From an uncultured Gammaproteobacteria bacterium (GTDB lineage Bacteria > Pseudomonadota > Gammaproteobacteria > UBA9214), in assembly GCA_963748215.1 (NCBI GenBank), contig CAVVHS010000004.1, positions 38,737 through 102,736 on the forward strand: a stretch of DNA of 64,000 nt. The letters run 5' to 3'. Under the pieces are notes generated by a model. That model did not search any database. It was given only the letters and a program-made list of their open reading frames with translations, and had not been told where the DNA came from. Shown here piece by piece: positions 1 through 64,000 of the stretch. The first letter of the stretch is position 1, and each line of letters starts with the position of its first letter. Position numbers and translations under genes: made by a program.

Positions 1-1345
<1,345 letters not shown>

Positions 1346-1512
1346 TACACGGTACCCAAAGGACCGCCGGTTTGCAACAATACATTCCCTCCGGATGTGA
1401 GCAAGCCATTGTTTTAAATGTATTACCTGACTCCTACCCCAGCCAGATTGTTGCCAGCCCGGGACAAAGTCCGTACCCTTGGCGGCCTTCAATCGAAACC
1501 GGCAACGCACAG

Positions 1513-2175
1513 ATGAACCAGGCAGAAATCGAACAGGCCCGTCATAACATGATCGTGCAGCAGGTCCGGCCCTGGGATGTGCTGGATGCGCAGGTTCTGG
1601 AGGCCATGTCACACGTTCCCCGTGAGGCCTTCGTGCCGGAACGCTACCGCTCCCTGGCCTTCGCCGACACCAATATACCGCTGGGCCATGAGCAGGTCAT
1701 GATGAAGCCCAACGTCGAGGGCCGCCTGCTGCAGGCGCTGGCCATACAGCCGGAGGACGAGGTGCTGGAGATCGGCACCGGCAGCGGCTACCTGACGGCG
1801 TGTCTCGCCCGGCTTGGACGGCATGTCACCAGCGTGGAAATCCTGCCCGACCTTGCCGCGGCGGCCGAGGCGCACCTGGCGGAGCTGAGCGTCGACAATG
1901 TCACCCTGCAGACCGGCGACGCCCTCGCTGATATCGACCCGGGCAGACACTACGGCGTTATCGCCGTGACTGGCTCGCTGCCCGTACTGGACCAGCAGTT
2001 TTTCAGCAATCTCGAAAACGGCGGCCGCCTGTTCGTCATCACCGGCCCGCTGCCGATCATGGAAGCCCGCCTGGTCACCCGCATCAATGCCAATCACTGG
2101 GCCAGCGAATCGCTGTTCGAAACCTGCATTCCACCGCTGGTCAACGCACCCGCACCCGAATCCTTCAGCTTCTAG
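1513..2175 (+). CDS. pcm: Protein-L-isoaspartate O-methyltransferase family
   Basis: ARHNMIVQQVRPWDV, VPREAFVP, VLEIGTGSGY motifs; pcm-rhodanese-tolC context. Confidence 0.9.
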   Translation: MNQAEIEQARHNMIVQQVRPWDVLDAQVLEAMSHVPREAFVPERYRSLAFADTNIPLGHEQVMMKPNVEGRLLQALAIQPEDEVLEIGTGSGYLTACLARLGRHVTSVEILPDLAAAAEAHLAELSVDNVTLQTGDALADIDPGRHYGVIAVTGSLPVLDQQFFSNLENGGRLFVITGPLPIMEARLVTRINANHWASESLFETCIPPLVNAPAPESFSF

Positions 2176-2191
2176 CGGCAACCGTTCCTGC

Positions 2192-2512
2192 ATGCGCGAA
2201 ATGACCCCCGACGAGTGCAAGGCGTACCTTGAGAGTACGCCGACCAGGCCCTTGCTGCTGGATGTCAGGGAACCCTGGGAGTACAACATTGTCCACCTCG
2301 AGGACTCCATGTTGATGCCCATGCGCCAGGTACCCGTCGAGGCCGACTCGCTTGATGCGGACCGGGAGATCGTCGTAATCTGCCACCACGGCATCCGCAG
2401 CCGGCAGGTCGCCCTGTTCCTCAAGGCCAGGGGCTTCAGCAATGTCATCAACCTGAGTGGTGGTATCGATGCCTGGGCACGCCACACGGACACGAGTCTG
2501 CCGACCTACTGA
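2192..2512 (+). CDS. Rhodanese-like domain protein
   Basis: LLDVREPWEY, CHHGIRS active-site loop, NLSGGIDAW. Confidence 0.9.
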   Translation: MREMTPDECKAYLESTPTRPLLLDVREPWEYNIVHLEDSMLMPMRQVPVEADSLDADREIVVICHHGIRSRQVALFLKARGFSNVINLSGGIDAWARHTDTSLPTY

Positions 2513-2530
2513 GCAGAATGCTTGCACGGA

Positions 2531-2610
2531 AACAGGGGGCAGACCACGTTTTTTCTGAACCGGCTGCAAAGACAGGAAACAACGTCGAAGCAAAACGCGG
2601 TCTGTCCCCG
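2531..2610. repeat. Inverted pair of repeat family D (GGGGCAGACCACGTTTT ... AAAACGCGGTCTGTCCCC)
   Basis: Imperfect inverted repeat; 2531-2553 is the exact reverse complement of 4264-4286. Confidence 0.75.
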
Positions 2611-2644
2611 ACGATTTTCGAACAGGTTATAAAGGACAACAGCT

Positions 2645-3973
2645 ATGCTGCGCATGAAACAAACGATCACGGTGTTTTTACTGTCTGGCTGCCTGCTGAC
2701 AGCCCCGGCCACGCCGGCCGACGACCTTGCCGACGTCTACCGCAAGGCACTGGCGGCTGATCCGCAGTACCTCGCCGCCACGGCGGCATATCAGGCCGCG
2801 CTCGAGGTAAAACCGCAGAGCCGCGCCGGGCTGTTGCCCGATGTGGGATTGAGCGGCAGTGCCTCGCGCGACCGCTACGACCCCAGGACCAGCGGCCCGA
2901 CCACCTACGCGACCAACCAGTCCTACAGCGTCAACCTGCGCCAGCCCGTCTTCCGCCGCGACCGTTTCATCCAGCTCCAGCAGGCCGACAGCCGCATCGC
3001 GCAGGCCGATGCCGTGTTCACGTCGGCGCAGCAGGAGCTTATCCTGCGTGTGGCGACGCGCTATTTCGCCGTACTTGGCGCCCGTGACAACCTCGCCTTC
3101 GTGCGCGCCGACAAGGAAGCGCTGCAGCGCACGCTGGACCAGGCGCAGCAGCGTTTCGAGGTCGGCCTCGCGGCCATTACCGACACCCTCAAGGCGCAGG
3201 CCGCCTACGACATATCGATCAGCGACGAGATCAGCGCCGAGCAGCTGCTGGCCGATTCACAGGAGGCCCTGCGCGAGCTGACCGGATCACTGCCCGATAC
3301 GCTGGAGATACTCAGCGACCAAATCCCGCTGCTGGTACCGGAACCGACCGACCAGGACCAGTGGGTCAGGTCGGCCATCGAGCAAAACCCGCTGATGCTG
3401 GCGGCGCAGGCGGCTACCGAGACTGCCAAACAGGAAATTCAGGTGCAAAATTCCGGCCATTATCCATCACTCGACATGGTTGCCGGCTTCAGTTACCGCG
3501 ACAACAGCTTCGGTGGCGTCATCTCGCAGGAGCGTAACGACAGCAGCGTCGGACTGGAACTCAACCTGCCCCTTTACCAGGGCGGCGCGGTCACCTCGCG
3601 CACGCGCCAGCAGCGTTCCCTGTACGAGCAGGCCGTGGAAGAAAAAGAACAGCAGTACCGCGCGACGGAACGCCAGACGCGCGACAACTACCGTGGCATC
3701 GTCAGCGGCATCAGCCGTGTCAGCGCGCTCAAGCGTGCAATCGAGTCCAACGAGAAGGCCTACGAGGCCGCCAAGTCGGGCTTCGATGTCGGCACGCGGG
3801 ATATTGTCGACGTGCTCGATGCCCAGCGCGAACTGCTGCGTGCCCGGCGCGATCATGCCCGCTCGCGCTACGATTACCTGCTGAGCACCCTGCGCCTGAA
3901 GCAGGCCGCCGGCATCCTCGCCGAGGAAGACCTGCTGCAGGTCAACGAACTGCTGGTCATGGATGAGTTGTAG
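2645..3973 (+). CDS. tolC: TolC-family outer membrane efflux protein
   Basis: Signal peptide, SRAGLLP, ATRYFAVL, RFEVGLAAITD, SGHYPSLD, LPLYQGG, GTRDIVDVLDAQ. Confidence 0.93.
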   Translation: MLRMKQTITVFLLSGCLLTAPATPADDLADVYRKALAADPQYLAATAAYQAALEVKPQSRAGLLPDVGLSGSASRDRYDPRTSGPTTYATNQSYSVNLRQPVFRRDRFIQLQQADSRIAQADAVFTSAQQELILRVATRYFAVLGARDNLAFVRADKEALQRTLDQAQQRFEVGLAAITDTLKAQAAYDISISDEISAEQLLADSQEALRELTGSLPDTLEILSDQIPLLVPEPTDQDQWVRSAIEQNPLMLAAQAATETAKQEIQVQNSGHYPSLDMVAGFSYRDNSFGGVISQERNDSSVGLELNLPLYQGGAVTSRTRQQRSLYEQAVEEKEQQYRATERQTRDNYRGIVSGISRVSALKRAIESNEKAYEAAKSGFDVGTRDIVDVLDAQRELLRARRDHARSRYDYLLSTLRLKQAAGILAEEDLLQVNELLVMDEL

Positions 3974-4526
3974 GGTGCACTCTGTGCACCATTGCGTGAG
4001 ACGTGAATTAGAGCTCGGAATGATAATGGCCACGGAATCCACGGAAGAACACGGAAATACAAATGCAGGACGTTTTTTGCAGGAGCGCATCTCATGCGCG
4101 ATAAATAATGGCCATGGAAACACACGGAACAACACGGAAAGAATGTAGGGTGCACTCTGTGCACCATTGCGTGAGACGTGAGACGTGAGACGTGAGACGT
4201 GAGACGTGAATTATAGGCCCGAATGATTATGGCCACGGAAGGCCACGGAAATACAAGACACAGAAAAACGTGGTCTGCCCCCTGTTCCGCTATTTCGCGT
4301 TCCAGTTTCTGCACATAGAAGGCTAACGGGAAGGAGCGTCGGCAAAATCGTCTGTCATGTATAAATCAATTGATCTTTCCGTGTTCTTCCGTGGCTATTT
4401 TTAAGTATTCAATACTCGACCAGTTCGCGGATTGCATCCGCCCCTATAGATGCATGATGTATTGTAGGAGCGCATCTCATGCGCGATGGAATATGGAAAA
4501 GATCGCGCATGAGATGCGCTCCTACA
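3970..4526. repeat. Mosaic repeat cluster: REP-B (GTAGGGTGCAC..GTGCACC), (GTGAGAC)n, repeat C (GCCACGGAA..CACGGAA..CACGGAAA), repeat D, REP-A doublet
   Basis: REP-B at 3970 and 4145; five GTGAGAC units at 4171-4205; C at 4026, 4108, 4229 and an inverted copy near 4376; perfect 25-bp inverted REP-A pair at 4463-4526. Confidence 0.9.
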
Positions 4527-4560
4527 GATCTATTCATTGGATAGAACGGCGGAACACACC

Positions 4561-5071
4561 ATGACCGACAACGGCCTGCCTGAACAACTGCCCGGTTTCG
4601 ATGACCCGATCGGCTTGCTGCGCGCCTGCCACAAAAAAATGCTCGCGCACTGCGAGCTGCTGGAGGGACTGCTGACCGATCCCGATCCGGCGGCCGCTCA
4701 GCAGGTGCTGCGCTATTTCTCCACCAACGCGGTCACCCATCACCAGGACGAGGAGGAAGACCTGTTCCCGCGCCTGAACCGCCAGTCCATGAAACTGGCC
4801 GACCTGGTGCATCGTCTGAAAAAGGACCATGTCGAACTCGACCGGCTCTGGACCCGTATCGCGCCCGGGCCTGCGCCAGCTGTCGCAGGCCCGGGGCGAC
4901 CCGGCCTTCAGCGAGGCGGTACAGGTGTTCTGTGCATTGTCCCGGGACCATATCGCACGCGAGAACACGGATTTCCTGCCGCTCGCCTCAAGCAGTCTCA
5001 GCAGCACGGCGCTAGGCGAAATCGGCGAGGCCATGGCGGCGCGCCGCGGCGTGCGCTACTCGGCACTCTGA
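4561..5071 (+). CDS. Hemerythrin-domain protein (one +1 frameshift near 4868, probably an assembly error)
   Basis: FDDPIGLLRACH, HHQDEEEDLFP, then in the next frame HIARENTDFLP...IGEAMAARRG. Confidence 0.8.
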
Positions 5072-6348
5072 CAGGAATCAACTATCTGCCGGTCGATCAT
5101 GGCCAGCACCGCAGCCAGCGCACCACGGTTCTTTTCCACGACCTTGCGCCCCTGCTCCCCGGCCTGGTGGCGTGCATTGGCGTCCTGCAGCCACTCGCGC
5201 ACCGTGCGTTCCAGCCCGGCCACGCTTTCCACTTTGACGCAGGCCCCGGCTGCCAGCAGCAGGTCGCAGATCTCGGTGAAATTGAACACATGCGGTCCGG
5301 TCACCGCGGGTATGCCAAGCGCAGCCGGCTCCAGCAGGTTGTGCCCGCCGTGAGGTACCAGGCTGCCACCGACGAAGGCCACGTCGGAAGCGGCATAGAA
5401 CAGCGGCAGTTCGCCCATGGAATCGCCGATGAATACCTGGGTCCGGTCGCTGCAGGGTTCGCGTGTACTGCGCAGGACCGTTTTCAGGCCACGCTTGCGG
5501 CACAGGTCCGCGACCGGCTCGAAGCGCTCCGGATGGCGCGGCACCAGCACCAGCAGACAGTCACCGAACTGCCTGCGCAAAAGCCGGAACACATCGAGCA
5601 CCAGTTCGTCTTCACCTTCGTGGGTGCTGGCGGCTATCCACACCGGGCGCCCGACGCCCCATTCGCGGCGCAGCACCTCGGCACGTTCCAGCAGGCTGGG
5701 CACGACGCGCTGCTCGAATTTCAGGTTGCCGGTCACGACCACACGCGTACTGTCCGCGCCCAGACTGATGAAGCGTTTTGCGTCGGCGTTACCCTGGGCG
5801 GCAATCTGCGACACCGCCGCAAGCGTCTGGCCGACCAGCACGCGCACGCGCCGGTAGCCGCGCATCGATTTCCCTGACAGGCGCGCGTTAAGCAGCAGCA
5901 AGGGTATGGACCGGCGCCGGCAGGTGGCGAACAGGTTCGGCCACAACTCGGTTTCCATGATGATTGCCACGCACGGCCTGACACGGTCGAAAAACCGTGT
6001 CACTGCACCCGGCAGGTCATAGGGGGCATAGACATGCGCCACCTCGCCGCCGAACAGTGCCTGCACCCTGGCCGAGCCCGTCGGGGTGACCGTGGTTATC
6101 AGGATGGAGTGATCGGGATAGCGGTCGAGCAGGGCCCTGACCACGGGTTGTGCCGCCTGCACCTCGCCGACCGACACGGCATGCAGCCAGATCACCTGCG
6201 ATCCCAGTGGCGGCTCGATAAAACCGAAGCGCTCCGGCCAGCGACGCAGGTAGGCCGGCGAGCGCAGCCCGCGCCAGGCCAGGCGCAACAGCACCACGGG
6301 GGCCAGCAGGTAGAGCAGGATGGTATAGATGACGCGCAAGACAGGCAC
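5056..6348 (-). CDS. waaA: Kdo transferase WaaA
   Basis: IWLHAVSVGEV, METELWPN, TGNLKF, AASTHEGED, VPRHPERF, GGHNLLEPA; start codon uncertain (GTG 6348 or TTG 6339). Confidence 0.95.
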   Translation of the reverse strand: MPVLRVIYTILLYLLAPVVLLRLAWRGLRSPAYLRRWPERFGFIEPPLGSQVIWLHAVSVGEVQAAQPVVRALLDRYPDHSILITTVTPTGSARVQALFGGEVAHVYAPYDLPGAVTRFFDRVRPCVAIIMETELWPNLFATCRRRSIPLLLLNARLSGKSMRGYRRVRVLVGQTLAAVSQIAAQGNADAKRFISLGADSTRVVVTGNLKFEQRVVPSLLERAEVLRREWGVGRPVWIAASTHEGEDELVLDVFRLLRRQFGDCLLVLVPRHPERFEPVADLCRKRGLKTVLRSTREPCSDRTQVFIGDSMGELPLFYAASDVAFVGGSLVPHGGHNLLEPAALGIPAVTGPHVFNFTEICDLLLAAGACVKVESVAGLERTVREWLQDANARHQAGEQGRKVVEKNRGALAAVLAMIDRQIVDSCQSAE

Positions 6349-6459
6349 CGGCTGTTTTCTGCCGCCAGCATAGCACAACCGTTCATGCGTGAATGACCGG
6401 ATGGGACAGGCAGGAGCAGGCAGGGCCCGCACAAATCGCGTGTTAAAAACTGAAGAATA

Positions 6460-6787
6460 GCCACGGAATCCACGGAAGAACACGGAAATAATTCGTATTC
6501 ATGTACCGACTGGAGACTTCCGGATTGAGTGAATGTCCATCATCCATATCACTCCCGGCTTCGGCGCAGTCCAATATGCGTACTTCAGAGGCATCCAGGA
6601 AGGAGACGAGAGCAGGTCACGCTGTCTGCTTGTCTATATAGATTTATCTTTCCGTGTTCTTCCGTGGATTCCGTGGCCATTATCAAGCACAGGCCCGGGC
6701 CCCTGCACCAACCGACGCCCCGCAGGAGTGGACCTCATCCGCGATTTCCTGTCCCGCATATCCATCGCGCTTGAGAAGCGCTCCTAC
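6460..6787. repeat. Perfect 29-bp inverted pair of repeat C around a 160-bp spacer, followed by a REP-A doublet
   Basis: 6460-6488 is the reverse complement of 6649-6677; REP-A pair at 6722-6787. Confidence 0.88.
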
Positions 6788-6887
6788 ACCAATAGAAATT
6801 CCTGCAGGCGCCGGCTGTCCGTAATAACTGCGAAATGTTACAGCGGGGCGTTACAATGGCAGCCGGATCCCGCGACCCGTACCTGTT

Positions 6888-7817
6888 ATGAGCAGCCCGA
6901 CAACACTTGGCACCCGCCTGTACGCACCGCGTTACTGGCCGACCTGGCTCGGGGTCGTGCTGCTGTGGTGCCTGACACGACTGCCCTTCAGCCTGCAGAT
7001 CCGGATTGGCCGCGTACTCGGCCACCTGATGCGTCTCTTCGGCGGGCGCCGCAAACGTATCATGCAGATCAACATCGACCTGTGTTTCCCTGAACTGTCG
7101 GCACGGGAACGCGCACGTATCACGTACGAGAATTTCGCCTCCATGGGTATCGCCTTGCTGGAGATGGGCATGAGCTGGTGGGTATCCGATCGCCGCCTGC
7201 GCAAGCTGGTCACCATAGAGGGCCTCGAGAACCTGGACACCGCCCTGCAGGCAGGCCATGGCGCCGTCCTGCTGAGCGCCCATTTCACCACCATGGAAAT
7301 CGGCGGCCGACTGCTGTCGATGTTCGCATCCTTCCAGGTCCTGTACCGTGAACACAAGAACGCCGCCATGGAATACGTCATTCACCGCGGTCGCAACAGG
7401 TTCACCCACAAGGCCATCCTGCGTGACAACCTGCTCGGCATGCGCCGGAGCCTGCGCCAGAACATACCGGTCTGGTATGCACCGGACCAGGACTTCGGCA
7501 TCGGCAAGGGCGTGTTCGTGCCGTTCTTCGGCATACCCGCGGCGACCATCACCGCCACCTCGACGCTGGCGAAGATGGCGCATTCGCCGGTGGTGCCGTT
7601 CTACCAGACCCGCCTGCCCGGCGCGCAGGGCTACCGGCTCACGTTGCTGCCGGCGCTGGAGAACTTTCCGGGCACTGACATCGAGGAGGATACCCGGCGC
7701 ATCAACGAGTTGCTCGAAGACATCATCCGCAGGCAGCCGGAACAGTACCTGTGGGCACACCGGCGCTTCAAGACGCGGCCGCCGGGCAGCCCGTCGCTTT
7801 ATCATTCCGGAACGTAG
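6888..7817 (+). CDS. lpxL: Lipid A lauroyl acyltransferase (LpxL/LpxP family)
   Basis: PRYWPTWLG, NIDLCFPEL, HFTTMEIGGR, WYAPDQD, PEQYLWAHRRFKTRP. Confidence 0.93.
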   Translation: MSSPTTLGTRLYAPRYWPTWLGVVLLWCLTRLPFSLQIRIGRVLGHLMRLFGGRRKRIMQINIDLCFPELSARERARITYENFASMGIALLEMGMSWWVSDRRLRKLVTIEGLENLDTALQAGHGAVLLSAHFTTMEIGGRLLSMFASFQVLYREHKNAAMEYVIHRGRNRFTHKAILRDNLLGMRRSLRQNIPVWYAPDQDFGIGKGVFVPFFGIPAATITATSTLAKMAHSPVVPFYQTRLPGAQGYRLTLLPALENFPGTDIEEDTRRINELLEDIIRRQPEQYLWAHRRFKTRPPGSPSLYHSGT

Positions 7818-7881
7818 TCGTTGTCGTTGCCGCCGTGTCACGGGATAATCCTGCACAACACCGCGCAACAGGGCCAGCAAA

Positions 7882-8728
7882 TTGAATGATCGGACCAAAA
7901 ACCCCGGGCGCTGGGGCAGCCATGCGCCACGCGGAACCGACCATCTGCTGTTACTGGCAAAAAAGGCGGGGCTGGCGCATGGCCCGCTGAAAAGGGTACT
8001 GGCCCGCGCCTGGCGGGCACGGCATCCCGGCACACCCGTCGACATCACCTACCAGGGCGTGCGCTTCAGACTGCACCCGTGGGACAATGTCACCGATGCC
8101 AAAATCCTGTTCGGTTCCCGGAATCGGGATCGAATCGAACTGGAGGCGCTGCGGGAGCGCGTTGCAGACGGCGGCATCTTCATCGATATCGGTGCGAATA
8201 TCGGCTATTACTCGCTCTTTGCAGCCGCCTTCGGCGCCGCGCGTATTGTGGCAGTCGAACCGAATCCGCTGGCCCTGGAAAGACTGGCTTTTCAATATAT
8301 CGGCGAACGGCTACGGGGAACGGATCAAGCCCTTGCCGGTTGCCCTGGGCGCTTCAACCGGACAGGCAACACTGTTCATACCCGAGCAGGGCGACATGGG
8401 CGGCGGCAGGATCAGCGACCACGAGCTGGACGGCAGGCAGGTAACCGTCCCGGTGAGGCCATTGGCCACGGTGCTGGAAGAACTGGGAATCAAGCGGATA
8501 GATGCCCTGAAGATCGATGTCGAGGGCATGGAAGATACCGTGCTGTTTCCGTTTTTCGACACGGCACCCCGTTCCCTGTGGCCGCGCATGATCATCATCG
8601 AACATACCAGCGGCACGGACTGGAAGCGGGACATCCTGTCCTGGCTGCTGGCACATGGCTACACCGGGAAAGCCAGGACGCGATCCAACATGGTACTGCA
8701 ACTGGATGCCGGTGATACCGCCCCATGA
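7882..8728 (+). CDS. FkbM-family methyltransferase (+1 frameshift in a T run near 8290)
   Basis: FIDIGANIGYYSL..AVEPNP in one frame, IDALKIDVEGMED in the next. Confidence 0.82.
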
Positions 8729-9766
8729 GCTCCGGCATCCGGGTAAAACTGCTGAGTCCTTTAACGCAACGCTATTTCATGCACCAGTTTCCCGGTGGCG
8801 TTCCGGCCTGGGGCAACTGCCACTTCAGCTTTGCCCCCGAAGACCGGGACTATGACTGGCTGGTTGTGTACGAAGACCTGCCCGGCCTGCCTGATGTACC
8901 GCGCAACAGGCGCTGTGAAGAGCTGGCATGCGCAGCTGCACATACCCTGCTCACCACGCACCGAACCCTCTTCCATCAAGCATTACGGCAATCCCTACAC
9001 CCGGCAGTTCGGATGCGTACTGACCAGCCAGGAAGAATGGGCACTGCCACACCGCGACAGGATATTCTCGCAGGCCGGCCTGGCGTGGATTTATGGCGTC
9101 GGACAGGCACACGAGATCCCGTTCGATGACATGCTTGCGAGGCCGCCGGCGCACAAGACCCGTGACCTCTCCATGGTGTACTCACCCAAACGGCAGCGGC
9201 ATACACTGCACCACCGCAGGAACAGGTTCATGCGCCAGTTGATGGATGAGTTGCCGGAAATGGATGTCTACGGTCGCGGGGCACGTCCACTCGATGACAA
9301 GGCCGAGGCCCTGGATGCCTACCGCTATCACGTGGCCGTCGAGAACCATATCGGCCCCCACCACTGGACCGAAAAACTGGCCGACGCCTTCCTTGGCATG
9401 ACATTGCCGTTCTACTGCGGCTGCCCCAACGCCACGGACTACTTCCCGCCGGAAAGTTTCATTCCCGTCGACATGAACGACCCGCACGGCGCGGCACGCA
9501 TCATTCGCTCCGCCATCGCCGCCGGGGAATACGAGCGACGGCTGCCAGCCATTATCGAGGCCCGTCGTCGGGTACTTTACGAGTATAATTTGTTCGCCGT
9601 GCTTGCACGCGAAATCGAAAAGCGCCATCACGCCGGATTACCGGGAGACACGAAGCACCGGATCTGTTCACGACATGCCCTTCGCCGGCACAGCCTGACC
9701 GGCGGCTTGCAGGACAGCTATGGCAAGGCCCGTGCGCGGCTGATCCATCTGTTCCGGCGCGGATGA
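8725..9766 (+). CDS. Glycosyltransferase, GT10 (fucosyltransferase-like) family (+1 frameshift near 8958)
   Basis: YDWLVVYEDL, then TEPSSIK..DKAEALDAYRYHVAVEN..HWTEKLADAFLG..PFYCGCPN. Confidence 0.78.
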
Positions 9767-9885
9767 GCCGGTCACACGGCGCGCTGCCCGGGTCCGCAGC
9801 ACCCGCCACGGGCAGCCACGCTGTTTTTGCAGGCGCCAAGCTGGTAAATTGCGATCGACCCGACTAACGAAGAACCGAGCAACAG

Positions 9886-10608
9886 ATGAGCCTTTCGATC
9901 AAGCGACTCAGCCGCACGCTGCGCCAGCCGTTTCACTCCCGCCATGCCTTCAAACGGCTCGAGGAATACCATTCGAAGACGCGCACACTTGATGAGGTCG
10001 TCGACTGGGCGATGAACTTCGGCGGCCATGGCTACATGCGGGTGAAAACGCTGCAGATTCCGGCCGAGATCACCCTTCTGGCGCGGGCGGTACAACAGCT
10101 GGAACCGAAGACTATCCTGGAAATCGGCGCCGCCAGCGGCGGCACCTCGCTGATCTGGTCATATCTGGCTGCAGAACGCGTCATCACCTGCGACCTGATC
10201 GACATGACGCACCAGTCCCCCCTGTTCACCCGTTTCCCGCCGCCCGGATCGAATTGCCGGGTAACATTGCTGAGCGGCAACTCGCACAGCGCGGAATTCA
10301 GGGCGCGGGTCGCCGCGCAACTGGACGGCACGCAGGTCGACTTCCTGTTCATAGACGGCGACCACACAGTGCAGGGCGTGACGGCTGATTACAACGACTA
10401 CAAGGGCTTCGTGCGTCCCGACGGACTGATCGGTTTTCACGATATTGTGGAATGCCAGCCACTGCCAACCAACCAGGTGTATTACCTGTGGAAGAAGCTG
10501 AAACCGCTGGCCGAGGTGGAAGAATTTATCAACGACCCGCACCAGCGAGGCTTCGGTATCGGCTTACTTCACGTGCCACCGCAGGGCGCACCCGACCTGC
10601 CCGCCTGA
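9886..10608 (+). CDS. Class I SAM-dependent methyltransferase (Methyltransf_24-like)
   Basis: ILEIGAASGGT, DFLFIDGDH, GLIGFHDI. Confidence 0.85.
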   Translation: MSLSIKRLSRTLRQPFHSRHAFKRLEEYHSKTRTLDEVVDWAMNFGGHGYMRVKTLQIPAEITLLARAVQQLEPKTILEIGAASGGTSLIWSYLAAERVITCDLIDMTHQSPLFTRFPPPGSNCRVTLLSGNSHSAEFRARVAAQLDGTQVDFLFIDGDHTVQGVTADYNDYKGFVRPDGLIGFHDIVECQPLPTNQVYYLWKKLKPLAEVEEFINDPHQRGFGIGLLHVPPQGAPDLPA

Positions 10609-10624
10609 GACATCACCCGCGCAC

Positions 10625-11359
10625 ATGAAAAATATCGTCTGCATGAAGTGGGGCACATTGTACGACGCCGGCTTCGTCAACAAGCTGTATGCCATGGTCA
10701 GCAGGAGCATCAGCGGTGACTTCCGCTTTGTCTGCATGACCGACGATCCGTCCGGACTCAATCCGGCCATCGAATACCGGGATTGCCCCGCCATCGAAGG
10801 CCCCTTGCCCTGGCGCGAAACGGGCTGGCGCAAGATCGCCCTGTGGGCCGGCACGCTGCCCGGCATGGAGGGTGACTGGCTGTTCCTCGATCTCGACGTG
10901 GTCATCACCGGTTCGCTGGATGCCTTCTTCGACTATCTTACGGACAGGTCTTTCGTGGTCATGCAGAACTGGACCCAGCCGGGACAGAACATCGGCAACA
11001 CCTCGGTGTACCGCTTCCGGGTCGGCAGTCATCCCGAACTGCTCGAGGAGCTGCAGCGCGATTTCATGGGCGTCATCCAGCGCCATGGGAATGAACAGAC
11101 GTTTGTGACACGCAAAATTCCCGATACCGCATTCTGGCCTGACGAGTGGTGCGTGCTGTTCAAGGTACAATGCGTACCGGCAATGCCGATGCGCTGGTGG
11201 CAGGCGCCGCGACTGCCGACCGGCGCGCGCGTGGTGGCCTTCCCCGGCTCACCCAACCCGGATGACGCCGCAGACGGCATCTGGCCGGCAAAGAGCTACA
11301 AGAAGCTGTACAAGCACATCAGGCCGGCCACCTGGATCAACGATTTCTGGCATGAATAG
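10625..11359 (+). CDS. Putative glycosyltransferase (GT-A fold, DxD)
   Basis: IVCMKWGTLY, FVCMTDD, LFLDLDVVI, GNTSVYRF. Confidence 0.75.
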   Translation: MKNIVCMKWGTLYDAGFVNKLYAMVSRSISGDFRFVCMTDDPSGLNPAIEYRDCPAIEGPLPWRETGWRKIALWAGTLPGMEGDWLFLDLDVVITGSLDAFFDYLTDRSFVVMQNWTQPGQNIGNTSVYRFRVGSHPELLEELQRDFMGVIQRHGNEQTFVTRKIPDTAFWPDEWCVLFKVQCVPAMPMRWWQAPRLPTGARVVAFPGSPNPDDAADGIWPAKSYKKLYKHIRPATWINDFWHE

Positions 11360-11368
11360 GGTCTTTAA

Positions 11369-12142
11369 ATGAAAGCAGTCATACTCGCCGGCGGCCTGGG
11401 CACACGCATATCAGAGGAAACCCATCTGAAGCCGAAGCCCATGATCGAGATCGGCGGAAAACCCGTTCTCTGGCACATCATGAAGCTGTACTCCGCGCAC
11501 GGGGTGCATGATTTCGTGATCTGCTGCGGTTACCGGGGTTATATCATCAAGGAATATTTCGCCAATTACTTCCTGCATATGTCGGATGTCACTTTCGACA
11601 TGGAGCACAACCGGATGGAAGTTCACCAGCGCAATGCCGAACCCTGGCGCGTTACGCTGGTGGATACCGGCGATGACACGCTGACCGGCGGACGGCTGAA
11701 ACGGGTGAACGATTATATCGAGGGTGAGGAGGCCTTCTGCTTCACTTACGGCGATGGTGTCGCGGACATCGATATCACCGCCGAAATCGAGTTCCACAAA
11801 CAGCACGGCAAACTGGCCACTGTCGTCGCTGTGCGGCCGCCGGGCCGCTATGGCGCACTACAGATGGAAGGCACACGCGTCAGCGGATTCCTGGAAAAAC
11901 CCCGGGGTGACGGCGGGCTCATCAACGGTGGTTTTTTCGTGCTGTCGCCAAAGTGCATACAGTTGATAGCCAGCGATCAATCCAGCTGGGAGGGTGGAGT
12001 TTTAACCCGCCTCAGCGAACAAGGCCAGCTCATGGCGTTCGAACACAACGGATTCTGGCAACCCATGGATACCCTGCGCGACAAGAATCAGCTTGAGGAG
12101 CTGTGGCAATCGGGCGAGGCTCCCTGGAAAATCTGGGAATGA
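11369..12142 (+). CDS. rfbF: Glucose-1-phosphate cytidylyltransferase
   Basis: [44 protein letters not shown]. Confidence 0.97.
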
Positions 12143-13203
12143 ACCGGTCATTCTGGAAAGACAAACGGGTTTTCATCACCGGCCATACCGGCTTCAAGGG
12201 CAGCTGGCTGTCGCTGTGGCTGTCCGGACTGGGTGCCGAGGTTCATGGCTACGCCCTCCAACCACCGACCGAGCCGAATTTCTTCACGGTTTGCGGCATG
12301 CAACAGCGCCTCGCCAGCAGCACCATCGCCGATGTCCGCGATATCGATACACTGACCCGGGCACTGCAGGCCGCGCGGCCCGATATTGTTCTCCACCTGG
12401 CCGCGCAGTCACTGGTGCGCTACTCCTACACGGCACCCGTGGAGACCTATGCCGTCAATGTCATGGGCACGGTCAACCTGCTCGAGGCCGTGCGCCACGT
12501 CCCCGGTGTCATGGCCGTGGTCAATGTCACGAGCGACAAATGTTATGAAAATCGCGAGTGGGTCTGGCCCTATCGCGAGAATGAGGCCATGGGTGGCTAC
12601 GATCCCTACTCCAGCAGCAAGGGCTGCGCGGAACTCGTCTCTGCGGCCTATCGCCAGTCTTTCCTGGAGGCAGCCGGCGTACAGCTGGCCAGCGCGCGCG
12701 CCGGCAATGTCATCGGCGGCGGCGACTGGGCCGAAGATCGCCTGCTCCCCGATTTTCTGCGGGCGCTCGATGCCGGCGAAAAACTGAAGATTCGCGCGCC
12801 TGGCGCCACACGTCCCTGGCAGCATGTGCTCGAACCGCTCTCCGGCTACCTGATGCTGGCGGAGAAACTCGGCACGGAAGGCCCCGGCTTTGCAGAGGCG
12901 TGGAATTTCGGACCCGAGGAAGCGGACGCCAGAACGGTGCAGTGGATCGTCGAATCCCTGTGCAGCCGGCTGCCCGGTGCACAATGGCAGTGCGAGAACG
13001 CGCAGCAGACCCATGAGGCAAATGCCTTGCGGCTGGACAGTTCCATGGCCAGATCCAGGCTGGGATGGTACCCGCGCTGGAACCTGCAGACTGCACTCGA
13101 CAAGACCCTGGCCTGGCACCAGGCCTGGCGAGAGGGCCAGGACATGGCGGCCGTCAGCCTGCAGCAGATTCATGACTACGAGGCAACGGCAAGGCCGGCA
13201 TGA
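12139..13203 (+). CDS. rfbG: CDP-glucose 4,6-dehydratase
   Basis: [52 protein letters not shown]. Confidence 0.96.
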
Positions 13204-13763
13204 GCACCCGCTTCGAGATTCTCGCCACGCCCATCAGCGACCTGCGGATACTGCAGCGCAAGCCGCTCGGAGACGACCGGGGTTACCTGGAGCGCCTGTT
13301 CTGCACTGAAGAACTGCATGCTGTCCTGTCCGGCAAGACCATCGCCCAGATCAATCACACGCTCACCGCCAGCCAGGGCACGGTGCGCGGCATGCACTTC
13401 CAGCACCCGCCCCATGCCGAGACCAAGTTTGTCAGCTGTCTGCGGGGCGAGGTGTTCGATGTGGCACTGGATCTGCGCAATGATTCACCCACCTTCCTGC
13501 GCTGGCATGCCGAGATACTGAGCGCTGACAACCACCGGAGCCTGGTCATCCCGGAAGGCTTTGCCCATGGCTTCCAGACCCTGAGCGACAACTGCGAGAT
13601 GCTGTACTTCCATACCGCCCCCCATAACCCCGAGGCAGAAGGCGGACTGAACGTAAACGATCCACGACTCGGCATCACATGGCCATTGCCGGTCACCGGC
13701 CTCTCGCCGCGTGATGCCGGACACCCGCCAGTGAAAGGTGACTTTGCAGGGGTCACGTCATGA
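13200..13763 (+). CDS. rfbC: dTDP-4-dehydrorhamnose 3,5-epimerase family
   Basis: DDRGYLER, GTVRGMHFQ, DVALDLR, IPEGFAHGFQTL. Confidence 0.9.
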   Translation: MSTRFEILATPISDLRILQRKPLGDDRGYLERLFCTEELHAVLSGKTIAQINHTLTASQGTVRGMHFQHPPHAETKFVSCLRGEVFDVALDLRNDSPTFLRWHAEILSADNHRSLVIPEGFAHGFQTLSDNCEMLYFHTAPHNPEAEGGLNVNDPRLGITWPLPVTGLSPRDAGHPPVKGDFAGVTS

Positions 13764-14986
13764 AATGCCGACACTGCGGCGCGTCGCTCGATCTGCCGCT
13801 GGTCGACCTGGGCAGCGCCCCCCCGTCCAACGCCTACCTCACGGAACAGGCACTGCATGCCCCGGAACTCTGGTTTCCCCTGCGGGTACTGGTATGCGAG
13901 AACTGCTGGCTGGTGCAAACCGAGGATTTTTCCCGGGCTGACGAGTTGTTCGATGCCGAATACGCCTACTTCAGCGGTTTCTCGAGCAGCTGGCTGACTC
14001 ATTGCGAACGCTATGTCAACGACATGGCAGCGCGCTTTGCGCTGGACACCAACAGTCATGTGGTCGAAATCGCCGCCAACGACGGTTACCTGCTGCAATA
14101 CGTCAAGGCACGCGAAATCCCCTGCACCGGCGTGGAACCAACCGCAAGTACTGCCGCCGCCGCACGCGCCAGGGGCATCCCGATCGTCGAGGACTTCTTC
14201 GGGGTGCGGCTGGCGCAGGAGCTGGCCGCCAATGGCAAGCAGGCCGACCTGACCGCGGCCAACAACGTGCTGGCGCACGTGCCGGACATCAACGATTTCG
14301 TGGCAGGCTTCGCCGTATTGTTAAAGCCGCACGGTGTCGCCACCTTCGAGTTTCCGCACCTGTTGCGCCTGATCAGCGAAAGCCAGTTCGACACTATCTA
14401 CCACGAACACTTCTCCTACCTGTCACTCACCGCGGTCCGCCGCATCTTTGCCGCAGCCGGGCTTGACATGTTCGACGTGGAAGAACACCCCACCCACGGC
14501 GGCAGCCTGCGCGTGTTCGCACAGCGCAGCGATACCGGACAGCACCCGCACAGTGAACATGTCGATGAACTGCTGCTGCGGGAGAAACAGGCCGGCCTGT
14601 GCAGTGCTGATTTCTACCGCGGCTTTCAGGCGAAGACTGATCGGATCAAGAATGACTTCCTGGCTTTTCTGATCGAGGCCAGGCGCCAGGACAAGACGGT
14701 GGCGGCCTACGGTGCCGCCGCCAAGGGCAATACCCTGATGAACTATGCCGGCATCCGCCCGGACCTTGTCGCGTACGTGGCGGACCGCAACCCGGCCAAA
14801 CAGGGCAAATACATGCCCGGCAGCCGGATCCCCATCGTCGACGAGGCAGGCCTGCAGACTGCCCGGCCGGATTACGTGGTATTACTGCCGTGGAATCTCA
14901 AGACAGAGCTGATGGAACAGCTCGATTACATTCGGGACTGGGGCGGAAAGTTCGTCATCGCCGTACCCCGTCTGGAGCTGTTATGA
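13760..14986 (+). CDS. NDP-sugar C-methyltransferase (Zn-binding N-terminus)
   Basis: CRHC...CENCWLVQ, EIAANDGYLL, FDTIYHEH, YGAAAKGNTL. Confidence 0.88.
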   Translation: MKCRHCGASLDLPLVDLGSAPPSNAYLTEQALHAPELWFPLRVLVCENCWLVQTEDFSRADELFDAEYAYFSGFSSSWLTHCERYVNDMAARFALDTNSHVVEIAANDGYLLQYVKAREIPCTGVEPTASTAAAARARGIPIVEDFFGVRLAQELAANGKQADLTAANNVLAHVPDINDFVAGFAVLLKPHGVATFEFPHLLRLISESQFDTIYHEHFSYLSLTAVRRIFAAAGLDMFDVEEHPTHGGSLRVFAQRSDTGQHPHSEHVDELLLREKQAGLCSADFYRGFQAKTDRIKNDFLAFLIEARRQDKTVAAYGAAAKGNTLMNYAGIRPDLVAYVADRNPAKQGKYMPGSRIPIVDEAGLQTARPDYVVLLPWNLKTELMEQLDYIRDWGGKFVIAVPRLELL

Positions 14987-15033
14987 ACACGCGCATTCAC
15001 TACACGAAGCCGTCGATCACCGAACTCGAGATC
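14983..15033 (+). pseudogene. N-terminal stub of a DegT/DnrJ/EryC1-type sugar aminotransferase
   Basis: MNTRIHYTKPSITELE, translationally coupled to the upstream gene, then an abrupt switch to unrelated AT-richer sequence. Confidence 0.6.
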
Positions 15034-15236
15034 GGCAATTCCGTGCCGAAGTGCAAACCAACAGTACCGGCACAACAGCATCGATCTTTAATACAAGATG
15101 GAGATGACCCGATTGGCGACCGTGCAAGCCAGACTTGCGGCGTATTGAAGTGAATGAAACAGGTTATATTATGTTAGATTCCTGAAGGCACGGTTTGTAC
15201 CGGAGCAACAATGATGCAGACACAACCAGAATATTC

Positions 15237-16082
15237 ATGAAAATTGCAGTTACTGGAGCCAATGGGTTTATCGGTCGGCATGTGCTTGCTGAATTAGCAA
15301 AGCATCCAGTTGAGATTACATCTATCGTAAGACGCTTATCTACTTCACCGCCCGAATCAACAAGTATAAAAATAATCGAGCTGGACATTCACCACAGCCC
15401 TGCAAATGCATATGAACTCCTGGGACACCCTGATGCTCTTATACATCTGGCATGGAGTGGATTGCCGAATTACAGATCACTTCATCACTTCGAGCAAGAA
15501 CTACAGAAGCAGTATCAATTTTTGCGACGTCTCGTTATGTCTGGCCTCCGGACATTAGTTGTAGCGGGAACCTGTCTTGAATATGGCATGCAATCAGGTG
15601 TACTGAATGAAGACATGGCGGCCCACCCTAACACCCCTTATGGATTTGCCAAGGATGTACTACGGCAGCAACTTGAATACTTGCAACAAACACATTCTTT
15701 TTCATTGACATGGGCGCGATTATTCTACGTCTATGGCGAGGGACAATCTGGGAATTCGCTGCTTCCACAATTGCGGAGCGCGGTTGATCAGGGAGAGAAA
15801 GTCTTCAACATGTCCGGCGGCAAGCAGTTACGGGATTATTTGCATGTTTCAGAAGTAGCGAAATCCCTTGTTTCATTGGCGATCAGTGGTGAAAACATCG
15901 GTATAATAAACATCTGCTCTGGAACGCCGATCTCTGTTCAAACACTGGTTGAGAAATGGATCAAGGATAACAATTGGGAGATCAACCTCAACCTGGGCCA
16001 TTACCCCTACCCCGATTATGAGCCAATGGAATTCTGGGGAGACAGGCGCAAGCTGGATAGCTACCTGAAGCCTGCAAAATGA
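15237..16082 (+). CDS. NAD-dependent sugar epimerase/reductase
   Basis: VTGANGFIGRH, HLAW, YGFAK, RLFYVYG, RDYLHV. Confidence 0.88.
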   Translation: MKIAVTGANGFIGRHVLAELAKHPVEITSIVRRLSTSPPESTSIKIIELDIHHSPANAYELLGHPDALIHLAWSGLPNYRSLHHFEQELQKQYQFLRRLVMSGLRTLVVAGTCLEYGMQSGVLNEDMAAHPNTPYGFAKDVLRQQLEYLQQTHSFSLTWARLFYVYGEGQSGNSLLPQLRSAVDQGEKVFNMSGGKQLRDYLHVSEVAKSLVSLAISGENIGIINICSGTPISVQTLVEKWIKDNNWEINLNLGHYPYPDYEPMEFWGDRRKLDSYLKPAK

Positions 16083-17158
16083 ACATCTCTAATCTCAAGG
16101 AACTCTACAAAGCAGACAGGCTGCCCGTATTCCAGAATCATATGTTTAATACACATGAAGAGGCGATCAACTGTGTAACGGGTGACATGCTACTGGCCCA
16201 GAATCTGGAAACGGGTTTGATTTCCAACCAGGCTTTTAATCCAGAGTTGATGCAATACGATGCCGGCTATCAAAATGAACAGGCCCACAGCAATATTTTC
16301 CAAAAACATTTGCACGATGTTGTAAATGTAATACAACGGAATTTCCAGAATGCCACACTGATTGAAGTTGGTTGTGGCAAGGGCTATTTTCTTGAACAAC
16401 TTCAATCTCTGGGATTTACAATAACCGGCCTGGATCCTGCTTATGAGGGCAATAATCCAGATATTATTAAAGAATACTTTACCCCCTTTACCGGGTTACA
16501 GGCGAATGGACTTATTTTGCGCCATGTTCTTGAACATGTGCGGAACCCGGTGGAATTTCTTGTCAATCTCCGCGATGCAAATGGCAGCCAGGGCCAAATT
16601 TATATTGAAGTACCCTGTTTCGACTGGATTTGCCAGCATCGTGCCTGGTTTGACGTGTTCTATGAACATGTAAATTATTTCCGCCTCTCTGATTTCAAAC
16701 GCATGTTTAGTCATATTCATGAGGCAGGACATCTTTTCGGAGGACAATATATTTATGTTGTTGCCGATCTTGCAAGCATCCATGAGCCTATCAGGGACAA
16801 ATCTGACAACTTCATTTTCCCAGCTGACTTCCTTGACTCAGTTGATGAATTTTCGCGCACGATAAAAACCCATGGCAATAGTTCAGTGGTATGGGGAGCC
16901 GCGTCAAAAGGAGTTATTTTTTCGCTTTTCATGCAAAGAGCCGAGGCAAACATTAACTTCGTTGTCGACATAAACCCTGCAAAGCAGGGCAGGTTCCTGG
17001 CCGCTACAGGTTTAAGGGTCGAGGCACCGGAAACGATAATTGATCGACTCGAGGCAGATGCACACATATTCGTTATGAATGGCAATTACCTTCCCGAAAT
17101 CAAAAAGCTAACCAATAACCAGTTTAACTATATCACGGTGGATCATGAAAGCATTTGA
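16079..17158 (+). CDS. SAM-dependent (C-)methyltransferase
   Basis: IEVGCGKG, RHVLEHV, YEHVNYF, WGAASKG, VDINPAKQG. Confidence 0.82.
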   Translation: MNISNLKELYKADRLPVFQNHMFNTHEEAINCVTGDMLLAQNLETGLISNQAFNPELMQYDAGYQNEQAHSNIFQKHLHDVVNVIQRNFQNATLIEVGCGKGYFLEQLQSLGFTITGLDPAYEGNNPDIIKEYFTPFTGLQANGLILRHVLEHVRNPVEFLVNLRDANGSQGQIYIEVPCFDWICQHRAWFDVFYEHVNYFRLSDFKRMFSHIHEAGHLFGGQYIYVVADLASIHEPIRDKSDNFIFPADFLDSVDEFSRTIKTHGNSSVVWGAASKGVIFSLFMQRAEANINFVVDINPAKQGRFLAATGLRVEAPETIIDRLEADAHIFVMNGNYLPEIKKLTNNQFNYITVDHESI

Positions 17159-17912
17159 ACAAGAAGCACAGGAACGGATCAACGCAAATGAGAAAGACCG
17201 CGCACTGATGAAAAGCGCCGCTTCATTTATGCAAGCATCAATCATCCAACAATATTCTTACAATTTTTCCTGGCTCGGCCGCCCTGTCATCCAGTATCCA
17301 CAGGATATCGTGGCCATGCAGGAACTGATCTGGACTATCAGGCCCGACCTGATCATCGAAACCGGTATCGCCCATGGCGGCTCACTGATATTCAGCGCCT
17401 CGATGCTGGCCCTGCTGGACATGGCTGAAGCCATCGAGACCTCCAGCACCATCGATCCCGGCACTTCCCGGCGCAAGGTATTGGGAATAGACATTGACAT
17501 ACGCGCCCACAACCGCGCAGCCATAGAAGCCCACCCGATGGCCTCCCGAATCCAGATGATCCAGGGCTCCAGCATCGCACCGGAAATTATTGAACAGATC
17601 AATCAAGTGGCATCGAACTACAAGCGCGTCCTTGTCTGCCTCGACTCCAACCACACCCACGAACATGTGCTGGCGGAACTGGAAGCCTATGCACCACTAA
17701 CGTCGCCCGGAAGTTACTGCGTGGTATTCGATACTATCGTCGAGGATATGCCTGCCGAGCTGTTCCCCGACCGCCCCTGGGGACCGGGAAACAACCCGAA
17801 AACAGCTATCAGGGAATATCTCAAAAGCCACCCGGAATTTGAAGTCGACAAGAGCATTGAGCATAAATTATTGATTACGGTGGCGCCCGATGGATACCTG
17901 AAAAGGGTATAA
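17145..17912 (+). CDS. Cephalosporin hydroxylase (CmcI)-family / sugar O-methyltransferase
   Basis: WLGRPVIQYPQD, PDLIIETGIAHGGS, LDSNHTHEHV, WGPGNNPKTA. Confidence 0.9.
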   Translation: MKAFEQEAQERINANEKDRALMKSAASFMQASIIQQYSYNFSWLGRPVIQYPQDIVAMQELIWTIRPDLIIETGIAHGGSLIFSASMLALLDMAEAIETSSTIDPGTSRRKVLGIDIDIRAHNRAAIEAHPMASRIQMIQGSSIAPEIIEQINQVASNYKRVLVCLDSNHTHEHVLAELEAYAPLTSPGSYCVVFDTIVEDMPAELFPDRPWGPGNNPKTAIREYLKSHPEFEVDKSIEHKLLITVAPDGYLKRV

Positions 17913-17974
17913 CGAGAAAATCAATAGCGCCGCTTTTCACAATACAATACCGCCGAATTCCTGATCATCGTTTT

Positions 17975-18898
17975 ATGAAAAACGGGCTAACGATCGGCAT
18001 TCCCGTATACAACGAGGAAGAACGCATCGAAAAAGCCATTCGATGTGCTGCAGATCAGTGCGAAAGACTGATTGTCGCCGACAACGCCTCTACCGACGAC
18101 ACCGGCGCTGTATGCAAACGGCTGCTGCAACAATTCCCGAACATGAAATATATCCGCAACCCGGAGAACGTCGGCGCAATAAATAACTGGTTTCGCATAC
18201 TGGAAAATACCGAAACACCCTACATTATGTTCCTGGGGAGTCACGACCATATCGAAAACAACTACGTCGGAAAAGTCCTGGCGGCCCTTGAAAACGATGA
18301 ATCCATTGAAGTCGCGACAGGCGAGCTGTATTTCGATTATGGCATGCGGGAAGAACCAGTCTCTTCATACAACAACTGGACCGGCGGCATGGATCAGAAC
18401 GCGTACTCCAGAGTTCGCGCCTTTCTATTCGACCGCGCACATCTTGCCTGGGGCGCTTATGGCATTTATAGAACTTCATCGTTCAGACAATGTTTCACAG
18501 ACGACCTGCCTGAGTATGGCGTTGACATCATCTTCCTGACGAGAATACTGAATATTGGCCGTTTCATTATTGTCAAAGGGACAGGTTTTCATGCCTGGAT
18601 ACGCAACGAGAAAGACGCAAAGACCGATTACCTGGAGCGTGTTGTCGCAAAAAAACATGCGTCAAACGAAAGATTGCAGATGCGCAACGATTTCCGCGTG
18701 GCCCAGCATCAGGGAATAATGAATTTCTTTCCGTCGGCAGGCTTTCTGAAAAAGCTGGCGCTTCGATATGAGTCCATGGTGCGTTTTGGCACATTCAGGA
18801 AACCGGGACTTGATACCCTGTTTTTCCTGCTCTACATACCGGTCAAGCTGGTCCGCAAATTCGACCGTGCATCCCGCCGGGCACAACACGATAGCTGA
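17975..18898 (+). CDS. GT2 glycosyltransferase
   Basis: TIGIPVYNEE, VADNASTD, NVGAINN. Confidence 0.85.
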   Translation: MKNGLTIGIPVYNEEERIEKAIRCAADQCERLIVADNASTDDTGAVCKRLLQQFPNMKYIRNPENVGAINNWFRILENTETPYIMFLGSHDHIENNYVGKVLAALENDESIEVATGELYFDYGMREEPVSSYNNWTGGMDQNAYSRVRAFLFDRAHLAWGAYGIYRTSSFRQCFTDDLPEYGVDIIFLTRILNIGRFIIVKGTGFHAWIRNEKDAKTDYLERVVAKKHASNERLQMRNDFRVAQHQGIMNFFPSAGFLKKLALRYESMVRFGTFRKPGLDTLFFLLYIPVKLVRKFDRASRRAQHDS

Positions 18899-18924
18899 AA
18901 ATACCGCTTCCAAACCGTCAAGCC

Positions 18925-19992
18925 CTAGCGACCGGGATAGCACTCCAGTGGCCAGACGTAGGCATGTGAAAACGGCATTCCTAGCGTCGCCTCGATCATG
19001 TACTGCGACACGAGTCGCTCGTTGAACTCACGGTGCGCCAGTTCGTAACCGGTTCCGGCAATCTTCTGTCGCTCGGCATCATGCTGCGCATAGAAGCGCA
19101 GCTTATCGATGAAGTCATCGGCCCCGCCCACCTCGACCAGCGCATCCGGGCCATACAGCTCGCCAAGACTGAAGGCACTGGTCGAGAACACCAGCAGGCC
19201 GTTGCCCATGAACAGGCCGATACGGTCCGAGGAGTAAAGGTACAGCTCGCCGCCCGGTCCGGATTTCGCCGCTGCGGTACGCTGGCTGAAGTTGAGACCG
19301 ATTTTCGCCTCGCCAAGGGCACGCATGAACGCCGCACCGTACAGTGGCTTGCCGACTCCAAGACCGTGCGCGGAGCACCGCACTTCGGGAAGCCGTTCCT
19401 GAATCAGCAACGGCGCACGCCCGCGCAGGTCCCCGGGATCACTCCAGTCGGATACGTGCCCCGCGAAAAACACGTCAAACGCCTGGTCCGTCCGCTCGTG
19501 GCAACGATGGACATCGATGCTGCTGTCCACGGCGTTGGGGATGAATGACACAGCTGATCTCGATCCGGCAATACATGCAATCACCGGTCCGGCCGTGGTT
19601 ACAAAGGCATGGTCCAGCACGTCTGCCTTGCTGCGCGCATCGTGAACATTATCAGAAATGAACAGGGCGTCGATGTAATACTGGAAGATCGCCACGTTCG
19701 GTAGAATGCGCCGCGCCTCGGCCAGTGTCTCCGGTTTGATAATATCCGCCGAACACAAGGCAATCACATCCGGCTCGAAGTTCCGACACACCTCCAGGAA
19801 CTTGCGGTTGCAGGCACCCACCCCTGTCTTGCGGCTGCCGAACAGGGATGAGTAACGCGCCATGTCACGGTCACTGAACCAGTAGACCTCGTGATTGTTG
19901 CGGATAAAGCCGTTGTTGATCCGCACCGGCAGGAAGTAGTTGCGGGCACCCAGGGATTTCATGTGGGTATGTGAGGCGTGCAGGATTCTCAT
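18925..19992 (-). CDS. CgeB-like glycosyltransferase (Glyco_trans_1_2)
   Basis: NGFIRNNH, KIGLNFS, YSSDRI..GNG, RQKIAGTG. Confidence 0.75.
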   Translation of the reverse strand: MRILHASHTHMKSLGARNYFLPVRINNGFIRNNHEVYWFSDRDMARYSSLFGSRKTGVGACNRKFLEVCRNFEPDVIALCSADIIKPETLAEARRILPNVAIFQYYIDALFISDNVHDARSKADVLDHAFVTTAGPVIACIAGSRSAVSFIPNAVDSSIDVHRCHERTDQAFDVFFAGHVSDWSDPGDLRGRAPLLIQERLPEVRCSAHGLGVGKPLYGAAFMRALGEAKIGLNFSQRTAAAKSGPGGELYLYSSDRIGLFMGNGLLVFSTSAFSLGELYGPDALVEVGGADDFIDKLRFYAQHDAERQKIAGTGYELAHREFNERLVSQYMIEATLGMPFSHAYVWPLECYPGR

Positions 19993-20138
19993 GGCCGGTT
20001 CCGTGTGTGTTCTGCGCGTCTGTCAGCAGCGGCATTCACGACGACACAGCTGTTTCCTTCACAGGTATCGCGGGATGCAGAATTGCGGATGCGACGTGGA
20101 CAGGGAGGACAGAAATCAGACAGGCGTCCTGCCTTCAT

Positions 20139-20175
20139 CCCCTCTCCCCAACCCTCTCCCGGAGGGAGAGGGAGC
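20139..20175. repeat. Short palindromic element CCCTCTCCCCAACCCTCTCCC-GGA-GGGAGAGGG
   Basis: 9-bp stem with a GGA loop, preceded by a duplicated arm; single copy in the window. Confidence 0.65.
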
Positions 20176-20191
20176 ATGCTGGTCAGCAGCG

Positions 20192-21253
20192 TCATGATGA
20201 CAAGCCCGCCAGCAGACCGGACAACTGGTCACGCAGCACCGTCCTGGAAAAATACTGCCGGCTGGTTTGCGCCGCGGCCTCGCCCAGCGCGGGCAGCCGG
20301 TTGGGTGCCGCCGCCAGCCGCGCCACCTGCTTCGCCAGCGCGTGCGCATCCCCGGCCGATACCCAGACCAGCCCGCTGTCATCAGCATCAGTCAGCGCCG
20401 CCGGGTAGGCCTCCGAACTGCACGTCACGACGGGCCGGCCGCAGGCCAGCGCCTGGTAGACCTTGTTGGGAATGACCCGGCCCGCCTTCGGTGTCGTGCC
20501 GAAGATGCCGAGCAGGATGTCGGCCTGCCGGATGCGTGCCGGCAATTCCTCGTAGGGCAGCCAGTCCTCGAAGCGGACGTTGGTCAGCGCCGCAGCCGCC
20601 GCCTCGCACCGCTTGCGCAGCGGGCCCTGCCCGAGCAGCGTCCGACTCTGCGGCGGCCCCTGGTACTGGCGGGCCGCCTCGACCACGACCTGCGGCCCCT
20701 GCAGCGGGATGAAGCTGCCGAAGAACAGCGCCTCCAGCGGTTGATCGCCACGCAGCGGGGCGGCCGGACCGGGCCGGAACAGGGCCGCCTCGGCACCGAC
20801 ATAGACCACTGCGAGCCGCGTCCTGTCCACCCCGAGCACTTGCGCGAAATAATCGACATGCGCAGGCGTATCGGCCAGCACACGATCGGCGCGCTGGAAT
20901 TGCGTCCGCTCCCTGACCAGCAGCTTCCTGACCGCGCGCGCACTGCCGGGCGCGATCTTGCCCCGCTCGTCGACCTGCTTGTCATAGGCGGAGATGAGCG
21001 GATCGAAAACCAGCGGCACGCCCTGGCGCCGCGCCCAGCGACTCGCCGCCGCCAGGTCGCGCTGACGAAAACACGGCACCCAGACCAGGTCGGGGCGCGG
21101 GATGCGTCGCAGGTGTGCCTCCAGGTCACCCGGCGCGCTGAGCCGGGGATGAAAATCCCGGACCTCCCAGCCCAGCTCGCCGAACAGCTGGCGCAGGATG
21201 CGGTTGCGGGAATAGCCGGGATCGAATCGTCCCCACCAGAGTACCGTGTTCAT
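20192..21253 (-). CDS. GT4 glycosyltransferase
   Basis: YSRNRIL, DPLISAYD, FFGSFIPLQG, GIFGTTPKAGRVIPNKVYQALA. Confidence 0.85.
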   Translation of the reverse strand: MNTVLWWGRFDPGYSRNRILRQLFGELGWEVRDFHPRLSAPGDLEAHLRRIPRPDLVWVPCFRQRDLAAASRWARRQGVPLVFDPLISAYDKQVDERGKIAPGSARAVRKLLVRERTQFQRADRVLADTPAHVDYFAQVLGVDRTRLAVVYVGAEAALFRPGPAAPLRGDQPLEALFFGSFIPLQGPQVVVEAARQYQGPPQSRTLLGQGPLRKRCEAAAAALTNVRFEDWLPYEELPARIRQADILLGIFGTTPKAGRVIPNKVYQALACGRPVVTCSSEAYPAALTDADDSGLVWVSAGDAHALAKQVARLAAAPNRLPALGEAAAQTSRQYFSRTVLRDQLSGLLAGLSS

Positions 21254-22390
21254 GGCGAGCCGCTGCCCGCGTCCCCGTCTGCCAGCTGCCGGTACAGGTC
21301 CAGCGTCCTGTCCAGCATGTCATCGAGGGTGTAGGCATTGCCCGGCGGCACGGCTGACGGTGTCTCGAGGAGTTGCGCCGTGCGCTCCAGCAACCCGGAG
21401 GTATCGCCGCGCGCCACCTTGCCCGCGGGGTAGAGCGCATCGAGGATCTCTCCCACGCCGCCGTGTGCGTAACCGATCACCGGCACACCGAGGCTGAGCG
21501 CCTCGAGTACCGTCCTGCCAAAGGATTCCGGCTTGTTCGACAGGGACAGGACGATATCCGAAAACGCATAAACCTCGCGGATGTCCCTGCGCTGCCCGGT
21601 GAACGTGATGCGAGCCGCCATCCGCCTGTCATCAACGAGCTGTTGCAGTTCCCTGATGTAGGATTGCCGCCCCGGATCGAGATGACCCACAATCAGGCCA
21701 TGCACATCGTGACCCTGCGCCACCAGGGCCGCGATCAGCCCGATGAAATCCTCATGTCCCTTCAGGCGCGTCAGCCGCCCCGGCAGCGTCAGCACCCGGC
21801 GTCCCTTCAACAACGGGTACTGGCCATACCATGCGTCCAGCCAGTCCACATCGGGCCGGTAGCCGTACGGGAACTCGGCCCGGTCCACGCCGCGGTGGAT
21901 GGTGACGACGCGCTGCGGATCGACAGCCGGGTAATTGTCGAGGATGTAGTTGCGCACCGTGTCCGACACGGCAATCACGCGCTCGCCGCGGGTCATGATT
22001 GCGCTGTAGCGGTTGACCGAGTAAAGCCCGTGCACGGTCGTGACGAAACGCGGCCGCCCGGCAGCCGGCAGGCCACGCCAGGCCAGCCAGGCGACCCACG
22101 CCGGCAGGCGCGAACGCGCATGCAGGATATCCACGCCCTGCTCGCGCAACAGCCGGCGCAACGGACGCACCTGCAACAGCGTGGCCAGCGATTTCCTGCC
22201 CACCGGCAGACTGATATGCGTCGGACCCCGCCGCGATCAGGGCCTCGACCAGCCGGCCGCCGGCCGATACCACGAGCGAACGATGGCCTGCCGCGACCAG
22301 CGCCGCCGCCACTTCCAGCGTGCCACGCTCCACACCGCCGCTTTCCAGCGCCGGCAGGATCTGCAGCACCGTCAGTCTGCGCCCAGCCAT
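21250..22390 (-). CDS. GT4 glycosyltransferase (+1 frameshift near 22225)
   Basis: [16 protein letters not shown], then [35 protein letters not shown]. Confidence 0.85.
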
Positions 22391-23352
22391 CGTTCCGCTA
22401 TCCAGGCGGCACAGCGTGCCGCCTCGTCGAAGGGTTCAGCCGGTGGCTGCAACGCTTTGCCCTGCTGCCAGGTGTCGAATGCCGTGACCAGCCCGTCCCG
22501 CAACAGCTGCGCCACCCCACGCGCCAGGCGGTCACGTTCGTTGCGCCATGGCACCGAGAGCAGCCCGACCGCGGCACCCGCGGTCAGGGCCTCGTACACC
22601 ATGGACACGCTGTCCTGCGTGACCCAGACCCGCGCCGCCCGGGCCAGCTGCTCCGGCAGCCAGTCGGGGCCGGTCTGGTCGCAGGGTACAACCGTCAGTT
22701 GCGGCACATCCGTGTCGAGCTGTGCCAGGAAATCCGCCGGCGTACGGCGCGAGGTGGTCAGCGTCCAGCGCACGTCGGGCGTGCGCGACAGCACGGCATC
22801 GATCTGCCCGGCCACCGCCGTACCGGACCATGTCACGTGCTCGGACGGGCCACCGACCAGGATCAGCCCGGCGCGCTCGTCCTTTGCCGCGTCGCGCCGG
22901 ACCCGGTTCAGCACGCCGCGCGTGACCAGGATGTTCTCCCTGTGAGTCGTCCGGTCATGCGCGGGTATCACGCACAGGTCGAACCAGGCGGTCGGCAGGG
23001 TCGGTTTCATCAATACCACGACCCTGCCGCCGCGTACCCGGCGGGCATTGAGCATGGGCAGGTGCGTGGCATGACCCGCGCCGATGATCAGGTCCGGGTC
23101 GGGCGCTTCCAGCCTGGACGCCGTGCGCCCTGTCAGGCAGGCCACCAGCCCGGCCCGGCAATCCACAATCTGTATCGGAAAATCATCGACGGGGACGTGC
23201 GTACGCAAGGCTGCCAGCAAACCCTGTGTCTGATTGTCGTGGCCGGGCTTGCCATCCGTGAAACGCCAGACGATCAGCGGGCGGCGTTCAGGGGATGCGT
23301 GGATGAGGGGTCGCCTGACGGCAGCGCCGGATTCAGGAATGCGCGCGGCCAA
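22372..23352 (-). CDS. ELM1/GtrOC1-family putative glycosyltransferase
   Basis: [39 protein letters not shown]. Confidence 0.82.
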
Positions 23353-23360
23353 GGCCGCGC

Positions 23361-23591
23361 CTACGCTTTACGTGCATCAACAAGGGTATAGTCGGCGCCG
23401 CAATAGGGGCACTTGGCCTTGCCGGTTGTTTCTATAGGCAGGTAGACACGCGGGTGGGAGTCCCACAGGCTCATCCCGTCCAACGGACAATGCAGGGGCA
23501 GGTCCGCCCGGGTCACTTCGTAGTGGTTCTCGGCATTCGGCTCGACGTAGGCCTGCTCGCCGGACGCATCCGCGGTATGTGGATTTGGCAC
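23361..23591 (-). CDS. Zinc-finger (zf-CHCC) domain protein
   Basis: DLPLHCP..WDSHPRVYL..CPYCG; GGAG ribosome-binding site before a GTG start. Confidence 0.85.
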   Translation of the reverse strand: MPNPHTADASGEQAYVEPNAENHYEVTRADLPLHCPLDGMSLWDSHPRVYLPIETTGKAKCPYCGADYTLVDARKA

Positions 23592-23666
23592 TGTGTTCTC
23601 CTGCGGCCTGGCCTGCCAGGCAATGAATACCGCGCAATTATGGCATGATAGCGCGGCCGGAATCAC

Positions 23667-24068
23667 TAGCCTGCATTTCTCACCGGGATCCCGAATGCTG
23701 GCGCAGGGCTCGTATGTCCGGACGCCGCTCTGGAATGAAAGACCCGCTCGAGGCGCAGAGCAGGGGCCCCGGCGTAGCCGGGGATGCGACCGCCGGTGGG
23801 CGGGATGTCGCTTCGAATGCCACTGCGGGTCTTCGCTCCACCGGGGGTCAGATCCCCACCGCTGCGCGGCGGGGCCCCTCTTCCGCCCCTCGAAGCGATG
23901 CAGCCGTAGCTACCACTTGAGTGAAGAGCAAGTACGGGCGTGCGAGAACCAGCCAGGGCCGGGATAGGCAGCGGCCAATGACAGACTGTTCATTGCCGAA
24001 TGGGTATTAGCTTCATGGTTTCAGCTCATTACGTTGGATAACCGCCGCCCGGCGAGAAATGCGGGCTA
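23667..24068. mobile_element. MITE family E, 402-bp copy
   Basis: Ends TAGCCTGCATTTCTCACCGGG / CCCGGCGAGAAATGCGGGCTA; full-length inverted homologue at 56585-57039. Confidence 0.85.
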
Positions 24069-24167
24069 GCTGCCGGCATTGCGCCCAACCGGGCTGTATA
24101 ATCGCCTGCGGCAATAAAATCAGGCCCATAGCGGAACGCACCCGACCCCTGGACCAACCATACAGGC

Positions 24168-25913
24168 ATGGACAGACCGACCACCACCCGAGAGCTGTAC
24201 ACGCGCCTGCTGCGCTACGTCGTGCCGTACTGGAAGGTATTTCTGCTGGCGATCGTCAGCATCATGGTACTGGCCGCCACCGAACCGGCCATCCCGGCGC
24301 TGATGAAACCGCTGCTGGACGGCAGCTTTATCAAAAAGGATCCGGACACCATACGGCTCATGCCGGTCCTGCTGATCCTGCTGTTCCTGGTGCGTGGTGT
24401 TTCCAACTACATCAGCTCGGTCTCGCTCAGCTGGGTGTCCGGCAAGGTGATCAAGGACCTGCGCACGGATATGTTCAGCCGGCTGCTGACACTGCCCAGC
24501 CGCTTCTACGACGACAACCCGACCGGCACGCTGATTTCGAAGATCACCTTCAACGTGGAACAGGTCGCGGCTGCTGCCAGCGAGTCGCTGCTGATCATGG
24601 TGCGCGATACCCTGTCGGTGATCGGGCTGCTGGCCCTGATGGCCTGGATCAACTGGCAGCTGTCGGTGATCTTTTTCGTCGTGGCGCCCGCCATCGGCAT
24701 TGTGGTGAAACTGATGAGCGGCCGCCTGCGCCGGCTCAGCACCTTCCTGCAGCAGTCCATGGGCGATATGACCAATGTCGTCGAAGAGGCGATCAAGGGC
24801 AATCGTGTGGTCAAGCTGTTCGGCGGCCAGGACTACGAAAACAAACGCTTCGATACCATCACCAACCGCGTGCGCCACATGAATCTGAAGATCATCGCAA
24901 CCTCGGCCGCCAATGTTCCCGCCGTGCAGATGATCGCGGTCATCGCACTGGCCATCATGATCTACATCGCGTCGTCACAGACCCTGGAGAACGAATTCAC
25001 GGTAGGCAGTTTCATCTCGTTCTTCGGCGCCATGGGGCTGCTGTTTTCGCCCATCAAGCGCCTGACCAAGGTCAACGAGCAGCTGCAGCGCGGCATGGCG
25101 GCATCGCAGTCCATCTTCGAGTTGCTGGAACAGCCGCCGGAACCGGAGACCGGTAACCTGCGCATGCCCGCTATCCGGGGCGCCCTCTCGTTCCGCCACG
25201 TCAGCCTGCGCTACGACACCGACAAGATCGCGGCACTGGACGATGTCAGCCTGGACATCGAACCCGGCGAAACGGTCGCGCTGGTCGGCAAGTCCGGCAG
25301 CGGCAAGTCCAGCCTGGCCGCGCTGGTACCGCGTTTCTACCAGCCGACCGGCGGACAGATTCTGCTGGATGGCGAAGACCTGCAGGACGTGAACCTCGCC
25401 GACCTGCGCGCCGGTATCGCGCTGGTGAACCAGGACATCGTGCTGTTCAACGATACCATCGCGGCCAATATCGCCTACGGCAGCATGCGCGGCGCGGACC
25501 GCGCGGCAATCACCGCCGCGGCCGAGGCCGCCCATGCCATGGAGTTCATCAGCATGCTGCCGGACGGCATGGAAACGCTGATCGGCGAAAACGGCGCGCG
25601 CCTGTCCGGCGGCCAGCGCCAGCGACTGGCCATCGCGCGCGCCCTGCTGAAGGATGCGCCGGTCCTGATCCTGGACGAGGCGACCTCCGCGCTGGACACC
25701 GAATCGGAACGGCATGTGCAGGTCGCACTGGAAACCCTCATGCGGGGGCGCACGTCACTCATAATCGCGCACCGCCTGTCCACCATCGAACACGCCGACC
25801 GCATCGTGGTACTGGATCAGGGCCGTGTCGTGGAAAGCGGTTCACACCGCGAGCTGCTCGACCGGAGCGGCGCCTACTGGCGGCTGTACAATTCGCAGCT
25901 CAGTCAGAACTAG
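24168..25913 (+). CDS. msbA: Lipid A export ABC transporter MsbA
   Basis: Six TM segments plus NBD: GKSGSGKS, LSGGQRQR, ILDEATSALD, IAHRLSTI. Confidence 0.93.
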   Translation: MDRPTTTRELYTRLLRYVVPYWKVFLLAIVSIMVLAATEPAIPALMKPLLDGSFIKKDPDTIRLMPVLLILLFLVRGVSNYISSVSLSWVSGKVIKDLRTDMFSRLLTLPSRFYDDNPTGTLISKITFNVEQVAAAASESLLIMVRDTLSVIGLLALMAWINWQLSVIFFVVAPAIGIVVKLMSGRLRRLSTFLQQSMGDMTNVVEEAIKGNRVVKLFGGQDYENKRFDTITNRVRHMNLKIIATSAANVPAVQMIAVIALAIMIYIASSQTLENEFTVGSFISFFGAMGLLFSPIKRLTKVNEQLQRGMAASQSIFELLEQPPEPETGNLRMPAIRGALSFRHVSLRYDTDKIAALDDVSLDIEPGETVALVGKSGSGKSSLAALVPRFYQPTGGQILLDGEDLQDVNLADLRAGIALVNQDIVLFNDTIAANIAYGSMRGADRAAITAAAEAAHAMEFISMLPDGMETLIGENGARLSGGQRQRLAIARALLKDAPVLILDEATSALDTESERHVQVALETLMRGRTSLIIAHRLSTIEHADRIVVLDQGRVVESGSHRELLDRSGAYWRLYNSQLSQN

Positions 25914-25920
25914 ACCGGGA

Positions 25921-26780
25921 ACCTCGCGCAGAGGCGCGGAGATGCATGGAAATGACAAATCCACGCTACGGAGGGCGCAGAGTACACAGTGCCGATTTAT
26001 ACCCTGCAGGATGCGGTGAGCCAGCGAACCGCATCGGTTAATCCACGTTTCCCCGACTGAAAGCTCTGAACTGCAGGGTGCTTTGTACACGCCGGCATTG
26101 GATGTTCCCGTGTTGACCCTCGGGTTCCGTGGCCATATTCATCGCGCATGAGATGCGCTCCTACAAGAAGACGTCCTGCATTCTCTTTTTCCGTGTTCTT
26201 CCGTAGGTTCCGTGGCCATTATCCATCGCACCCGTCATTCACGTTTCACCTTTCACGTCTCACGCCATGTTGCACTTCATGAGCCATTTACGGTGCGTAA
26301 AGCGCACCCTACATATTCATTTCCGTGTTCTTCCGTGAATTCCGTGGCCATTGAAGATGCAGGGTACGTATGACGTACCGGAAGCGGTGCACGGAGTGCA
26401 CCCTACAAAACTGTCCACCTGCAGATGCACCGGCAGGCGTAGGGTACGTTCCACGCACCGGCATTGGATTTTTCCGTGTTCTTCCGTGGGTTCCGTGGCC
26501 ATTCAATATGCAGGGTGCGGGTGACGTACCGAAATCGGCGCACAGAGTGCCCCCTGCATCCTCTCCACATCCTGCGTGCTGCTGTCGGCCGGGGAGAAGA
26601 ATATAAACCAATGCGTTACGATTGAGGTTTATATTTTTCCGTGTTCTTCCGTGTGGTTCCGTGGCCATTAGCGATGCAGGGTACGGGTGAATTACCGGAA
26701 ACGATGCACGAAGTGCACCCTACAAAACCGTAGGGTGCGTTCCACGCACCGGAAATGGTGCACAGAGCGCACCCTGCATT
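25921..26780. repeat. Mosaic repeat cluster (five same-orientation C repeats interleaved with REP-A, REP-B doublets and heptamers)
   Basis: TTCCGTGTTCTTCCGTG..TTCCGTGGCCAT near 26105, 26188, 26320, 26470 and 26636; GTAGGGTGC/GCACCCTAC arms between them. Confidence 0.88.
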
Positions 26781-26814
26781 CTGACGCGAGATTAATTTTG
26801 CGAACTCGACGCGA

Positions 26815-27735
26815 CTAGACCACCGACAGCCAGTTCGCGTACTTGTCGAGCCGGCCGTGCACCACGTCGAAATACAGTGACTGCAGGCGCGTGGTGACCG
26901 GGCCGCGCGTGCCGCTGCCGATGACGCGATTATCGACTTCACGGATCGGCGTGACCTCCGCCGCTGTACCGGTGAAGAAGGCCTCGTCGGCCAGGTAGAC
27001 CTCGTCACGCGTGATGCGCTTTTCGCGCAACACATAGCCTTCGTCCGCCGCCAGCCGGCCAATGGTGTCGCGGGTGATTCCTTCAAGCGCCGAGGTCAGG
27101 TCAGGTGTATAGATGACATTGTCACGCACGATGAAGATGTTTTCGCCGCTGCCCTCGGCCACGAAGCCGTCCACGTCCAGCAGCATGGCCTCGTCGTAAC
27201 CGGAGGTCAGGGCCTCGTTCAGCGCCAGCATGGAATTGATGTAATGACCGTTGGCCTTCGCCTTGCACATGGTGATGTTGACGTGGTGGCGGGTATAGGA
27301 CGAGGTCTTGATGCGGATGCCTTTCTCCATGTTCTCGGCACCCAGGTAGGCACCCCATTCCCACGCGGCGACGATGCCATGCACCTTGAGGTTGTCCGCG
27401 CGCAGACCCATGCCTTCCGAACCGTAGAAAAACATCGGGCGGATGTAGGCAGACTCGAGCTTGTTTTCGCGCACCACGGTGCGATGCGCCTCGGCCAGCG
27501 TCGGCTGATCCCAGGGCACCGGCATCCTCATGATATGCGCGGAGCCGTATAGCCGTTTCATGTGCTCGGGCAGACGGAAAATCGCGGTGCCCTGCTCGGC
27601 ACGGTAGGCACGCACGCCCTCGAACACGCCCATGCCGTAATGCAGGGTATGGGTCAGCACATGCACCTGCGCCTCGCGCCAGGGCACCAGCTGCCCGTCC
27701 ATCCAGATGACGCCGTCGCGGTCAGACATTGACAT
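26815..27735 (-). CDS. ilvE: Branched-chain amino acid aminotransferase
   Basis: THTLHYGMGVFEG, KAKANGHY, EGSGENIF, FFTGTAAEVTP. Confidence 0.97.
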   Translation of the reverse strand: MSMSDRDGVIWMDGQLVPWREAQVHVLTHTLHYGMGVFEGVRAYRAEQGTAIFRLPEHMKRLYGSAHIMRMPVPWDQPTLAEAHRTVVRENKLESAYIRPMFFYGSEGMGLRADNLKVHGIVAAWEWGAYLGAENMEKGIRIKTSSYTRHHVNITMCKAKANGHYINSMLALNEALTSGYDEAMLLDVDGFVAEGSGENIFIVRDNVIYTPDLTSALEGITRDTIGRLAADEGYVLREKRITRDEVYLADEAFFTGTAAEVTPIREVDNRVIGSGTRGPVTTRLQSLYFDVVHGRLDKYANWLSVV

Positions 27736-27766
27736 ACGAAATTCTCTCCGAAGTAGCTAACTTACC

Positions 27767-27857
27767 GTGAAACGTGAGACGTGAAACAAACCACGCAAAT
27801 CCTGCAGGTTGAATACCAGGCTCGGGCCTTAACACCTTTCACCTTTCACGTTTCACG
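27767..27857. repeat. Inverted pair of GTGA(A/G)A(C/G) heptamer arrays
   Basis: GTGAAAC GTGAGAC GTGAAAC ... CACCTTTCACCTTTCACGTTTCACG; overlaps the glnE stop codon. Confidence 0.8.
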
Positions 27858-30771
27858 CCTCGCCCATCACCTGTTGCCAGATCCGGCACACCGTCGCGCG
27901 CTCATCCACCAGTTCGTCCTGGCCGACCAGCGCCGGCGCATCCTGCAGCACCCGGTGGTTGATCCGCTCGCGCAGGACAGAATAGGCGTTTGACAGGTCC
28001 TCGACATTCTGCGCGGGCAGCACACCGATATCGCCGATGACCCGCAACAGGCCAAGCGTCGCGGTCGGACGCAACAGCACACCATGCTCGCCGGACCAGC
28101 GCAGGACCATGAATTGAACCATAAATTCGATATCAACGATACCGCCTGGTCCGTGCTTCAGATCAAACCTGTCGGCCGTGGTCTTGTCCAGCTCCTGGCG
28201 CATGCGCCGGCGCATGTCGGCCACCTCGGTCTGCAAGCCCTGCGCATCCCGTGACCGCGCCAGCACCCCGTTGCGTATGCGCTCGAACCGGCGGGTGATT
28301 TCGCTGCTGCCGACCACCACGCGCGCGCGGATCAGCGCCTGGTTTTCCCAGGTCCAGGCGCTGCCCTGCTGGTAGTCGTCGAACGCCTCCATGCTGCTGA
28401 CCAGCAGGCCGGAATTTCCGTTCGGACGCAGCCGCATGTCGACCTCGTAGAGCACCCCTGCCGCAGTAAAGGTATTGAGGATGTGGATGATGCGCTGGCT
28501 GAGGCGGGTGAAGAACTCCGTGTTGTCGATGACCCGGGGACCGGCAGTGTGCTGCTCGCTGCCGGTGCTGTCATGCAGGAACACGATATCCAGGTCCGAG
28601 CCATATCCCAGCTCGTAGCCACCCAGCTTGCCGTAACCGACGATGGCAAAACCTGCTGCGCACAGCTTGCCATGGCTCAGGTATGCCGGCCGGCCATAGC
28701 GGTCAACCTGGTGGTTCCAGGCCAGCGCCATCACCGTCTCGAGCACCACTTCCGCGATCTCCGTCAGGTGGTCGGCCACGCGCGTCACCGGCAGTCCGGC
28801 GATGATATCGGACGCCGCCACGTGCAGCATGGCGGCCTGGCGGAACTGCCGCAGCTGGTCCATCTGCTGTTCGAGGTCGTTGGCCGGTATCCCGTCCATG
28901 CGCGCCTGCAGCTCGTCACGCAGCCCGTCCTTGTCGAGCGGATCGAACAGGGCGCGCGGATCGAGTAATTCGTCGAGCAGGATCGGATGCTGGGCCAGCA
29001 GGGCCGCGATCCAGCTGCTGGCGGCACACAACCGGGCCAGCAGCGTGAGCGCCGCCGGATGCTCGACCAGCAGCGACAGGTAGGTGGTACGTCCGGCGAC
29101 GGCTTCCAGCAATGCGCCCATGCGCTTGAGCACCTCCGGCGCCTGCGCACTGCCGGACGCGGCATTCAGTACCAGCGGCATCAGTTCGTCGAGCCGTCGC
29201 CGGCCCTGTTCGCCGAGGAATCGCGATACCGGCCCCTTGCGGAACTGGGTCAGCCATTGCAGCACCGCATCGCCCTTCGGGTAGCCGGCATTTTTCAGCA
29301 GGCGCACGGCATGCACGTCATCGACGGCCTTGCTCCAGACATCGCCCATGCCGCGCGTCCGGTCGCGCTGCTGTTCCTCGACCCGTTCGCGCGGCGCGGC
29401 AAAGACCTGCTCGAAATGCTCCTGCACCAGGCTGCGATGCCGGGCAAGTTCGTGCGCGAAACCGTCCCAGTCGGGAAAACCCATGGCGAACGCCAGCCGC
29501 ACACGCCCCAGGTCGTCCTCCGGCAATGCATGCACCTGGCGGTCCTCCCAGGCCTGCAGGCGATTCTCGGTGCGACGCAGAAATACATAGGCCTCGGCCA
29601 GCTGTCGGGTCACGGACTCCGGCAGGTAGCCGAGCGTGGCGAGCGCATCGAGGATCACCAGCACGCTGCGCTGCTGCAGGACCGGTTCGCGCCCGCCCCG
29701 CACCAACTGGAAGGCCTGCACGATGAACTCGATTTCACGAATACCGCCCGGGCCGAGCTTGATGTTGTCCTGCATGCCCTTGCGCTCGACCTCGCGGATG
29801 ATCTGTTCCTTGAGACTGCGCAGCGAATCGAACGCGCCGAAGTCGAGGTAACGGCGGTAGACGAACGGCTTCAGCAGTTCCATCAGGCGTGCACTGGCCT
29901 GCTTTGGTCCGGCCACAGGCCGCGCCTTGATCATGGCGTAACGTTCCCATTCACGGCCCTGCAGCTGGTAGTAATCCGCCATTGCGTCGAAGCTGGCGGC
30001 CAGCGGCCCGCTGTCACCATAGGGACGCAGGCGCATGTCGACCCGGAACACGAAGCCGTGAGCCGTCTTCTGGTCCAGCACGCGAATCAGCTGCCGACCC
30101 AGGCGCAGGTAGAACTCGTCCGCACTCTCGTGACGCCGGTGCCATGCCGCGTTCACGTCAGGGTAGGCGAAGATCAGGTCGATATCGGAAGAAAAATTGA
30201 GCTCGTGCGCACCGAGCTTGCCCATGCCCAGCACCACCAGGGAGGGCGTGAGCTGTTTTGCGGTCGCGCCCGCCTGCCGCACGGCCCAGGGATTGATCCG
30301 TTCCAGGGCGCCGCTGACACAGGCATCCGCCAGTGCGCTCAGATCGCGCAGCACCTCGCCGAGCGGCGCCCAGCCGGCCAGGTCGCGACAGGCGATGCGC
30401 AGCATCTCCTGTTGCCGGAATTCGCGCAATATTCGTGACAGGGCAGTCTCATCCCTGGCGTCCTGCAATGCCAGTGCCAGCTTCTGCGCCGTTTCGCCGG
30501 GCGCGTAATCGCCCAGCAAACAGCCGTCATCCAGCAGCCGGTAAAACACCTCCGGATTGCGCTGGCAGGCCTGTGACACGAAATCACTGCAGGCCCATAC
30601 CCGCTGCAGGGCAGCGATGAACTCCGGATGTGCGGGCGGTATGCAGCCGGCCTCGACACTGGCCTGCGTAAAGGCCTCCCAGGCCTCTTCCAGCGGCTCG
30701 CGCAGCACGTCCGGCAGGTTGCCGGACTGCTGTCGATTGATGCCTGCCGGCATGTGTCCCTTGCTCGTCAT
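27853..30771 (-). CDS. glnE: Glutamine synthetase adenylyltransferase
   Basis: Two NTase motifs (GMGKLGAHELNFSSDIDL, GYGKLGGYELGYGSDLD), VDMRLRP, KLGPGGIREIEF. Confidence 0.97.
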   Translation of the reverse strand: MTSKGHMPAGINRQQSGNLPDVLREPLEEAWEAFTQASVEAGCIPPAHPEFIAALQRVWACSDFVSQACQRNPEVFYRLLDDGCLLGDYAPGETAQKLALALQDARDETALSRILREFRQQEMLRIACRDLAGWAPLGEVLRDLSALADACVSGALERINPWAVRQAGATAKQLTPSLVVLGMGKLGAHELNFSSDIDLIFAYPDVNAAWHRRHESADEFYLRLGRQLIRVLDQKTAHGFVFRVDMRLRPYGDSGPLAASFDAMADYYQLQGREWERYAMIKARPVAGPKQASARLMELLKPFVYRRYLDFGAFDSLRSLKEQIIREVERKGMQDNIKLGPGGIREIEFIVQAFQLVRGGREPVLQQRSVLVILDALATLGYLPESVTRQLAEAYVFLRRTENRLQAWEDRQVHALPEDDLGRVRLAFAMGFPDWDGFAHELARHRSLVQEHFEQVFAAPRERVEEQQRDRTRGMGDVWSKAVDDVHAVRLLKNAGYPKGDAVLQWLTQFRKGPVSRFLGEQGRRRLDELMPLVLNAASGSAQAPEVLKRMGALLEAVAGRTTYLSLLVEHPAALTLLARLCAASSWIAALLAQHPILLDELLDPRALFDPLDKDGLRDELQARMDGIPANDLEQQMDQLRQFRQAAMLHVAASDIIAGLPVTRVADHLTEIAEVVLETVMALAWNHQVDRYGRPAYLSHGKLCAAGFAIVGYGKLGGYELGYGSDLDIVFLHDSTGSEQHTAGPRVIDNTEFFTRLSQRIIHILNTFTAAGVLYEVDMRLRPNGNSGLLVSSMEAFDDYQQGSAWTWENQALIRARVVVGSSEITRRFERIRNGVLARSRDAQGLQTEVADMRRRMRQELDKTTADRFDLKHGPGGIVDIEFMVQFMVLRWSGEHGVLLRPTATLGLLRVIGDIGVLPAQNVEDLSNAYSVLRERINHRVLQDAPALVGQDELVDERATVCRIWQQVMGEA

Positions 30772-30849
30772 TGTCGGTGTTCAAGTTTGCTGGTTCGCCA
30801 GCCGACTGTCTCGATTCGCGACAATTATATACAAGCCAAGGGGAAAGAA

Positions 30850-32130
30850 ATGGATTTCAGAGCCTATCTGGCAATGATGGTGGAAAAGGATGCATCGGAC
30901 CTGTATCTCAGCAGCGGTGCGCCGGCCAGCGCAAAGATCAACGGCAAGATGACACCACTTGAGGAACAAGCCATTACATCGGAACAAGTCAGGGAAATTG
31001 CCTGGTCGTTGATGGATGCGTCCCAGATCGAGGAATTCACTCACCGGCCGGAGATGAACCTGGCAATCTCCGAATCGGGCATCGGCAGATTTCGTGTGAA
31101 TATCTTCCGTCAGCGCAACACGGTGTCCATGGTGATCCGCAACATCAAGACCAGCATACCCGACTGGAAACTGCTTGGCCTGCCCGAGGTATTGACCCGG
31201 GTCATCATGGCCAAACGCGGACTGGTGCTGTTCGTCGGCGGCACCGGCTCGGGCAAATCGACCTCGCTGGCATCGCTGATTGACTACCGTAATACCAACA
31301 GCGCCGGCCATATCATCACCATCGAGGATCCGGTCGAGTTTGTCCATCGGCACAAGAAGTCCATTGTCAATCAGCGCGAGGTCGGCGTGGACACCGAGAG
31401 TTACGAAGACGCCCTCAAGAACACACTGCGACAGGCCCCGGATGTCATCCTGATCGGCGAGATACGCGACCGTGAGACGATGGAGCATGCGCTGGCGTTT
31501 GCCGAAACCGGGCACCTCGCCATCTCCACCCTGCACGCCAACAACGCCGATCAGGCACTTGACCGTATTATCAATTTCTTTCCCGAAGACCGTCGCAACC
31601 AGCTGCTGCTCGATCTCTCGCTCAATCTGCGCTCCTTCGTTTCACAGCGGCTGGTAAGGACTGTTGACGGCAAGCGGGCAGCGGCCGTGGAGATCCTGAT
31701 GGGCACCCCGCTGGTACAGGACATGATCCGTCGCGGCGATATCCACGAAATCAAGGAAGTCATGGAGAAATCGGAAAATGCGGGTATGCAGACCTTTGAC
31801 GGCGCCCTGTTCAGACTGGTCGAGAGTGGCAGGATATCCATCGACGAGGCCATGAAGAACGCGGACTCCCCCAACAACCTGCGCCTGCGGCTGACCCTGA
31901 ACACCGGCGAGGCAGAAGAGAGCAAGACACCCGCCGGTCTCAGCCTGATCGACCACAATGAGAGCCATGTAGAGCTCAATGAATTCGACAAGGCCCTCCG
32001 CACACTCGTCGAAACGGGCAGGATGTCGGCCGAGGAAGCCCTGATGGATGCGGACGATCCGGACAAGCTGGGTAGCGAGCTCAGCCGGCTGGATATCGGC
32101 AATGGAGATACTTCAGCCTTGCGTGCGTGA
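30850..32130 (+). CDS. PilU-like type IV pilus retraction ATPase (second paralog) with duplicated C-terminal helices
   Basis: GGTGSGKST, TIEDPVEF, LRQAPDVILIGEIRD, AETGHL..TLHAN. Confidence 0.9.
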   Translation: MDFRAYLAMMVEKDASDLYLSSGAPASAKINGKMTPLEEQAITSEQVREIAWSLMDASQIEEFTHRPEMNLAISESGIGRFRVNIFRQRNTVSMVIRNIKTSIPDWKLLGLPEVLTRVIMAKRGLVLFVGGTGSGKSTSLASLIDYRNTNSAGHIITIEDPVEFVHRHKKSIVNQREVGVDTESYEDALKNTLRQAPDVILIGEIRDRETMEHALAFAETGHLAISTLHANNADQALDRIINFFPEDRRNQLLLDLSLNLRSFVSQRLVRTVDGKRAAAVEILMGTPLVQDMIRRGDIHEIKEVMEKSENAGMQTFDGALFRLVESGRISIDEAMKNADSPNNLRLRLTLNTGEAEESKTPAGLSLIDHNESHVELNEFDKALRTLVETGRMSAEEALMDADDPDKLGSELSRLDIGNGDTSALRA

Positions 32131-32218
32131 AAGGTGAAAGGTGAAAGGTGAAAGGTGAAAGGCACGAGCATACCCGTTCAAGGTCTTACGTCTCACGATT
32201 CACATCTGACACTTGACC
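32127..32218. repeat. (GTGAAAG)x5 plus a degenerate inverted heptamer array
   Basis: Five perfect units at 32127-32161 starting on the TGA stop; TCTTACG TCTCACG ATTCACA.. at 32183-32218. Confidence 0.85.
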
Positions 32219-32273
32219 TGCATCCCGGCCAGCAATCACTATAGTGACTTGCAACACTACCTGATATGACACT

Positions 32274-33191
32274 ATGAAATTTCTGATTACAGGTGGCGCC
32301 GGCTTCATCGGCTCGCATATTGCAGAGCGCCTGCTCAGCGACGGGCACCAGGTCCGCATCCTGGACAATTTTTCCACCGGCAAACGTGAAAACATCCCGG
32401 TATCCGATGCCGTATCGGTCATCGAGGGCGACGTGGGCGACTTCAGGACGGTGCGCGAGTGGATGGATGGCATCGATATCGTCTACCACGAGGCCGCCAT
32501 CGCCTCGGTGGCCGAGACCGTTGGTAACCCGCTGGGCAGCGAACGCACCAATTATCGGGGCACCCTGAACGTACTAGAAGCGGCCCGCCAGGCCGATGTC
32601 AAACGCGTCATTTTCGCCTGCTCCGCCGCCGTCTACGGCGACCTGCCGGAGCTGCCCAAGACCGAGGACATGCCGGTCAGGCCGCTGTCGCCCTACGCGG
32701 TCGACAAGCTGGCTTCCGAGCACGCCTGCCAGGTCTATACACAGCTGTATGGGCTGGAAACGGTCGCACTGCGCTATTTCAACGTGTTCGGTCCGCGCCA
32801 GGACCCGTCCTCGCCCTATTCCGGTGTTATCTCCATATTCGCGGACCGGATCAGCCAGGGCAGGCAGCCGTCCATCTTCGGCGACGGCGAGCAGACCCGT
32901 GACTTCGTCTATGTTGCCGACGTGGTGGAGGCCAATATCCGCGCGGCGCGCGCGCCAGCCGCGGCCGGTCAGGCCATCAACGTGGCCACCGGCTCGACCA
33001 TTACCATCAACGAGTTGCTGCGCACCGTGTGCCGCATCCAGGGCCAGTCCTTCGACCCGGTCTATCAACCGGCCCGGGAGGGCGATATCCGCCATTCCTG
33101 CGCCGATATCAGCCGTGCCGGGACACTGCTGGACTGGGCACCCCGCGTGGATTTCGAAACCGGCCTGCGCAGGCTGTTCGAGAGCGAATAG
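32274..33191 (+). CDS. NAD-dependent NDP-sugar 4-epimerase (WbpP/GalE-like SDR)
   Basis: TGGAGFIGSH, SPYAVDK, RYFNVFGPRQDP, GDGEQTRDF. Confidence 0.9.
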   Translation: MKFLITGGAGFIGSHIAERLLSDGHQVRILDNFSTGKRENIPVSDAVSVIEGDVGDFRTVREWMDGIDIVYHEAAIASVAETVGNPLGSERTNYRGTLNVLEAARQADVKRVIFACSAAVYGDLPELPKTEDMPVRPLSPYAVDKLASEHACQVYTQLYGLETVALRYFNVFGPRQDPSSPYSGVISIFADRISQGRQPSIFGDGEQTRDFVYVADVVEANIRAARAPAAAGQAINVATGSTITINELLRTVCRIQGQSFDPVYQPAREGDIRHSCADISRAGTLLDWAPRVDFETGLRRLFESE

Positions 33192-33252
33192 CCACCCGGC
33201 ACGATGCAGCGAGCCGCGTATCAGCGGCCCGTTTGCGGCTATAATCGGCGCC

Positions 33253-34137
33253 ATGCAGAACCCTTCCAGACCACACCGCGACACCCTGTTTGTCGAAGAC
33301 GCCCGGATTCTCGCGCATGACAGCTATCCCGGCGAACAATACGTCCTGAGAGTCGCGGCGCCGGAATGCGCCGGCCGCGCGCAACCGGGCAGCTTTGCGC
33401 ATATCCAGTGCGACCCCGCCCTGCCCATGCGCCGGCCGCTCTCCATCATGCGCGTCGACGCGGCCGCCGGCTGGGTCGAATTCCTGTACAAGGCGGTCGG
33501 CACCGGCACGCGCGCCCTGGCCAGCCGCGCGACCGGCGAGACGCTCAGCATGATCGGCCCCATCGGCGTACCGTTCACACCGGACCGGACACGCCCGCGC
33601 ACCCTGCTGCTGGGCGGCGGCGTCGGCATTCCGCCGATGGTGTTCCTCGCCGACCGGCTGCGCAAGGAGCCGCACTGGCAGCCACTGGTACTGATGGGAT
33701 CCGAGGTGCCGTTTCCGTTCAGCGCCCGACCGTCGCGCTTCATGGTGCCGGGGATGCCGGAGGGCGTGATTGCCGCCATGCCGCTGCTCGAGGACTGGGG
33801 CATACCCAGCCGACTCGCCAGCCTGCAGGGCTACCCGGGCTGTCACGAGGGTTACATCACCGATCTGGCACGCCACTGGCTGGATGCGCTGGATTCGACG
33901 GCGCGTGCCGGGATCGGCATCTTTGCCTGCGGCCCGTCCCCTATGCTGGCGGCAACGGCACGGCTGGCGCGCGAATACGACCTGCCCTGCCAGGTCTCAC
34001 TGGAAGAGTACATGGCCTGCGCCGTCGGTGGCTGCGCCGGCTGTGCCGTGGAGATCAACACCCCGCAGGGCCCCGCCATGAAACGCGTGTGCGTGGACGG
34101 CCCGGTATTCGATGCACGGTCGGTGAACTGGGATTGA
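33253..34137 (+). CDS. pyrK: Dihydroorotate dehydrogenase electron transfer subunit
   Basis: RRPLSI, GGGVGIPP, ACGP, MACAVGGCAGC..RVCVDGPVF. Confidence 0.88.
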   Translation: MQNPSRPHRDTLFVEDARILAHDSYPGEQYVLRVAAPECAGRAQPGSFAHIQCDPALPMRRPLSIMRVDAAAGWVEFLYKAVGTGTRALASRATGETLSMIGPIGVPFTPDRTRPRTLLLGGGVGIPPMVFLADRLRKEPHWQPLVLMGSEVPFPFSARPSRFMVPGMPEGVIAAMPLLEDWGIPSRLASLQGYPGCHEGYITDLARHWLDALDSTARAGIGIFACGPSPMLAATARLAREYDLPCQVSLEEYMACAVGGCAGCAVEINTPQGPAMKRVCVDGPVFDARSVNWD

Positions 34138-34162
34138 CCGCTGACCGGGTCCAGACAAAATA

Positions 34163-34372
34163 TCTCGCGCAAATGAAACAAATCGCCACAGAGGGCGCAG
34201 AGCACACAGAGAATAATCGATTCATGCAGGTAGAGTGGGCTTGCGAACTGAAGCTTTGATAAATTCTTCATCATGCACATTTCAATCATGTGCGGGAGTG
34301 GAACAAACAGACTCTGCGACCTCTGTGTCCTTTGTGGCATTGATCTTCTGGTTGTCTTTGCGCCTTGGCGCG
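34163..34372. repeat. Degenerate concentric inverted repeats (CTCGCGC(C)A.. and GCCACAGAG..CACAGAG families)
   Basis: Left CTCGCGCAA..GCCACAGAGGGCGCAGAGCACACAGAG; right CTCTGCGACCTCTGTGTCCTTTGTGGC..CTTTGCGCCTTGGCGCG. Confidence 0.6.
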
Positions 34373-34392
34373 GGCCTTTTCTGTATAGAACG

Positions 34393-34421
34393 AAAAACGG
34401 GCGCAATGCGCCCGTTTTTTT
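34393..34421. terminator. Bidirectional rho-independent terminator
   Basis: AAAAACGGGCGCA-A-TGCGCCCGTTTTTTT between convergent pyrK and pilU. Confidence 0.85.
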
Positions 34422-34445
34422 ACTGCTCGCACACAGGTTCCTGCG

Positions 34446-35561
34446 CTAGTCCTCCTGCAGGAACACGTTGTCCATGGCCGAAGCGAAGGTGTCTACGTCG
34501 CCCTCTTCCAGCTTGACCATCAGACGCACCTCGTTGGCCGAATCGGCGTAGTGCAGTGCGTCGTCGTAACTGATCTCGCCTGCCTTGTAGAGGGTAAACA
34601 GCGCCTGGTCGTAGGTCACCATGCCCTGCTGACTTGACTGCTTCATCAGTTCCTTCAGCTTGTGTATCTCGCCCTTGCGAATCACGTCATGCACCAGCGG
34701 CGTACCGAGCAGGATTTCCACGCACACGACCCGGCCGTTGCCGTCCTTGCGGGGAATCAGCTGCTGCGCCAGGAACGCCTTCATGTTCATGGACAGGTCC
34801 ATGAACAGCTGCGGACGGCGGTCTTCCGGGAAGAAGTTGATAATACGGTCCATTGCCTGGTTGGCGTTGTTGGCATGCAGGGTAGCGAGACAGAGGTGAC
34901 CGGTCTCGGCAAACGCGATGGCGTGATTCATGGTTTCACGATCCCGGACCTCGCCGATCAGGATCACGTCCGGCGCCTGGCGCAGGGTATTCTTCAGCGC
35001 CGTTTCATACGACTCGGTATCGATACCGACCTCGCGCTGGGTTACGATGCAACCCTGGTGCTTGTGCACGAACTCGATCGGATCCTCGATGGTAATGATG
35101 TGCCCGGTACCGTTCTTGTTGCGGTAATCCAGCATGGATGCCAGTGAGGTCGACTTGCCGGTACCGGTAGCGCCGATGAAAATGATCAGGCCACGCTTGG
35201 TCATGGCGAGGTTCTTCAGGATCGGCGGCAGGCGCAGCTCCTCGATGGACGGAATATAGGTCTCGATGCGGCGCAGCACGGCCCCGGCGTTGTTACGCTG
35301 GATAAAGGCGCTGGCACGGAACCGGCCCACGTCCTTTTCCGAAATCGCGAAATTGCACTCATGCGTGGCCTCGAACTCGTCACGCTGCGCCGGTGTCATC
35401 ATATTGGTGATCATATGCATGGCGGTTTCGGGCGTCAGCGCATTGCTGCCGATTGGCACCGTCTTGCCGTTCAGCTTGATGGTCGGCGGCAGACCGGCCG
35501 TCAGGAACAGGTCCGAGGCCTGTTTCTCCTTCATCAACTTCAACAGCGGCAATAAATCCAT
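34446..35561 (-). CDS. pilU: Twitching motility ATPase PilU
   Basis: GATGTGKST, LRQAPDVILIGE, ANNANQAMDRII; directly downstream of pilT. Confidence 0.93.
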   Translation of the reverse strand: MDLLPLLKLMKEKQASDLFLTAGLPPTIKLNGKTVPIGSNALTPETAMHMITNMMTPAQRDEFEATHECNFAISEKDVGRFRASAFIQRNNAGAVLRRIETYIPSIEELRLPPILKNLAMTKRGLIIFIGATGTGKSTSLASMLDYRNKNGTGHIITIEDPIEFVHKHQGCIVTQREVGIDTESYETALKNTLRQAPDVILIGEVRDRETMNHAIAFAETGHLCLATLHANNANQAMDRIINFFPEDRRPQLFMDLSMNMKAFLAQQLIPRKDGNGRVVCVEILLGTPLVHDVIRKGEIHKLKELMKQSSQQGMVTYDQALFTLYKAGEISYDDALHYADSANEVRLMVKLEEGDVDTFASAMDNVFLQED

Positions 35562-35582
35562 ATCAGCTCTCCGACCCGGTTC

Positions 35583-36620
35583 CTAGCGGAAATTATCCTT
35601 GATGGCCGCCTTGGCGCGCGCATCCTGCTTGGTGATCAGGCCCTTGGCAAGAATGTCGTTCAGGTACTGATCGAGCGTCGTCATACCGACTGCGTTGCCG
35701 GTCTGGATGGCCGAGTACATCTGCGCCACCTTGTCCTCGCGGATCAGGTTGCGGATGGCCGGCGTGCCAATCATGATTTCCCAGGCCGCGATACGCCCAC
35801 CGCCGATCTTCTTCAGCAGGGTCTGCGCGATAACCGCGCGCAGCGATTCCGACAGCATCGAGCGTACCATGGTCTTTTCAGCGGCCGGGAACACGTCGAT
35901 CACACGGTCGATGGTCTTGGCAGCGGACGTGGTGTGCAGGGTACCGAACACGAGGTGACCGGTTTCGGCCGCGGTCAGCGCCAGGCGAATGGTTTCCAGG
36001 TCGCGCATTTCGCCGACCAGTATGATGTCCGGATCCTCACGCAGTGCCGAACGCAATGCCTCGTTGAACCCCTTGGTGTCACGATGCACCTCGCGCTGGT
36101 TCACCAGGCACTTCTTGCTTTCATGCACAAACTCGATGGGGTCTTCGATGGTCAGGATGTGGTGGTAGGCCTTCTTGTTGATGTAATCGATCATCGCGGC
36201 CAGCGTGGTCGACTTACCGGAGCCGGTTGGTCCGGTCACCAGCACCAGGCCGCGCGGCGTATCCGCGATTTCCTTGAAGATCTGCGGCGTACCCAGGTCT
36301 TCAAGGCCGAGAATCTCGGAGGGAATGGTACGGAACACTGCACCGGCACCGCGGTTCTGGTTGAACGCGTTGACACGAAACCGCGCCAGGTTGGGAATCT
36401 CGAAGGAAAAGTCCGTCTCGAGGAACTCTTCGTAGTCCTTGCGCTGCTTGTCGTTCATGATGTCGTAGACAAGCCCGTGCACCGTCTTGTGGTCCAGCAC
36501 CGGCACGTTGATCTTGCGCATATCGCCGTCGACACGGATCATCGGCGGCATGCCGGCGGAGAGGTGCAAGTCGGATGCACCGTTGTTGACACTGAAAGTA
36601 AGTAACTCGGCAATATCCAT
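35583..36620 (-). CDS. pilT: Twitching motility ATPase PilT
   Basis: MDIAELL..ASDLHLSAG, GPTGSGKST, ALREDPD, AIRNLIRE. Confidence 0.97.
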   Translation of the reverse strand: MDIAELLTFSVNNGASDLHLSAGMPPMIRVDGDMRKINVPVLDHKTVHGLVYDIMNDKQRKDYEEFLETDFSFEIPNLARFRVNAFNQNRGAGAVFRTIPSEILGLEDLGTPQIFKEIADTPRGLVLVTGPTGSGKSTTLAAMIDYINKKAYHHILTIEDPIEFVHESKKCLVNQREVHRDTKGFNEALRSALREDPDIILVGEMRDLETIRLALTAAETGHLVFGTLHTTSAAKTIDRVIDVFPAAEKTMVRSMLSESLRAVIAQTLLKKIGGGRIAAWEIMIGTPAIRNLIREDKVAQMYSAIQTGNAVGMTTLDQYLNDILAKGLITKQDARAKAAIKDNFR

Positions 36621-36973
36621 GCCCACTCCATTAATAGATCAATATCCGAAAAGCTTTATCGACGGTAGCAGGGGATACTTGAACATGCACACAGATGACA
36701 TCCGGCCTGCTGCCACAAACACCCGTACGGAGAAATCCGGCGGCGTATTTCAACACGTGGAATATCATCGACAGCCATGCCCGTTGTCTAGAGTATGCCG
36801 CATTGCGATGAATTCTCAAGCCACCCGGAGATTGCTGTTAACGATATGAATAATATGAATAATTATCCCCGACGACACTCAGCCACGGGCGGCGCCCGAG
36901 CTGCCGCGCACGCCTTCGTGAAGCACTACCGAAACTTGTCGTTGGCAGCTTGCATCCTGTATGGTCAAAAACC

Positions 36974-37804
36974 ATGACTGACTTGAATCTGACCTTCATC
37001 GGCGGCGGCAATATGGCCAGCAGCCTCATCGGCGGACTGATCGCCGACGGCTGGAATCCCGCCACTATCCAGGCAAGCGATCGCGACGTGCAACAGTTGC
37101 AACGGCTGGCCTCACGCTTCGGGATCACCACCACGCAGGACAACCAGGCGGCCGCAGCACGCGCCGATATCATCGTGCTGGCAGTCAAGCCACAGGCCAT
37201 GAAGTCCGTCGCCCTGGAACTGACCGGGACCGTGGCTCGACACAGGCCGCTGGTGATTTCCATCGCCGCCGGGGTGCGCGAAAGCACATTGCGCGACTGG
37301 CTCGGTGCGAATGTGGCCATCGTGCGTACCATGCCGAACACGCCGGCCCTGGTGCAGAGCGGCGCGACAGCGCTGTTTGCCAACCCGGCAGTAACCGAAA
37401 ACCAGCGCAGCACCGCCGAATCGATCATGCGTGCCGTGGGACTTGCAATCTGGGTCGAGGATGAAAACCAGCTGGATGCCGTTACCGCCCTGTCCGGCAG
37501 TGGTCCGGCCTACTTTTTCCTGCTCATGGAGGCGCTGCAGGCAGGCGGTTGCAAGCTTGGCCTGCCGGAGGACACGGCACGCCTGTTGGCACTGCAAACT
37601 GCCTTCGGTGCTGCTAAAATGGCGCTCGAAAGTCCGGAGGATGCGGCCGCGCTGCGGCGACTCGTGACATCCCCGGGCGGCACAACCGAACGCGCCATCA
37701 GCGTCTTTCAGCAGCACGACTTCGAGGAACTTGTCGAACAGGCCATGCAGGCCGCGGCCGGTCGCTCGCGCGAACTGGCGGATGAAATCGGAAACCAGGC
37801 ATGA
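36974..37804 (+). CDS. proC: Pyrroline-5-carboxylate reductase
   Basis: FIGGGNMA, AVKPQ, MPNTPALV, ALSGSGPAY, VTSPGGTT. Confidence 0.96.
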   Translation: MTDLNLTFIGGGNMASSLIGGLIADGWNPATIQASDRDVQQLQRLASRFGITTTQDNQAAAARADIIVLAVKPQAMKSVALELTGTVARHRPLVISIAAGVRESTLRDWLGANVAIVRTMPNTPALVQSGATALFANPAVTENQRSTAESIMRAVGLAIWVEDENQLDAVTALSGSGPAYFFLLMEALQAGGCKLGLPEDTARLLALQTAFGAAKMALESPEDAAALRRLVTSPGGTTERAISVFQQHDFEELVEQAMQAAAGRSRELADEIGNQA

Positions 37805-38352
37805 ACAACTATCTGACCAATCCACTGGAATTCCTGATCACCACCCTGATCAGCCTGTACATCCTGGCTGTGATGCTGCGTTTCCTGCTGGGCGTGGTCC
37901 GCGCCGATTTCTACAACCCTGTCAGCCAGTTCCTGGTGCGCATCACCAATCCATTGCTGGTACCACTGCGCAAGGTCATCCCCGTCATCGGCAAGTTCGA
38001 CACGGCGGCCGTGGTGTTGATGCTGGTACTGCAGCTGGTATCGGTATTCATCGTCGTATCGCTGCGCGGGGCGAGCGTGCCGTTCTTCAGCATTCTGCTA
38101 TACACCGTCGGCGAACTGTTCATGCTGCTGATCAACATCTTCCTGGTCTCCATCCTGGTGCAGGTGATCCTCAGCTGGATCAGCCCGAGCACTTACAGCC
38201 CGGTCAGTACACTGCTGTACAGCCTGACCAACCCGATTCTGAAACCGATCCAGCGCGTCATCCCGCCGCTTTCCGGCATCGACCTGTCACCGCTGTTCGC
38301 CATGATTGGCCTGCAGGTCCTGCGCATGCTGGTCATGCCGTTGCTGCATTGA
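37801..38352 (+). CDS. yggT: YggT family membrane protein
   Basis: RADFYNPVSQF, IPPLSGIDLSP; follows proC. Confidence 0.92.
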   Translation: MNNYLTNPLEFLITTLISLYILAVMLRFLLGVVRADFYNPVSQFLVRITNPLLVPLRKVIPVIGKFDTAAVVLMLVLQLVSVFIVVSLRGASVPFFSILLYTVGELFMLLINIFLVSILVQVILSWISPSTYSPVSTLLYSLTNPILKPIQRVIPPLSGIDLSPLFAMIGLQVLRMLVMPLLH

Positions 38353-38358
38353 GCCCGC

Positions 38359-38655
38359 TTGGCGGCATCCTGGTACCAGTGGGATGGTGAAGACCTGTTG
38401 CTGTCGGTACACGTCCAGCCGAAAGCCAGCCGGGACCGGATTGACGGTACGCACGGCGAACGCCTGAAAATCCGCATTACCGCGCCGCCGGTCGATGGCC
38501 GGGCCAACGAACACCTGTTGAGATTCCTGGCCGGCGAGTTTGGCGTGCCGCGCCGTCAGGCCGTACTGCTGACCGGCGACACCGGGCGCGCCAAGCGCAT
38601 TCGCATCGAGCGGCCTGCGCGGCTGCCGGCCGGGCTCATTGCGCCGCGGGATTGA
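38359..38655 (+). CDS. yggU: DUF167 family protein
   Basis: HVQPKASRD, LKIRITAPPVDGRAN. Confidence 0.9.
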   Translation: MAASWYQWDGEDLLLSVHVQPKASRDRIDGTHGERLKIRITAPPVDGRANEHLLRFLAGEFGVPRRQAVLLTGDTGRAKRIRIERPARLPAGLIAPRD

Positions 38656-38723
38656 TTGTTGCGCCGTTCTGAACCAATCATTAGACTCGACCCCCTTTCT
38701 TCAAGGCGCTGCAGACACCCACC

Positions 38724-38933
38724 ATGCCCGAGGCAATACCGGCGGACAGTGTTGGCCTGATCACCCCGCAGTCAATGACATTCCAGAATATGCTGCGCCA
38801 GGAGTGCGGCACCAGGCTGCCCGAATACACGCTTGCCTGTGAGACCTGTGGCAAGCTGTCGGGGCGCGCGGCGATCTACCGTTTCAGTCGCGATGACGAC
38901 GCGGCCCGCCCCGGCCTGTCGCCCACGCCATGA
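38724..38933 (+). pseudogene. metX: Homoserine acyltransferase MetX N-terminal remnant, apparently fused to a MetW-like C-terminal tail
   Basis: MPEAIPADSVGLITPQ...ECGTRLPEYTLACETCGKL resembles the MetX start (DSVGLV.PQ..G..L..Y.L.YETYG.LN); only 69 codons. Confidence 0.7.
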
Positions 38934-40282
38934 TCAGGCATATGCAATCCGCGCGCAGCTGGCTGCAGGCCGTGGCGGTCTATACGCGTCCGCGTGTACT
39001 GGCCATGATCTTCCTCGGCTTTGCCGCGGGTCTGCCGTTCCTGCTGGTGTTCTCCACGCTGACCTACTGGCTGAGCGATACGGGGGTCGACAAAACCACC
39101 ATCGGGTTCTTCACCTGGATCGGCATCACCTACTCGATCAAGGTGTTCTGGGCGCCCGTGATCGATCGCCTGCCGCTGGCATTGCTGTCGCGCACGCTCG
39201 GCCAGCGCCGGGCCTGGATGCTGGCAGCTCAGTGCACCATCGTTCTGGGCCTGGCCGGAATGGCAATAACTGACCCGGCGACCCACCTGACACAGCTCGC
39301 GCTGCTTGCCCTGCTGGTCGCATTCGGCTCCGCCACCCAGGACATCAGTGTCGACGCCTGGCGCATCGAGGCCGTTGACAAGGCACTGCAGGGCGCCATG
39401 GCAGCGTCCTATGTTCTGGGTTACCGGGTCGCCCTGCTGGTAGCGGGCGCCGGGGCGCTGTATCTGGCCGAATTCTATTCCTGGCCGATTGCCTACCTGT
39501 CCATGGCGGCACTGATGAGTGTTGGCATCGTCACCACCCTGCTCATCAGTGAGCCCCAGCACGTCCGCGACGCCCGCACCGTGGCGCTGGAGGAACGGCT
39601 GGAGAACGTCATGGGCATCCGTGACAGGCAGTCACCCTGGCAGCGGCTGGCCGCCTGGTTCTCCGATGCCGTGGTCAGTCCCTTCGTGGAATTTTTCCAG
39701 CGCAACGGCGCCCTGGCGGTACTGATCCTGCTGCTGGTCGGCGCCTACAAGCTGAGCGACATCACCATGGGTGCCATGGCGGGTCCGTTTTACCGCGATC
39801 TCGGCTTCAGCAAGACCGAGATCGCCAACATCACCAAGATCTTCGGTTTCTTCATGACCATAGCCGGCGCCTCGCTGGGCGGAATCTTCGTGGTGCGCTT
39901 CGGCATCCTGCGCCCGCTGCTGGCCGGTGCCATCCTGGTCGCCTCCACCAACCTGCTGTTCGTGTGGCTCGCCAACAGTGAGCCGAACCTGGCGTCGCTG
40001 GCGGTCGTCATCAGCGCCGACAATCTGTCAGGTGGATTCGCCACCTCGGCCTTCATCGCCTGGCTGTCGAGCCTGGTCAACAAGTCCTATACCGCGACCC
40101 AGTACGCGCTGTTCAGCTCGCTGATGACCCTGCCTGCCAAGTTCGTCGGCGGCTTCTCCGGCATCGTGGTCGACCACACCGGCTACGCGACCTTTTTCCT
40201 CTACGCCGGCCTGCTGGGCGTGCCCGCCATCCTGCTGGTACTGATCCTGATGTCACGGCAAGCGTCACCGGACAGCGGGTAA
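38930..40282 (+). CDS. ampG: Muropeptide MFS permease AmpG
   Basis: LGFAAGLP, KVFWAPVID, GQRRAWML, SATQDISVDAWRIE, TATQYALFSS. Confidence 0.93.
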   Translation: MIRHMQSARSWLQAVAVYTRPRVLAMIFLGFAAGLPFLLVFSTLTYWLSDTGVDKTTIGFFTWIGITYSIKVFWAPVIDRLPLALLSRTLGQRRAWMLAAQCTIVLGLAGMAITDPATHLTQLALLALLVAFGSATQDISVDAWRIEAVDKALQGAMAASYVLGYRVALLVAGAGALYLAEFYSWPIAYLSMAALMSVGIVTTLLISEPQHVRDARTVALEERLENVMGIRDRQSPWQRLAAWFSDAVVSPFVEFFQRNGALAVLILLLVGAYKLSDITMGAMAGPFYRDLGFSKTEIANITKIFGFFMTIAGASLGGIFVVRFGILRPLLAGAILVASTNLLFVWLANSEPNLASLAVVISADNLSGGFATSAFIAWLSSLVNKSYTATQYALFSSLMTLPAKFVGGFSGIVVDHTGYATFFLYAGLLGVPAILLVLILMSRQASPDSG

Positions 40283-40379
40283 TACAAAAGTATTAACCGT
40301 TTGTTCTATATCAATAGTCTGGAATTTCTTACAGACTGTCCCGGGGTCATTTCCAACAAAAACAGCAGGGTTTTCATGC

Positions 40380-40622
40380 ATGAAGCTCGAAATTTCTACT
40401 ACGCTTGAAGCCATGAGAAGAGCAATCCCGGAACGCAGAAACCTGGGGAAGCGGCGCTGGGGGCTGTCGACCGAGTTCCCCCTCAAGGATTGCAACGGCT
40501 CGCTGGTGATCACCGAGCGGCGCTGCCTGACCGACCGCCGCCTGGAAAACACCTCGCTCGCAGACCGCCTGCTTATGTTCTCAGGGCTGGTGCAGGTCGA
40601 ACGGGACAACAACCTGTCCTGA
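40380..40622 (+). CDS. Small hypothetical protein with two ERRxxxxRR motifs
   Basis: PERRNLGKRR...FPLKDCNG..VITERRCLTDRR; GC-biased codons in the 3' half. Confidence 0.6.
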   Translation: MKLEISTTLEAMRRAIPERRNLGKRRWGLSTEFPLKDCNGSLVITERRCLTDRRLENTSLADRLLMFSGLVQVERDNNLS

Positions 40623-40677
40623 CGACCAGGGACGACATCCTGCAAACCCCGATCTCGCGCCAAGGCGCGAGCTATTC

Positions 40678-41451
40678 CTACAGATCGTACTCGTAATCCA
40701 TGATCAGCGGCGCGTGGTCGGAGAAGCGCTTGTCCTTGTAGATGCGCGCGCCCTGCACCAATGCGCCAATGCCCGGTGTTGTGACCTGGTAGTCAATGCG
40801 CCATCCCACGTTCTTCGCCCAGGCCTGTCCGCGGTTCGACCACCAGGTGTACTGCTCCGCGGCCTGGTTGACGGCGCGAAAGGTATCGACGAAACCGGCC
40901 GGGCCGAACAGCTCGTCCATCCAGGCGCGTTCTTCCGGCAGGAAACCGGAGTTTTTCCGGTTGCCGCGCCAGTTCTTAAGGTCGATTTCGCGGTGTGCGA
41001 TATTCCAGTCCCCGCACAGAATGTATTCGCGCCGCTTGCGCTTCGCGGTACGCAGCCAGGGCATGAAGCGCTCGAGAAAATCGAACTTGACCTGCTGGCG
41101 CAACTCGCTCGATGAACCGGATGGCAGGTACAGCGACACCACGCTGAGTGGCCCGAAGCGTGCCTCGATGTAGCGCCCCTCGGCATCCACATCCGGCCAG
41201 CCCAGCCCGGAGATCACCTGGTCGGGCTTGTGCCGGCTGTAGATGGCGACCCCGCTGTAACCCTTCTTTTCCGCATCGTGAAAGAAGATATGCCAGCCGC
41301 GCGGCCGGAATAGCGGGTCGTCCAGCTGGTCGACCTGGGCCTTGGTCTCCTGCAGGCACACCACGTCTGCCTGCTGGCGCACCATCCACTGGAAAAAGCC
41401 CTTGCGCGCCGCCGCGCGGATACCGTTCACGTTGACTGTTATGATGCGCAT
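40678..41451 (-). CDS. xth: Exodeoxyribonuclease III family (Xth/Crc-like)
   Basis: NVNGIRAA, CLQETKA, GYSGVA, GDWNIAH, SGFLPEER, GWRIDY, SDHAP. Confidence 0.92.
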   Translation of the reverse strand: MRIITVNVNGIRAAARKGFFQWMVRQQADVVCLQETKAQVDQLDDPLFRPRGWHIFFHDAEKKGYSGVAIYSRHKPDQVISGLGWPDVDAEGRYIEARFGPLSVVSLYLPSGSSSELRQQVKFDFLERFMPWLRTAKRKRREYILCGDWNIAHREIDLKNWRGNRKNSGFLPEERAWMDELFGPAGFVDTFRAVNQAAEQYTWWSNRGQAWAKNVGWRIDYQVTTPGIGALVQGARIYKDKRFSDHAPLIMDYEYDL

Positions 41452-41702
41452 CAAGCTCCACCCATCGAACCGGATGTGTATGATAACGACCTCCGACCCC
41501 CATAACGACCCTGGCCCGGATGTTGTACCAGTATCCGGGATGCTGGCGCACGACTGCATGCCGAGGACAGGGACCGGACAGGCCGCGGGCCGGTTTCAAG
41601 CTGTACTATGGAGAATTTCTGAAACATGATCGAGACATTTATACTCTCAGTCGATCACAGGTCCACCCGCGACCGACTGGTACAATATTCGGTCTGATTG
41701 CC

Positions 41703-42344
41703 ATGAAAGACTACCAGCACGATTTCATCGACTTCGCCATCCAGGCCGGCGTCCTGCGCTTCGGTGAATTCACCCTGAAATCCGGCCGCGTCAGCCCATA
41801 TTTCTTCAATGCCGGCCTGTTCAATACCGGCGAGCACCTCGCGCGACTGGGACGCTGCTACGCGCAGGCGATCGTCGACAGCGACATCGGCTTCGATGTG
41901 CTGTTCGGGCCGGCCTACAAGGGTATCCCGCTGGCCGCAGCTGCCAGCATCGCGCTCGCCGACCACCATGCCCGCAACGTGCCCTGGTGTTTCAACCGCA
42001 AGGAGGCCAAGGGTCACGGCGAGGGCGGCAACCTGGTGGGTGCGGCACTGGATGGACGGGTACTGGTCATCGACGATGTCATCACCGCCGGTACCGCCAT
42101 CCGCGAATCGGTTGAAATCATACAGGACGCGGGGGCATCACTGGCCGGTGTCGTCATCGCGCTCGACCGGCAGGAACGCGGCCGGGGCGAGCGCTCCGCC
42201 ATCCAGGAAGTCGAGGACACACTGGGCGTCCCCGTGGTGAGTATCGTGCGGCTGGAACATCTGCTGGAATACCTTGCGGCGCAACCGGATCGATCAGAAG
42301 ACGTCTCCCGGATCGGGGCGTACCGGGCGCAGTACGGGATTTGA
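41703..42344 (+). CDS. pyrE: Orotate phosphoribosyltransferase
   Basis: [36 protein letters not shown]. Confidence 0.97.
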
Positions 42345-42496
42345 GAGCATTCTCGCGCCAGGACACAAAGGCGCCAGGCGAGTATCGCCATAGAGCACAC
42401 AGCGGACTCAGAGAGAATCATTCTTTGACCCTTACGTCAGGAATGCGGTGTGACTGGCTCGTGGATGGTAGCGCGACCGCCGTATCGGCTCATTGA

Positions 42497-42695
42497 GTTG
42501 GAGCACTTCGCAAGGCCGCTCCCAGCATGGCCCAGGCCAGTCTCTCGTCCGCTGCGCGGACTCACCTTCTCCTGCTTCACGCGACACTCGTGCATGGCCC
42601 AGGCCAGCTTCTCGACCGGTTCCCGGTCTCACCTTCTCCCTGTACATCGCGCGATCCTTTCCCCAAAAAGATCGCGGACGCGGTCCGCTCCTACA
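42497..42695 (-). mobile_element. Composite: REP-A doublet carrying the 51-bp unit, which carries two 42-bp units (copy 1)
   Basis: Near-identical inverted copy of 51908-52106; nested insert at 42514-42648. Confidence 0.88.
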
Positions 42696-42855
42696 AACAT
42701 GGCTTCGTGAGCGGGGATACGGGAAACATCGGTCATGGAAGGTGAAAAATCGCTTGCGGACCGCACACTCTCCCGCCGATAAATCCTTTGTGCACTCTGT
42801 GACCTATGTGGCGAGTTAGTTGTTTCCTGCCGCCTTTGCGGCTTGGCGCGAGTCA

Positions 42856-43611
42856 TTACCCGACGATGAGCTTGATCCCGACCAGCAGCGTCACCACTTC
42901 GAAGGCCCGCTTGATCCAGCGGTTGCCCGAGCGAATGGCAAGATGCGCGCCGAGGTAACCACCCAGCAGCGAACCGAGCAGCAGCGCCGGCAACCAGCTC
43001 CAGCGGATATCACCGAGGATGCCCAGCATCATCGCGCCGGTCCCGTTCCAGAACACGCCGACCAGGATCAGGGTATAGGCGATGGCGCGCCGGTAATCGA
43101 GGCCGAACCAGCGCACCAGCCAGAGTGTCACGAACAGGCCGGTGCCGGAGGTCAGCGAACCGTTCAGCACACCGATGGCGAATAACACCACCCCGCCCCA
43201 CAGACGGGCACGCGTGCCGCGGTTGACGGGAATCACAGTCTGGCCGAGATTCGGGTGCAGCCAGGAATAAATACCCAATCCTGCTGTCAACATACCCAGT
43301 GCGATCTCGGCCATGCGCTCGTCCACGCCGAGGATGATATTGGCGCCCAGCAGGACGCCCGGAAGGCCGCTGATCAGGATTGTCGCCGCAAGACGACGCT
43401 CCAGCGGCGCCTCTCTCAAGTGCCTGATTGTAGCGCCGATACCCAATGCAACGCTCGCGACCTTGTGCGTCGCGAGTGCTATGGCAAATGGCAGGCCGAG
43501 GAAGATGAGCACGGGAAGCTGGATCAGTCCGGCACCACCTCCCGAAAATGCGGAAAAGACATTGGCCAGCAGAGACAGGAGGAAAAGGATGAGTTGTTCC
43601 GGCAGGTCCAC
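42856..43611 (-). CDS. Sulfite exporter TauE/SafE family membrane protein
   Basis: SAFSGGGAGLI, ALATHK, GSLTSGTGLF, GGYLGA. Confidence 0.85.
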   Translation of the reverse strand: MDLPEQLILFLLSLLANVFSAFSGGGAGLIQLPVLIFLGLPFAIALATHKVASVALGIGATIRHLREAPLERRLAATILISGLPGVLLGANIILGVDERMAEIALGMLTAGLGIYSWLHPNLGQTVIPVNRGTRARLWGGVVLFAIGVLNGSLTSGTGLFVTLWLVRWFGLDYRRAIAYTLILVGVFWNGTGAMMLGILGDIRWSWLPALLLGSLLGGYLGAHLAIRSGNRWIKRAFEVVTLLVGIKLIVG

Positions 43612-43703
43612 GTTTTCTCCCGTTTCCCGTTTGCGGTATATTGCGCAATCAGCAGGGTTGCAGAAATTTGCATGCGCAACAAGACTGGTAAACTGACCCA
43701 GAA

Positions 43704-44741
43704 ATGAAGAGAAGCATCTGCACAATCCGCTGCCTGCTGGCGATCCCGGCACTGTTGCTTGCCGGCTCGGCACTGGCCGAGCGTGCCTACAAGTGGGTCG
43801 ATGCGGATGGCAATATCCAGTACACCAACCGTCTGCCACCCGAAGCGGCATTGACCGAGCGCAAGGAAATCAACGAACAGGGTCGCGTCGTCAAGGTCTA
43901 CAAGGCACCGCCGACCGCGGAAGAGAAGGCCGAGGCAAAACGACTCGAAGAACTGGAAGCGAAGGTAAACGAGCGTGCCGAAAAACGCGCCATTCACGAC
44001 CGCAGCCTGCTTGCCACCTACTCCAGCAAGGACGACATGCTGAAGGCACAGGATAACAAGATTTCAATGGTGCAGGGCATGGTGAAGCTGACCCACAGCC
44101 GCATCCGGTCGATGCAGGAGCGCCTGCTCGTGCTGACCGAGGAAGCCGCCAGCTACGAACGCAGCGGCAAGGAACTGCCCTTCACACTGCAGCACCAGAT
44201 CAAGAACCTGCGCGACCAGATCACCCACAACAAGGAATTCTCGCTCGACAAGGCGGCGGAAATCGAGGAAATCAGGAAGCAGTTCGCCTTTGACGCGAAA
44301 CGCTACGAAGAACTCACCTCCGGCACGCCACCCAAACCGGACAAGCGCAGGTCGGCACTTGATCTCGCCATGAACCATCCCGACCTCGACCTGGACCGGC
44401 GTGACCGCACCCTGCTGAGCACGTTCACCAGTGAGGACGACCTCGTGTTCGCGCGCAACGAGGAACTGGAAGTGCTGGACCGCGATATAAAACAGGCCTA
44501 CTACGATATAGACGGTCTGCAGAGGCACCTGGCAGAGCTGTCCGACAATGCCGACGAATACGAAAAGCGCGGCGAGGTGCTGCCGAACGACCTGATCAAC
44601 CAGATGAAGGACGTCATATCGGAAATCACGATCAGCGAGACCAGGCTGCAGGCGAAGCGCCGGGAAAAGGCGAGCGCCGAGCAGAAATATGCCAGTGACA
44701 TCGAGCGCTTCCGCTTCCTGATTTCCAGCATCAGCCGCTAG
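43704..44741 (+). CDS. DUF4124-domain exported protein with a duplicated coiled-coil module
   Basis: Signal peptide, YKWVDADGNIQY..PP; DRSLLATYSS and DRTLLSTFTS repeats. Confidence 0.8.
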   Translation: MKRSICTIRCLLAIPALLLAGSALAERAYKWVDADGNIQYTNRLPPEAALTERKEINEQGRVVKVYKAPPTAEEKAEAKRLEELEAKVNERAEKRAIHDRSLLATYSSKDDMLKAQDNKISMVQGMVKLTHSRIRSMQERLLVLTEEAASYERSGKELPFTLQHQIKNLRDQITHNKEFSLDKAAEIEEIRKQFAFDAKRYEELTSGTPPKPDKRRSALDLAMNHPDLDLDRRDRTLLSTFTSEDDLVFARNEELEVLDRDIKQAYYDIDGLQRHLAELSDNADEYEKRGEVLPNDLINQMKDVISEITISETRLQAKRREKASAEQKYASDIERFRFLISSISR

Positions 44742-44751
44742 CCCGCACCGG

Positions 44752-45687
<936 letters not shown>

Positions 45688-45754
45688 TTACGCGTGAGCA
45701 CGGCGGGCTCACAAGGGCCAGGCGGGACGACGCCGGCCCTGCGCGTGTCGGCGG

Positions 45755-48382
45755 CTAGAACGGCAGCGACAAGTCGCTCTTGACCTGCAGCATGGCGCGG
45801 CGGAAATCTTCCATAATCCGCGCCAGCGCGGCTTCGGTATCGGCCTCGAAACGCAGCACCAGCACCGGCGTGGTATTCGAGGCGCGCACCAGGCCCCAGC
45901 CGTCCTCGAAATCCACGCGCAGACCATCGATGGTCGATACCGTGGCATTCTCGAAGTGCGCGTTCTCGAGCAGGCGGCCGATGAACTGCTGCGGCTCACC
46001 TTCACGCATGGGAACGTTGAGTTCCGGAGTATTGATGCTGTCCGGCAGTTCCGCGAAAACCTCGGTACTGCTGCGCATGTCCTTGCCGAGGATTTCCAGC
46101 AGCCGCGCGGCGGCATACAGAGCGTCATCGAAACCGAACCAGCGCTCCTTGATGAAGATGTGACCGCTCATCTCTCCGGCCAGCAATGCGCCGCTTTCGC
46201 GAATCTTGGCCTTGATGAAAGAGTGTCCGGTCTTCCACATCAGCGGCTCGCCGCCGTGATCGTGAATGATCTTGTCGAGATGACGGGTGCATTTCACGTC
46301 GTAGATGATCTGTCCACCCGGATTGCGTTCCAGGATATCCATCGCGTACAGCATCAGTACGCGGTCCGGCCAGATGATCGTGCCGTCGGCCGCCACCACG
46401 CCAAGCCGGTCGCCGTCACCGTCGAAGGCCAGGCCGATGTCGGCATGTCCGGTCCGTACCGCGTTGATCAGGTCGGTGAGGTTGGCCGTCTTGCTCGGAT
46501 CGGGATGGTGGTTCGGGAAATTGCCGTCCACGTCGCAGTACAACTCGGTCAGGGTGCAACCCAGCGAACGCAGCAGATCGGGCGCGACGGCGCCGGCCAC
46601 CCCGTTGCCGCAATCGATCACCACGCGCAGTGGGCGCGCCAGGCTGACATCGCCGCGGATACGCTCGATGTAGTCCGGAATGACATTGATGGTTTCGACG
46701 CTGCCGGCACCGGATATGAAATTGCCGGCCTCGATACGCTCGCGCAGGTCCTGGATCGAGTTACCGGACAGGGTTTCCCCGTCGATCACGATCTTCAGGC
46801 CGTTGTAGTCGGGCGGGTTGTGACTGCCGGTCACGACGACGCCGCTCTGCGTATCCAGGTAGTAGGTCGCGAAGTAGAGCACCGGTGTCGGTACGCAGCC
46901 GATATCCTTCACGTTGCAACCGGTCGAGGTGATGCCTTCAACCAGGGCATCGACCAGGATCGGTCCGGACAGGCGCCCGTCACGGGCGACCACGATTTCG
47001 TTGCGTCCACGCTGCAGTGCCTCGCTGCCGATTGCCCGACCGATAAGGTACACAGCCTCCACGGTCAGCGTCTTGTCCACTACACCCCGTATGTCATAGG
47101 CACGGAAAATCGACGGATCGATTCCGGCTGCAACTTTCGTGTCCGGCATGCCTTCCTCCACAATCAGGTTGTCGCTGGATATGGCCGACGTGAAATTCGC
47201 GGCGCCCGCTGACGGGTATTCATCATGTTCCTCAACGCTGATCCCGGCAGCAGGCGTTTCATTCTGCGCGCTGTCGTCACGATCTTCCTTGCGCCGGTTT
47301 TGCCCGCGCTGCTCGCCGGGCTCCCTGGCACTGGCCGCCAGCTGCACCATGAAATCGATGGTGGATTGCAGCTCGGCAAGACCGCCCCCCTTGTCGCGCC
47401 GTACCCGGCCATCGCGAAAGTCTTTCATCAGCGTCACGATGGTGACCTCGTCCTGGCGCAGTGCATTGACCAGACGACGGAACAGCACGTTTACGAGGGC
47501 AGCGAATAATAGCACCGTGGTCAACAGGGCGCCGATCACCCAGAAACTGATACCGGACAGGTAGGCCAGGCTGCCGGTCTCGGGCCACCAGGCGATCTGC
47601 CAGCGGGTATGCTCTATGGGCACGACGCGCTCCGCCTGCCCGGACTTGATGGACGGATCACCACGCGCGGCGACTACCACCGGCGCGCCCTTCTCGCCTG
47701 CCTGGCGCAGTTCGATGTAACCGTGCAGTTCCTTCAGGTCATCGAGGATACCCTGCAGCACATCGTTGGACAGTGACAGCATGATGTGACCGATCACGCC
47801 GGTACCGGCTGGATCCATGACCTTGCGCACGATATTGACGTGCTGTTGCGGCGTGTTGAACAGGTGCACCTCGACGGGCGGCGGCTTGTTGCCGGCCTCG
47901 GCGGCGCCCATCTGGGCCAGTGCAGCGTAACTCAGCGGTGGCGATGCCTGCGGGTCCACCATGGTCATGCCAGGCGACAGCAGGCGCACGTTGATCGCCG
48001 TCGGAAATACATAGCGCAGCGATTCCTCACGGGCGCTGCGCTCGGCCGCGGTACCGATCATCAGGATGTCGGCAATCTCGGGATCCTTGGCCAGCAGCGC
48101 CGCGCTGGCACCGTAATAGTCGGCCATCGCGGCAACCCGGGCGGCAAGCAGGTCGGTGGTGGTGACAGTCTCCTGGTCCTTCGCGGCCACGATGTAGAGT
48201 GCCATCACCTGGAACAGGACATAGGCCAGCGCCGCCAGCAGCAAGATACCGGCGAACATCAGCTGGATGCGGACCCGGGCCAGGCTGGCCGACTGTGCCG
48301 GTCCGGGCGCCCGGGAAGATTTAGCGGCCGGTTTCTTCGCGGCCTTGCGGGGCTTGCGGGAACCGGGTAAAGGAAATTTCAT
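45755..48382 (-). CDS. algC: Phosphomannomutase/phosphoglucomutase with a membrane-anchored N-terminal extension
   Basis: IFRAYDIRG, TGSHNP, FDGDGDR, GEMSGH, VRASNT; about 420-aa N-terminal region with two TM segments. Confidence 0.93.
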   Translation of the reverse strand: MKFPLPGSRKPRKAAKKPAAKSSRAPGPAQSASLARVRIQLMFAGILLLAALAYVLFQVMALYIVAAKDQETVTTTDLLAARVAAMADYYGASAALLAKDPEIADILMIGTAAERSAREESLRYVFPTAINVRLLSPGMTMVDPQASPPLSYAALAQMGAAEAGNKPPPVEVHLFNTPQQHVNIVRKVMDPAGTGVIGHIMLSLSNDVLQGILDDLKELHGYIELRQAGEKGAPVVVAARGDPSIKSGQAERVVPIEHTRWQIAWWPETGSLAYLSGISFWVIGALLTTVLLFAALVNVLFRRLVNALRQDEVTIVTLMKDFRDGRVRRDKGGGLAELQSTIDFMVQLAASAREPGEQRGQNRRKEDRDDSAQNETPAAGISVEEHDEYPSAGAANFTSAISSDNLIVEEGMPDTKVAAGIDPSIFRAYDIRGVVDKTLTVEAVYLIGRAIGSEALQRGRNEIVVARDGRLSGPILVDALVEGITSTGCNVKDIGCVPTPVLYFATYYLDTQSGVVVTGSHNPPDYNGLKIVIDGETLSGNSIQDLRERIEAGNFISGAGSVETINVIPDYIERIRGDVSLARPLRVVIDCGNGVAGAVAPDLLRSLGCTLTELYCDVDGNFPNHHPDPSKTANLTDLINAVRTGHADIGLAFDGDGDRLGVVAADGTIIWPDRVLMLYAMDILERNPGGQIIYDVKCTRHLDKIIHDHGGEPLMWKTGHSFIKAKIRESGALLAGEMSGHIFIKERWFGFDDALYAAARLLEILGKDMRSSTEVFAELPDSINTPELNVPMREGEPQQFIGRLLENAHFENATVSTIDGLRVDFEDGWGLVRASNTTPVLVLRFEADTEAALARIMEDFRRAMLQVKSDLSLPF

Positions 48383-48470
48383 CGCAATCCTTCAGCTAAC
48401 TGTAACAATCTGAGTAATTTGGGATTTTTAATGCAAATACGCTATCGGCAGAGGGGCTGCTTGATTGAAC

Positions 48471-48926
48471 TCAGTGCCTGCCGGTATGACCGAAGCCACC
48501 ATCGCCCCGGTCGCTGGCAACGAATTCCTCGACCACCTCGAAATCGGCATGAACCACCGGCACGATCACGAGCTGCGCAATGCGCTCGCCGGGTACCACC
48601 GTGAACGGTTCGCTGCCGCGGTTCCAGCAGGACACGAAGACCTGGCCCTGATAGTCGGAGTCGATCAGTCCAACCAGATTGCCCAGCACAATGCCATGCT
48701 TGTGGCCCAGGCCGGAGCGCGGCAGCAGGATGGCCGCCAGCCCGGCATCCTCGACATGAATGGCCAGGCCGGTGGGAATCAGGTGGGTCTCACCCGGGGC
48801 GATTTCCAGCGGGGTCTCGACGCAGGCGCGCATGTCCATGCCGGCCGAGCCGGCGGTGGCGTAGTGCGGCAGGGGAAACTCGCTGCCCAGGCGCTTGTCG
48901 AGAATCTTAAGCTGAATCTTTTGCAT
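48471..48926 (-). CDS. dut: dUTPase
   Basis: [31 protein letters not shown]. Confidence 0.97.
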
Positions 48927-50142
48927 TGAACGGGATTACCTTGTTGCCCCTGTCATTGAATCGTTCCGTGATCAGCACCAGCAGTTGCCGCGCCAGCCTG
49001 GCCTTGCCGGTGAGCGGCAGTTCGCATTCGCCGTCTGCCCAGATCACATGCAGGGCGTTGTCCGCGGCGTCGAAACCCCGGCCGGCACCGACCCGGTTCG
49101 CCGCGATCATGTCGACGCCCTTCGCCAGCCGCTTGGCACGCGCATGCTCGACCACCGCTTCGGTCTCGGCGGCAAAACCGACCGTGAAGGGAGCCTGCGG
49201 CGACGCGGCGACCTCGGCCAGGATGTCCGGGTTGCGCACCAGCGTCAGCGCCAGCTGCCCGGCCGTCTTCTTCAACTTGTGCCCGGCCGGCCGCTCCGGC
49301 CGGTAGTCGGCCACGGCCGCGACGGCGATGAAAATATCACAGTTCACCACCTCTTCACGCACGGCGCGTTGCATATCCGTGGCGCTGACGACGTCGATGC
49401 GCCTTACCCGCGGCGGCGTTGCCAGGCTGACCGGGCCGCACACCAGGATCACTTCGGCTCCTGCCTCGACAGCAGCCTGCGCCACGGCAAAGCCCATGCG
49501 GCCCGAGCTGTGATTGCTGATATAGCGCACCGGATCGATCGCCTCACGCGTGGGACCCGCGGTGACCAGCACCCGGGTGCCTGCCAGCGCACCGGTTTCG
49601 AACAGGCCGGCAATGGCGCTCACCAGTTCGCCCGGTTCCAGCAACCGGCCCGGACCGGTTTCGCCGCAGGCCTGCTCGCCCAGCGCTGGTCCGAACACAG
49701 GGATACCGCGCGTGCGCAGCGCTGCAATGTTGTCACGCGTCGCCGCATTCTCCCACATGGCATGGTTCATGGCCGGCGCAATCGCCACCGGTGCCTCGCA
49801 AGCCAGCGCCACGGCAGTCAACAGGTCGTCCGCCCGGCCCTGGGCCAGCCGCGCAATGAAATCCGCAGTGGCCGGCGCGATCAACAGGGCATCCGCCCAG
49901 CGCGCCAGCTCGATATGTCCCATCGCGGCCTCGGCCCCCTCGTCGAGCAGCCCGGTGTGCACCGGGTTGCCGGACAAGGCCTGCAGGGTCAGCGGCGTGA
50001 TGAACTGTTGTGCCGCCGCCGTCATCACCACGCGTACCAGTGCACCCTGCGCACGCAGCTGGCGGATCAGCTCCGCGCTCTTGTAGGCAGCGATGCCGCC
50101 GGTCACGCCCAGCAGCAGGTGTTTGCCGGATAAGGTATTCAT
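48907..50142 (-). CDS. coaBC: Phosphopantothenoylcysteine decarboxylase/ligase
   Basis: [40 protein letters not shown]. Confidence 0.96.
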
Positions 50143-50261
50143 ACCGCTGGAGTTTAACAGAAGATCGGGCGGCGAAAACCTGAAAAGCGTCTCCCGCGAG
50201 CATACCAGGGCGCCGAGCTCACGGAGATAATACATGCATACGCACGCAGGCTGGGCAGGAC

Positions 50262-50483
50262 CCTGCAGGAGCGGATCCCATCCGCGATCATTTTAAACAC
50301 CCCATCGCGCATGAGATGCGCTCCTGCCCTGAGAGTCGTTGTAGGGTGCACTCCGTGCACCGTGAACGGTGCGTAAAACGCACCCTACGGTCCCTAATCA
50401 ATACACGCGTAGGAACTGACGCGGTCCGCGAACAAATCAGGCTCCGGTCGCCATCGATGCGCTTCGTGCCTCACCGCTCCTAC
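50262..50483. repeat. REP-A doublet, REP-B doublet and degenerate REP arms
   Basis: 50262-50438 aligns by eye with 54612-54789, spacers included. Confidence 0.85.
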
Positions 50484-50539
50484 GATCACCCGGGGTTTCT
50501 CCCGATGTACGGCCATCGGTTCATCGGCAAAAATGAGGC

Positions 50540-51217
50540 ATGCATACCATCAGGGACTGGCCGGCGGGCGAGCGGCCACGCGAAAAACTGCTGCGGCACG
50601 GCCCCGGCATGCTGTCGGATGCCGAGCTGCTGGCGATCTTCCTGCGCACCGGCCTGCGCGGCAAGACCGCCGTCGACCTGGCACGCGAGCTGCTGGCCGC
50701 CTTCGGCAGCCTGCGGGTGCTGCTGGACGCCGACCGCACGGCGTTCTGCGCCCATGCCGGGCTGGGCGACGCGAAATTCGCCCAGCTGCAGGCGATACTG
50801 GAGATGGCACGCCGGCACCTGCAGGAGCAGCTCAGTCGCGAGGATACGCTGGAAAACCCGGACACCACGCGCCGCTTCCTCACCGCCCGCCTGCGCCACC
50901 TGCCGCACGAGGTATTCGCCTGCCTGTTCCTCGACAACCGCCACCGTGTGATCGCCTTCGAGGAACTGTTCCGCGGCACCATCGACGGCGCCAGCGTGCA
51001 TCCGCGCGAAGTGGTGCGGCGCGTGCTGCACTTCAACGCCGCGGCCGTGATCCTGGCCCACAACCACCCGTCCGGGGTGCCGGAGCCCAGCCGCGCCGAC
51101 GTGCAGCTGACGCGCCGGCTGGTGGACGCCCTGGCGCTGGTCGATGTGCGCGTGCTGGATCACTTTATTGTGGGGGAAGGCAGCGGCGTGTCCTTTGCCG
51201 AACGCGGGCTGATTTGA
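50540..51217 (+). CDS. radC: RadC/JAB-domain protein
   Basis: [35 protein letters not shown]. Confidence 0.95.
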
Positions 51218-51343
51218 CAGACCACTGAAATCATTGAGAAAATCCTCCAGCGCCGGTGACCTGCCGGGTTGTATCCGGCGATCCTTTCTGGTATAAAATG
51301 CGCCCTTCCCGCTGATGGCGGGCTTTTTCAGAGGTTCAGAGCA

Positions 51344-51580
51344 ATGTCCAGAGTATGCCAGGTCACGGGAAAGCGTCCGCAGAGCGGCAATAACGTCTCC
51401 CACGCCAACAACAGAACCCGTCGCCGCTTCCTGCCCAACCTGCACGAGCACCGCTTCTGGGTGGAAGGAGAAAAGCGCTTCGTCAAGCTGCGCGTCTCGA
51501 ACAAGGGCATGCGCATCATCGACAAGAAGGGCATCGACAGCGTGCTGGCCGAATTGCGCGCCCGCGGCGAGAAGGTTTAG
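51344..51580 (+). CDS. rpmB: 50S ribosomal protein L28
   Basis: [21 protein letters not shown]. Confidence 0.98.
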
Positions 51581-51592
51581 GGAGAACACACC

Positions 51593-51748
51593 ATGCGTGA
51601 CAAGATCAGACTCGTCTCCAGCGCCGGCACCGGCCACTTCTACACCACCACGAAGAACAAACGCAACATGCCGGAGAAGATGGAAATCAAGAAATTCGAC
51701 CCCGTGGTACGCAAGCACGTGATGTACAAGGAAGCCAAGATCAAGTAA
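51593..51748 (+). CDS. rpmG: 50S ribosomal protein L33
   Basis: [24 protein letters not shown]...[19 protein letters not shown] (51 aa, below the ORF-track cutoff). Confidence 0.98.
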
Positions 51749-51772
51749 TCCCGGTCCAACGTCATTGCACCG

Positions 51773-51800
51773 AAAAAAACCCGGCCCTGCCGGGTTTTTT
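51773..51800. terminator. Rho-independent terminator
   Basis: AAAAAAACCCGGC-CCT-GCCGGGTTTTTT after rpmG. Confidence 0.9.
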
Positions 51801-51907
51801 AATGCCCGTGCAGCGCAAGAAATGATGTCGCGCCATGGCGCCGGGAAACATCACGAATTTGCCATAGAGGGTACGGAGAATATTTATTCTGGTGCGGAAT
51901 TCCAAGT

Positions 51908-52106
51908 TGTAGGAGCGAACCGCGTCCGCGATCTTTTTGGGGAAAGGATCGCGCGATGTACAGGGAGAAGGTGAGACCGGGAACCGGTCGAGAAGCTGGC
52001 CTGGGCCATGTACAAGTGTCGCGTGAAGCAGGAGAAGGTGAGTCCGCGCAGCGGACGAGAGACTGGCCTGGGCCATGCTGGGAGCGGCCTTGCAAAACGC
52101 TCCTAC
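51908..52106 (+). mobile_element. Composite: REP-A doublet carrying the 51-bp unit, which carries two 42-bp units (copy 2)
   Basis: GTAGGAGCG..CGCGAT / ATCGCGC[51955-52089]TTGCAAAACGCTCCTAC; 42-bp units at 51967-52008 and 52034-52075. Confidence 0.88.
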
Positions 52107-52158
52107 TAAGCAGTATCGATTGCCCGACAAACCAAGGATTGAAAATCTCCGCGGCCTC

Positions 52159-52205
52159 TCGGCAACTGCTCCTGCGTTGCTCTACCTCCTACATCCATGT
52201 AGTCG
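52159..52205 (-). mobile_element. 47-bp double-hairpin unit inserted in another repeat
   Basis: Minus strand CGACTACATGGATGTAGGAGGTAGAGCAACGCAGGAGCAGTTGCCGA interrupts CCTCGCGCA^GAGG, which is uninterrupted at 25922. Confidence 0.7.
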
Positions 52206-52252
52206 TGCGCGAGGCTGTTGTGGAAACTCATGGCGCCTTCGCGAGACAGTCT

Positions 52253-54235
52253 TTACTCCCGCTCCAGCAGCAGATTCCCCACCGCATCGACCGTGCAGGA
52301 CCAGTCCGCCGACAGCCAGGTGGTGGCCACCGTCTCGGTGACCAGCGCGGGGCCATCGAAGCGACACCCCGCGCCCAACGCCTCACGCGCATACACCGGT
52401 ACCGGCCGGGTATGCCCGGCCACGCGGGTGTGACGCGGCGCGGCAGCGCGTCCGGCCGCAAGCCTTGGCAGCCGGACATCGACCGCGGGACCCTGCAACC
52501 CGCAGCGTACGGTGACCAGTTCGACCGGCGTATCCAGGCGATGACCGTAACGCTGTGCATGCAATGCCTCGAATGCCGCCCGCATTGCCGCCAGGCCCTG
52601 CCAGGCAAGATTCAGGGTGTAGGACTGGCCCTGATAGCGCAGATCGAGGCTGAACGTAGCCTCGATGGCGTCGGCACCAACCCCCTCGGCGACGAGTTCC
52701 GCACGGCCATGCGTGGCCAGCGCCTGCAGCTCGTCGACGATCGCCGTCTCGCTGAAACCATCGAGCACACCGGTCAGGGTGCGCGACAGCTGCCGCGACG
52801 GCGGCGCGACCAGCATGCCCAGCGCCGACAGGACCCCGGCATGCACCGGCACCAGCGCACGCACCATGCCGAGCGCCTCCGCCAGCGCGCACACGTGCAG
52901 GCCGCCGGCCCCGCCGAACGAGGTCAGGACCAGATTGCGCGGATCGACACCGCGCTGCACCGAGATCACGCGCAGTGCCTGCGCCATGTGCTCGTTGGCG
53001 ATCGCGATCACGCCCGCGGCCGCTGCCTCGACTCCGACCTGCATTGCTGCCGCGAGCCGCGCCAGCACCTGCTGTGCCGCACCGGCATCCAGTGACATCG
53101 CACCGCCGAGAAAGGCATCCGGCAACAGCCGGCCCAGCACCAGGTTGGCATCGGTCACTGTTGCCTGCGTCCCGCCCAGCCCGTAGCACGCCGGGCCCGG
53201 ATCGGCACCGGCCGACTCCGGCCCGACGGCGAGCAGGCCACCGCTGTCGAGGCTGGCGATCGAGCCACCGCCCGCGCCGATGGTGTGCATGTCGACCATG
53301 GGCACGGCGACCGGCCACGGCCCGATCCGGCCCTCCGAGGTCAGTCGGATATCACCGTCGACCAGCGCGACATCGGTCGACGTGCCGCCCATATCAAAGG
53401 TGAGCAGGCGTGCATGCCCGGCCTGCCGGCCGATACACCGTGCCCCCATCAGGCCGCCGGCCGGGCCGGACAACAGCAGGTGTACCGCCTTGCGGCCGGC
53501 CAGCGCGGCATTGATCGTGCCGCCGCTGCTCTGCATGACCGCCACCGGCGCCGGGGCGAGTGCGGCATTGAGCCGCTCGAGGTAACCGGCCACGCGCGGT
53601 CCGACCCAGGCATTCAGCCAGGTGGCAATACCGCGCTCATATTCCTTGTATTCGGGCAGTACCTCGGAGGAGCGTGCGATGAACAGCCCCCTTGGCAGCC
53701 ACGACTCGATCGTGCGTTCGTCGCTGTCGTCGAGAAAGGAAAACAGCAGGTTGATCGCCACCGCCTCCGGCCTGAACTGCCCGATCAGCGCCAGCAGCCC
53801 GGCACGGTCGGCATCCGTCAGGCTGGAAACGCGCGCGCCGTCCGCACCCAGGCGCGCACCGACCTCCCAGCACAGCTCGCGCGGCACCGGCGGCGGCTCG
53901 GGTCCGGGCTGCAGGTTATACAGCTCGCGGCGCGCCTGGCGACCGATGGTGAGCACGTCAGCCAGCCCGCGGTTGGAGATATAGGCCGTGCGCACGCCCT
54001 TGCGCTCCAGCGCGGCGTTGGTGGCCACGGTGGACCCGTGCACGACATGCAGCCCGGCAGTGGACAGGCCCAGTTCCCCGATACCCTGGAGGATGGCGCG
54101 TTCCGGCGCGGCCGGCGTCGACAGCACCTTGTGGATACGCAGCCGTTCACCGTCGAACAGTACGAAGTCGGTGAAAGTGCCGCCGGTATCGATGCCCAGC
54201 CAGCGCCTCGGGTGGGGTGTGCCGGATTCAGTCAT
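52253..54235 (-). CDS. Hydantoinase A/5-oxoprolinase family protein
   Basis: GIDTGGTFTD, HGSTVATNA, SGPAGG, DMGGTSTD, IGAGGGS, SAGADPGPACY. Confidence 0.93.
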   Translation of the reverse strand: MTESGTPHPRRWLGIDTGGTFTDFVLFDGERLRIHKVLSTPAAPERAILQGIGELGLSTAGLHVVHGSTVATNAALERKGVRTAYISNRGLADVLTIGRQARRELYNLQPGPEPPPVPRELCWEVGARLGADGARVSSLTDADRAGLLALIGQFRPEAVAINLLFSFLDDSDERTIESWLPRGLFIARSSEVLPEYKEYERGIATWLNAWVGPRVAGYLERLNAALAPAPVAVMQSSGGTINAALAGRKAVHLLLSGPAGGLMGARCIGRQAGHARLLTFDMGGTSTDVALVDGDIRLTSEGRIGPWPVAVPMVDMHTIGAGGGSIASLDSGGLLAVGPESAGADPGPACYGLGGTQATVTDANLVLGRLLPDAFLGGAMSLDAGAAQQVLARLAAAMQVGVEAAAAGVIAIANEHMAQALRVISVQRGVDPRNLVLTSFGGAGGLHVCALAEALGMVRALVPVHAGVLSALGMLVAPPSRQLSRTLTGVLDGFSETAIVDELQALATHGRAELVAEGVGADAIEATFSLDLRYQGQSYTLNLAWQGLAAMRAAFEALHAQRYGHRLDTPVELVTVRCGLQGPAVDVRLPRLAAGRAAAPRHTRVAGHTRPVPVYAREALGAGCRFDGPALVTETVATTWLSADWSCTVDAVGNLLLERE

Positions 54236-54299
54236 AGGGTGCGTATTGTAGCGTGACACGACGGATGCGGCCCGCGTATGAAGATCTACAACCATTCTT

Positions 54300-54830
54300 C
54301 GCATGCCTGCGCTCCTACCCCGATATACGTTGTAGGGTGCACTCCGTGCACCGTGGCCGGTGCGTAAAACGCACCCTACGGTCCATCATGCATTAATTTT
54401 TCCGCGTTCTTCCGTGGATTCCGTGGCCATATCATCGCGCATGAGATGCGCTCCTACCCCAATAGACGGTGTAGGGTGCACTCCGTGCACCGTCGCCGGT
54501 GCGTAAAACGCACCCTACGCCCCATCATGCATCAATTTTTTCCGTGTTCTTCCGTGGATTCCGTGGCCATATCATCGCGCATGAGATGCGCTCCTACACC
54601 CAAACGATGCTCCTGTAGGAGCGGATCCCATCCGCGATCATTTTTAACACCCAATCGCGCATGAGATGCGCTCCTACCCCGATATACGTTGTAGGGTGCA
54701 CTCCGTGCACCGTGGCCGGTGCGTAAAACGCACCCTAACGGTCCCTGATCAATGAACGCGCAGGAGAGGACGCGGTCCGCGAACGAATCTGCCGCCGATC
54801 TTCGCACATGAGATACGCTCTTACCCCCAA
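54300..54830. repeat. Periodic BIME-like array (REP-A arm, REP-B doublet, repeat C; period about 140 bp)
   Basis: REP-B doublets at about 54332, 54471 and 54691; C followed by REP-A at about 54397 and 54536. Confidence 0.9.
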
Positions 54831-54881
54831 TAGCATCTTTCCCTGCTTGTATTCGGCACGGCAAAGGTAATAATAGGCGCC

Positions 54882-55835
54882 ATGTCGAATACCCCCCTGG
54901 TACACGCCGCAAACCTGTACCGCTATTACAGCCAGACCTGTGCGGTCGACAACGTCAGCTTCGACCTCGCACGCGGCGACGTGCTCGGCTTCCTCGGCCC
55001 GAACGGTGCCGGCAAGTCGACCACCATGCAGATGCTGACCGGCAACCTGGCACCCAGCGCCGGAGAGATTGACATCCTCGGCATCGACCTGCTGGATGCA
55101 CCCAAGCGCGCCAAGTGCGAGATCGGCTACCTGCCGGAACAGCCGCCGGTTTACCGCGAACTGACCGTCGATGAATACCTCGGCTATTGCGCGAAACTCA
55201 ACCGCATCGAGCGCAACCGCCGGCAGGCGGCCATCGACACCGCCAAGGAACGCTGCGGGCTGACCGCGGTCGGCCGGCGCCTGATCGGCAACCTGTCCAA
55301 GGGCTACCAGCAACGCGTCGGCATCGCGCAGGCGATCATCCACACGCCGGCGGTGGTGATCCTCGACGAACCCACGGTCGGCCTCGACCCGCTGCAGATC
55401 CGCGAAATCCGCGCCCTGATACGCGAACTCGGCAAGGAGCATGGCATCGTCCTGTCCACGCACATACTCCCCGAGGTGCAGGCCACCTGCAATCGCGTGC
55501 AGATCATCAACCGCGGCCGGCTGGTGTTCTCCGAGACCATCGCCAACCTGGACGAGCGCCTGCACGCGACCTCGCTGCTGGCACGCTTCAACACGACCCC
55601 GGACATCGCCGCCCTGCAGCGGCTGCCCGGCGTAACCGGCGTCGACTATCTGGACGATGACCACGTGCGCCTCCACCACGGCGGCGACGACCCGTCCGAG
55701 GCGCTGGTCGAACAATCCGTTGCCGCCGGCTGGCGACTGGTGGAACTGGCGCCCGAGCGCAGCACGCTGGAACAGATCTTCATTGACCTGACCACGGCCG
55801 ACGTCGCCACGGACCGCAGCGGGGAGGCCGCCTGA
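54882..55835 (+). CDS. ABC transporter ATP-binding protein (GldA-like)
   Basis: GPNGAGKST, IGYLPE, LSKGYQQRVG, ILDEPTVGLDP. Confidence 0.92.
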   Translation: MSNTPLVHAANLYRYYSQTCAVDNVSFDLARGDVLGFLGPNGAGKSTTMQMLTGNLAPSAGEIDILGIDLLDAPKRAKCEIGYLPEQPPVYRELTVDEYLGYCAKLNRIERNRRQAAIDTAKERCGLTAVGRRLIGNLSKGYQQRVGIAQAIIHTPAVVILDEPTVGLDPLQIREIRALIRELGKEHGIVLSTHILPEVQATCNRVQIINRGRLVFSETIANLDERLHATSLLARFNTTPDIAALQRLPGVTGVDYLDDDHVRLHHGGDDPSEALVEQSVAAGWRLVELAPERSTLEQIFIDLTTADVATDRSGEAA

Positions 55836-56587
55836 TGATCCTGACCATCGCCGCACGCGAACTGCGCAGCCTGTTCCTGTCGCCGCTGGCGTGGGCAATC
55901 CTCGCGGTGACGCAGGGCATTCTCGCCTTCCAGTTCCTGTCCTACATCGAGCAGTACGTGACCATCCAGCCGCAGCTGGCCGCGCTGGAGGGCGCGCCGG
56001 GCATCGCCGACATGATCATCGCCCCGCTCTACGCGGACGCCGCCATCGTGCTGCTGCTGATCACACCGCTCGTCACCATGCGCGTGCTCAGCGAGGAACG
56101 CCGCAATCGCACGCTCAGCCTGCTGTTCTCGGCACCGGTATCGATGAGCGAGATCGTGTTCGGCAAGTACCTCGGCGTGCTCGGCTTCTTCCTGGTGATG
56201 GTCGCCATGCTGACGCTGATGCCACTGTCGCTGCTGGCCGGCACCGACCTGGACCTCGGCAAGCTGGCGTCCTGCATCTTCGCGCTGGTGCTGGTGCTGT
56301 CGGCGTTCGCCGCCATCGGCGTGTACATGTCATCGCTTACCCAGCAGCCCACGGTCGCCGCCGTCACCACCTTCGGCCTGCTGTTGCTGCTGTGGATCAT
56401 CGACAAGGGGGCCACGGCGGCCGATGACGGCAGCGGGGTACTGGCGTACCTGTCCATGCTGACGCACTACGACCCGCTGCTGAAGGGCCTGTTCAACAGC
56501 ATGGACGTCAGCTACTACCTGCTGGTCATCGTCCTGTTCATCGGCTTCACCATCCGCCGCCTCGACAGCATGCGGCTGCAGAATTAG
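55835..56587 (+). CDS. ABC-2 permease (GldF-like)
   Basis: RELRSLFLSPLAW, TMRVLSEERR, IVFGKYL. Confidence 0.9.
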   Translation: MILTIAARELRSLFLSPLAWAILAVTQGILAFQFLSYIEQYVTIQPQLAALEGAPGIADMIIAPLYADAAIVLLLITPLVTMRVLSEERRNRTLSLLFSAPVSMSEIVFGKYLGVLGFFLVMVAMLTLMPLSLLAGTDLDLGKLASCIFALVLVLSAFAAIGVYMSSLTQQPTVAAVTTFGLLLLLWIIDKGATAADDGSGVLAYLSMLTHYDPLLKGLFNSMDVSYYLLVIVLFIGFTIRRLDSMRLQN

Positions 56588-57039
56588 CCCGCATTTCTCA
56601 CCGGGCGGCGGTGGCAGGACGGCATAAAGAGTTAAATCATGAAAGCGATACAAACTTGGCAACAAACAGCGTGTATTTTGGCAGCGCCTATCCCGGCCCT
56701 GGCTGGTCCTCGCGCGCCTGTACTTGCGATGTACAGGGATGTACAAGTGCCGCGTGAGGCAGGAAGCCGTGAGCGGCCTCTTCAGTCTAGTGGTAGCTAC
56801 GGCCGCATCGCTCCGAGGGGCGGAAGAGGGGCCCCGCCACGCAGCGATGGGGATCTGACCCCCGGTGGAGCGAAGATCCGCGGCGGTACTCGAAGCGATG
56901 TTCCGCTCACCGGCGGTCGCATCCCCGGCTGCGCCGGGGCCCCTGCTCTGCGCCTCGAGCGGATCTTTCCTTCCAGAGCGGCGTCCAGTCACACGAGTCC
57001 TGCGCCAGCATCCGGGATCCCGGTGAGAAATGCGGGCTA
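56585..57039. mobile_element. MITE family E, 455-bp copy containing the 51-bp insert (56728-56778)
   Basis: Perfect 21-bp TIR TAGCCCGCATTTCTCACCGGG; begins on the TAG stop of the permease. Confidence 0.9.
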
Positions 57040-57042
57040 CCG

Positions 57043-58398
57043 ATGAAAATCTCGCAGCACATCCGTAACCGGTTGCGCCTGCAGGGCGTGCTGTTCACCC
57101 TGCTGTTCGTCGGCGTGGTCGGCATGCTCGCCTGGGTGAGCACGCAGTACGTCTACCAGGCGGACTGGACCGCGGGCGCACGCAACACTATCTCCGGGGA
57201 TACGCACAAGCTGCTCGCCAATCTCGACGCGCCGGTCAATATCACCGCCTACGTCGGCCCGGACCCGCTGCTGCGTCAGCAGATACGCGACCTGGTCGGC
57301 AGCTACCAGCGCTTCAAGTCCGACATCACGCTGGAGTTCATCAACCCGGACACTGTGCCGGAACAGGTGCGCGAACTCGGCATCACCCGCGGCGGCGCCA
57401 TCGTCGTCAGCTACCGCGGCGCCAGCGAAAACATCAAGACGCTGGGCGAGCAGCACCTCAGCAATGCGCTGCTGCGCCTGTCGCGCCAGCAGGAACGCTG
57501 GATCGTCTTCGTCAGCGGCCACGGCGAGCGCCCGCCGGGTGGCGACACCAATTTTGGCATGGGACAGTTCGGTGCGGAACTGGAACGCAAGGGTCTCAGG
57601 ATACAGACCGTCAACCTCGCCGAGAACACGGTCCCGGCCAATACCAGCGTGCTGGTGCTGGCCAGCCCGCGCGTGGAACTGCTGCCCGGCGAGGTTGCCG
57701 CCCTGCAGGACTACCTCTCGCGCGGCGGCAACCTGCTGTGGTTGACCGAACCCGATGGACCCCGCAGCCTGACACCGCTGGCCGACGACCTCGGCATTCT
57801 CGCGCTGCCCGGCCGCGTGGTGGATGCGACCAGCGCGATGTTCGGCGTGGAAAACCCGAGCTTCGTCGTGGTGACCGGCTACCCGAATCACCCGGTCACG
57901 CGCGAAATGTCCATGGTCAGCGTCTACCCGGAGGCGGTCGCGCTGGAGATAAACGACACCACGCAGTGGCACGCGGTCCCGTTGCTGACCACGCTGGCAC
58001 GCTCGTGGACGGAACTCGGTGCACTCGAAGGCGAGATCCAGTTCGACCCGGGCACGGACGAACGCGCCGGACCGCTCGACATCGGGGTCGCGCTGGTGCG
58101 CAGCAAACCGGGCGGCAATGACGGCGACGAACAACGCACCGTAGTTGTCGGTGACGGCGATTTCCTGTCCAACACCTACCTGGGCAATGCCGGCAACCTG
58201 GACCTCGGACTCAACCTCATCACCTGGCTGAGTCACGACGACGCCTTCATGGACATCCGCGTACGCGGCGCACCCGACACCGCACTGGTGATGGGGCCCG
58301 CCACCATGGCTGTCATCGGCCTCGGCTTCCTGGTCGGCCTGCCGCTGCTGTTGCTGGTGGCGGGGCTGGTCATCTGGCTGCGCCGCCGGCGGCGCTAG
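57043..58398 (+). CDS. GldG-like ABC transporter auxiliary component
   Basis: [33 protein letters not shown]-terminal TM followed by WLRRRRR. Confidence 0.85.
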   Translation: MKISQHIRNRLRLQGVLFTLLFVGVVGMLAWVSTQYVYQADWTAGARNTISGDTHKLLANLDAPVNITAYVGPDPLLRQQIRDLVGSYQRFKSDITLEFINPDTVPEQVRELGITRGGAIVVSYRGASENIKTLGEQHLSNALLRLSRQQERWIVFVSGHGERPPGGDTNFGMGQFGAELERKGLRIQTVNLAENTVPANTSVLVLASPRVELLPGEVAALQDYLSRGGNLLWLTEPDGPRSLTPLADDLGILALPGRVVDATSAMFGVENPSFVVVTGYPNHPVTREMSMVSVYPEAVALEINDTTQWHAVPLLTTLARSWTELGALEGEIQFDPGTDERAGPLDIGVALVRSKPGGNDGDEQRTVVVGDGDFLSNTYLGNAGNLDLGLNLITWLSHDDAFMDIRVRGAPDTALVMGPATMAVIGLGFLVGLPLLLLVAGLVIWLRRRRR

Positions 58399-58521
58399 CC
58401 CGCCTGTCTCAGGGGGCGGCGGTGGCACGACATAATGAGCTGACATCATGAGAGCGATACAGCTACGGCGACAAACAGTGTGTGTTACGGCAGCGCCTGT
58501 CCCGGCGGGAAATGCGGGTTA
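58396..58521. mobile_element. MITE family E, short 126-bp copy
   Basis: Degenerate TIRs TAGCCCGC.. / ..AAATGCGGGTTA; interior aligns with 56585-56696; begins on a TAG stop. Confidence 0.78.
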
Positions 58522-58528
58522 GCCGACG

Positions 58529-59416
58529 ATGTCGACCCGTACCCTCCTCAACCTGGCACTGGCCGTCATCGCCCTCGGGCTGGCCGCACTGATCTGGCTG
58601 CGCCCTGGCCTGGAACGCGACAGCGGGTCACAGGCCATTACCGGCATCGATCCACAACAGGTCAGCATGATCGAACTGACGCGCAGCGCTGCCGTGCCAC
58701 TCACCTTCAGCCGGCACGACGGGCACTGGCTGATCGACGGCGCCACTGCCATCCCGGCCGATGATTTCCAGGTGCATACCGTGCTGGCACTGCTGGAAGC
58801 GCCCGGCATTCGCAGCTATCCGGCCAACCCGCTCGACCTCGCGGCCCTGGGTCTGGACCCGCCACAGGCCGGCGTGCGCTTCGACGCCACGCAAATCGAC
58901 CTCGGCAATACCGAGGCTATCGAGGGCCTGCGCTACGTCAGGCTCGGCGCAATGGTTTACCTGGTCGAGGACAACTACGCGCACCTGCTCAACGCCGGCC
59001 TCGCCAATTTTGCCAGCCGCCGCCTGTTGCCACAGGAAGCAACGATTGTCGGGCTCGAACTGCCCGGCCTGAAGTTGACGCGCAGCGATGACGTGCACTG
59101 GCAAATGGACCCCGCGCAGCCCGACACCTCCGCCGATGCCATCGAGCAGCTGGTGCAGAACTGGCAGCGGGCGAGCGCACTGTACGTACGCCGCTACGAA
59201 CCCGGCGAGCACCCCGACACCATCCGCGTGACACTCAAGGACGCCGACGCACCCGTCGAGTTTCGCATCGTCGCACGCGAACCCGACCTGGTACTGGCGC
59301 GGACTGACCGGGGTCTCCAGTATCACCTCACCGGTGATGTCGGGGCGGGATTGCTGGCCCTGCCGGAGTCACCGACTGAATCTGAGCAGTCACCTGCAGT
59401 GTCTGTGCATGAATAG
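58529..59416 (+). CDS. DUF4340-like protein of the Gld-type ABC operon
   Basis: N-terminal TM, LAALGLDPP, RYVR; operon position. Confidence 0.72.
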   Translation: MSTRTLLNLALAVIALGLAALIWLRPGLERDSGSQAITGIDPQQVSMIELTRSAAVPLTFSRHDGHWLIDGATAIPADDFQVHTVLALLEAPGIRSYPANPLDLAALGLDPPQAGVRFDATQIDLGNTEAIEGLRYVRLGAMVYLVEDNYAHLLNAGLANFASRRLLPQEATIVGLELPGLKLTRSDDVHWQMDPAQPDTSADAIEQLVQNWQRASALYVRRYEPGEHPDTIRVTLKDADAPVEFRIVAREPDLVLARTDRGLQYHLTGDVGAGLLALPESPTESEQSPAVSVHE

Positions 59417-59424
59417 TCAGTGCG

Positions 59425-59910
59425 TCAGGTTTCGCCCTGAAGGGCGAGGTACTTTTCTTTGCTCCGCCAAAGAAAAGTACCCAAAAGAAAGGCGGTCCCG
59501 AAGGCTTGCCCGGAAAGTCATCCATGATGACTTTCCGGGTTCCCTGCGCTTCTCGCCGCTTTGGGCGCTCGCCGAACTCGCAGGATTTGCCGCGCCTTCC
59601 GGCTAGCAAATCCAGCTCGACACGGCGGCTCGCTTGATCCCAAACCGACTGCGATGCTCAGCGGCGCCTGACGGGAGTTCGTGGTGCAACCCCTAACCCC
59701 GTTACCCGCGCCGAGTACCGCAGCCAAGCCGGGATACAGGCGCGAACCCTGTTCGAGGCAAGCCGGAGCGGGATTGGCGAGGGACGCAGGGCAAGGCTGC
59801 GAAGCGGCCTTGTAGTACATCCCGGCGTGGGCATCGGGTGCCCTTCTCTTTGGGTACTTTCTCTTGGACACGCAAGAGAAAGTACCTCGCCCTTCAGGGC
59901 GAAACCCTGA
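59425..59910. mobile_element. About 486-bp non-coding element with about 65-bp self-folding terminal inverted repeats
   Basis: GTTTCGCCCTGAAGGGCGAGGTACTTT..AAAGTACCCAAA at both ends in inverted orientation; internal palindrome near 59509-59540. Confidence 0.8.
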
Positions 59911-59977
59911 TTCAAACAAACGCACTCAGGCAAATCTGCCTATAATCTGCGACATCAATGCATAACGACCACGCACC

Positions 59978-60793
59978 ATGCCCGAACTCCCCGAAGTCGA
60001 AACCACCCGCCGCGGCATCGCGCCGCACGTCACCGACCAGCGGATCACTGACGTCGTTGTGCGCAACCGCAACTTGCGCTGGAGGGTGGCGCCGAAGCTC
60101 GAAGCAACGCTTGCCGGGCAGACCATCCGCCACGTCGGACGCCGCGCCAAGTACCTGCTGCTGGAGACGGACAGCGGCACGCTCATCCTGCACCTGGGGA
60201 TGTCCGGCAGCCTGCGCATTATCGATGTGGGTGCGCCGGTGGCCAAACACGATCACGTCGACCTGGCGCTCGGCAATGGCAAGGCGCTGCGCTTCACCGA
60301 CCCGCGGCGCTTCGGCAGCCTGCACTGGACCACGCGCGACCCACTCCAGCACCGACTGTTGCGGGAACTCGGTGTCGAGCCGCTGGGTTACGAACTGACC
60401 GGTGCGTATCTCTACGAACGTTCGCGAGGACGCAAGCTCGCCATCAAGCAGTTCATCATGGACAGTCACATCGTGGTCGGCATCGGCAACATCTACGCCT
60501 CCGAGGCACTGTACATGGCCGGCATCAACCCGCGGCGCGCCGCCGGCCGCGTCAGCCGGCAAAAATATGCACTGCTCGCGGAAGTCATCAGGGAGGTGCT
60601 CACCGACGCCATCGCCGCCGGCGGCACCACGCTGCGCGACTTCGTCAACGGTGAAGGCAAACCCGGCTATTTCAGGCAGCACCTGAACGTCTATGGCAAG
60701 GCCGGCGAGCCCTGCATCAGCTGCCGCATGGCGATCCGGGAAATCCGCCAGGGCCAGCGCACGACGTTCTATTGCCCGAAGTGCCAGAAGTGA
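59978..60793 (+). CDS. mutM: Formamidopyrimidine-DNA glycosylase
   Basis: MPELPEVET, HLGMSG, DPRRFG, GIGNIYASE, C-terminal zinc finger. Confidence 0.97.
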   Translation: MPELPEVETTRRGIAPHVTDQRITDVVVRNRNLRWRVAPKLEATLAGQTIRHVGRRAKYLLLETDSGTLILHLGMSGSLRIIDVGAPVAKHDHVDLALGNGKALRFTDPRRFGSLHWTTRDPLQHRLLRELGVEPLGYELTGAYLYERSRGRKLAIKQFIMDSHIVVGIGNIYASEALYMAGINPRRAAGRVSRQKYALLAEVIREVLTDAIAAGGTTLRDFVNGEGKPGYFRQHLNVYGKAGEPCISCRMAIREIRQGQRTTFYCPKCQK

Positions 60794-61039
60794 GCGACGC
60801 ACACCAATACATTCGGGTTAGCCAACCCGACGTCCGGTTGGCATAGGGTATGGATACGGAATCCTGTTCAACACTCGGGATACCCGACAGACAGCGGCCT
60901 CCGGACTTGCGGCATCCCGCCTGCTACCAGGTGTAACACATGCAACCAGCCAGACGCTTTTGTGATGCGATTGAATCTCCATAACACTCAAACAGGTATA
61001 CAGCTTGTTGATTTATTTATAACCTGGCGAATGTTATGG

Positions 61040-61093
61040 TCAACCAATATCCATTTCAACACGACCATTCGTTCGCCGAATTGTAGTTAGAGC
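61040..61093 (+). other. Putative integron attI-like site
   Basis: GTTAGAGC core (61086-61093) with no attC palindrome upstream; complementary to GCTCTAAC of the next attC. Confidence 0.55.
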
Positions 61094-61117
61094 TTCACTA
61101 GAAAAGGAGCAAGAATC

Positions 61118-61384
61118 TTGAAAAAGATATTGTTGCTAGCTTTAGTAGCTTTTGTTGCGTGGGGCTATTACACAAAAAATGGGGGAGCCTTACCTGCCAT
61201 TATGCAATCTAGCAAATCTACTTCAGACATTAAGTATCAGAATAATTACAAATGTGATGGTCGCCAGCATTGTAGCCAGATGAGCTCATATGAAGAGGCG
61301 AAATACTTCATTGATAACTGTCCAAACACAAAAATGGATGGTGATAATGATGGCATACCCTGTGAAAGACAATTTGGTCGCTAG
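61118..61384 (+). CDS. Excalibur calcium-binding domain protein (cassette 1)
   Basis: CDGRQHCSQMSS..EA..CP..KMDGDNDGIPCE; AT-rich. Confidence 0.85.
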   Translation: MKKILLLALVAFVAWGYYTKNGGALPAIMQSSKSTSDIKYQNNYKCDGRQHCSQMSSYEEAKYFIDNCPNTKMDGDNDGIPCERQFGR

Positions 61385-61398
61385 CATGGTGGAAAGAA

Positions 61399-61460
61399 GC
61401 TCTAACACATCAGCCCAGTCCGACGCGCTGACGCGCGCGGCTGGCTTACAACGTTAGGGC
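61399..61460 (+). other. attC site 1
   Basis: GCTCTAAC...imperfect palindrome with bulged bases...GTTAGGGC, 62 bp. Confidence 0.85.
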
Positions 61461-61466
61461 GCAAGC

Positions 61467-61678
61467 ATGCTCATTGCCGCTGCCACCTTGCTCTTTCTCA
61501 CCGGAGTCGCTCATTCCTATCTCGGCGAGCGCTACATCCTCATGCGTCTCTTTCGTCTAGACAACCTGCCTCAGCTCTTTGGCGGCACATCTTTCACCAC
61601 GGGCACTCTTCGCTTCGTCTGGCACCTAACTACGGTTGCATGGTGGGGGCTCGGCTATATAGCGATTGCGGCAGGTAG
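61467..61678 (+). pseudogene. Membrane-protein cassette gene, 3'-truncated (cassette 2)
   Basis: HSYLGERYIL.RLF..GTLRFVWHLTTVAWWG runs directly into IS sequence. Confidence 0.65.
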
Positions 61679-62667
61679 CCAGTCGCTTTTTTGTCCGAGC
61701 GTTTGGGTGTGAGCCGCAGCATTGAGCGGGCGCCGTGGACCAGCAGTTTTCTAAGATAACTGTCGCCCCGTTTGCTGATACCAAAGCGTTTATATTTACC
61801 GCCACTGCTGTGCTCTCGGGGAGTGAGTCCCAGCCAGGCGGCGAACTGGCGGCCGTTCTTGAACACGGTGGCATCGCCGACGGTGGCCACCAGTGCAGTG
61901 GCTGTCAGTGGGCCGATCCCTTCCAGTGCCAGCAAGCGCTGGCAGACGGCATCGTTTTTGGCCCAGGCATTAATCTGGGTGTCATAGCCCTGCAGCTGGG
62001 TATCGATAAAGTCGAGCTGCTGATAGAGGTTGGCAAACAACTCACGTGCCAGCGCAGGCAGGTCATTCTCGGCATCTTCCAGAATGCCGGGCAGGTGGCG
62101 GCGCAATGCGCCGGCACCCTCGGGCATAATCAGGCCAAACTCTGCCAACAGGCCCCGGACCTGGTTGATCAGTGCGGTGCGCTCGCTTTTGACCCGCTCG
62201 CGTATACGATGCACCATGAGCAGGGCCTGCTGCTCTGTGGTCTTGATGGGGACGAAGCGCATATCAGAGCGGGTGACAGCCTCGCAGATGGCCATGGCAT
62301 CATTACCATCGGTCTTATTGCCTTTCCGGTAGGGGGTAACGAACTGTGGCGAGATCAGTTTGACGTTATGCCCGAAGCCCTGGAGCTGGCGCGCCCAATG
62401 ATGGGCGCTGCCGCAGACTTCCATGCCAATGAGGCAGGGATCGAGGTTGGCGAAGAAGCGGAGCATTTGTCCGCGACTCAGAGTCTTACACAGTTTGACC
62501 TGTCCCTGATCATCAACGCCATGCAGCTGAAAAACAGACTTTGCCAAATCAATTCCGATGGTAGTAAGGTTCATGTATGGACTCCTTTTCTTCGATGATT
62601 GCATGTAGACACACTTCAATCTGGCACATTGTGATGCCGAGTAGAAGGGAAGGAGTCCGTACCATTA
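61676..62667 (-). mobile_element. IS110-family (IS1111-type) element, right end deleted; transposase starts at 62574
   Basis: IGIDLAKSVFQ, MEVCG, KTDGNDA, GIGPLTA, WLGLTP..SSGG, SKRGD.YLR; C-terminal ANK.AR region missing; left end TAATGGTACGGACTCC. Confidence 0.88.
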
Positions 62668-62734
62668 CAATCAAGTCGTTCGCATCGCTCACTGCGATGT
62701 CACCGTGCGGCGCGCCTTATTGTGGACGCTAGGT
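62667..62734 (+). other. attC site 2 (interrupted by the IS, degenerate core GCTAGGT)
   Basis: ACAAT(C)AAG pairs with CTTATTGT with one bulged base. Confidence 0.7.
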
Positions 62735-62751
62735 GGATTAAAGCTTTCTAG

Positions 62752-63222
62752 ATGAACATATTCGTACTAGATAACGATATAGAAAAATGCGCACAGTATC
62801 ATTGCGACCAGCACGTCGTGAAAATGATACTTGAAAGTGTGCAGATGTTATGCACAGCACTAAATAAAAAAGGATTTACTACACCCTATAAGTCTACTCA
62901 CATGAAACACCCTTGCGTACTCTGGGTGGAACAGTCTTTTGGGAATTTTTCCTGGCTAAAAAATCTTGCTCTCGCGTTAAATACCGAATACCGATACAGA
63001 TTCGAAAAAGATTCCGATCATAGTTCAATATTTGTTCTCAACGAGATATCAAACTACAGATACGGCAATCAGGGATTAACTGAATTCGCTCAAGCGATGC
63101 CAGAAAAATACAAGGTTCCGGGAGACGCGGTTAAAGCATACAGACAGTTTTATCTAGGTGAAAAGATGGGATTTGCCAAATGGACTAAAAGAAGTGCTCC
63201 TGATTGGACGCACGGATTTTAA
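62752..63222 (+). CDS. Pyrimidine dimer DNA glycosylase/endonuclease V-like protein (cassette 3)
   Basis: MNIFVLD..CAQYHCDQHVVKMILESVQML, H..HPC..W, AMP, AYRQFY; AT-rich. Confidence 0.75.
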   Translation: MNIFVLDNDIEKCAQYHCDQHVVKMILESVQMLCTALNKKGFTTPYKSTHMKHPCVLWVEQSFGNFSWLKNLALALNTEYRYRFEKDSDHSSIFVLNEISNYRYGNQGLTEFAQAMPEKYKVPGDAVKAYRQFYLGEKMGFAKWTKRSAPDWTHGF

Positions 63223-63236
63223 CGATACAAGAAACC

Positions 63237-63284
63237 AGCTAACAAACGCATGCAGGATGACAAAATGGACGCGTAGCGTTAGGC
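63237..63284 (+). other. attC site 3 (short, internally deleted)
   Basis: AGCTAAC...GTTAGGC, 48 bp, weak central stem. Confidence 0.6.
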
Positions 63285-63303
63285 GTAACAAGAAGGAAAA
63301 ACC

Positions 63304-63733
63304 GTGCGGATAACCAGAACCATTTTCACAGTTGCAGTGCTGCTGTTGGCTTCGAATGCATCGGCCATCGATGAAGATATCAGGCAAATGGTTCAGCTGC
63401 CGGAGATGATGCAGCAACACATGATGTCTAACATGCGGGATCATTTGGCGGCAATCAAGCGAAATTTTATTGAAAATGGCCAACGGCGAACTGGAGCAGG
63501 CAGCAGAGATTGCCGAATCGCGTCTCGGCATGAGTTCGCTGGAGTCTCACGGAGCGAGCCACATGGCCGGCTTCATGCCTGAAGGAATGCGCAGCAATGG
63601 CACCGCCATGCACAGGGCTGCCAGCCGTTTTGCGTTGAAGGCCCAGGAGGGCGAGTCATTACCAGCATACAAGGCACTGTCTGAAGTCACGTCGGCATGT
63701 GTTGCCTGTCATTCAGCCTATCGAATTCGATGA
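63304..63733 (+). CDS. Exported cytochrome c (c'-like, C-terminal CxxCH), +1 frameshift near 63458 (cassette 4)
   Basis: Signal peptide, Met-rich helix, ESRLGMSS, CVACH. Confidence 0.75.
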
Positions 63734-64000
63734 AGGGGATTTCGCCGGTCTTACCCTGCAAACACAACCCTCTCGGCACGCCATTGCTATTCATCTACAA
63801 CCGTTCCACCCTGTTTGTTATCAACAGCGCGAATTGCGTTGTCGACCCAACCCGCTAGCGGACAGTCATGCACCTGTCCCGTCCTGGCGGGCCATGCAGA
63901 CCGCCCCGGCAGGGTGATCACCGACCCGGAAGGGAGTAAAGTATGACTGGCTTGCGTGCGAAACACCGGCCAGAACGATGCTGACATTCATGACAACCGC

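What the first reader, a model, noticed from the sequence alone, without database searches (positions are those of the whole stretch)
51908..52106. Three-level nesting of tiny hairpin elements: 42 bp inside 51 bp inside a REP arm
Seen: removing two 42-bp units (51967-52008, 52034-52075; GAAGGTGAG...CTGGCCTGGGCCA) from 51955-52089 leaves exactly 51 bp, GATGTACAGGGA^TGTACAAGTGTCGCGTGAAGCAGGA^TGCTGGGAGCGGCC. This matches the uninterrupted 51-mer at 56728-56778. Both 42-mers sit at GGA^TG, in the loops of the 51-mer's two hairpins. Removing the 51-mer leaves ATCGCGC^TTGCAAAACGCTCCTAC, a 24-bp REP arm like the intact ATCGCGCTTGAGAAGCGCTCCTAC at 6764-6787. There is no target duplication beyond a 1-bp ambiguity, and no TIRs. 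Inference: a hierarchy of very small, site- or structure-specific non-autonomous elements, each targeting the next. Insertion without duplication into REP-like hairpins fits HUH/Y1 (RAYT, IS200/605 TnpA) or IS110-type recombinases acting in trans. I know of no description of this nested system.
Basis: partly seen in the sequence, partly recalled or inferred. Interest (0 to 1): 0.85.

Follow-up and report, generated by a model that had tools for sequence, protein, structure and literature searches.

The report
Nested tiny hairpin mobile elements
A palindromic repeat pair here carries a 51-base hairpin element that itself carries two 42-base hairpin elements, all belonging to a widespread and apparently undescribed set of tiny DNA elements that sit precisely inside the hairpin loops of other repeats.

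Summary
Window 51909-52106 is a REPIN-like inverted pair of GTAG-headed REPs. Its right arm is split by a 51-nt double-hairpin unit (B), and each of B's two loops is split by a 42-nt double-hairpin unit (A).

A is an independent unit:
- The genome holds 72 copies, in 42-nt and 53-55-nt forms.
- 61 of 72 follow GGA and 65 of 72 precede TG.
- They lie in at least six host repeat families, preferentially in hairpin loops closed by CA/TG.
- Every host family also has empty sites.
- A occurs in 30 of 37 genomes of the genus (0-42 copies each) and in over 100 loci of other uncultured Gammaproteobacteria, but in only 4 of 401 genomes drawn evenly across the class.

There are no terminal inverted repeats and no target duplication. 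The inner hairpin and the host stems covary. Whole composites also move or duplicate as units: the same composite sits at 42510-42695, and the closest relative has it at neither site.

The mobiliser is unknown. Copy number does not track Y1 (RAYT/IS200), Y2 (IS91), IS110 or reverse-transcriptase genes. Much of the copy number comes from co-amplification and A-by-A recombination, and at least one "empty" site is a secondary deletion. I found no description in print.

The parts
51909..51933 (+). Left REP arm of the REPIN-like pair (GTAG-headed palindrome)
   Evidence: Read. It pairs with 52090-52106 in the ssDNA fold. 149 GTAGGAGC heads occur in the genome once A is removed in silico. A RAYT-like gene at contig C2:111905-112123 is flanked by this REP type.
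51947..51954 (+). Right REP arm, part before the B insertion
   Evidence: Intact arms of the two REP subtypes number 94 and 115 in the genome. At least 11 arms carry a B-sized insert at the same place: 9 found plus the two window copies.
51955..52089 (+). B, a 51-nt double-hairpin unit, here in three pieces (51955-51966, 52009-52033, 52076-52089) split by two A units
   Evidence: 46 of 51 identical to the uninterrupted copy at 56728-56778. 28 BLAST hits in the genome after A is removed in silico. An intact copy folds as two hairpins, z -4.2.
51967..52008 (+). A copy 1 (42 nt): 5' tail, 6-bp hairpin, linker, 4-bp hairpin. It sits in the loop of B hairpin 1, between GGA and TG
   Evidence: In 112 distinct copies the inner hairpin is 98.2% paired, with changes on both sides in 5 of 6 pairs.
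52034..52075 (+). A copy 2 (42 nt), whose inner hairpin carries compensatory changes. It sits in the loop of B hairpin 2, between GGA and TG
52090..52106 (+). Right REP arm, part after the B insertion
   Evidence: Joined to 51947-51954 it matches the arm at 6764-6787 at 21 of 24.
42510..42695 (-). Second copy of the whole composite (REPIN + B + two A units), 98.4% identical over 186 nt
   Evidence: identity starts and stops at the REP heads. The orthologous site in the closest relative, G428, has no composite.
56728..56778 (+). Uninterrupted B copy inside a larger repeat (EF). Its second loop reads GGA-AG, not GGA-TG, and is empty
   Evidence: The 14 B copies with the GGAAG variant carry no A, against 10 filled and 12 empty GGATG copies.
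56688..57011 (+). EF, a larger repeat of about 320 nt (including B) that hosts B, and hosts A at another site; extent approximate
   Evidence: There are 8 B-empty and 7 B-filled copies. No Rfam family matches.
52157..52211 (-). C, a 55-nt double-hairpin unit with an empty A target in its first loop
   Evidence: The genome has 22 empty and 18 A-filled copies of this site.
6764..6787 (+). Intact REP arm used as the empty-site comparison for B
51774..51800 (.). Bidirectional terminator-like hairpin downstream of rpmG; the composite lies beyond it
   Evidence: 12-nt perfect inverted repeat flanked by A and T runs. Conserved in congeners.
51581..51748 (+). rpmG (ribosomal protein L33). It converges on the hydantoinase-like gene at 52253-54304 (-), so the composite sits between two gene ends
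   Evidence: Pfam Ribosomal_L33, 69.9 bits. Hydantoinase_A, 299.9 bits.

Best explanation
Window 51909-52106 is a REPIN-like pair of REPs whose right arm was invaded by a 51-nt double-hairpin element (B). Each of B's two hairpin loops was then invaded by a 42-nt double-hairpin element (A).

A, B and at least three further families (C, D, EF) form a guild of very small, non-coding, non-autonomous DNA elements that live inside one another.

Shown:
- A has fixed ends.
- A lies between GGA and TG, mostly in the loop of a stem closed by CA/TG.
- A leaves no duplication and has no inverted ends.
- A occurs in many unrelated stems and species.
- A varies from 0 to 42 copies among congeners.
- Composites are also copied as whole units.

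Inferred:
- The elements move as folded single strands by a cut-and-rejoin reaction. One cut falls 3' of GGA at the target, at the loop/3'-arm junction. The other falls 3' of the element's own terminal CCA. This is the logic of HUH 'peel and paste' transposition.
- Nesting is favoured because a loop insertion leaves the host element's stem, and so its own propagation, intact.

Not identified: the enzyme. None of the usual suspects tracks the element.

Most present-day copies probably arose passively. They were copied with their hosts, reshuffled by recombination between adjacent A copies, or lost by deletion.

The confidence given is for the reading as a whole: site- and structure-specific mobile nested elements plus passive co-amplification. 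The HUH-like chemistry alone I put at about 0.3.
For: Unit and boundaries:
- 72 copies in the genome: 43 of 42 nt, 27 of 53-55 nt with a different inner hairpin, and 2 of a 44-nt paralogue.
- 61 of 72 follow GGA and 65 of 72 precede TG.
- Over 178 copies from many genomes the upstream logo is C .76, A .69, N, G .96, G .96, A .95.

Hairpin-loop preference:
- A stem of 4 bp or more flanks 36 of 70 own copies and 74 of 110 copies from other genomes.
- The figure is about 26% when flanks are shuffled, and 907 of 10,401 for all GGATG sites in the genome.
- Stems differ in sequence but stay paired.

Structure:
- The inner hairpin is 98.2% paired, with changes on both sides in 5 of 6 pairs. 0 of 500 shuffles reach the covariation score.
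- The 44-nt paralogue has a compensatory change in hairpin 2.

Filled and empty sites:

| Site | Empty | Filled |
|---|---|---|
| C | 22 | 18 |
| D | 8 | 6 |
| E | 16 | 5 |
| B hairpin 1 | 26 | about 20 |
| B hairpin 2 | 12 | 10 |
| B in EF | 8 | 7 |

- 0 of 14 copies of the GGAAG variant of B hairpin 2 are filled.

Dynamics:
- 30 of 37 congeners carry A, with 0-42 copies.
- Against the closest relative (flanks 92-97% identical), neither composite site is occupied in the relative.
- One orthologous E site is empty here and filled there.
- The two composites in the window are 98.4% alike, with identity ending at the REP heads.

Location: 2 of 70 copies fall inside crude gene calls. Spaces between convergent genes are enriched (22 of 67 against a baseline of 408 of 1699).

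Not a known RNA family: Rfam finds nothing on these units.
Against: - No mobilising gene was found.
  - No Y1 gene is flanked by A-E.
  - No copy has A ends around an ORF.
  - Across 37 congeners, copy number is uncorrelated with Y1_Tnp (r 0.03), Y2_Tnp (-0.02), IS110 (0.01), RVT_1 (0.09) and the genome's own GTAG-REP RAYT (0.07).
  - G428, with 36 copies and 96% complete, has no Y1 or Y2 hit.
- There is no replication-strand bias (39 against 31), unlike IS200/IS605.
- The inner-hairpin variant tracks the host family, also across species. Jumps between host families are therefore rare, and most copies are passengers.
- Several copies are recombinants between adjacent A units.
- At the one site with outgroups, the 'empty' state is probably an 89-nt deletion between 4-nt direct repeats. 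The filled state there is old.
- No insertion event with a known direction has been shown for A alone.
- Metagenome contigs gave no filled/empty variants or circle junctions.
Confidence: 0.55

Rival explanations
1. No dedicated enzyme is involved. A spreads among paralogous host hairpins by homologous recombination or gene conversion (a homing-like repair after hairpin breakage). It reaches new host families only by rare template switching at the shared CA-NGGA/TG loop. Empty sites arise partly by deletion across the stem.
For: - The inner-hairpin variant tracks the host family within and across species.
- Recombinants between adjacent A copies exist.
- An 89-nt loss lies between 4-nt repeats.
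- Copy number shows no correlation with any recombinase class tested.
- All host loops share the same 6-8 nt around the insertion point.
Against: - A lies in at least 28 flank clusters, many with unrelated stems that share only CA-NGGA/TG.
- The microhomology on the 3' side is 2-3 nt.
- Empty loops always read exactly NGGA, which deletion by slippage would not guarantee.
- Copy-number bursts in single lineages (0 to 42 copies) look like transposition.
Confidence: 0.2
2. The units are modules of a functional structured element (DNA or RNA), for example 3'-end stabilisers, terminator helpers or protein-binding hairpins. A is an optional stem extension kept by selection, and the nesting reflects modular evolution rather than mobility.
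For: - The single-stranded parts of A are almost invariant across many species, while the stems covary.
- An orthologous copy kept across the genus carries a compensatory double change.
- The units lie at gene ends, enriched between convergent genes.
Against: - There is no Rfam family.
- In tandem gene contexts 24 copies are opposite to the genes and 12 are co-oriented, so no orientation is fixed.
- G.T against A.C mismatches are 12 against 9 in the inner hairpin, so no RNA-like strand asymmetry appears.
- Intergenic contents turn over completely between relatives at 76-97% identity.
- Seven of 37 congeners lack A, one of them 100% complete.
- A paralogue sits inside and breaks an IS91-like gene remnant.
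Confidence: 0.1
3. The units are mobilised in trans by a known enzyme class: a RAYT or IS200/605-type Y1 HUH transposase, or an IS110-type recombinase.
For: - The anatomy fits: no TSD, no TIR, the left end next to a fixed short target, and hairpins near both ends.
- This genome has five Y1_Tnp hits and two IS110 hits.
- Five of five other A-bearing genomes tested have a Y1 hit, though one is below the curated cut-off.
Against: - There is no adjacency and no correlation.
- G428 (36 copies) and G438 (16 copies) have no Y1 hit.
- G018, G438, G433 and G006 (10-17 copies) have no IS110 hit.
- All 7 A-free congeners have Y1 hits.
- There is no strand bias.
- A lacks the GTAG or CGTC head of REPs.
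- MAG incompleteness weakens each of these negatives.
Confidence: 0.15
4. RNA-level origin: the units are inserted by reverse splicing or by retro-copying of a small structured RNA.
For: A is a compact structured unit, and its first bases superficially resemble a 5' splice-site motif. This is recalled, not tested.
Against: - RVT_1 does not co-vary with copy number (r 0.09). Three of the seven genomes with 10 or more copies have no RT hit.
- No ribozyme or intron family matches.
- There is no strand asymmetry of wobble pairs.
Confidence: 0.03

Closest known systems
REP / REPIN elements with their RAYT (TnpA-REP) transposases
   Same: - Both are short palindromic, non-coding, high-copy intergenic elements.
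- Both are thought to move as folded single strands, persist in a lineage, and sit at gene ends.
- The outer arms of this composite are true members: they have a GTAG head and form an inverted pair, and a RAYT-like gene is flanked by them.
- Corneloup et al. 2021 (PMC8266576, abstract read) describe TnpA-REP acting on single-stranded REP hairpins preceded by a conserved motif.
   Different: - A and B have no GTAG or CGTC head.
- They are not found around any Y1 gene.
- They do not co-vary with Y1 genes.
- They insert inside other elements at a fixed loop position.
IS200/IS605-family transposons and their ORF-less derivatives (PATEs)
   Same: - No terminal inverted repeats and no target duplication.
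- The left end always abuts a short fixed target sequence.
- Hairpins lie near both ends.
- A 'peel and paste' single-strand mechanism would reproduce the junctions seen.
- The family's properties are recalled here from general knowledge.
   Different: - A is only 42 nt.
- Its right hairpin ends exactly at the element's end.
- The 3' flank is also fixed (TG), and the target is usually a hairpin loop.
- There is no cognate TnpA or ORF-bearing copy.
- There is no replication-strand bias.
- No TnpB-type gene is present.
Small dispersed repeats (SDR) of heterocyst-forming cyanobacteria (Elhai et al. 2008, Genome Res 18:1484)
   Same: - Both are very small mobile repeats without a known enzyme.
- SDRs are reported, as I recall, to lie nested in one another and in MITEs.
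- I saw only citations of this paper. [quoted passage not shown]
   Different: - The phylum and the sequences differ.
- The paper itself is not held, so size, target and structure could not be compared.
- The fixed GGA^TG loop target, the double-hairpin build and the four-level nesting seen here are not known to me from SDRs.
Mosaic or internally expanded repeats: BIMEs, ERIC with internal inserts, pneumococcal BOX; REP dimers inside longer palindromes
   Same: - Repeats built of modules, or carrying inserts at fixed internal sites.
- Di Nocera et al. 2013 (PMC3733652, passages read) note REP dimers lying inside longer palindromes in three species.
- The ERIC, BIME and BOX details are recalled.
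   Different: - Those cases are one level deep, or are linear mosaics.
- Here a defined 42-nt unit recurs in many unrelated hairpins across species, with single-base precision.
MITEs derived from DDE transposons
   Same: Small, non-autonomous, high-copy and intergenic.
   Different: MITEs have terminal inverted repeats and target duplications. Both were tested here and are absent.

Membership tests
REP/REPIN-RAYT (outer arms 51909-51933 and 51947-51954 + 52090-52106) | Palindromic unit of about 25 nt with a GTAG head, present in high copy | tested here: met
   149 GTAGGAGC heads; 94 and 115 intact arms of the two subtypes.
REP/REPIN-RAYT (outer arms) | Two REPs in inverted orientation forming a larger hairpin (REPIN) | tested here: met
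   The heads pair in the ssDNA fold, -42.7 kcal/mol, z -3.58.
REP/REPIN-RAYT (outer arms) | A Y1 (RAYT) gene flanked by the same REPs | tested here: met
   Y1_Tnp hit at contig C2:111905-112123, 38.3 bits, flanked on both sides by GTAGGAGCG-type REPs.
REP/REPIN-RAYT (units A and B as members) | GTAG or CGTC head next to the palindrome | tested here: not met
   Neither A nor B carries this head at either end.
REP/REPIN-RAYT (units A and B as members) | Cognate RAYT flanked by the unit, and co-occurrence with it | tested here: not met
   - None of 14 Y1 loci examined carries A-E next to the gene.
- Spearman r is 0.03 over 37 genomes.
- G428 has 36 copies and 0 Y1 hits.
- Caveat: these are incomplete MAGs.
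IS200/IS605-derived ORF-less element (PATE) | No TIR, no TSD, left end next to a fixed short target | tested here: met
   GGA precedes 61 of 72 copies; the ambiguity is 1 nt.
IS200/IS605-derived ORF-less element (PATE) | Subterminal hairpins at both ends | tested here: inconclusive
   There are two hairpins. However, the right one ends at the last base, and the whole unit is far shorter than known ends (recalled).
IS200/IS605-derived ORF-less element (PATE) | Autonomous relative with the same ends, carrying tnpA (and often tnpB) | tested here: not met
   - There are no orphan ends around an ORF.
- There is no TnpB-type hit.
- The Y1 frames are 167-271 aa and are flanked by other repeats.
IS200/IS605-derived ORF-less element (PATE) | Orientation bias relative to replication | tested here: not met
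   39 against 31 by local GC skew, p 0.40. The orientation of the host elements may mask a bias.
MITE of a DDE transposon | Terminal inverted repeats and target-site duplication | tested here: not met
IS110/IS1111-type element or derivative | DEDD transposase present and co-varying; element ends that form a recombination junction | tested here: not met
   - IS110 hits occur in 3 of 7 genomes with 10 or more copies and in 3 of 7 with none; r 0.01.
- Junction recognition is not testable here.
Known structured RNA family (Rfam 15) | Match to a covariance model at or near its gathering score | tested here: not met
   - No match on the composite at E up to 10.
- None at gathering score in the window or in 14 loci of other genomes.
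Cyanobacterial small dispersed repeats (SDR) | Sequence, size and insertion features as defined by Elhai et al. 2008 | not testable with these tools
   The paper is not held. Only citing passages were seen.

The most novel reading that the evidence does not exclude
A-E are a new class of 'loop-invading' minimal mobile elements.
- Each is a double-hairpin unit of 42-55 nt.
- Each inserts with single-base precision into the hairpin loops of other selfish repeats, giving a parasite-on-parasite hierarchy three to four levels deep.
- They are moved by an enzyme outside the Y1 HUH, Y2 HUH, IS110 and reverse-transcriptase families, or by host replication and repair alone.
- They are shared, almost unchanged, by a scattered set of uncultured Gammaproteobacteria.
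Probability: 0.3. Interest if true: 0.9.

Novelty: new variant of a known kind. Interest (0 to 1): 0.75.

Why it matters
These are among the smallest units that behave like mobile DNA, and they show a clear rule: they sit in the loop of another element's hairpin, so the host element's stem survives. That makes two questions testable. How do very small repeats such as REPs and cyanobacterial SDRs actually move? And can mobile elements form stable multi-level parasitic hierarchies inside a bacterial genome?

The target is fixed (GGA^TG at the loop/3'-arm junction), the ends are invariant, and the substrates are tiny. This gives a direct biochemical handle, because 60-100-nt oligonucleotides would do as substrates. 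The failure of the usual recombinase classes to track the element points either to an unrecognised enzyme or to a repair-driven route.

On the practical side, these units break short-read assemblies and drive fast turnover of intergenic DNA in this clade.

Tried and rejected
- Rfam found nothing on the units.
- Plasmid and phage collections gave no match to B with its two A copies, using blastn at E 1e-3.
- Sequencing runs: 20 rows hold part of the stretch. I laid the Logan contigs of four metagenome runs on window 41000-60999. The contigs break at the repeats, and the joints are repeat-to-repeat artefacts. There was no 42-nt or 51-nt skip and no circle junction, so the result is uninformative either way.
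- Orthologous comparison with congeners at 76-88% identity failed because the intergenic DNA is completely replaced. It worked only with G428.
- The A-only difference at the EF locus has no outgroup: G002 lacks the whole EF there, and the G429 contig ends in it.
- Replication-strand bias was tested and not seen.
- Transcription-orientation bias was weak (24 against 12). It rests on crude gene calls made by GC3, which are my own and not validated.
- Wobble-pair strand asymmetry was not seen.
- Autonomous copy: orphan left and right ends were listed. All are truncated or chance matches, and none encloses an ORF.
- Co-occurrence with Y1, Y2, IS110, RT and the genome's own RAYT was not found. The MAGs are 61-100% complete, so absences are 'not found'.
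- My first regular expressions for REP arms were wrong. One search gave 0 intact arms, and one pattern gave 0. The counts I use come from the corrected patterns. The two window composites escaped that pattern and were added by hand.
- Literature: searches found no description of this system, nor of six literal stretches of it.
  - Elhai et al. 2008 is not held.
  - Supplements were not consulted, and may list repeats I could not see.
  - The search covers open-access papers and bioRxiv only.
- In the genome-contig scan the 3' TG was part of the pattern. TG frequency in other species is therefore imposed, and only the own-genome figure (65 of 72) counts.
- NCBI labels of some MAG hits (a 'Halobacteria archaeon', a 'Rhodothermales') were not checked and may be binning or labelling errors.
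Full report
**What is there**

The stretch was read directly.
- 51909-51933 is a GTAG-headed REP.
- A 13-nt spacer follows, and after it comes the inverted partner arm.
- That arm is broken after its eighth base (51954) and resumes at 52090-52106.
- The 135 nt in between are three pieces of a 51-nt unit (B: 51955-51966, 52009-52033, 52076-52089) separated by two 42-nt units (A: 51967-52008 and 52034-52075).

Checks on each level:
- The repeat finder sees the two A copies with their shared flanks as a 47-nt direct repeat, 85% alike.
- With both A copies removed, the remaining 51 nt match the uninterrupted copy at 56728-56778 at 46 of 51 positions.
- With B also removed, the arm matches the intact arm at 6764-6787 at 21 of 24 (counted by eye).
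- Each A lies between GGA and TG in the loop of one of B's two hairpins.
- The boundary ambiguity is one base, and there are no inverted ends.
- As single-stranded DNA, A folds into two small hairpins (6 bp with a 3-nt loop; 4 bp with a 4-nt loop). B and the neighbouring unit C (52157-52211, minus strand) also fold into two hairpins each.
- The whole composite folds at -42.7 kcal/mol, z -3.58.

The composite lies beyond the terminator of rpmG (L33), between that gene and the end of a convergent hydantoinase-like gene. The 410-aa frame on the minus strand there is spurious.

**A is an independent unit**
- BLAST finds 42 hits of 30 nt or more in the 3.52-Mb, 9-contig genome.
- A profile search then revealed a second form of 53-55 nt, with the same ends but a different inner hairpin.
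- A tolerant pattern finds 72 units: 43 of 42 nt, 27 of 53-55 nt, and 2 of a 44-nt paralogue. Of these, 61 follow GGA and 65 precede TG.
- In this genome their flanks fall into six recurrent host site types plus others:

| Host site | Copies |
|---|---|
| B hairpin 1 | 20 |
| C hairpin 1 | 18 |
| B hairpin 2 | 10 |
| D hairpin 2 | 6 |
| E | 5 |
| A B variant | 3 |
| Other | 8 |

- Over 178 copies from this and other genomes there are 155 distinct 24-nt flank strings in 28 single-linkage clusters. The upstream logo reads C, A, N, G, G, A, with 0.95-0.96 at the last three positions.
- A stem of 4 bp or more closes around 36 of 70 own copies and 74 of 110 copies from other genomes. The figure is about 26% when the right flanks are shuffled among copies, and 907 of 10,401 for all GGATG sites in the genome.
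- In other species the stems differ in sequence yet pair perfectly.
- On 112 distinct copies the inner hairpin is 98.2% paired, with changes on both sides in 5 of 6 pairs. None of 500 shuffles reaches the covariation score.
- The second hairpin was fixed by the search pattern in that set. In the 44-nt paralogue, however, it carries a compensatory change.

**Filled and empty sites**

Every host family has both states.

| Site | Empty | Filled |
|---|---|---|
| C hairpin 1 | 22 | 18 |
| D hairpin 2 | 8 | 6 |
| E | 16 | 5 |
| B hairpin 1 | 26 | about 20 |
| B hairpin 2 | 12 | 10 |

- There is a natural control. The 14 B copies whose second loop reads GGA-AG instead of GGA-TG carry no A. These 14 belong to one co-amplified subfamily, so they are not independent.
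- B itself is found in at least 11 REP arms, always after the same four bases, against 209 intact arms.
- B occurs in 7 of 15 copies of a larger repeat (EF; window copy about 56688-57011).
- B also occurs directly after terminator T-runs in other species, and elsewhere.
- Unit D lies inside C.
- The 44-nt paralogue of A lies inside remnants of an IS91-like transposase gene. Removing it restores the frame. In three other species a 42-nt A sits inside that paralogue. Nesting therefore reaches four levels.

**Distribution**
Nearly all are in MAGs labelled Gammaproteobacteria, Ectothiorhodospiraceae or Lysobacterales. The same host families recur there.
- In an even draw across the class, only 4 of 401 genomes have the pattern: this one, two congeners and one other.
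- In the genus, 30 of 37 genomes have it.

| Genome | A copies |
|---|---|
| This genome | 42 |
| G428 | 36 |
| G429 | 17 |
| G018 | 17 |
| G438 | 16 |
| G433 | 12 |
| G006 | 10 |
| The other 30 congeners | 8 or fewer (seven of them 0) |

  One of the seven genomes without A is 100% complete.
- The pattern read backwards gave no match anywhere.
- There is no match in 72,556 plasmids or 50,697 phage records.

**Dynamics**
- The whole composite occurs a second time at 42510-42695 on the other strand. It is 98.4% identical over 186 nt, and the identity ends exactly at the REP heads.
- The closest relative held (G428, flanks 92-97% identical) has no composite at either site. At the rpmG site it has a C unit instead. 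The composite was therefore gained here, or lost there, as one unit, passengers included.
- Of the 30 A-centred loci fetched from G428, several share A at the orthologous place with this genome.
- At one orthologous EF element the E site is empty here and filled in G428. No outgroup carries that EF.
- At another locus G428, G008 and G002 carry B with A. The copies are decayed in the two distant relatives, and G008 shows a compensatory double change in the inner hairpin. This genome and G429 lack exactly 89 nt there, between a 4-nt direct repeat. Here the empty state is most simply a secondary deletion, and the filled state is old.
- Several A copies have the left flank of one host hairpin and the right flank of the next. 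That is what recombination between two adjacent A copies would leave.
- The inner-hairpin variant tracks the host family, also across species. Most copies were therefore propagated together with their hosts.

**The mobiliser**
- This genome has five Y1_Tnp hits (frames of 167-271 aa), two IS110 hits (one in the window at 62140-62559), three IS91-like remnants and no TnpB-type hit.
- Only the GTAG REPs surround a Y1 gene. The other Y1 genes have their own flanking repeats. None of 14 Y1 loci from six genomes has A-E next to the gene.
- No pair of A ends encloses an ORF.
- Across the 37 congeners, A copy number is uncorrelated with every candidate tested.

| Candidate | Spearman r |
|---|---|
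| Y1_Tnp | 0.03 |
| The genome's own GTAG-REP RAYT | 0.07 |
| Y2_Tnp | -0.02 |
| IS110 | 0.01 |
| RVT_1 | 0.09 |

- G428, with 36 copies at 96% completeness, has no Y1 and no Y2 hit. An A-free, 100% complete congener has all four classes.
- There is no replication-strand bias (39 against 31) and no wobble-pair asymmetry.
- These are MAGs, so each absence means 'not found'.

**Reading**

The anatomy has four features:
- fixed ends;
- no duplication and no inverted repeats;
- a left end that always abuts a short fixed target;
- small hairpins near both ends, with a target exposed in a loop.

This is what a single-strand cut-and-rejoin (HUH-like) reaction would give, and I keep that as the most likely chemistry. 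The enzyme is unidentified, and a repair- or recombination-driven route is a serious rival.

What the data do show is a guild of minimal double-hairpin elements that live inside each other's loops, are copied with their hosts, recombine and decay, and are shared by a scattered set of uncultured Gammaproteobacteria.

**Comparison with what is known**
- The outer arms pass the REP/REPIN-RAYT tests. A and B fail them.
- A meets the junction criteria of IS200/IS605-type elements, but fails on the cognate gene, the autonomous copy and the strand bias.
- MITE criteria are not met, and no Rfam family matches.
- The nearest precedent I know is the small dispersed repeats of Nostocaceae (Elhai et al. 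2008). I could only see these through citing papers, so the likeness rests on recall.
- Six literal stretches of the units occur in no paper of the searched library. Searches for nested REP/REPIN or hairpin-loop insertions found nothing comparable.
- I therefore rate it a new variant of a known kind: very small, non-autonomous hairpin repeats. The mobilisation mechanism remains open.

Noticed in passing
genome contig C6:837143-837186 and C6:844860-844903 (outside the window; locus L122:3144-3187 and 10861-10904): A 44-nt paralogue of A lies inside remnants of an IS91-like (Y2_Tnp) transposase gene, at the same codon position as in three other species (L016, L112, L114). Removing it restores the reading frame. 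In those three species a 42-nt A is nested in it. The flanks here are not GGA/TG on the A strand.
   Followed up: partly
genome-wide, e.g. contig C1:18876-18930; none in the window: A second form of A, 53-55 nt long (27 copies), has the same ends but a longer inner hairpin of different sequence. One copy (C7, near 57031) has that inner part tandemly expanded.
   Followed up: partly
window 54300-54760: A dense array of REPs alternates with a second palindromic repeat of about 48 nt. In four metagenome runs this bin has by far the highest summed contig depth (1463 against about 22 in run X1).
   Followed up: no
window 56688-57011 and about 23695-23961: Two copies of a larger repeat (EF, roughly 270-320 nt) with about ten copies in the genome. 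It has separate sites for B and for A, and no Rfam match. Its interior differs strongly between orthologous copies in this genome and G428.
   Followed up: partly
window 62140-62559 (-): An IS110-type transposase domain (59.6 bits) in a 344-aa open frame. Its insertion site and ends were not examined.
   Followed up: no
genome contig C9:316317-316643 and C9:333650-333976: Two identical Y1_Tnp genes (245 aa), each flanked by its own short inverted repeat. This looks like a two-copy REPtron or an IS200-like unit.
   Followed up: no
window 50486-51718 (-): This 410-aa open frame has no Pfam match and overlaps rpmG on the other strand. It is a spurious frame of the GC-rich sequence.
   Followed up: yes
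window 1256-1347 (-): TPP riboswitch, 72.5 bits. It is the only Rfam family at gathering score in the window.
   Followed up: no
locus L204 (G008), orthologous to L188:1461-1549: An old orthologous copy of A in a distant congener carries a compensatory double change in the inner hairpin, although the rest of the unit is decaying. This is either selection on the hairpin in place or conversion by another copy.
   Followed up: no
loci L019, L029, L053, L065, L129: In several other genomes B starts directly after the T-run of a terminator-like hairpin. This hints that B may also prefer the 3' foot of hairpins.
   Followed up: no
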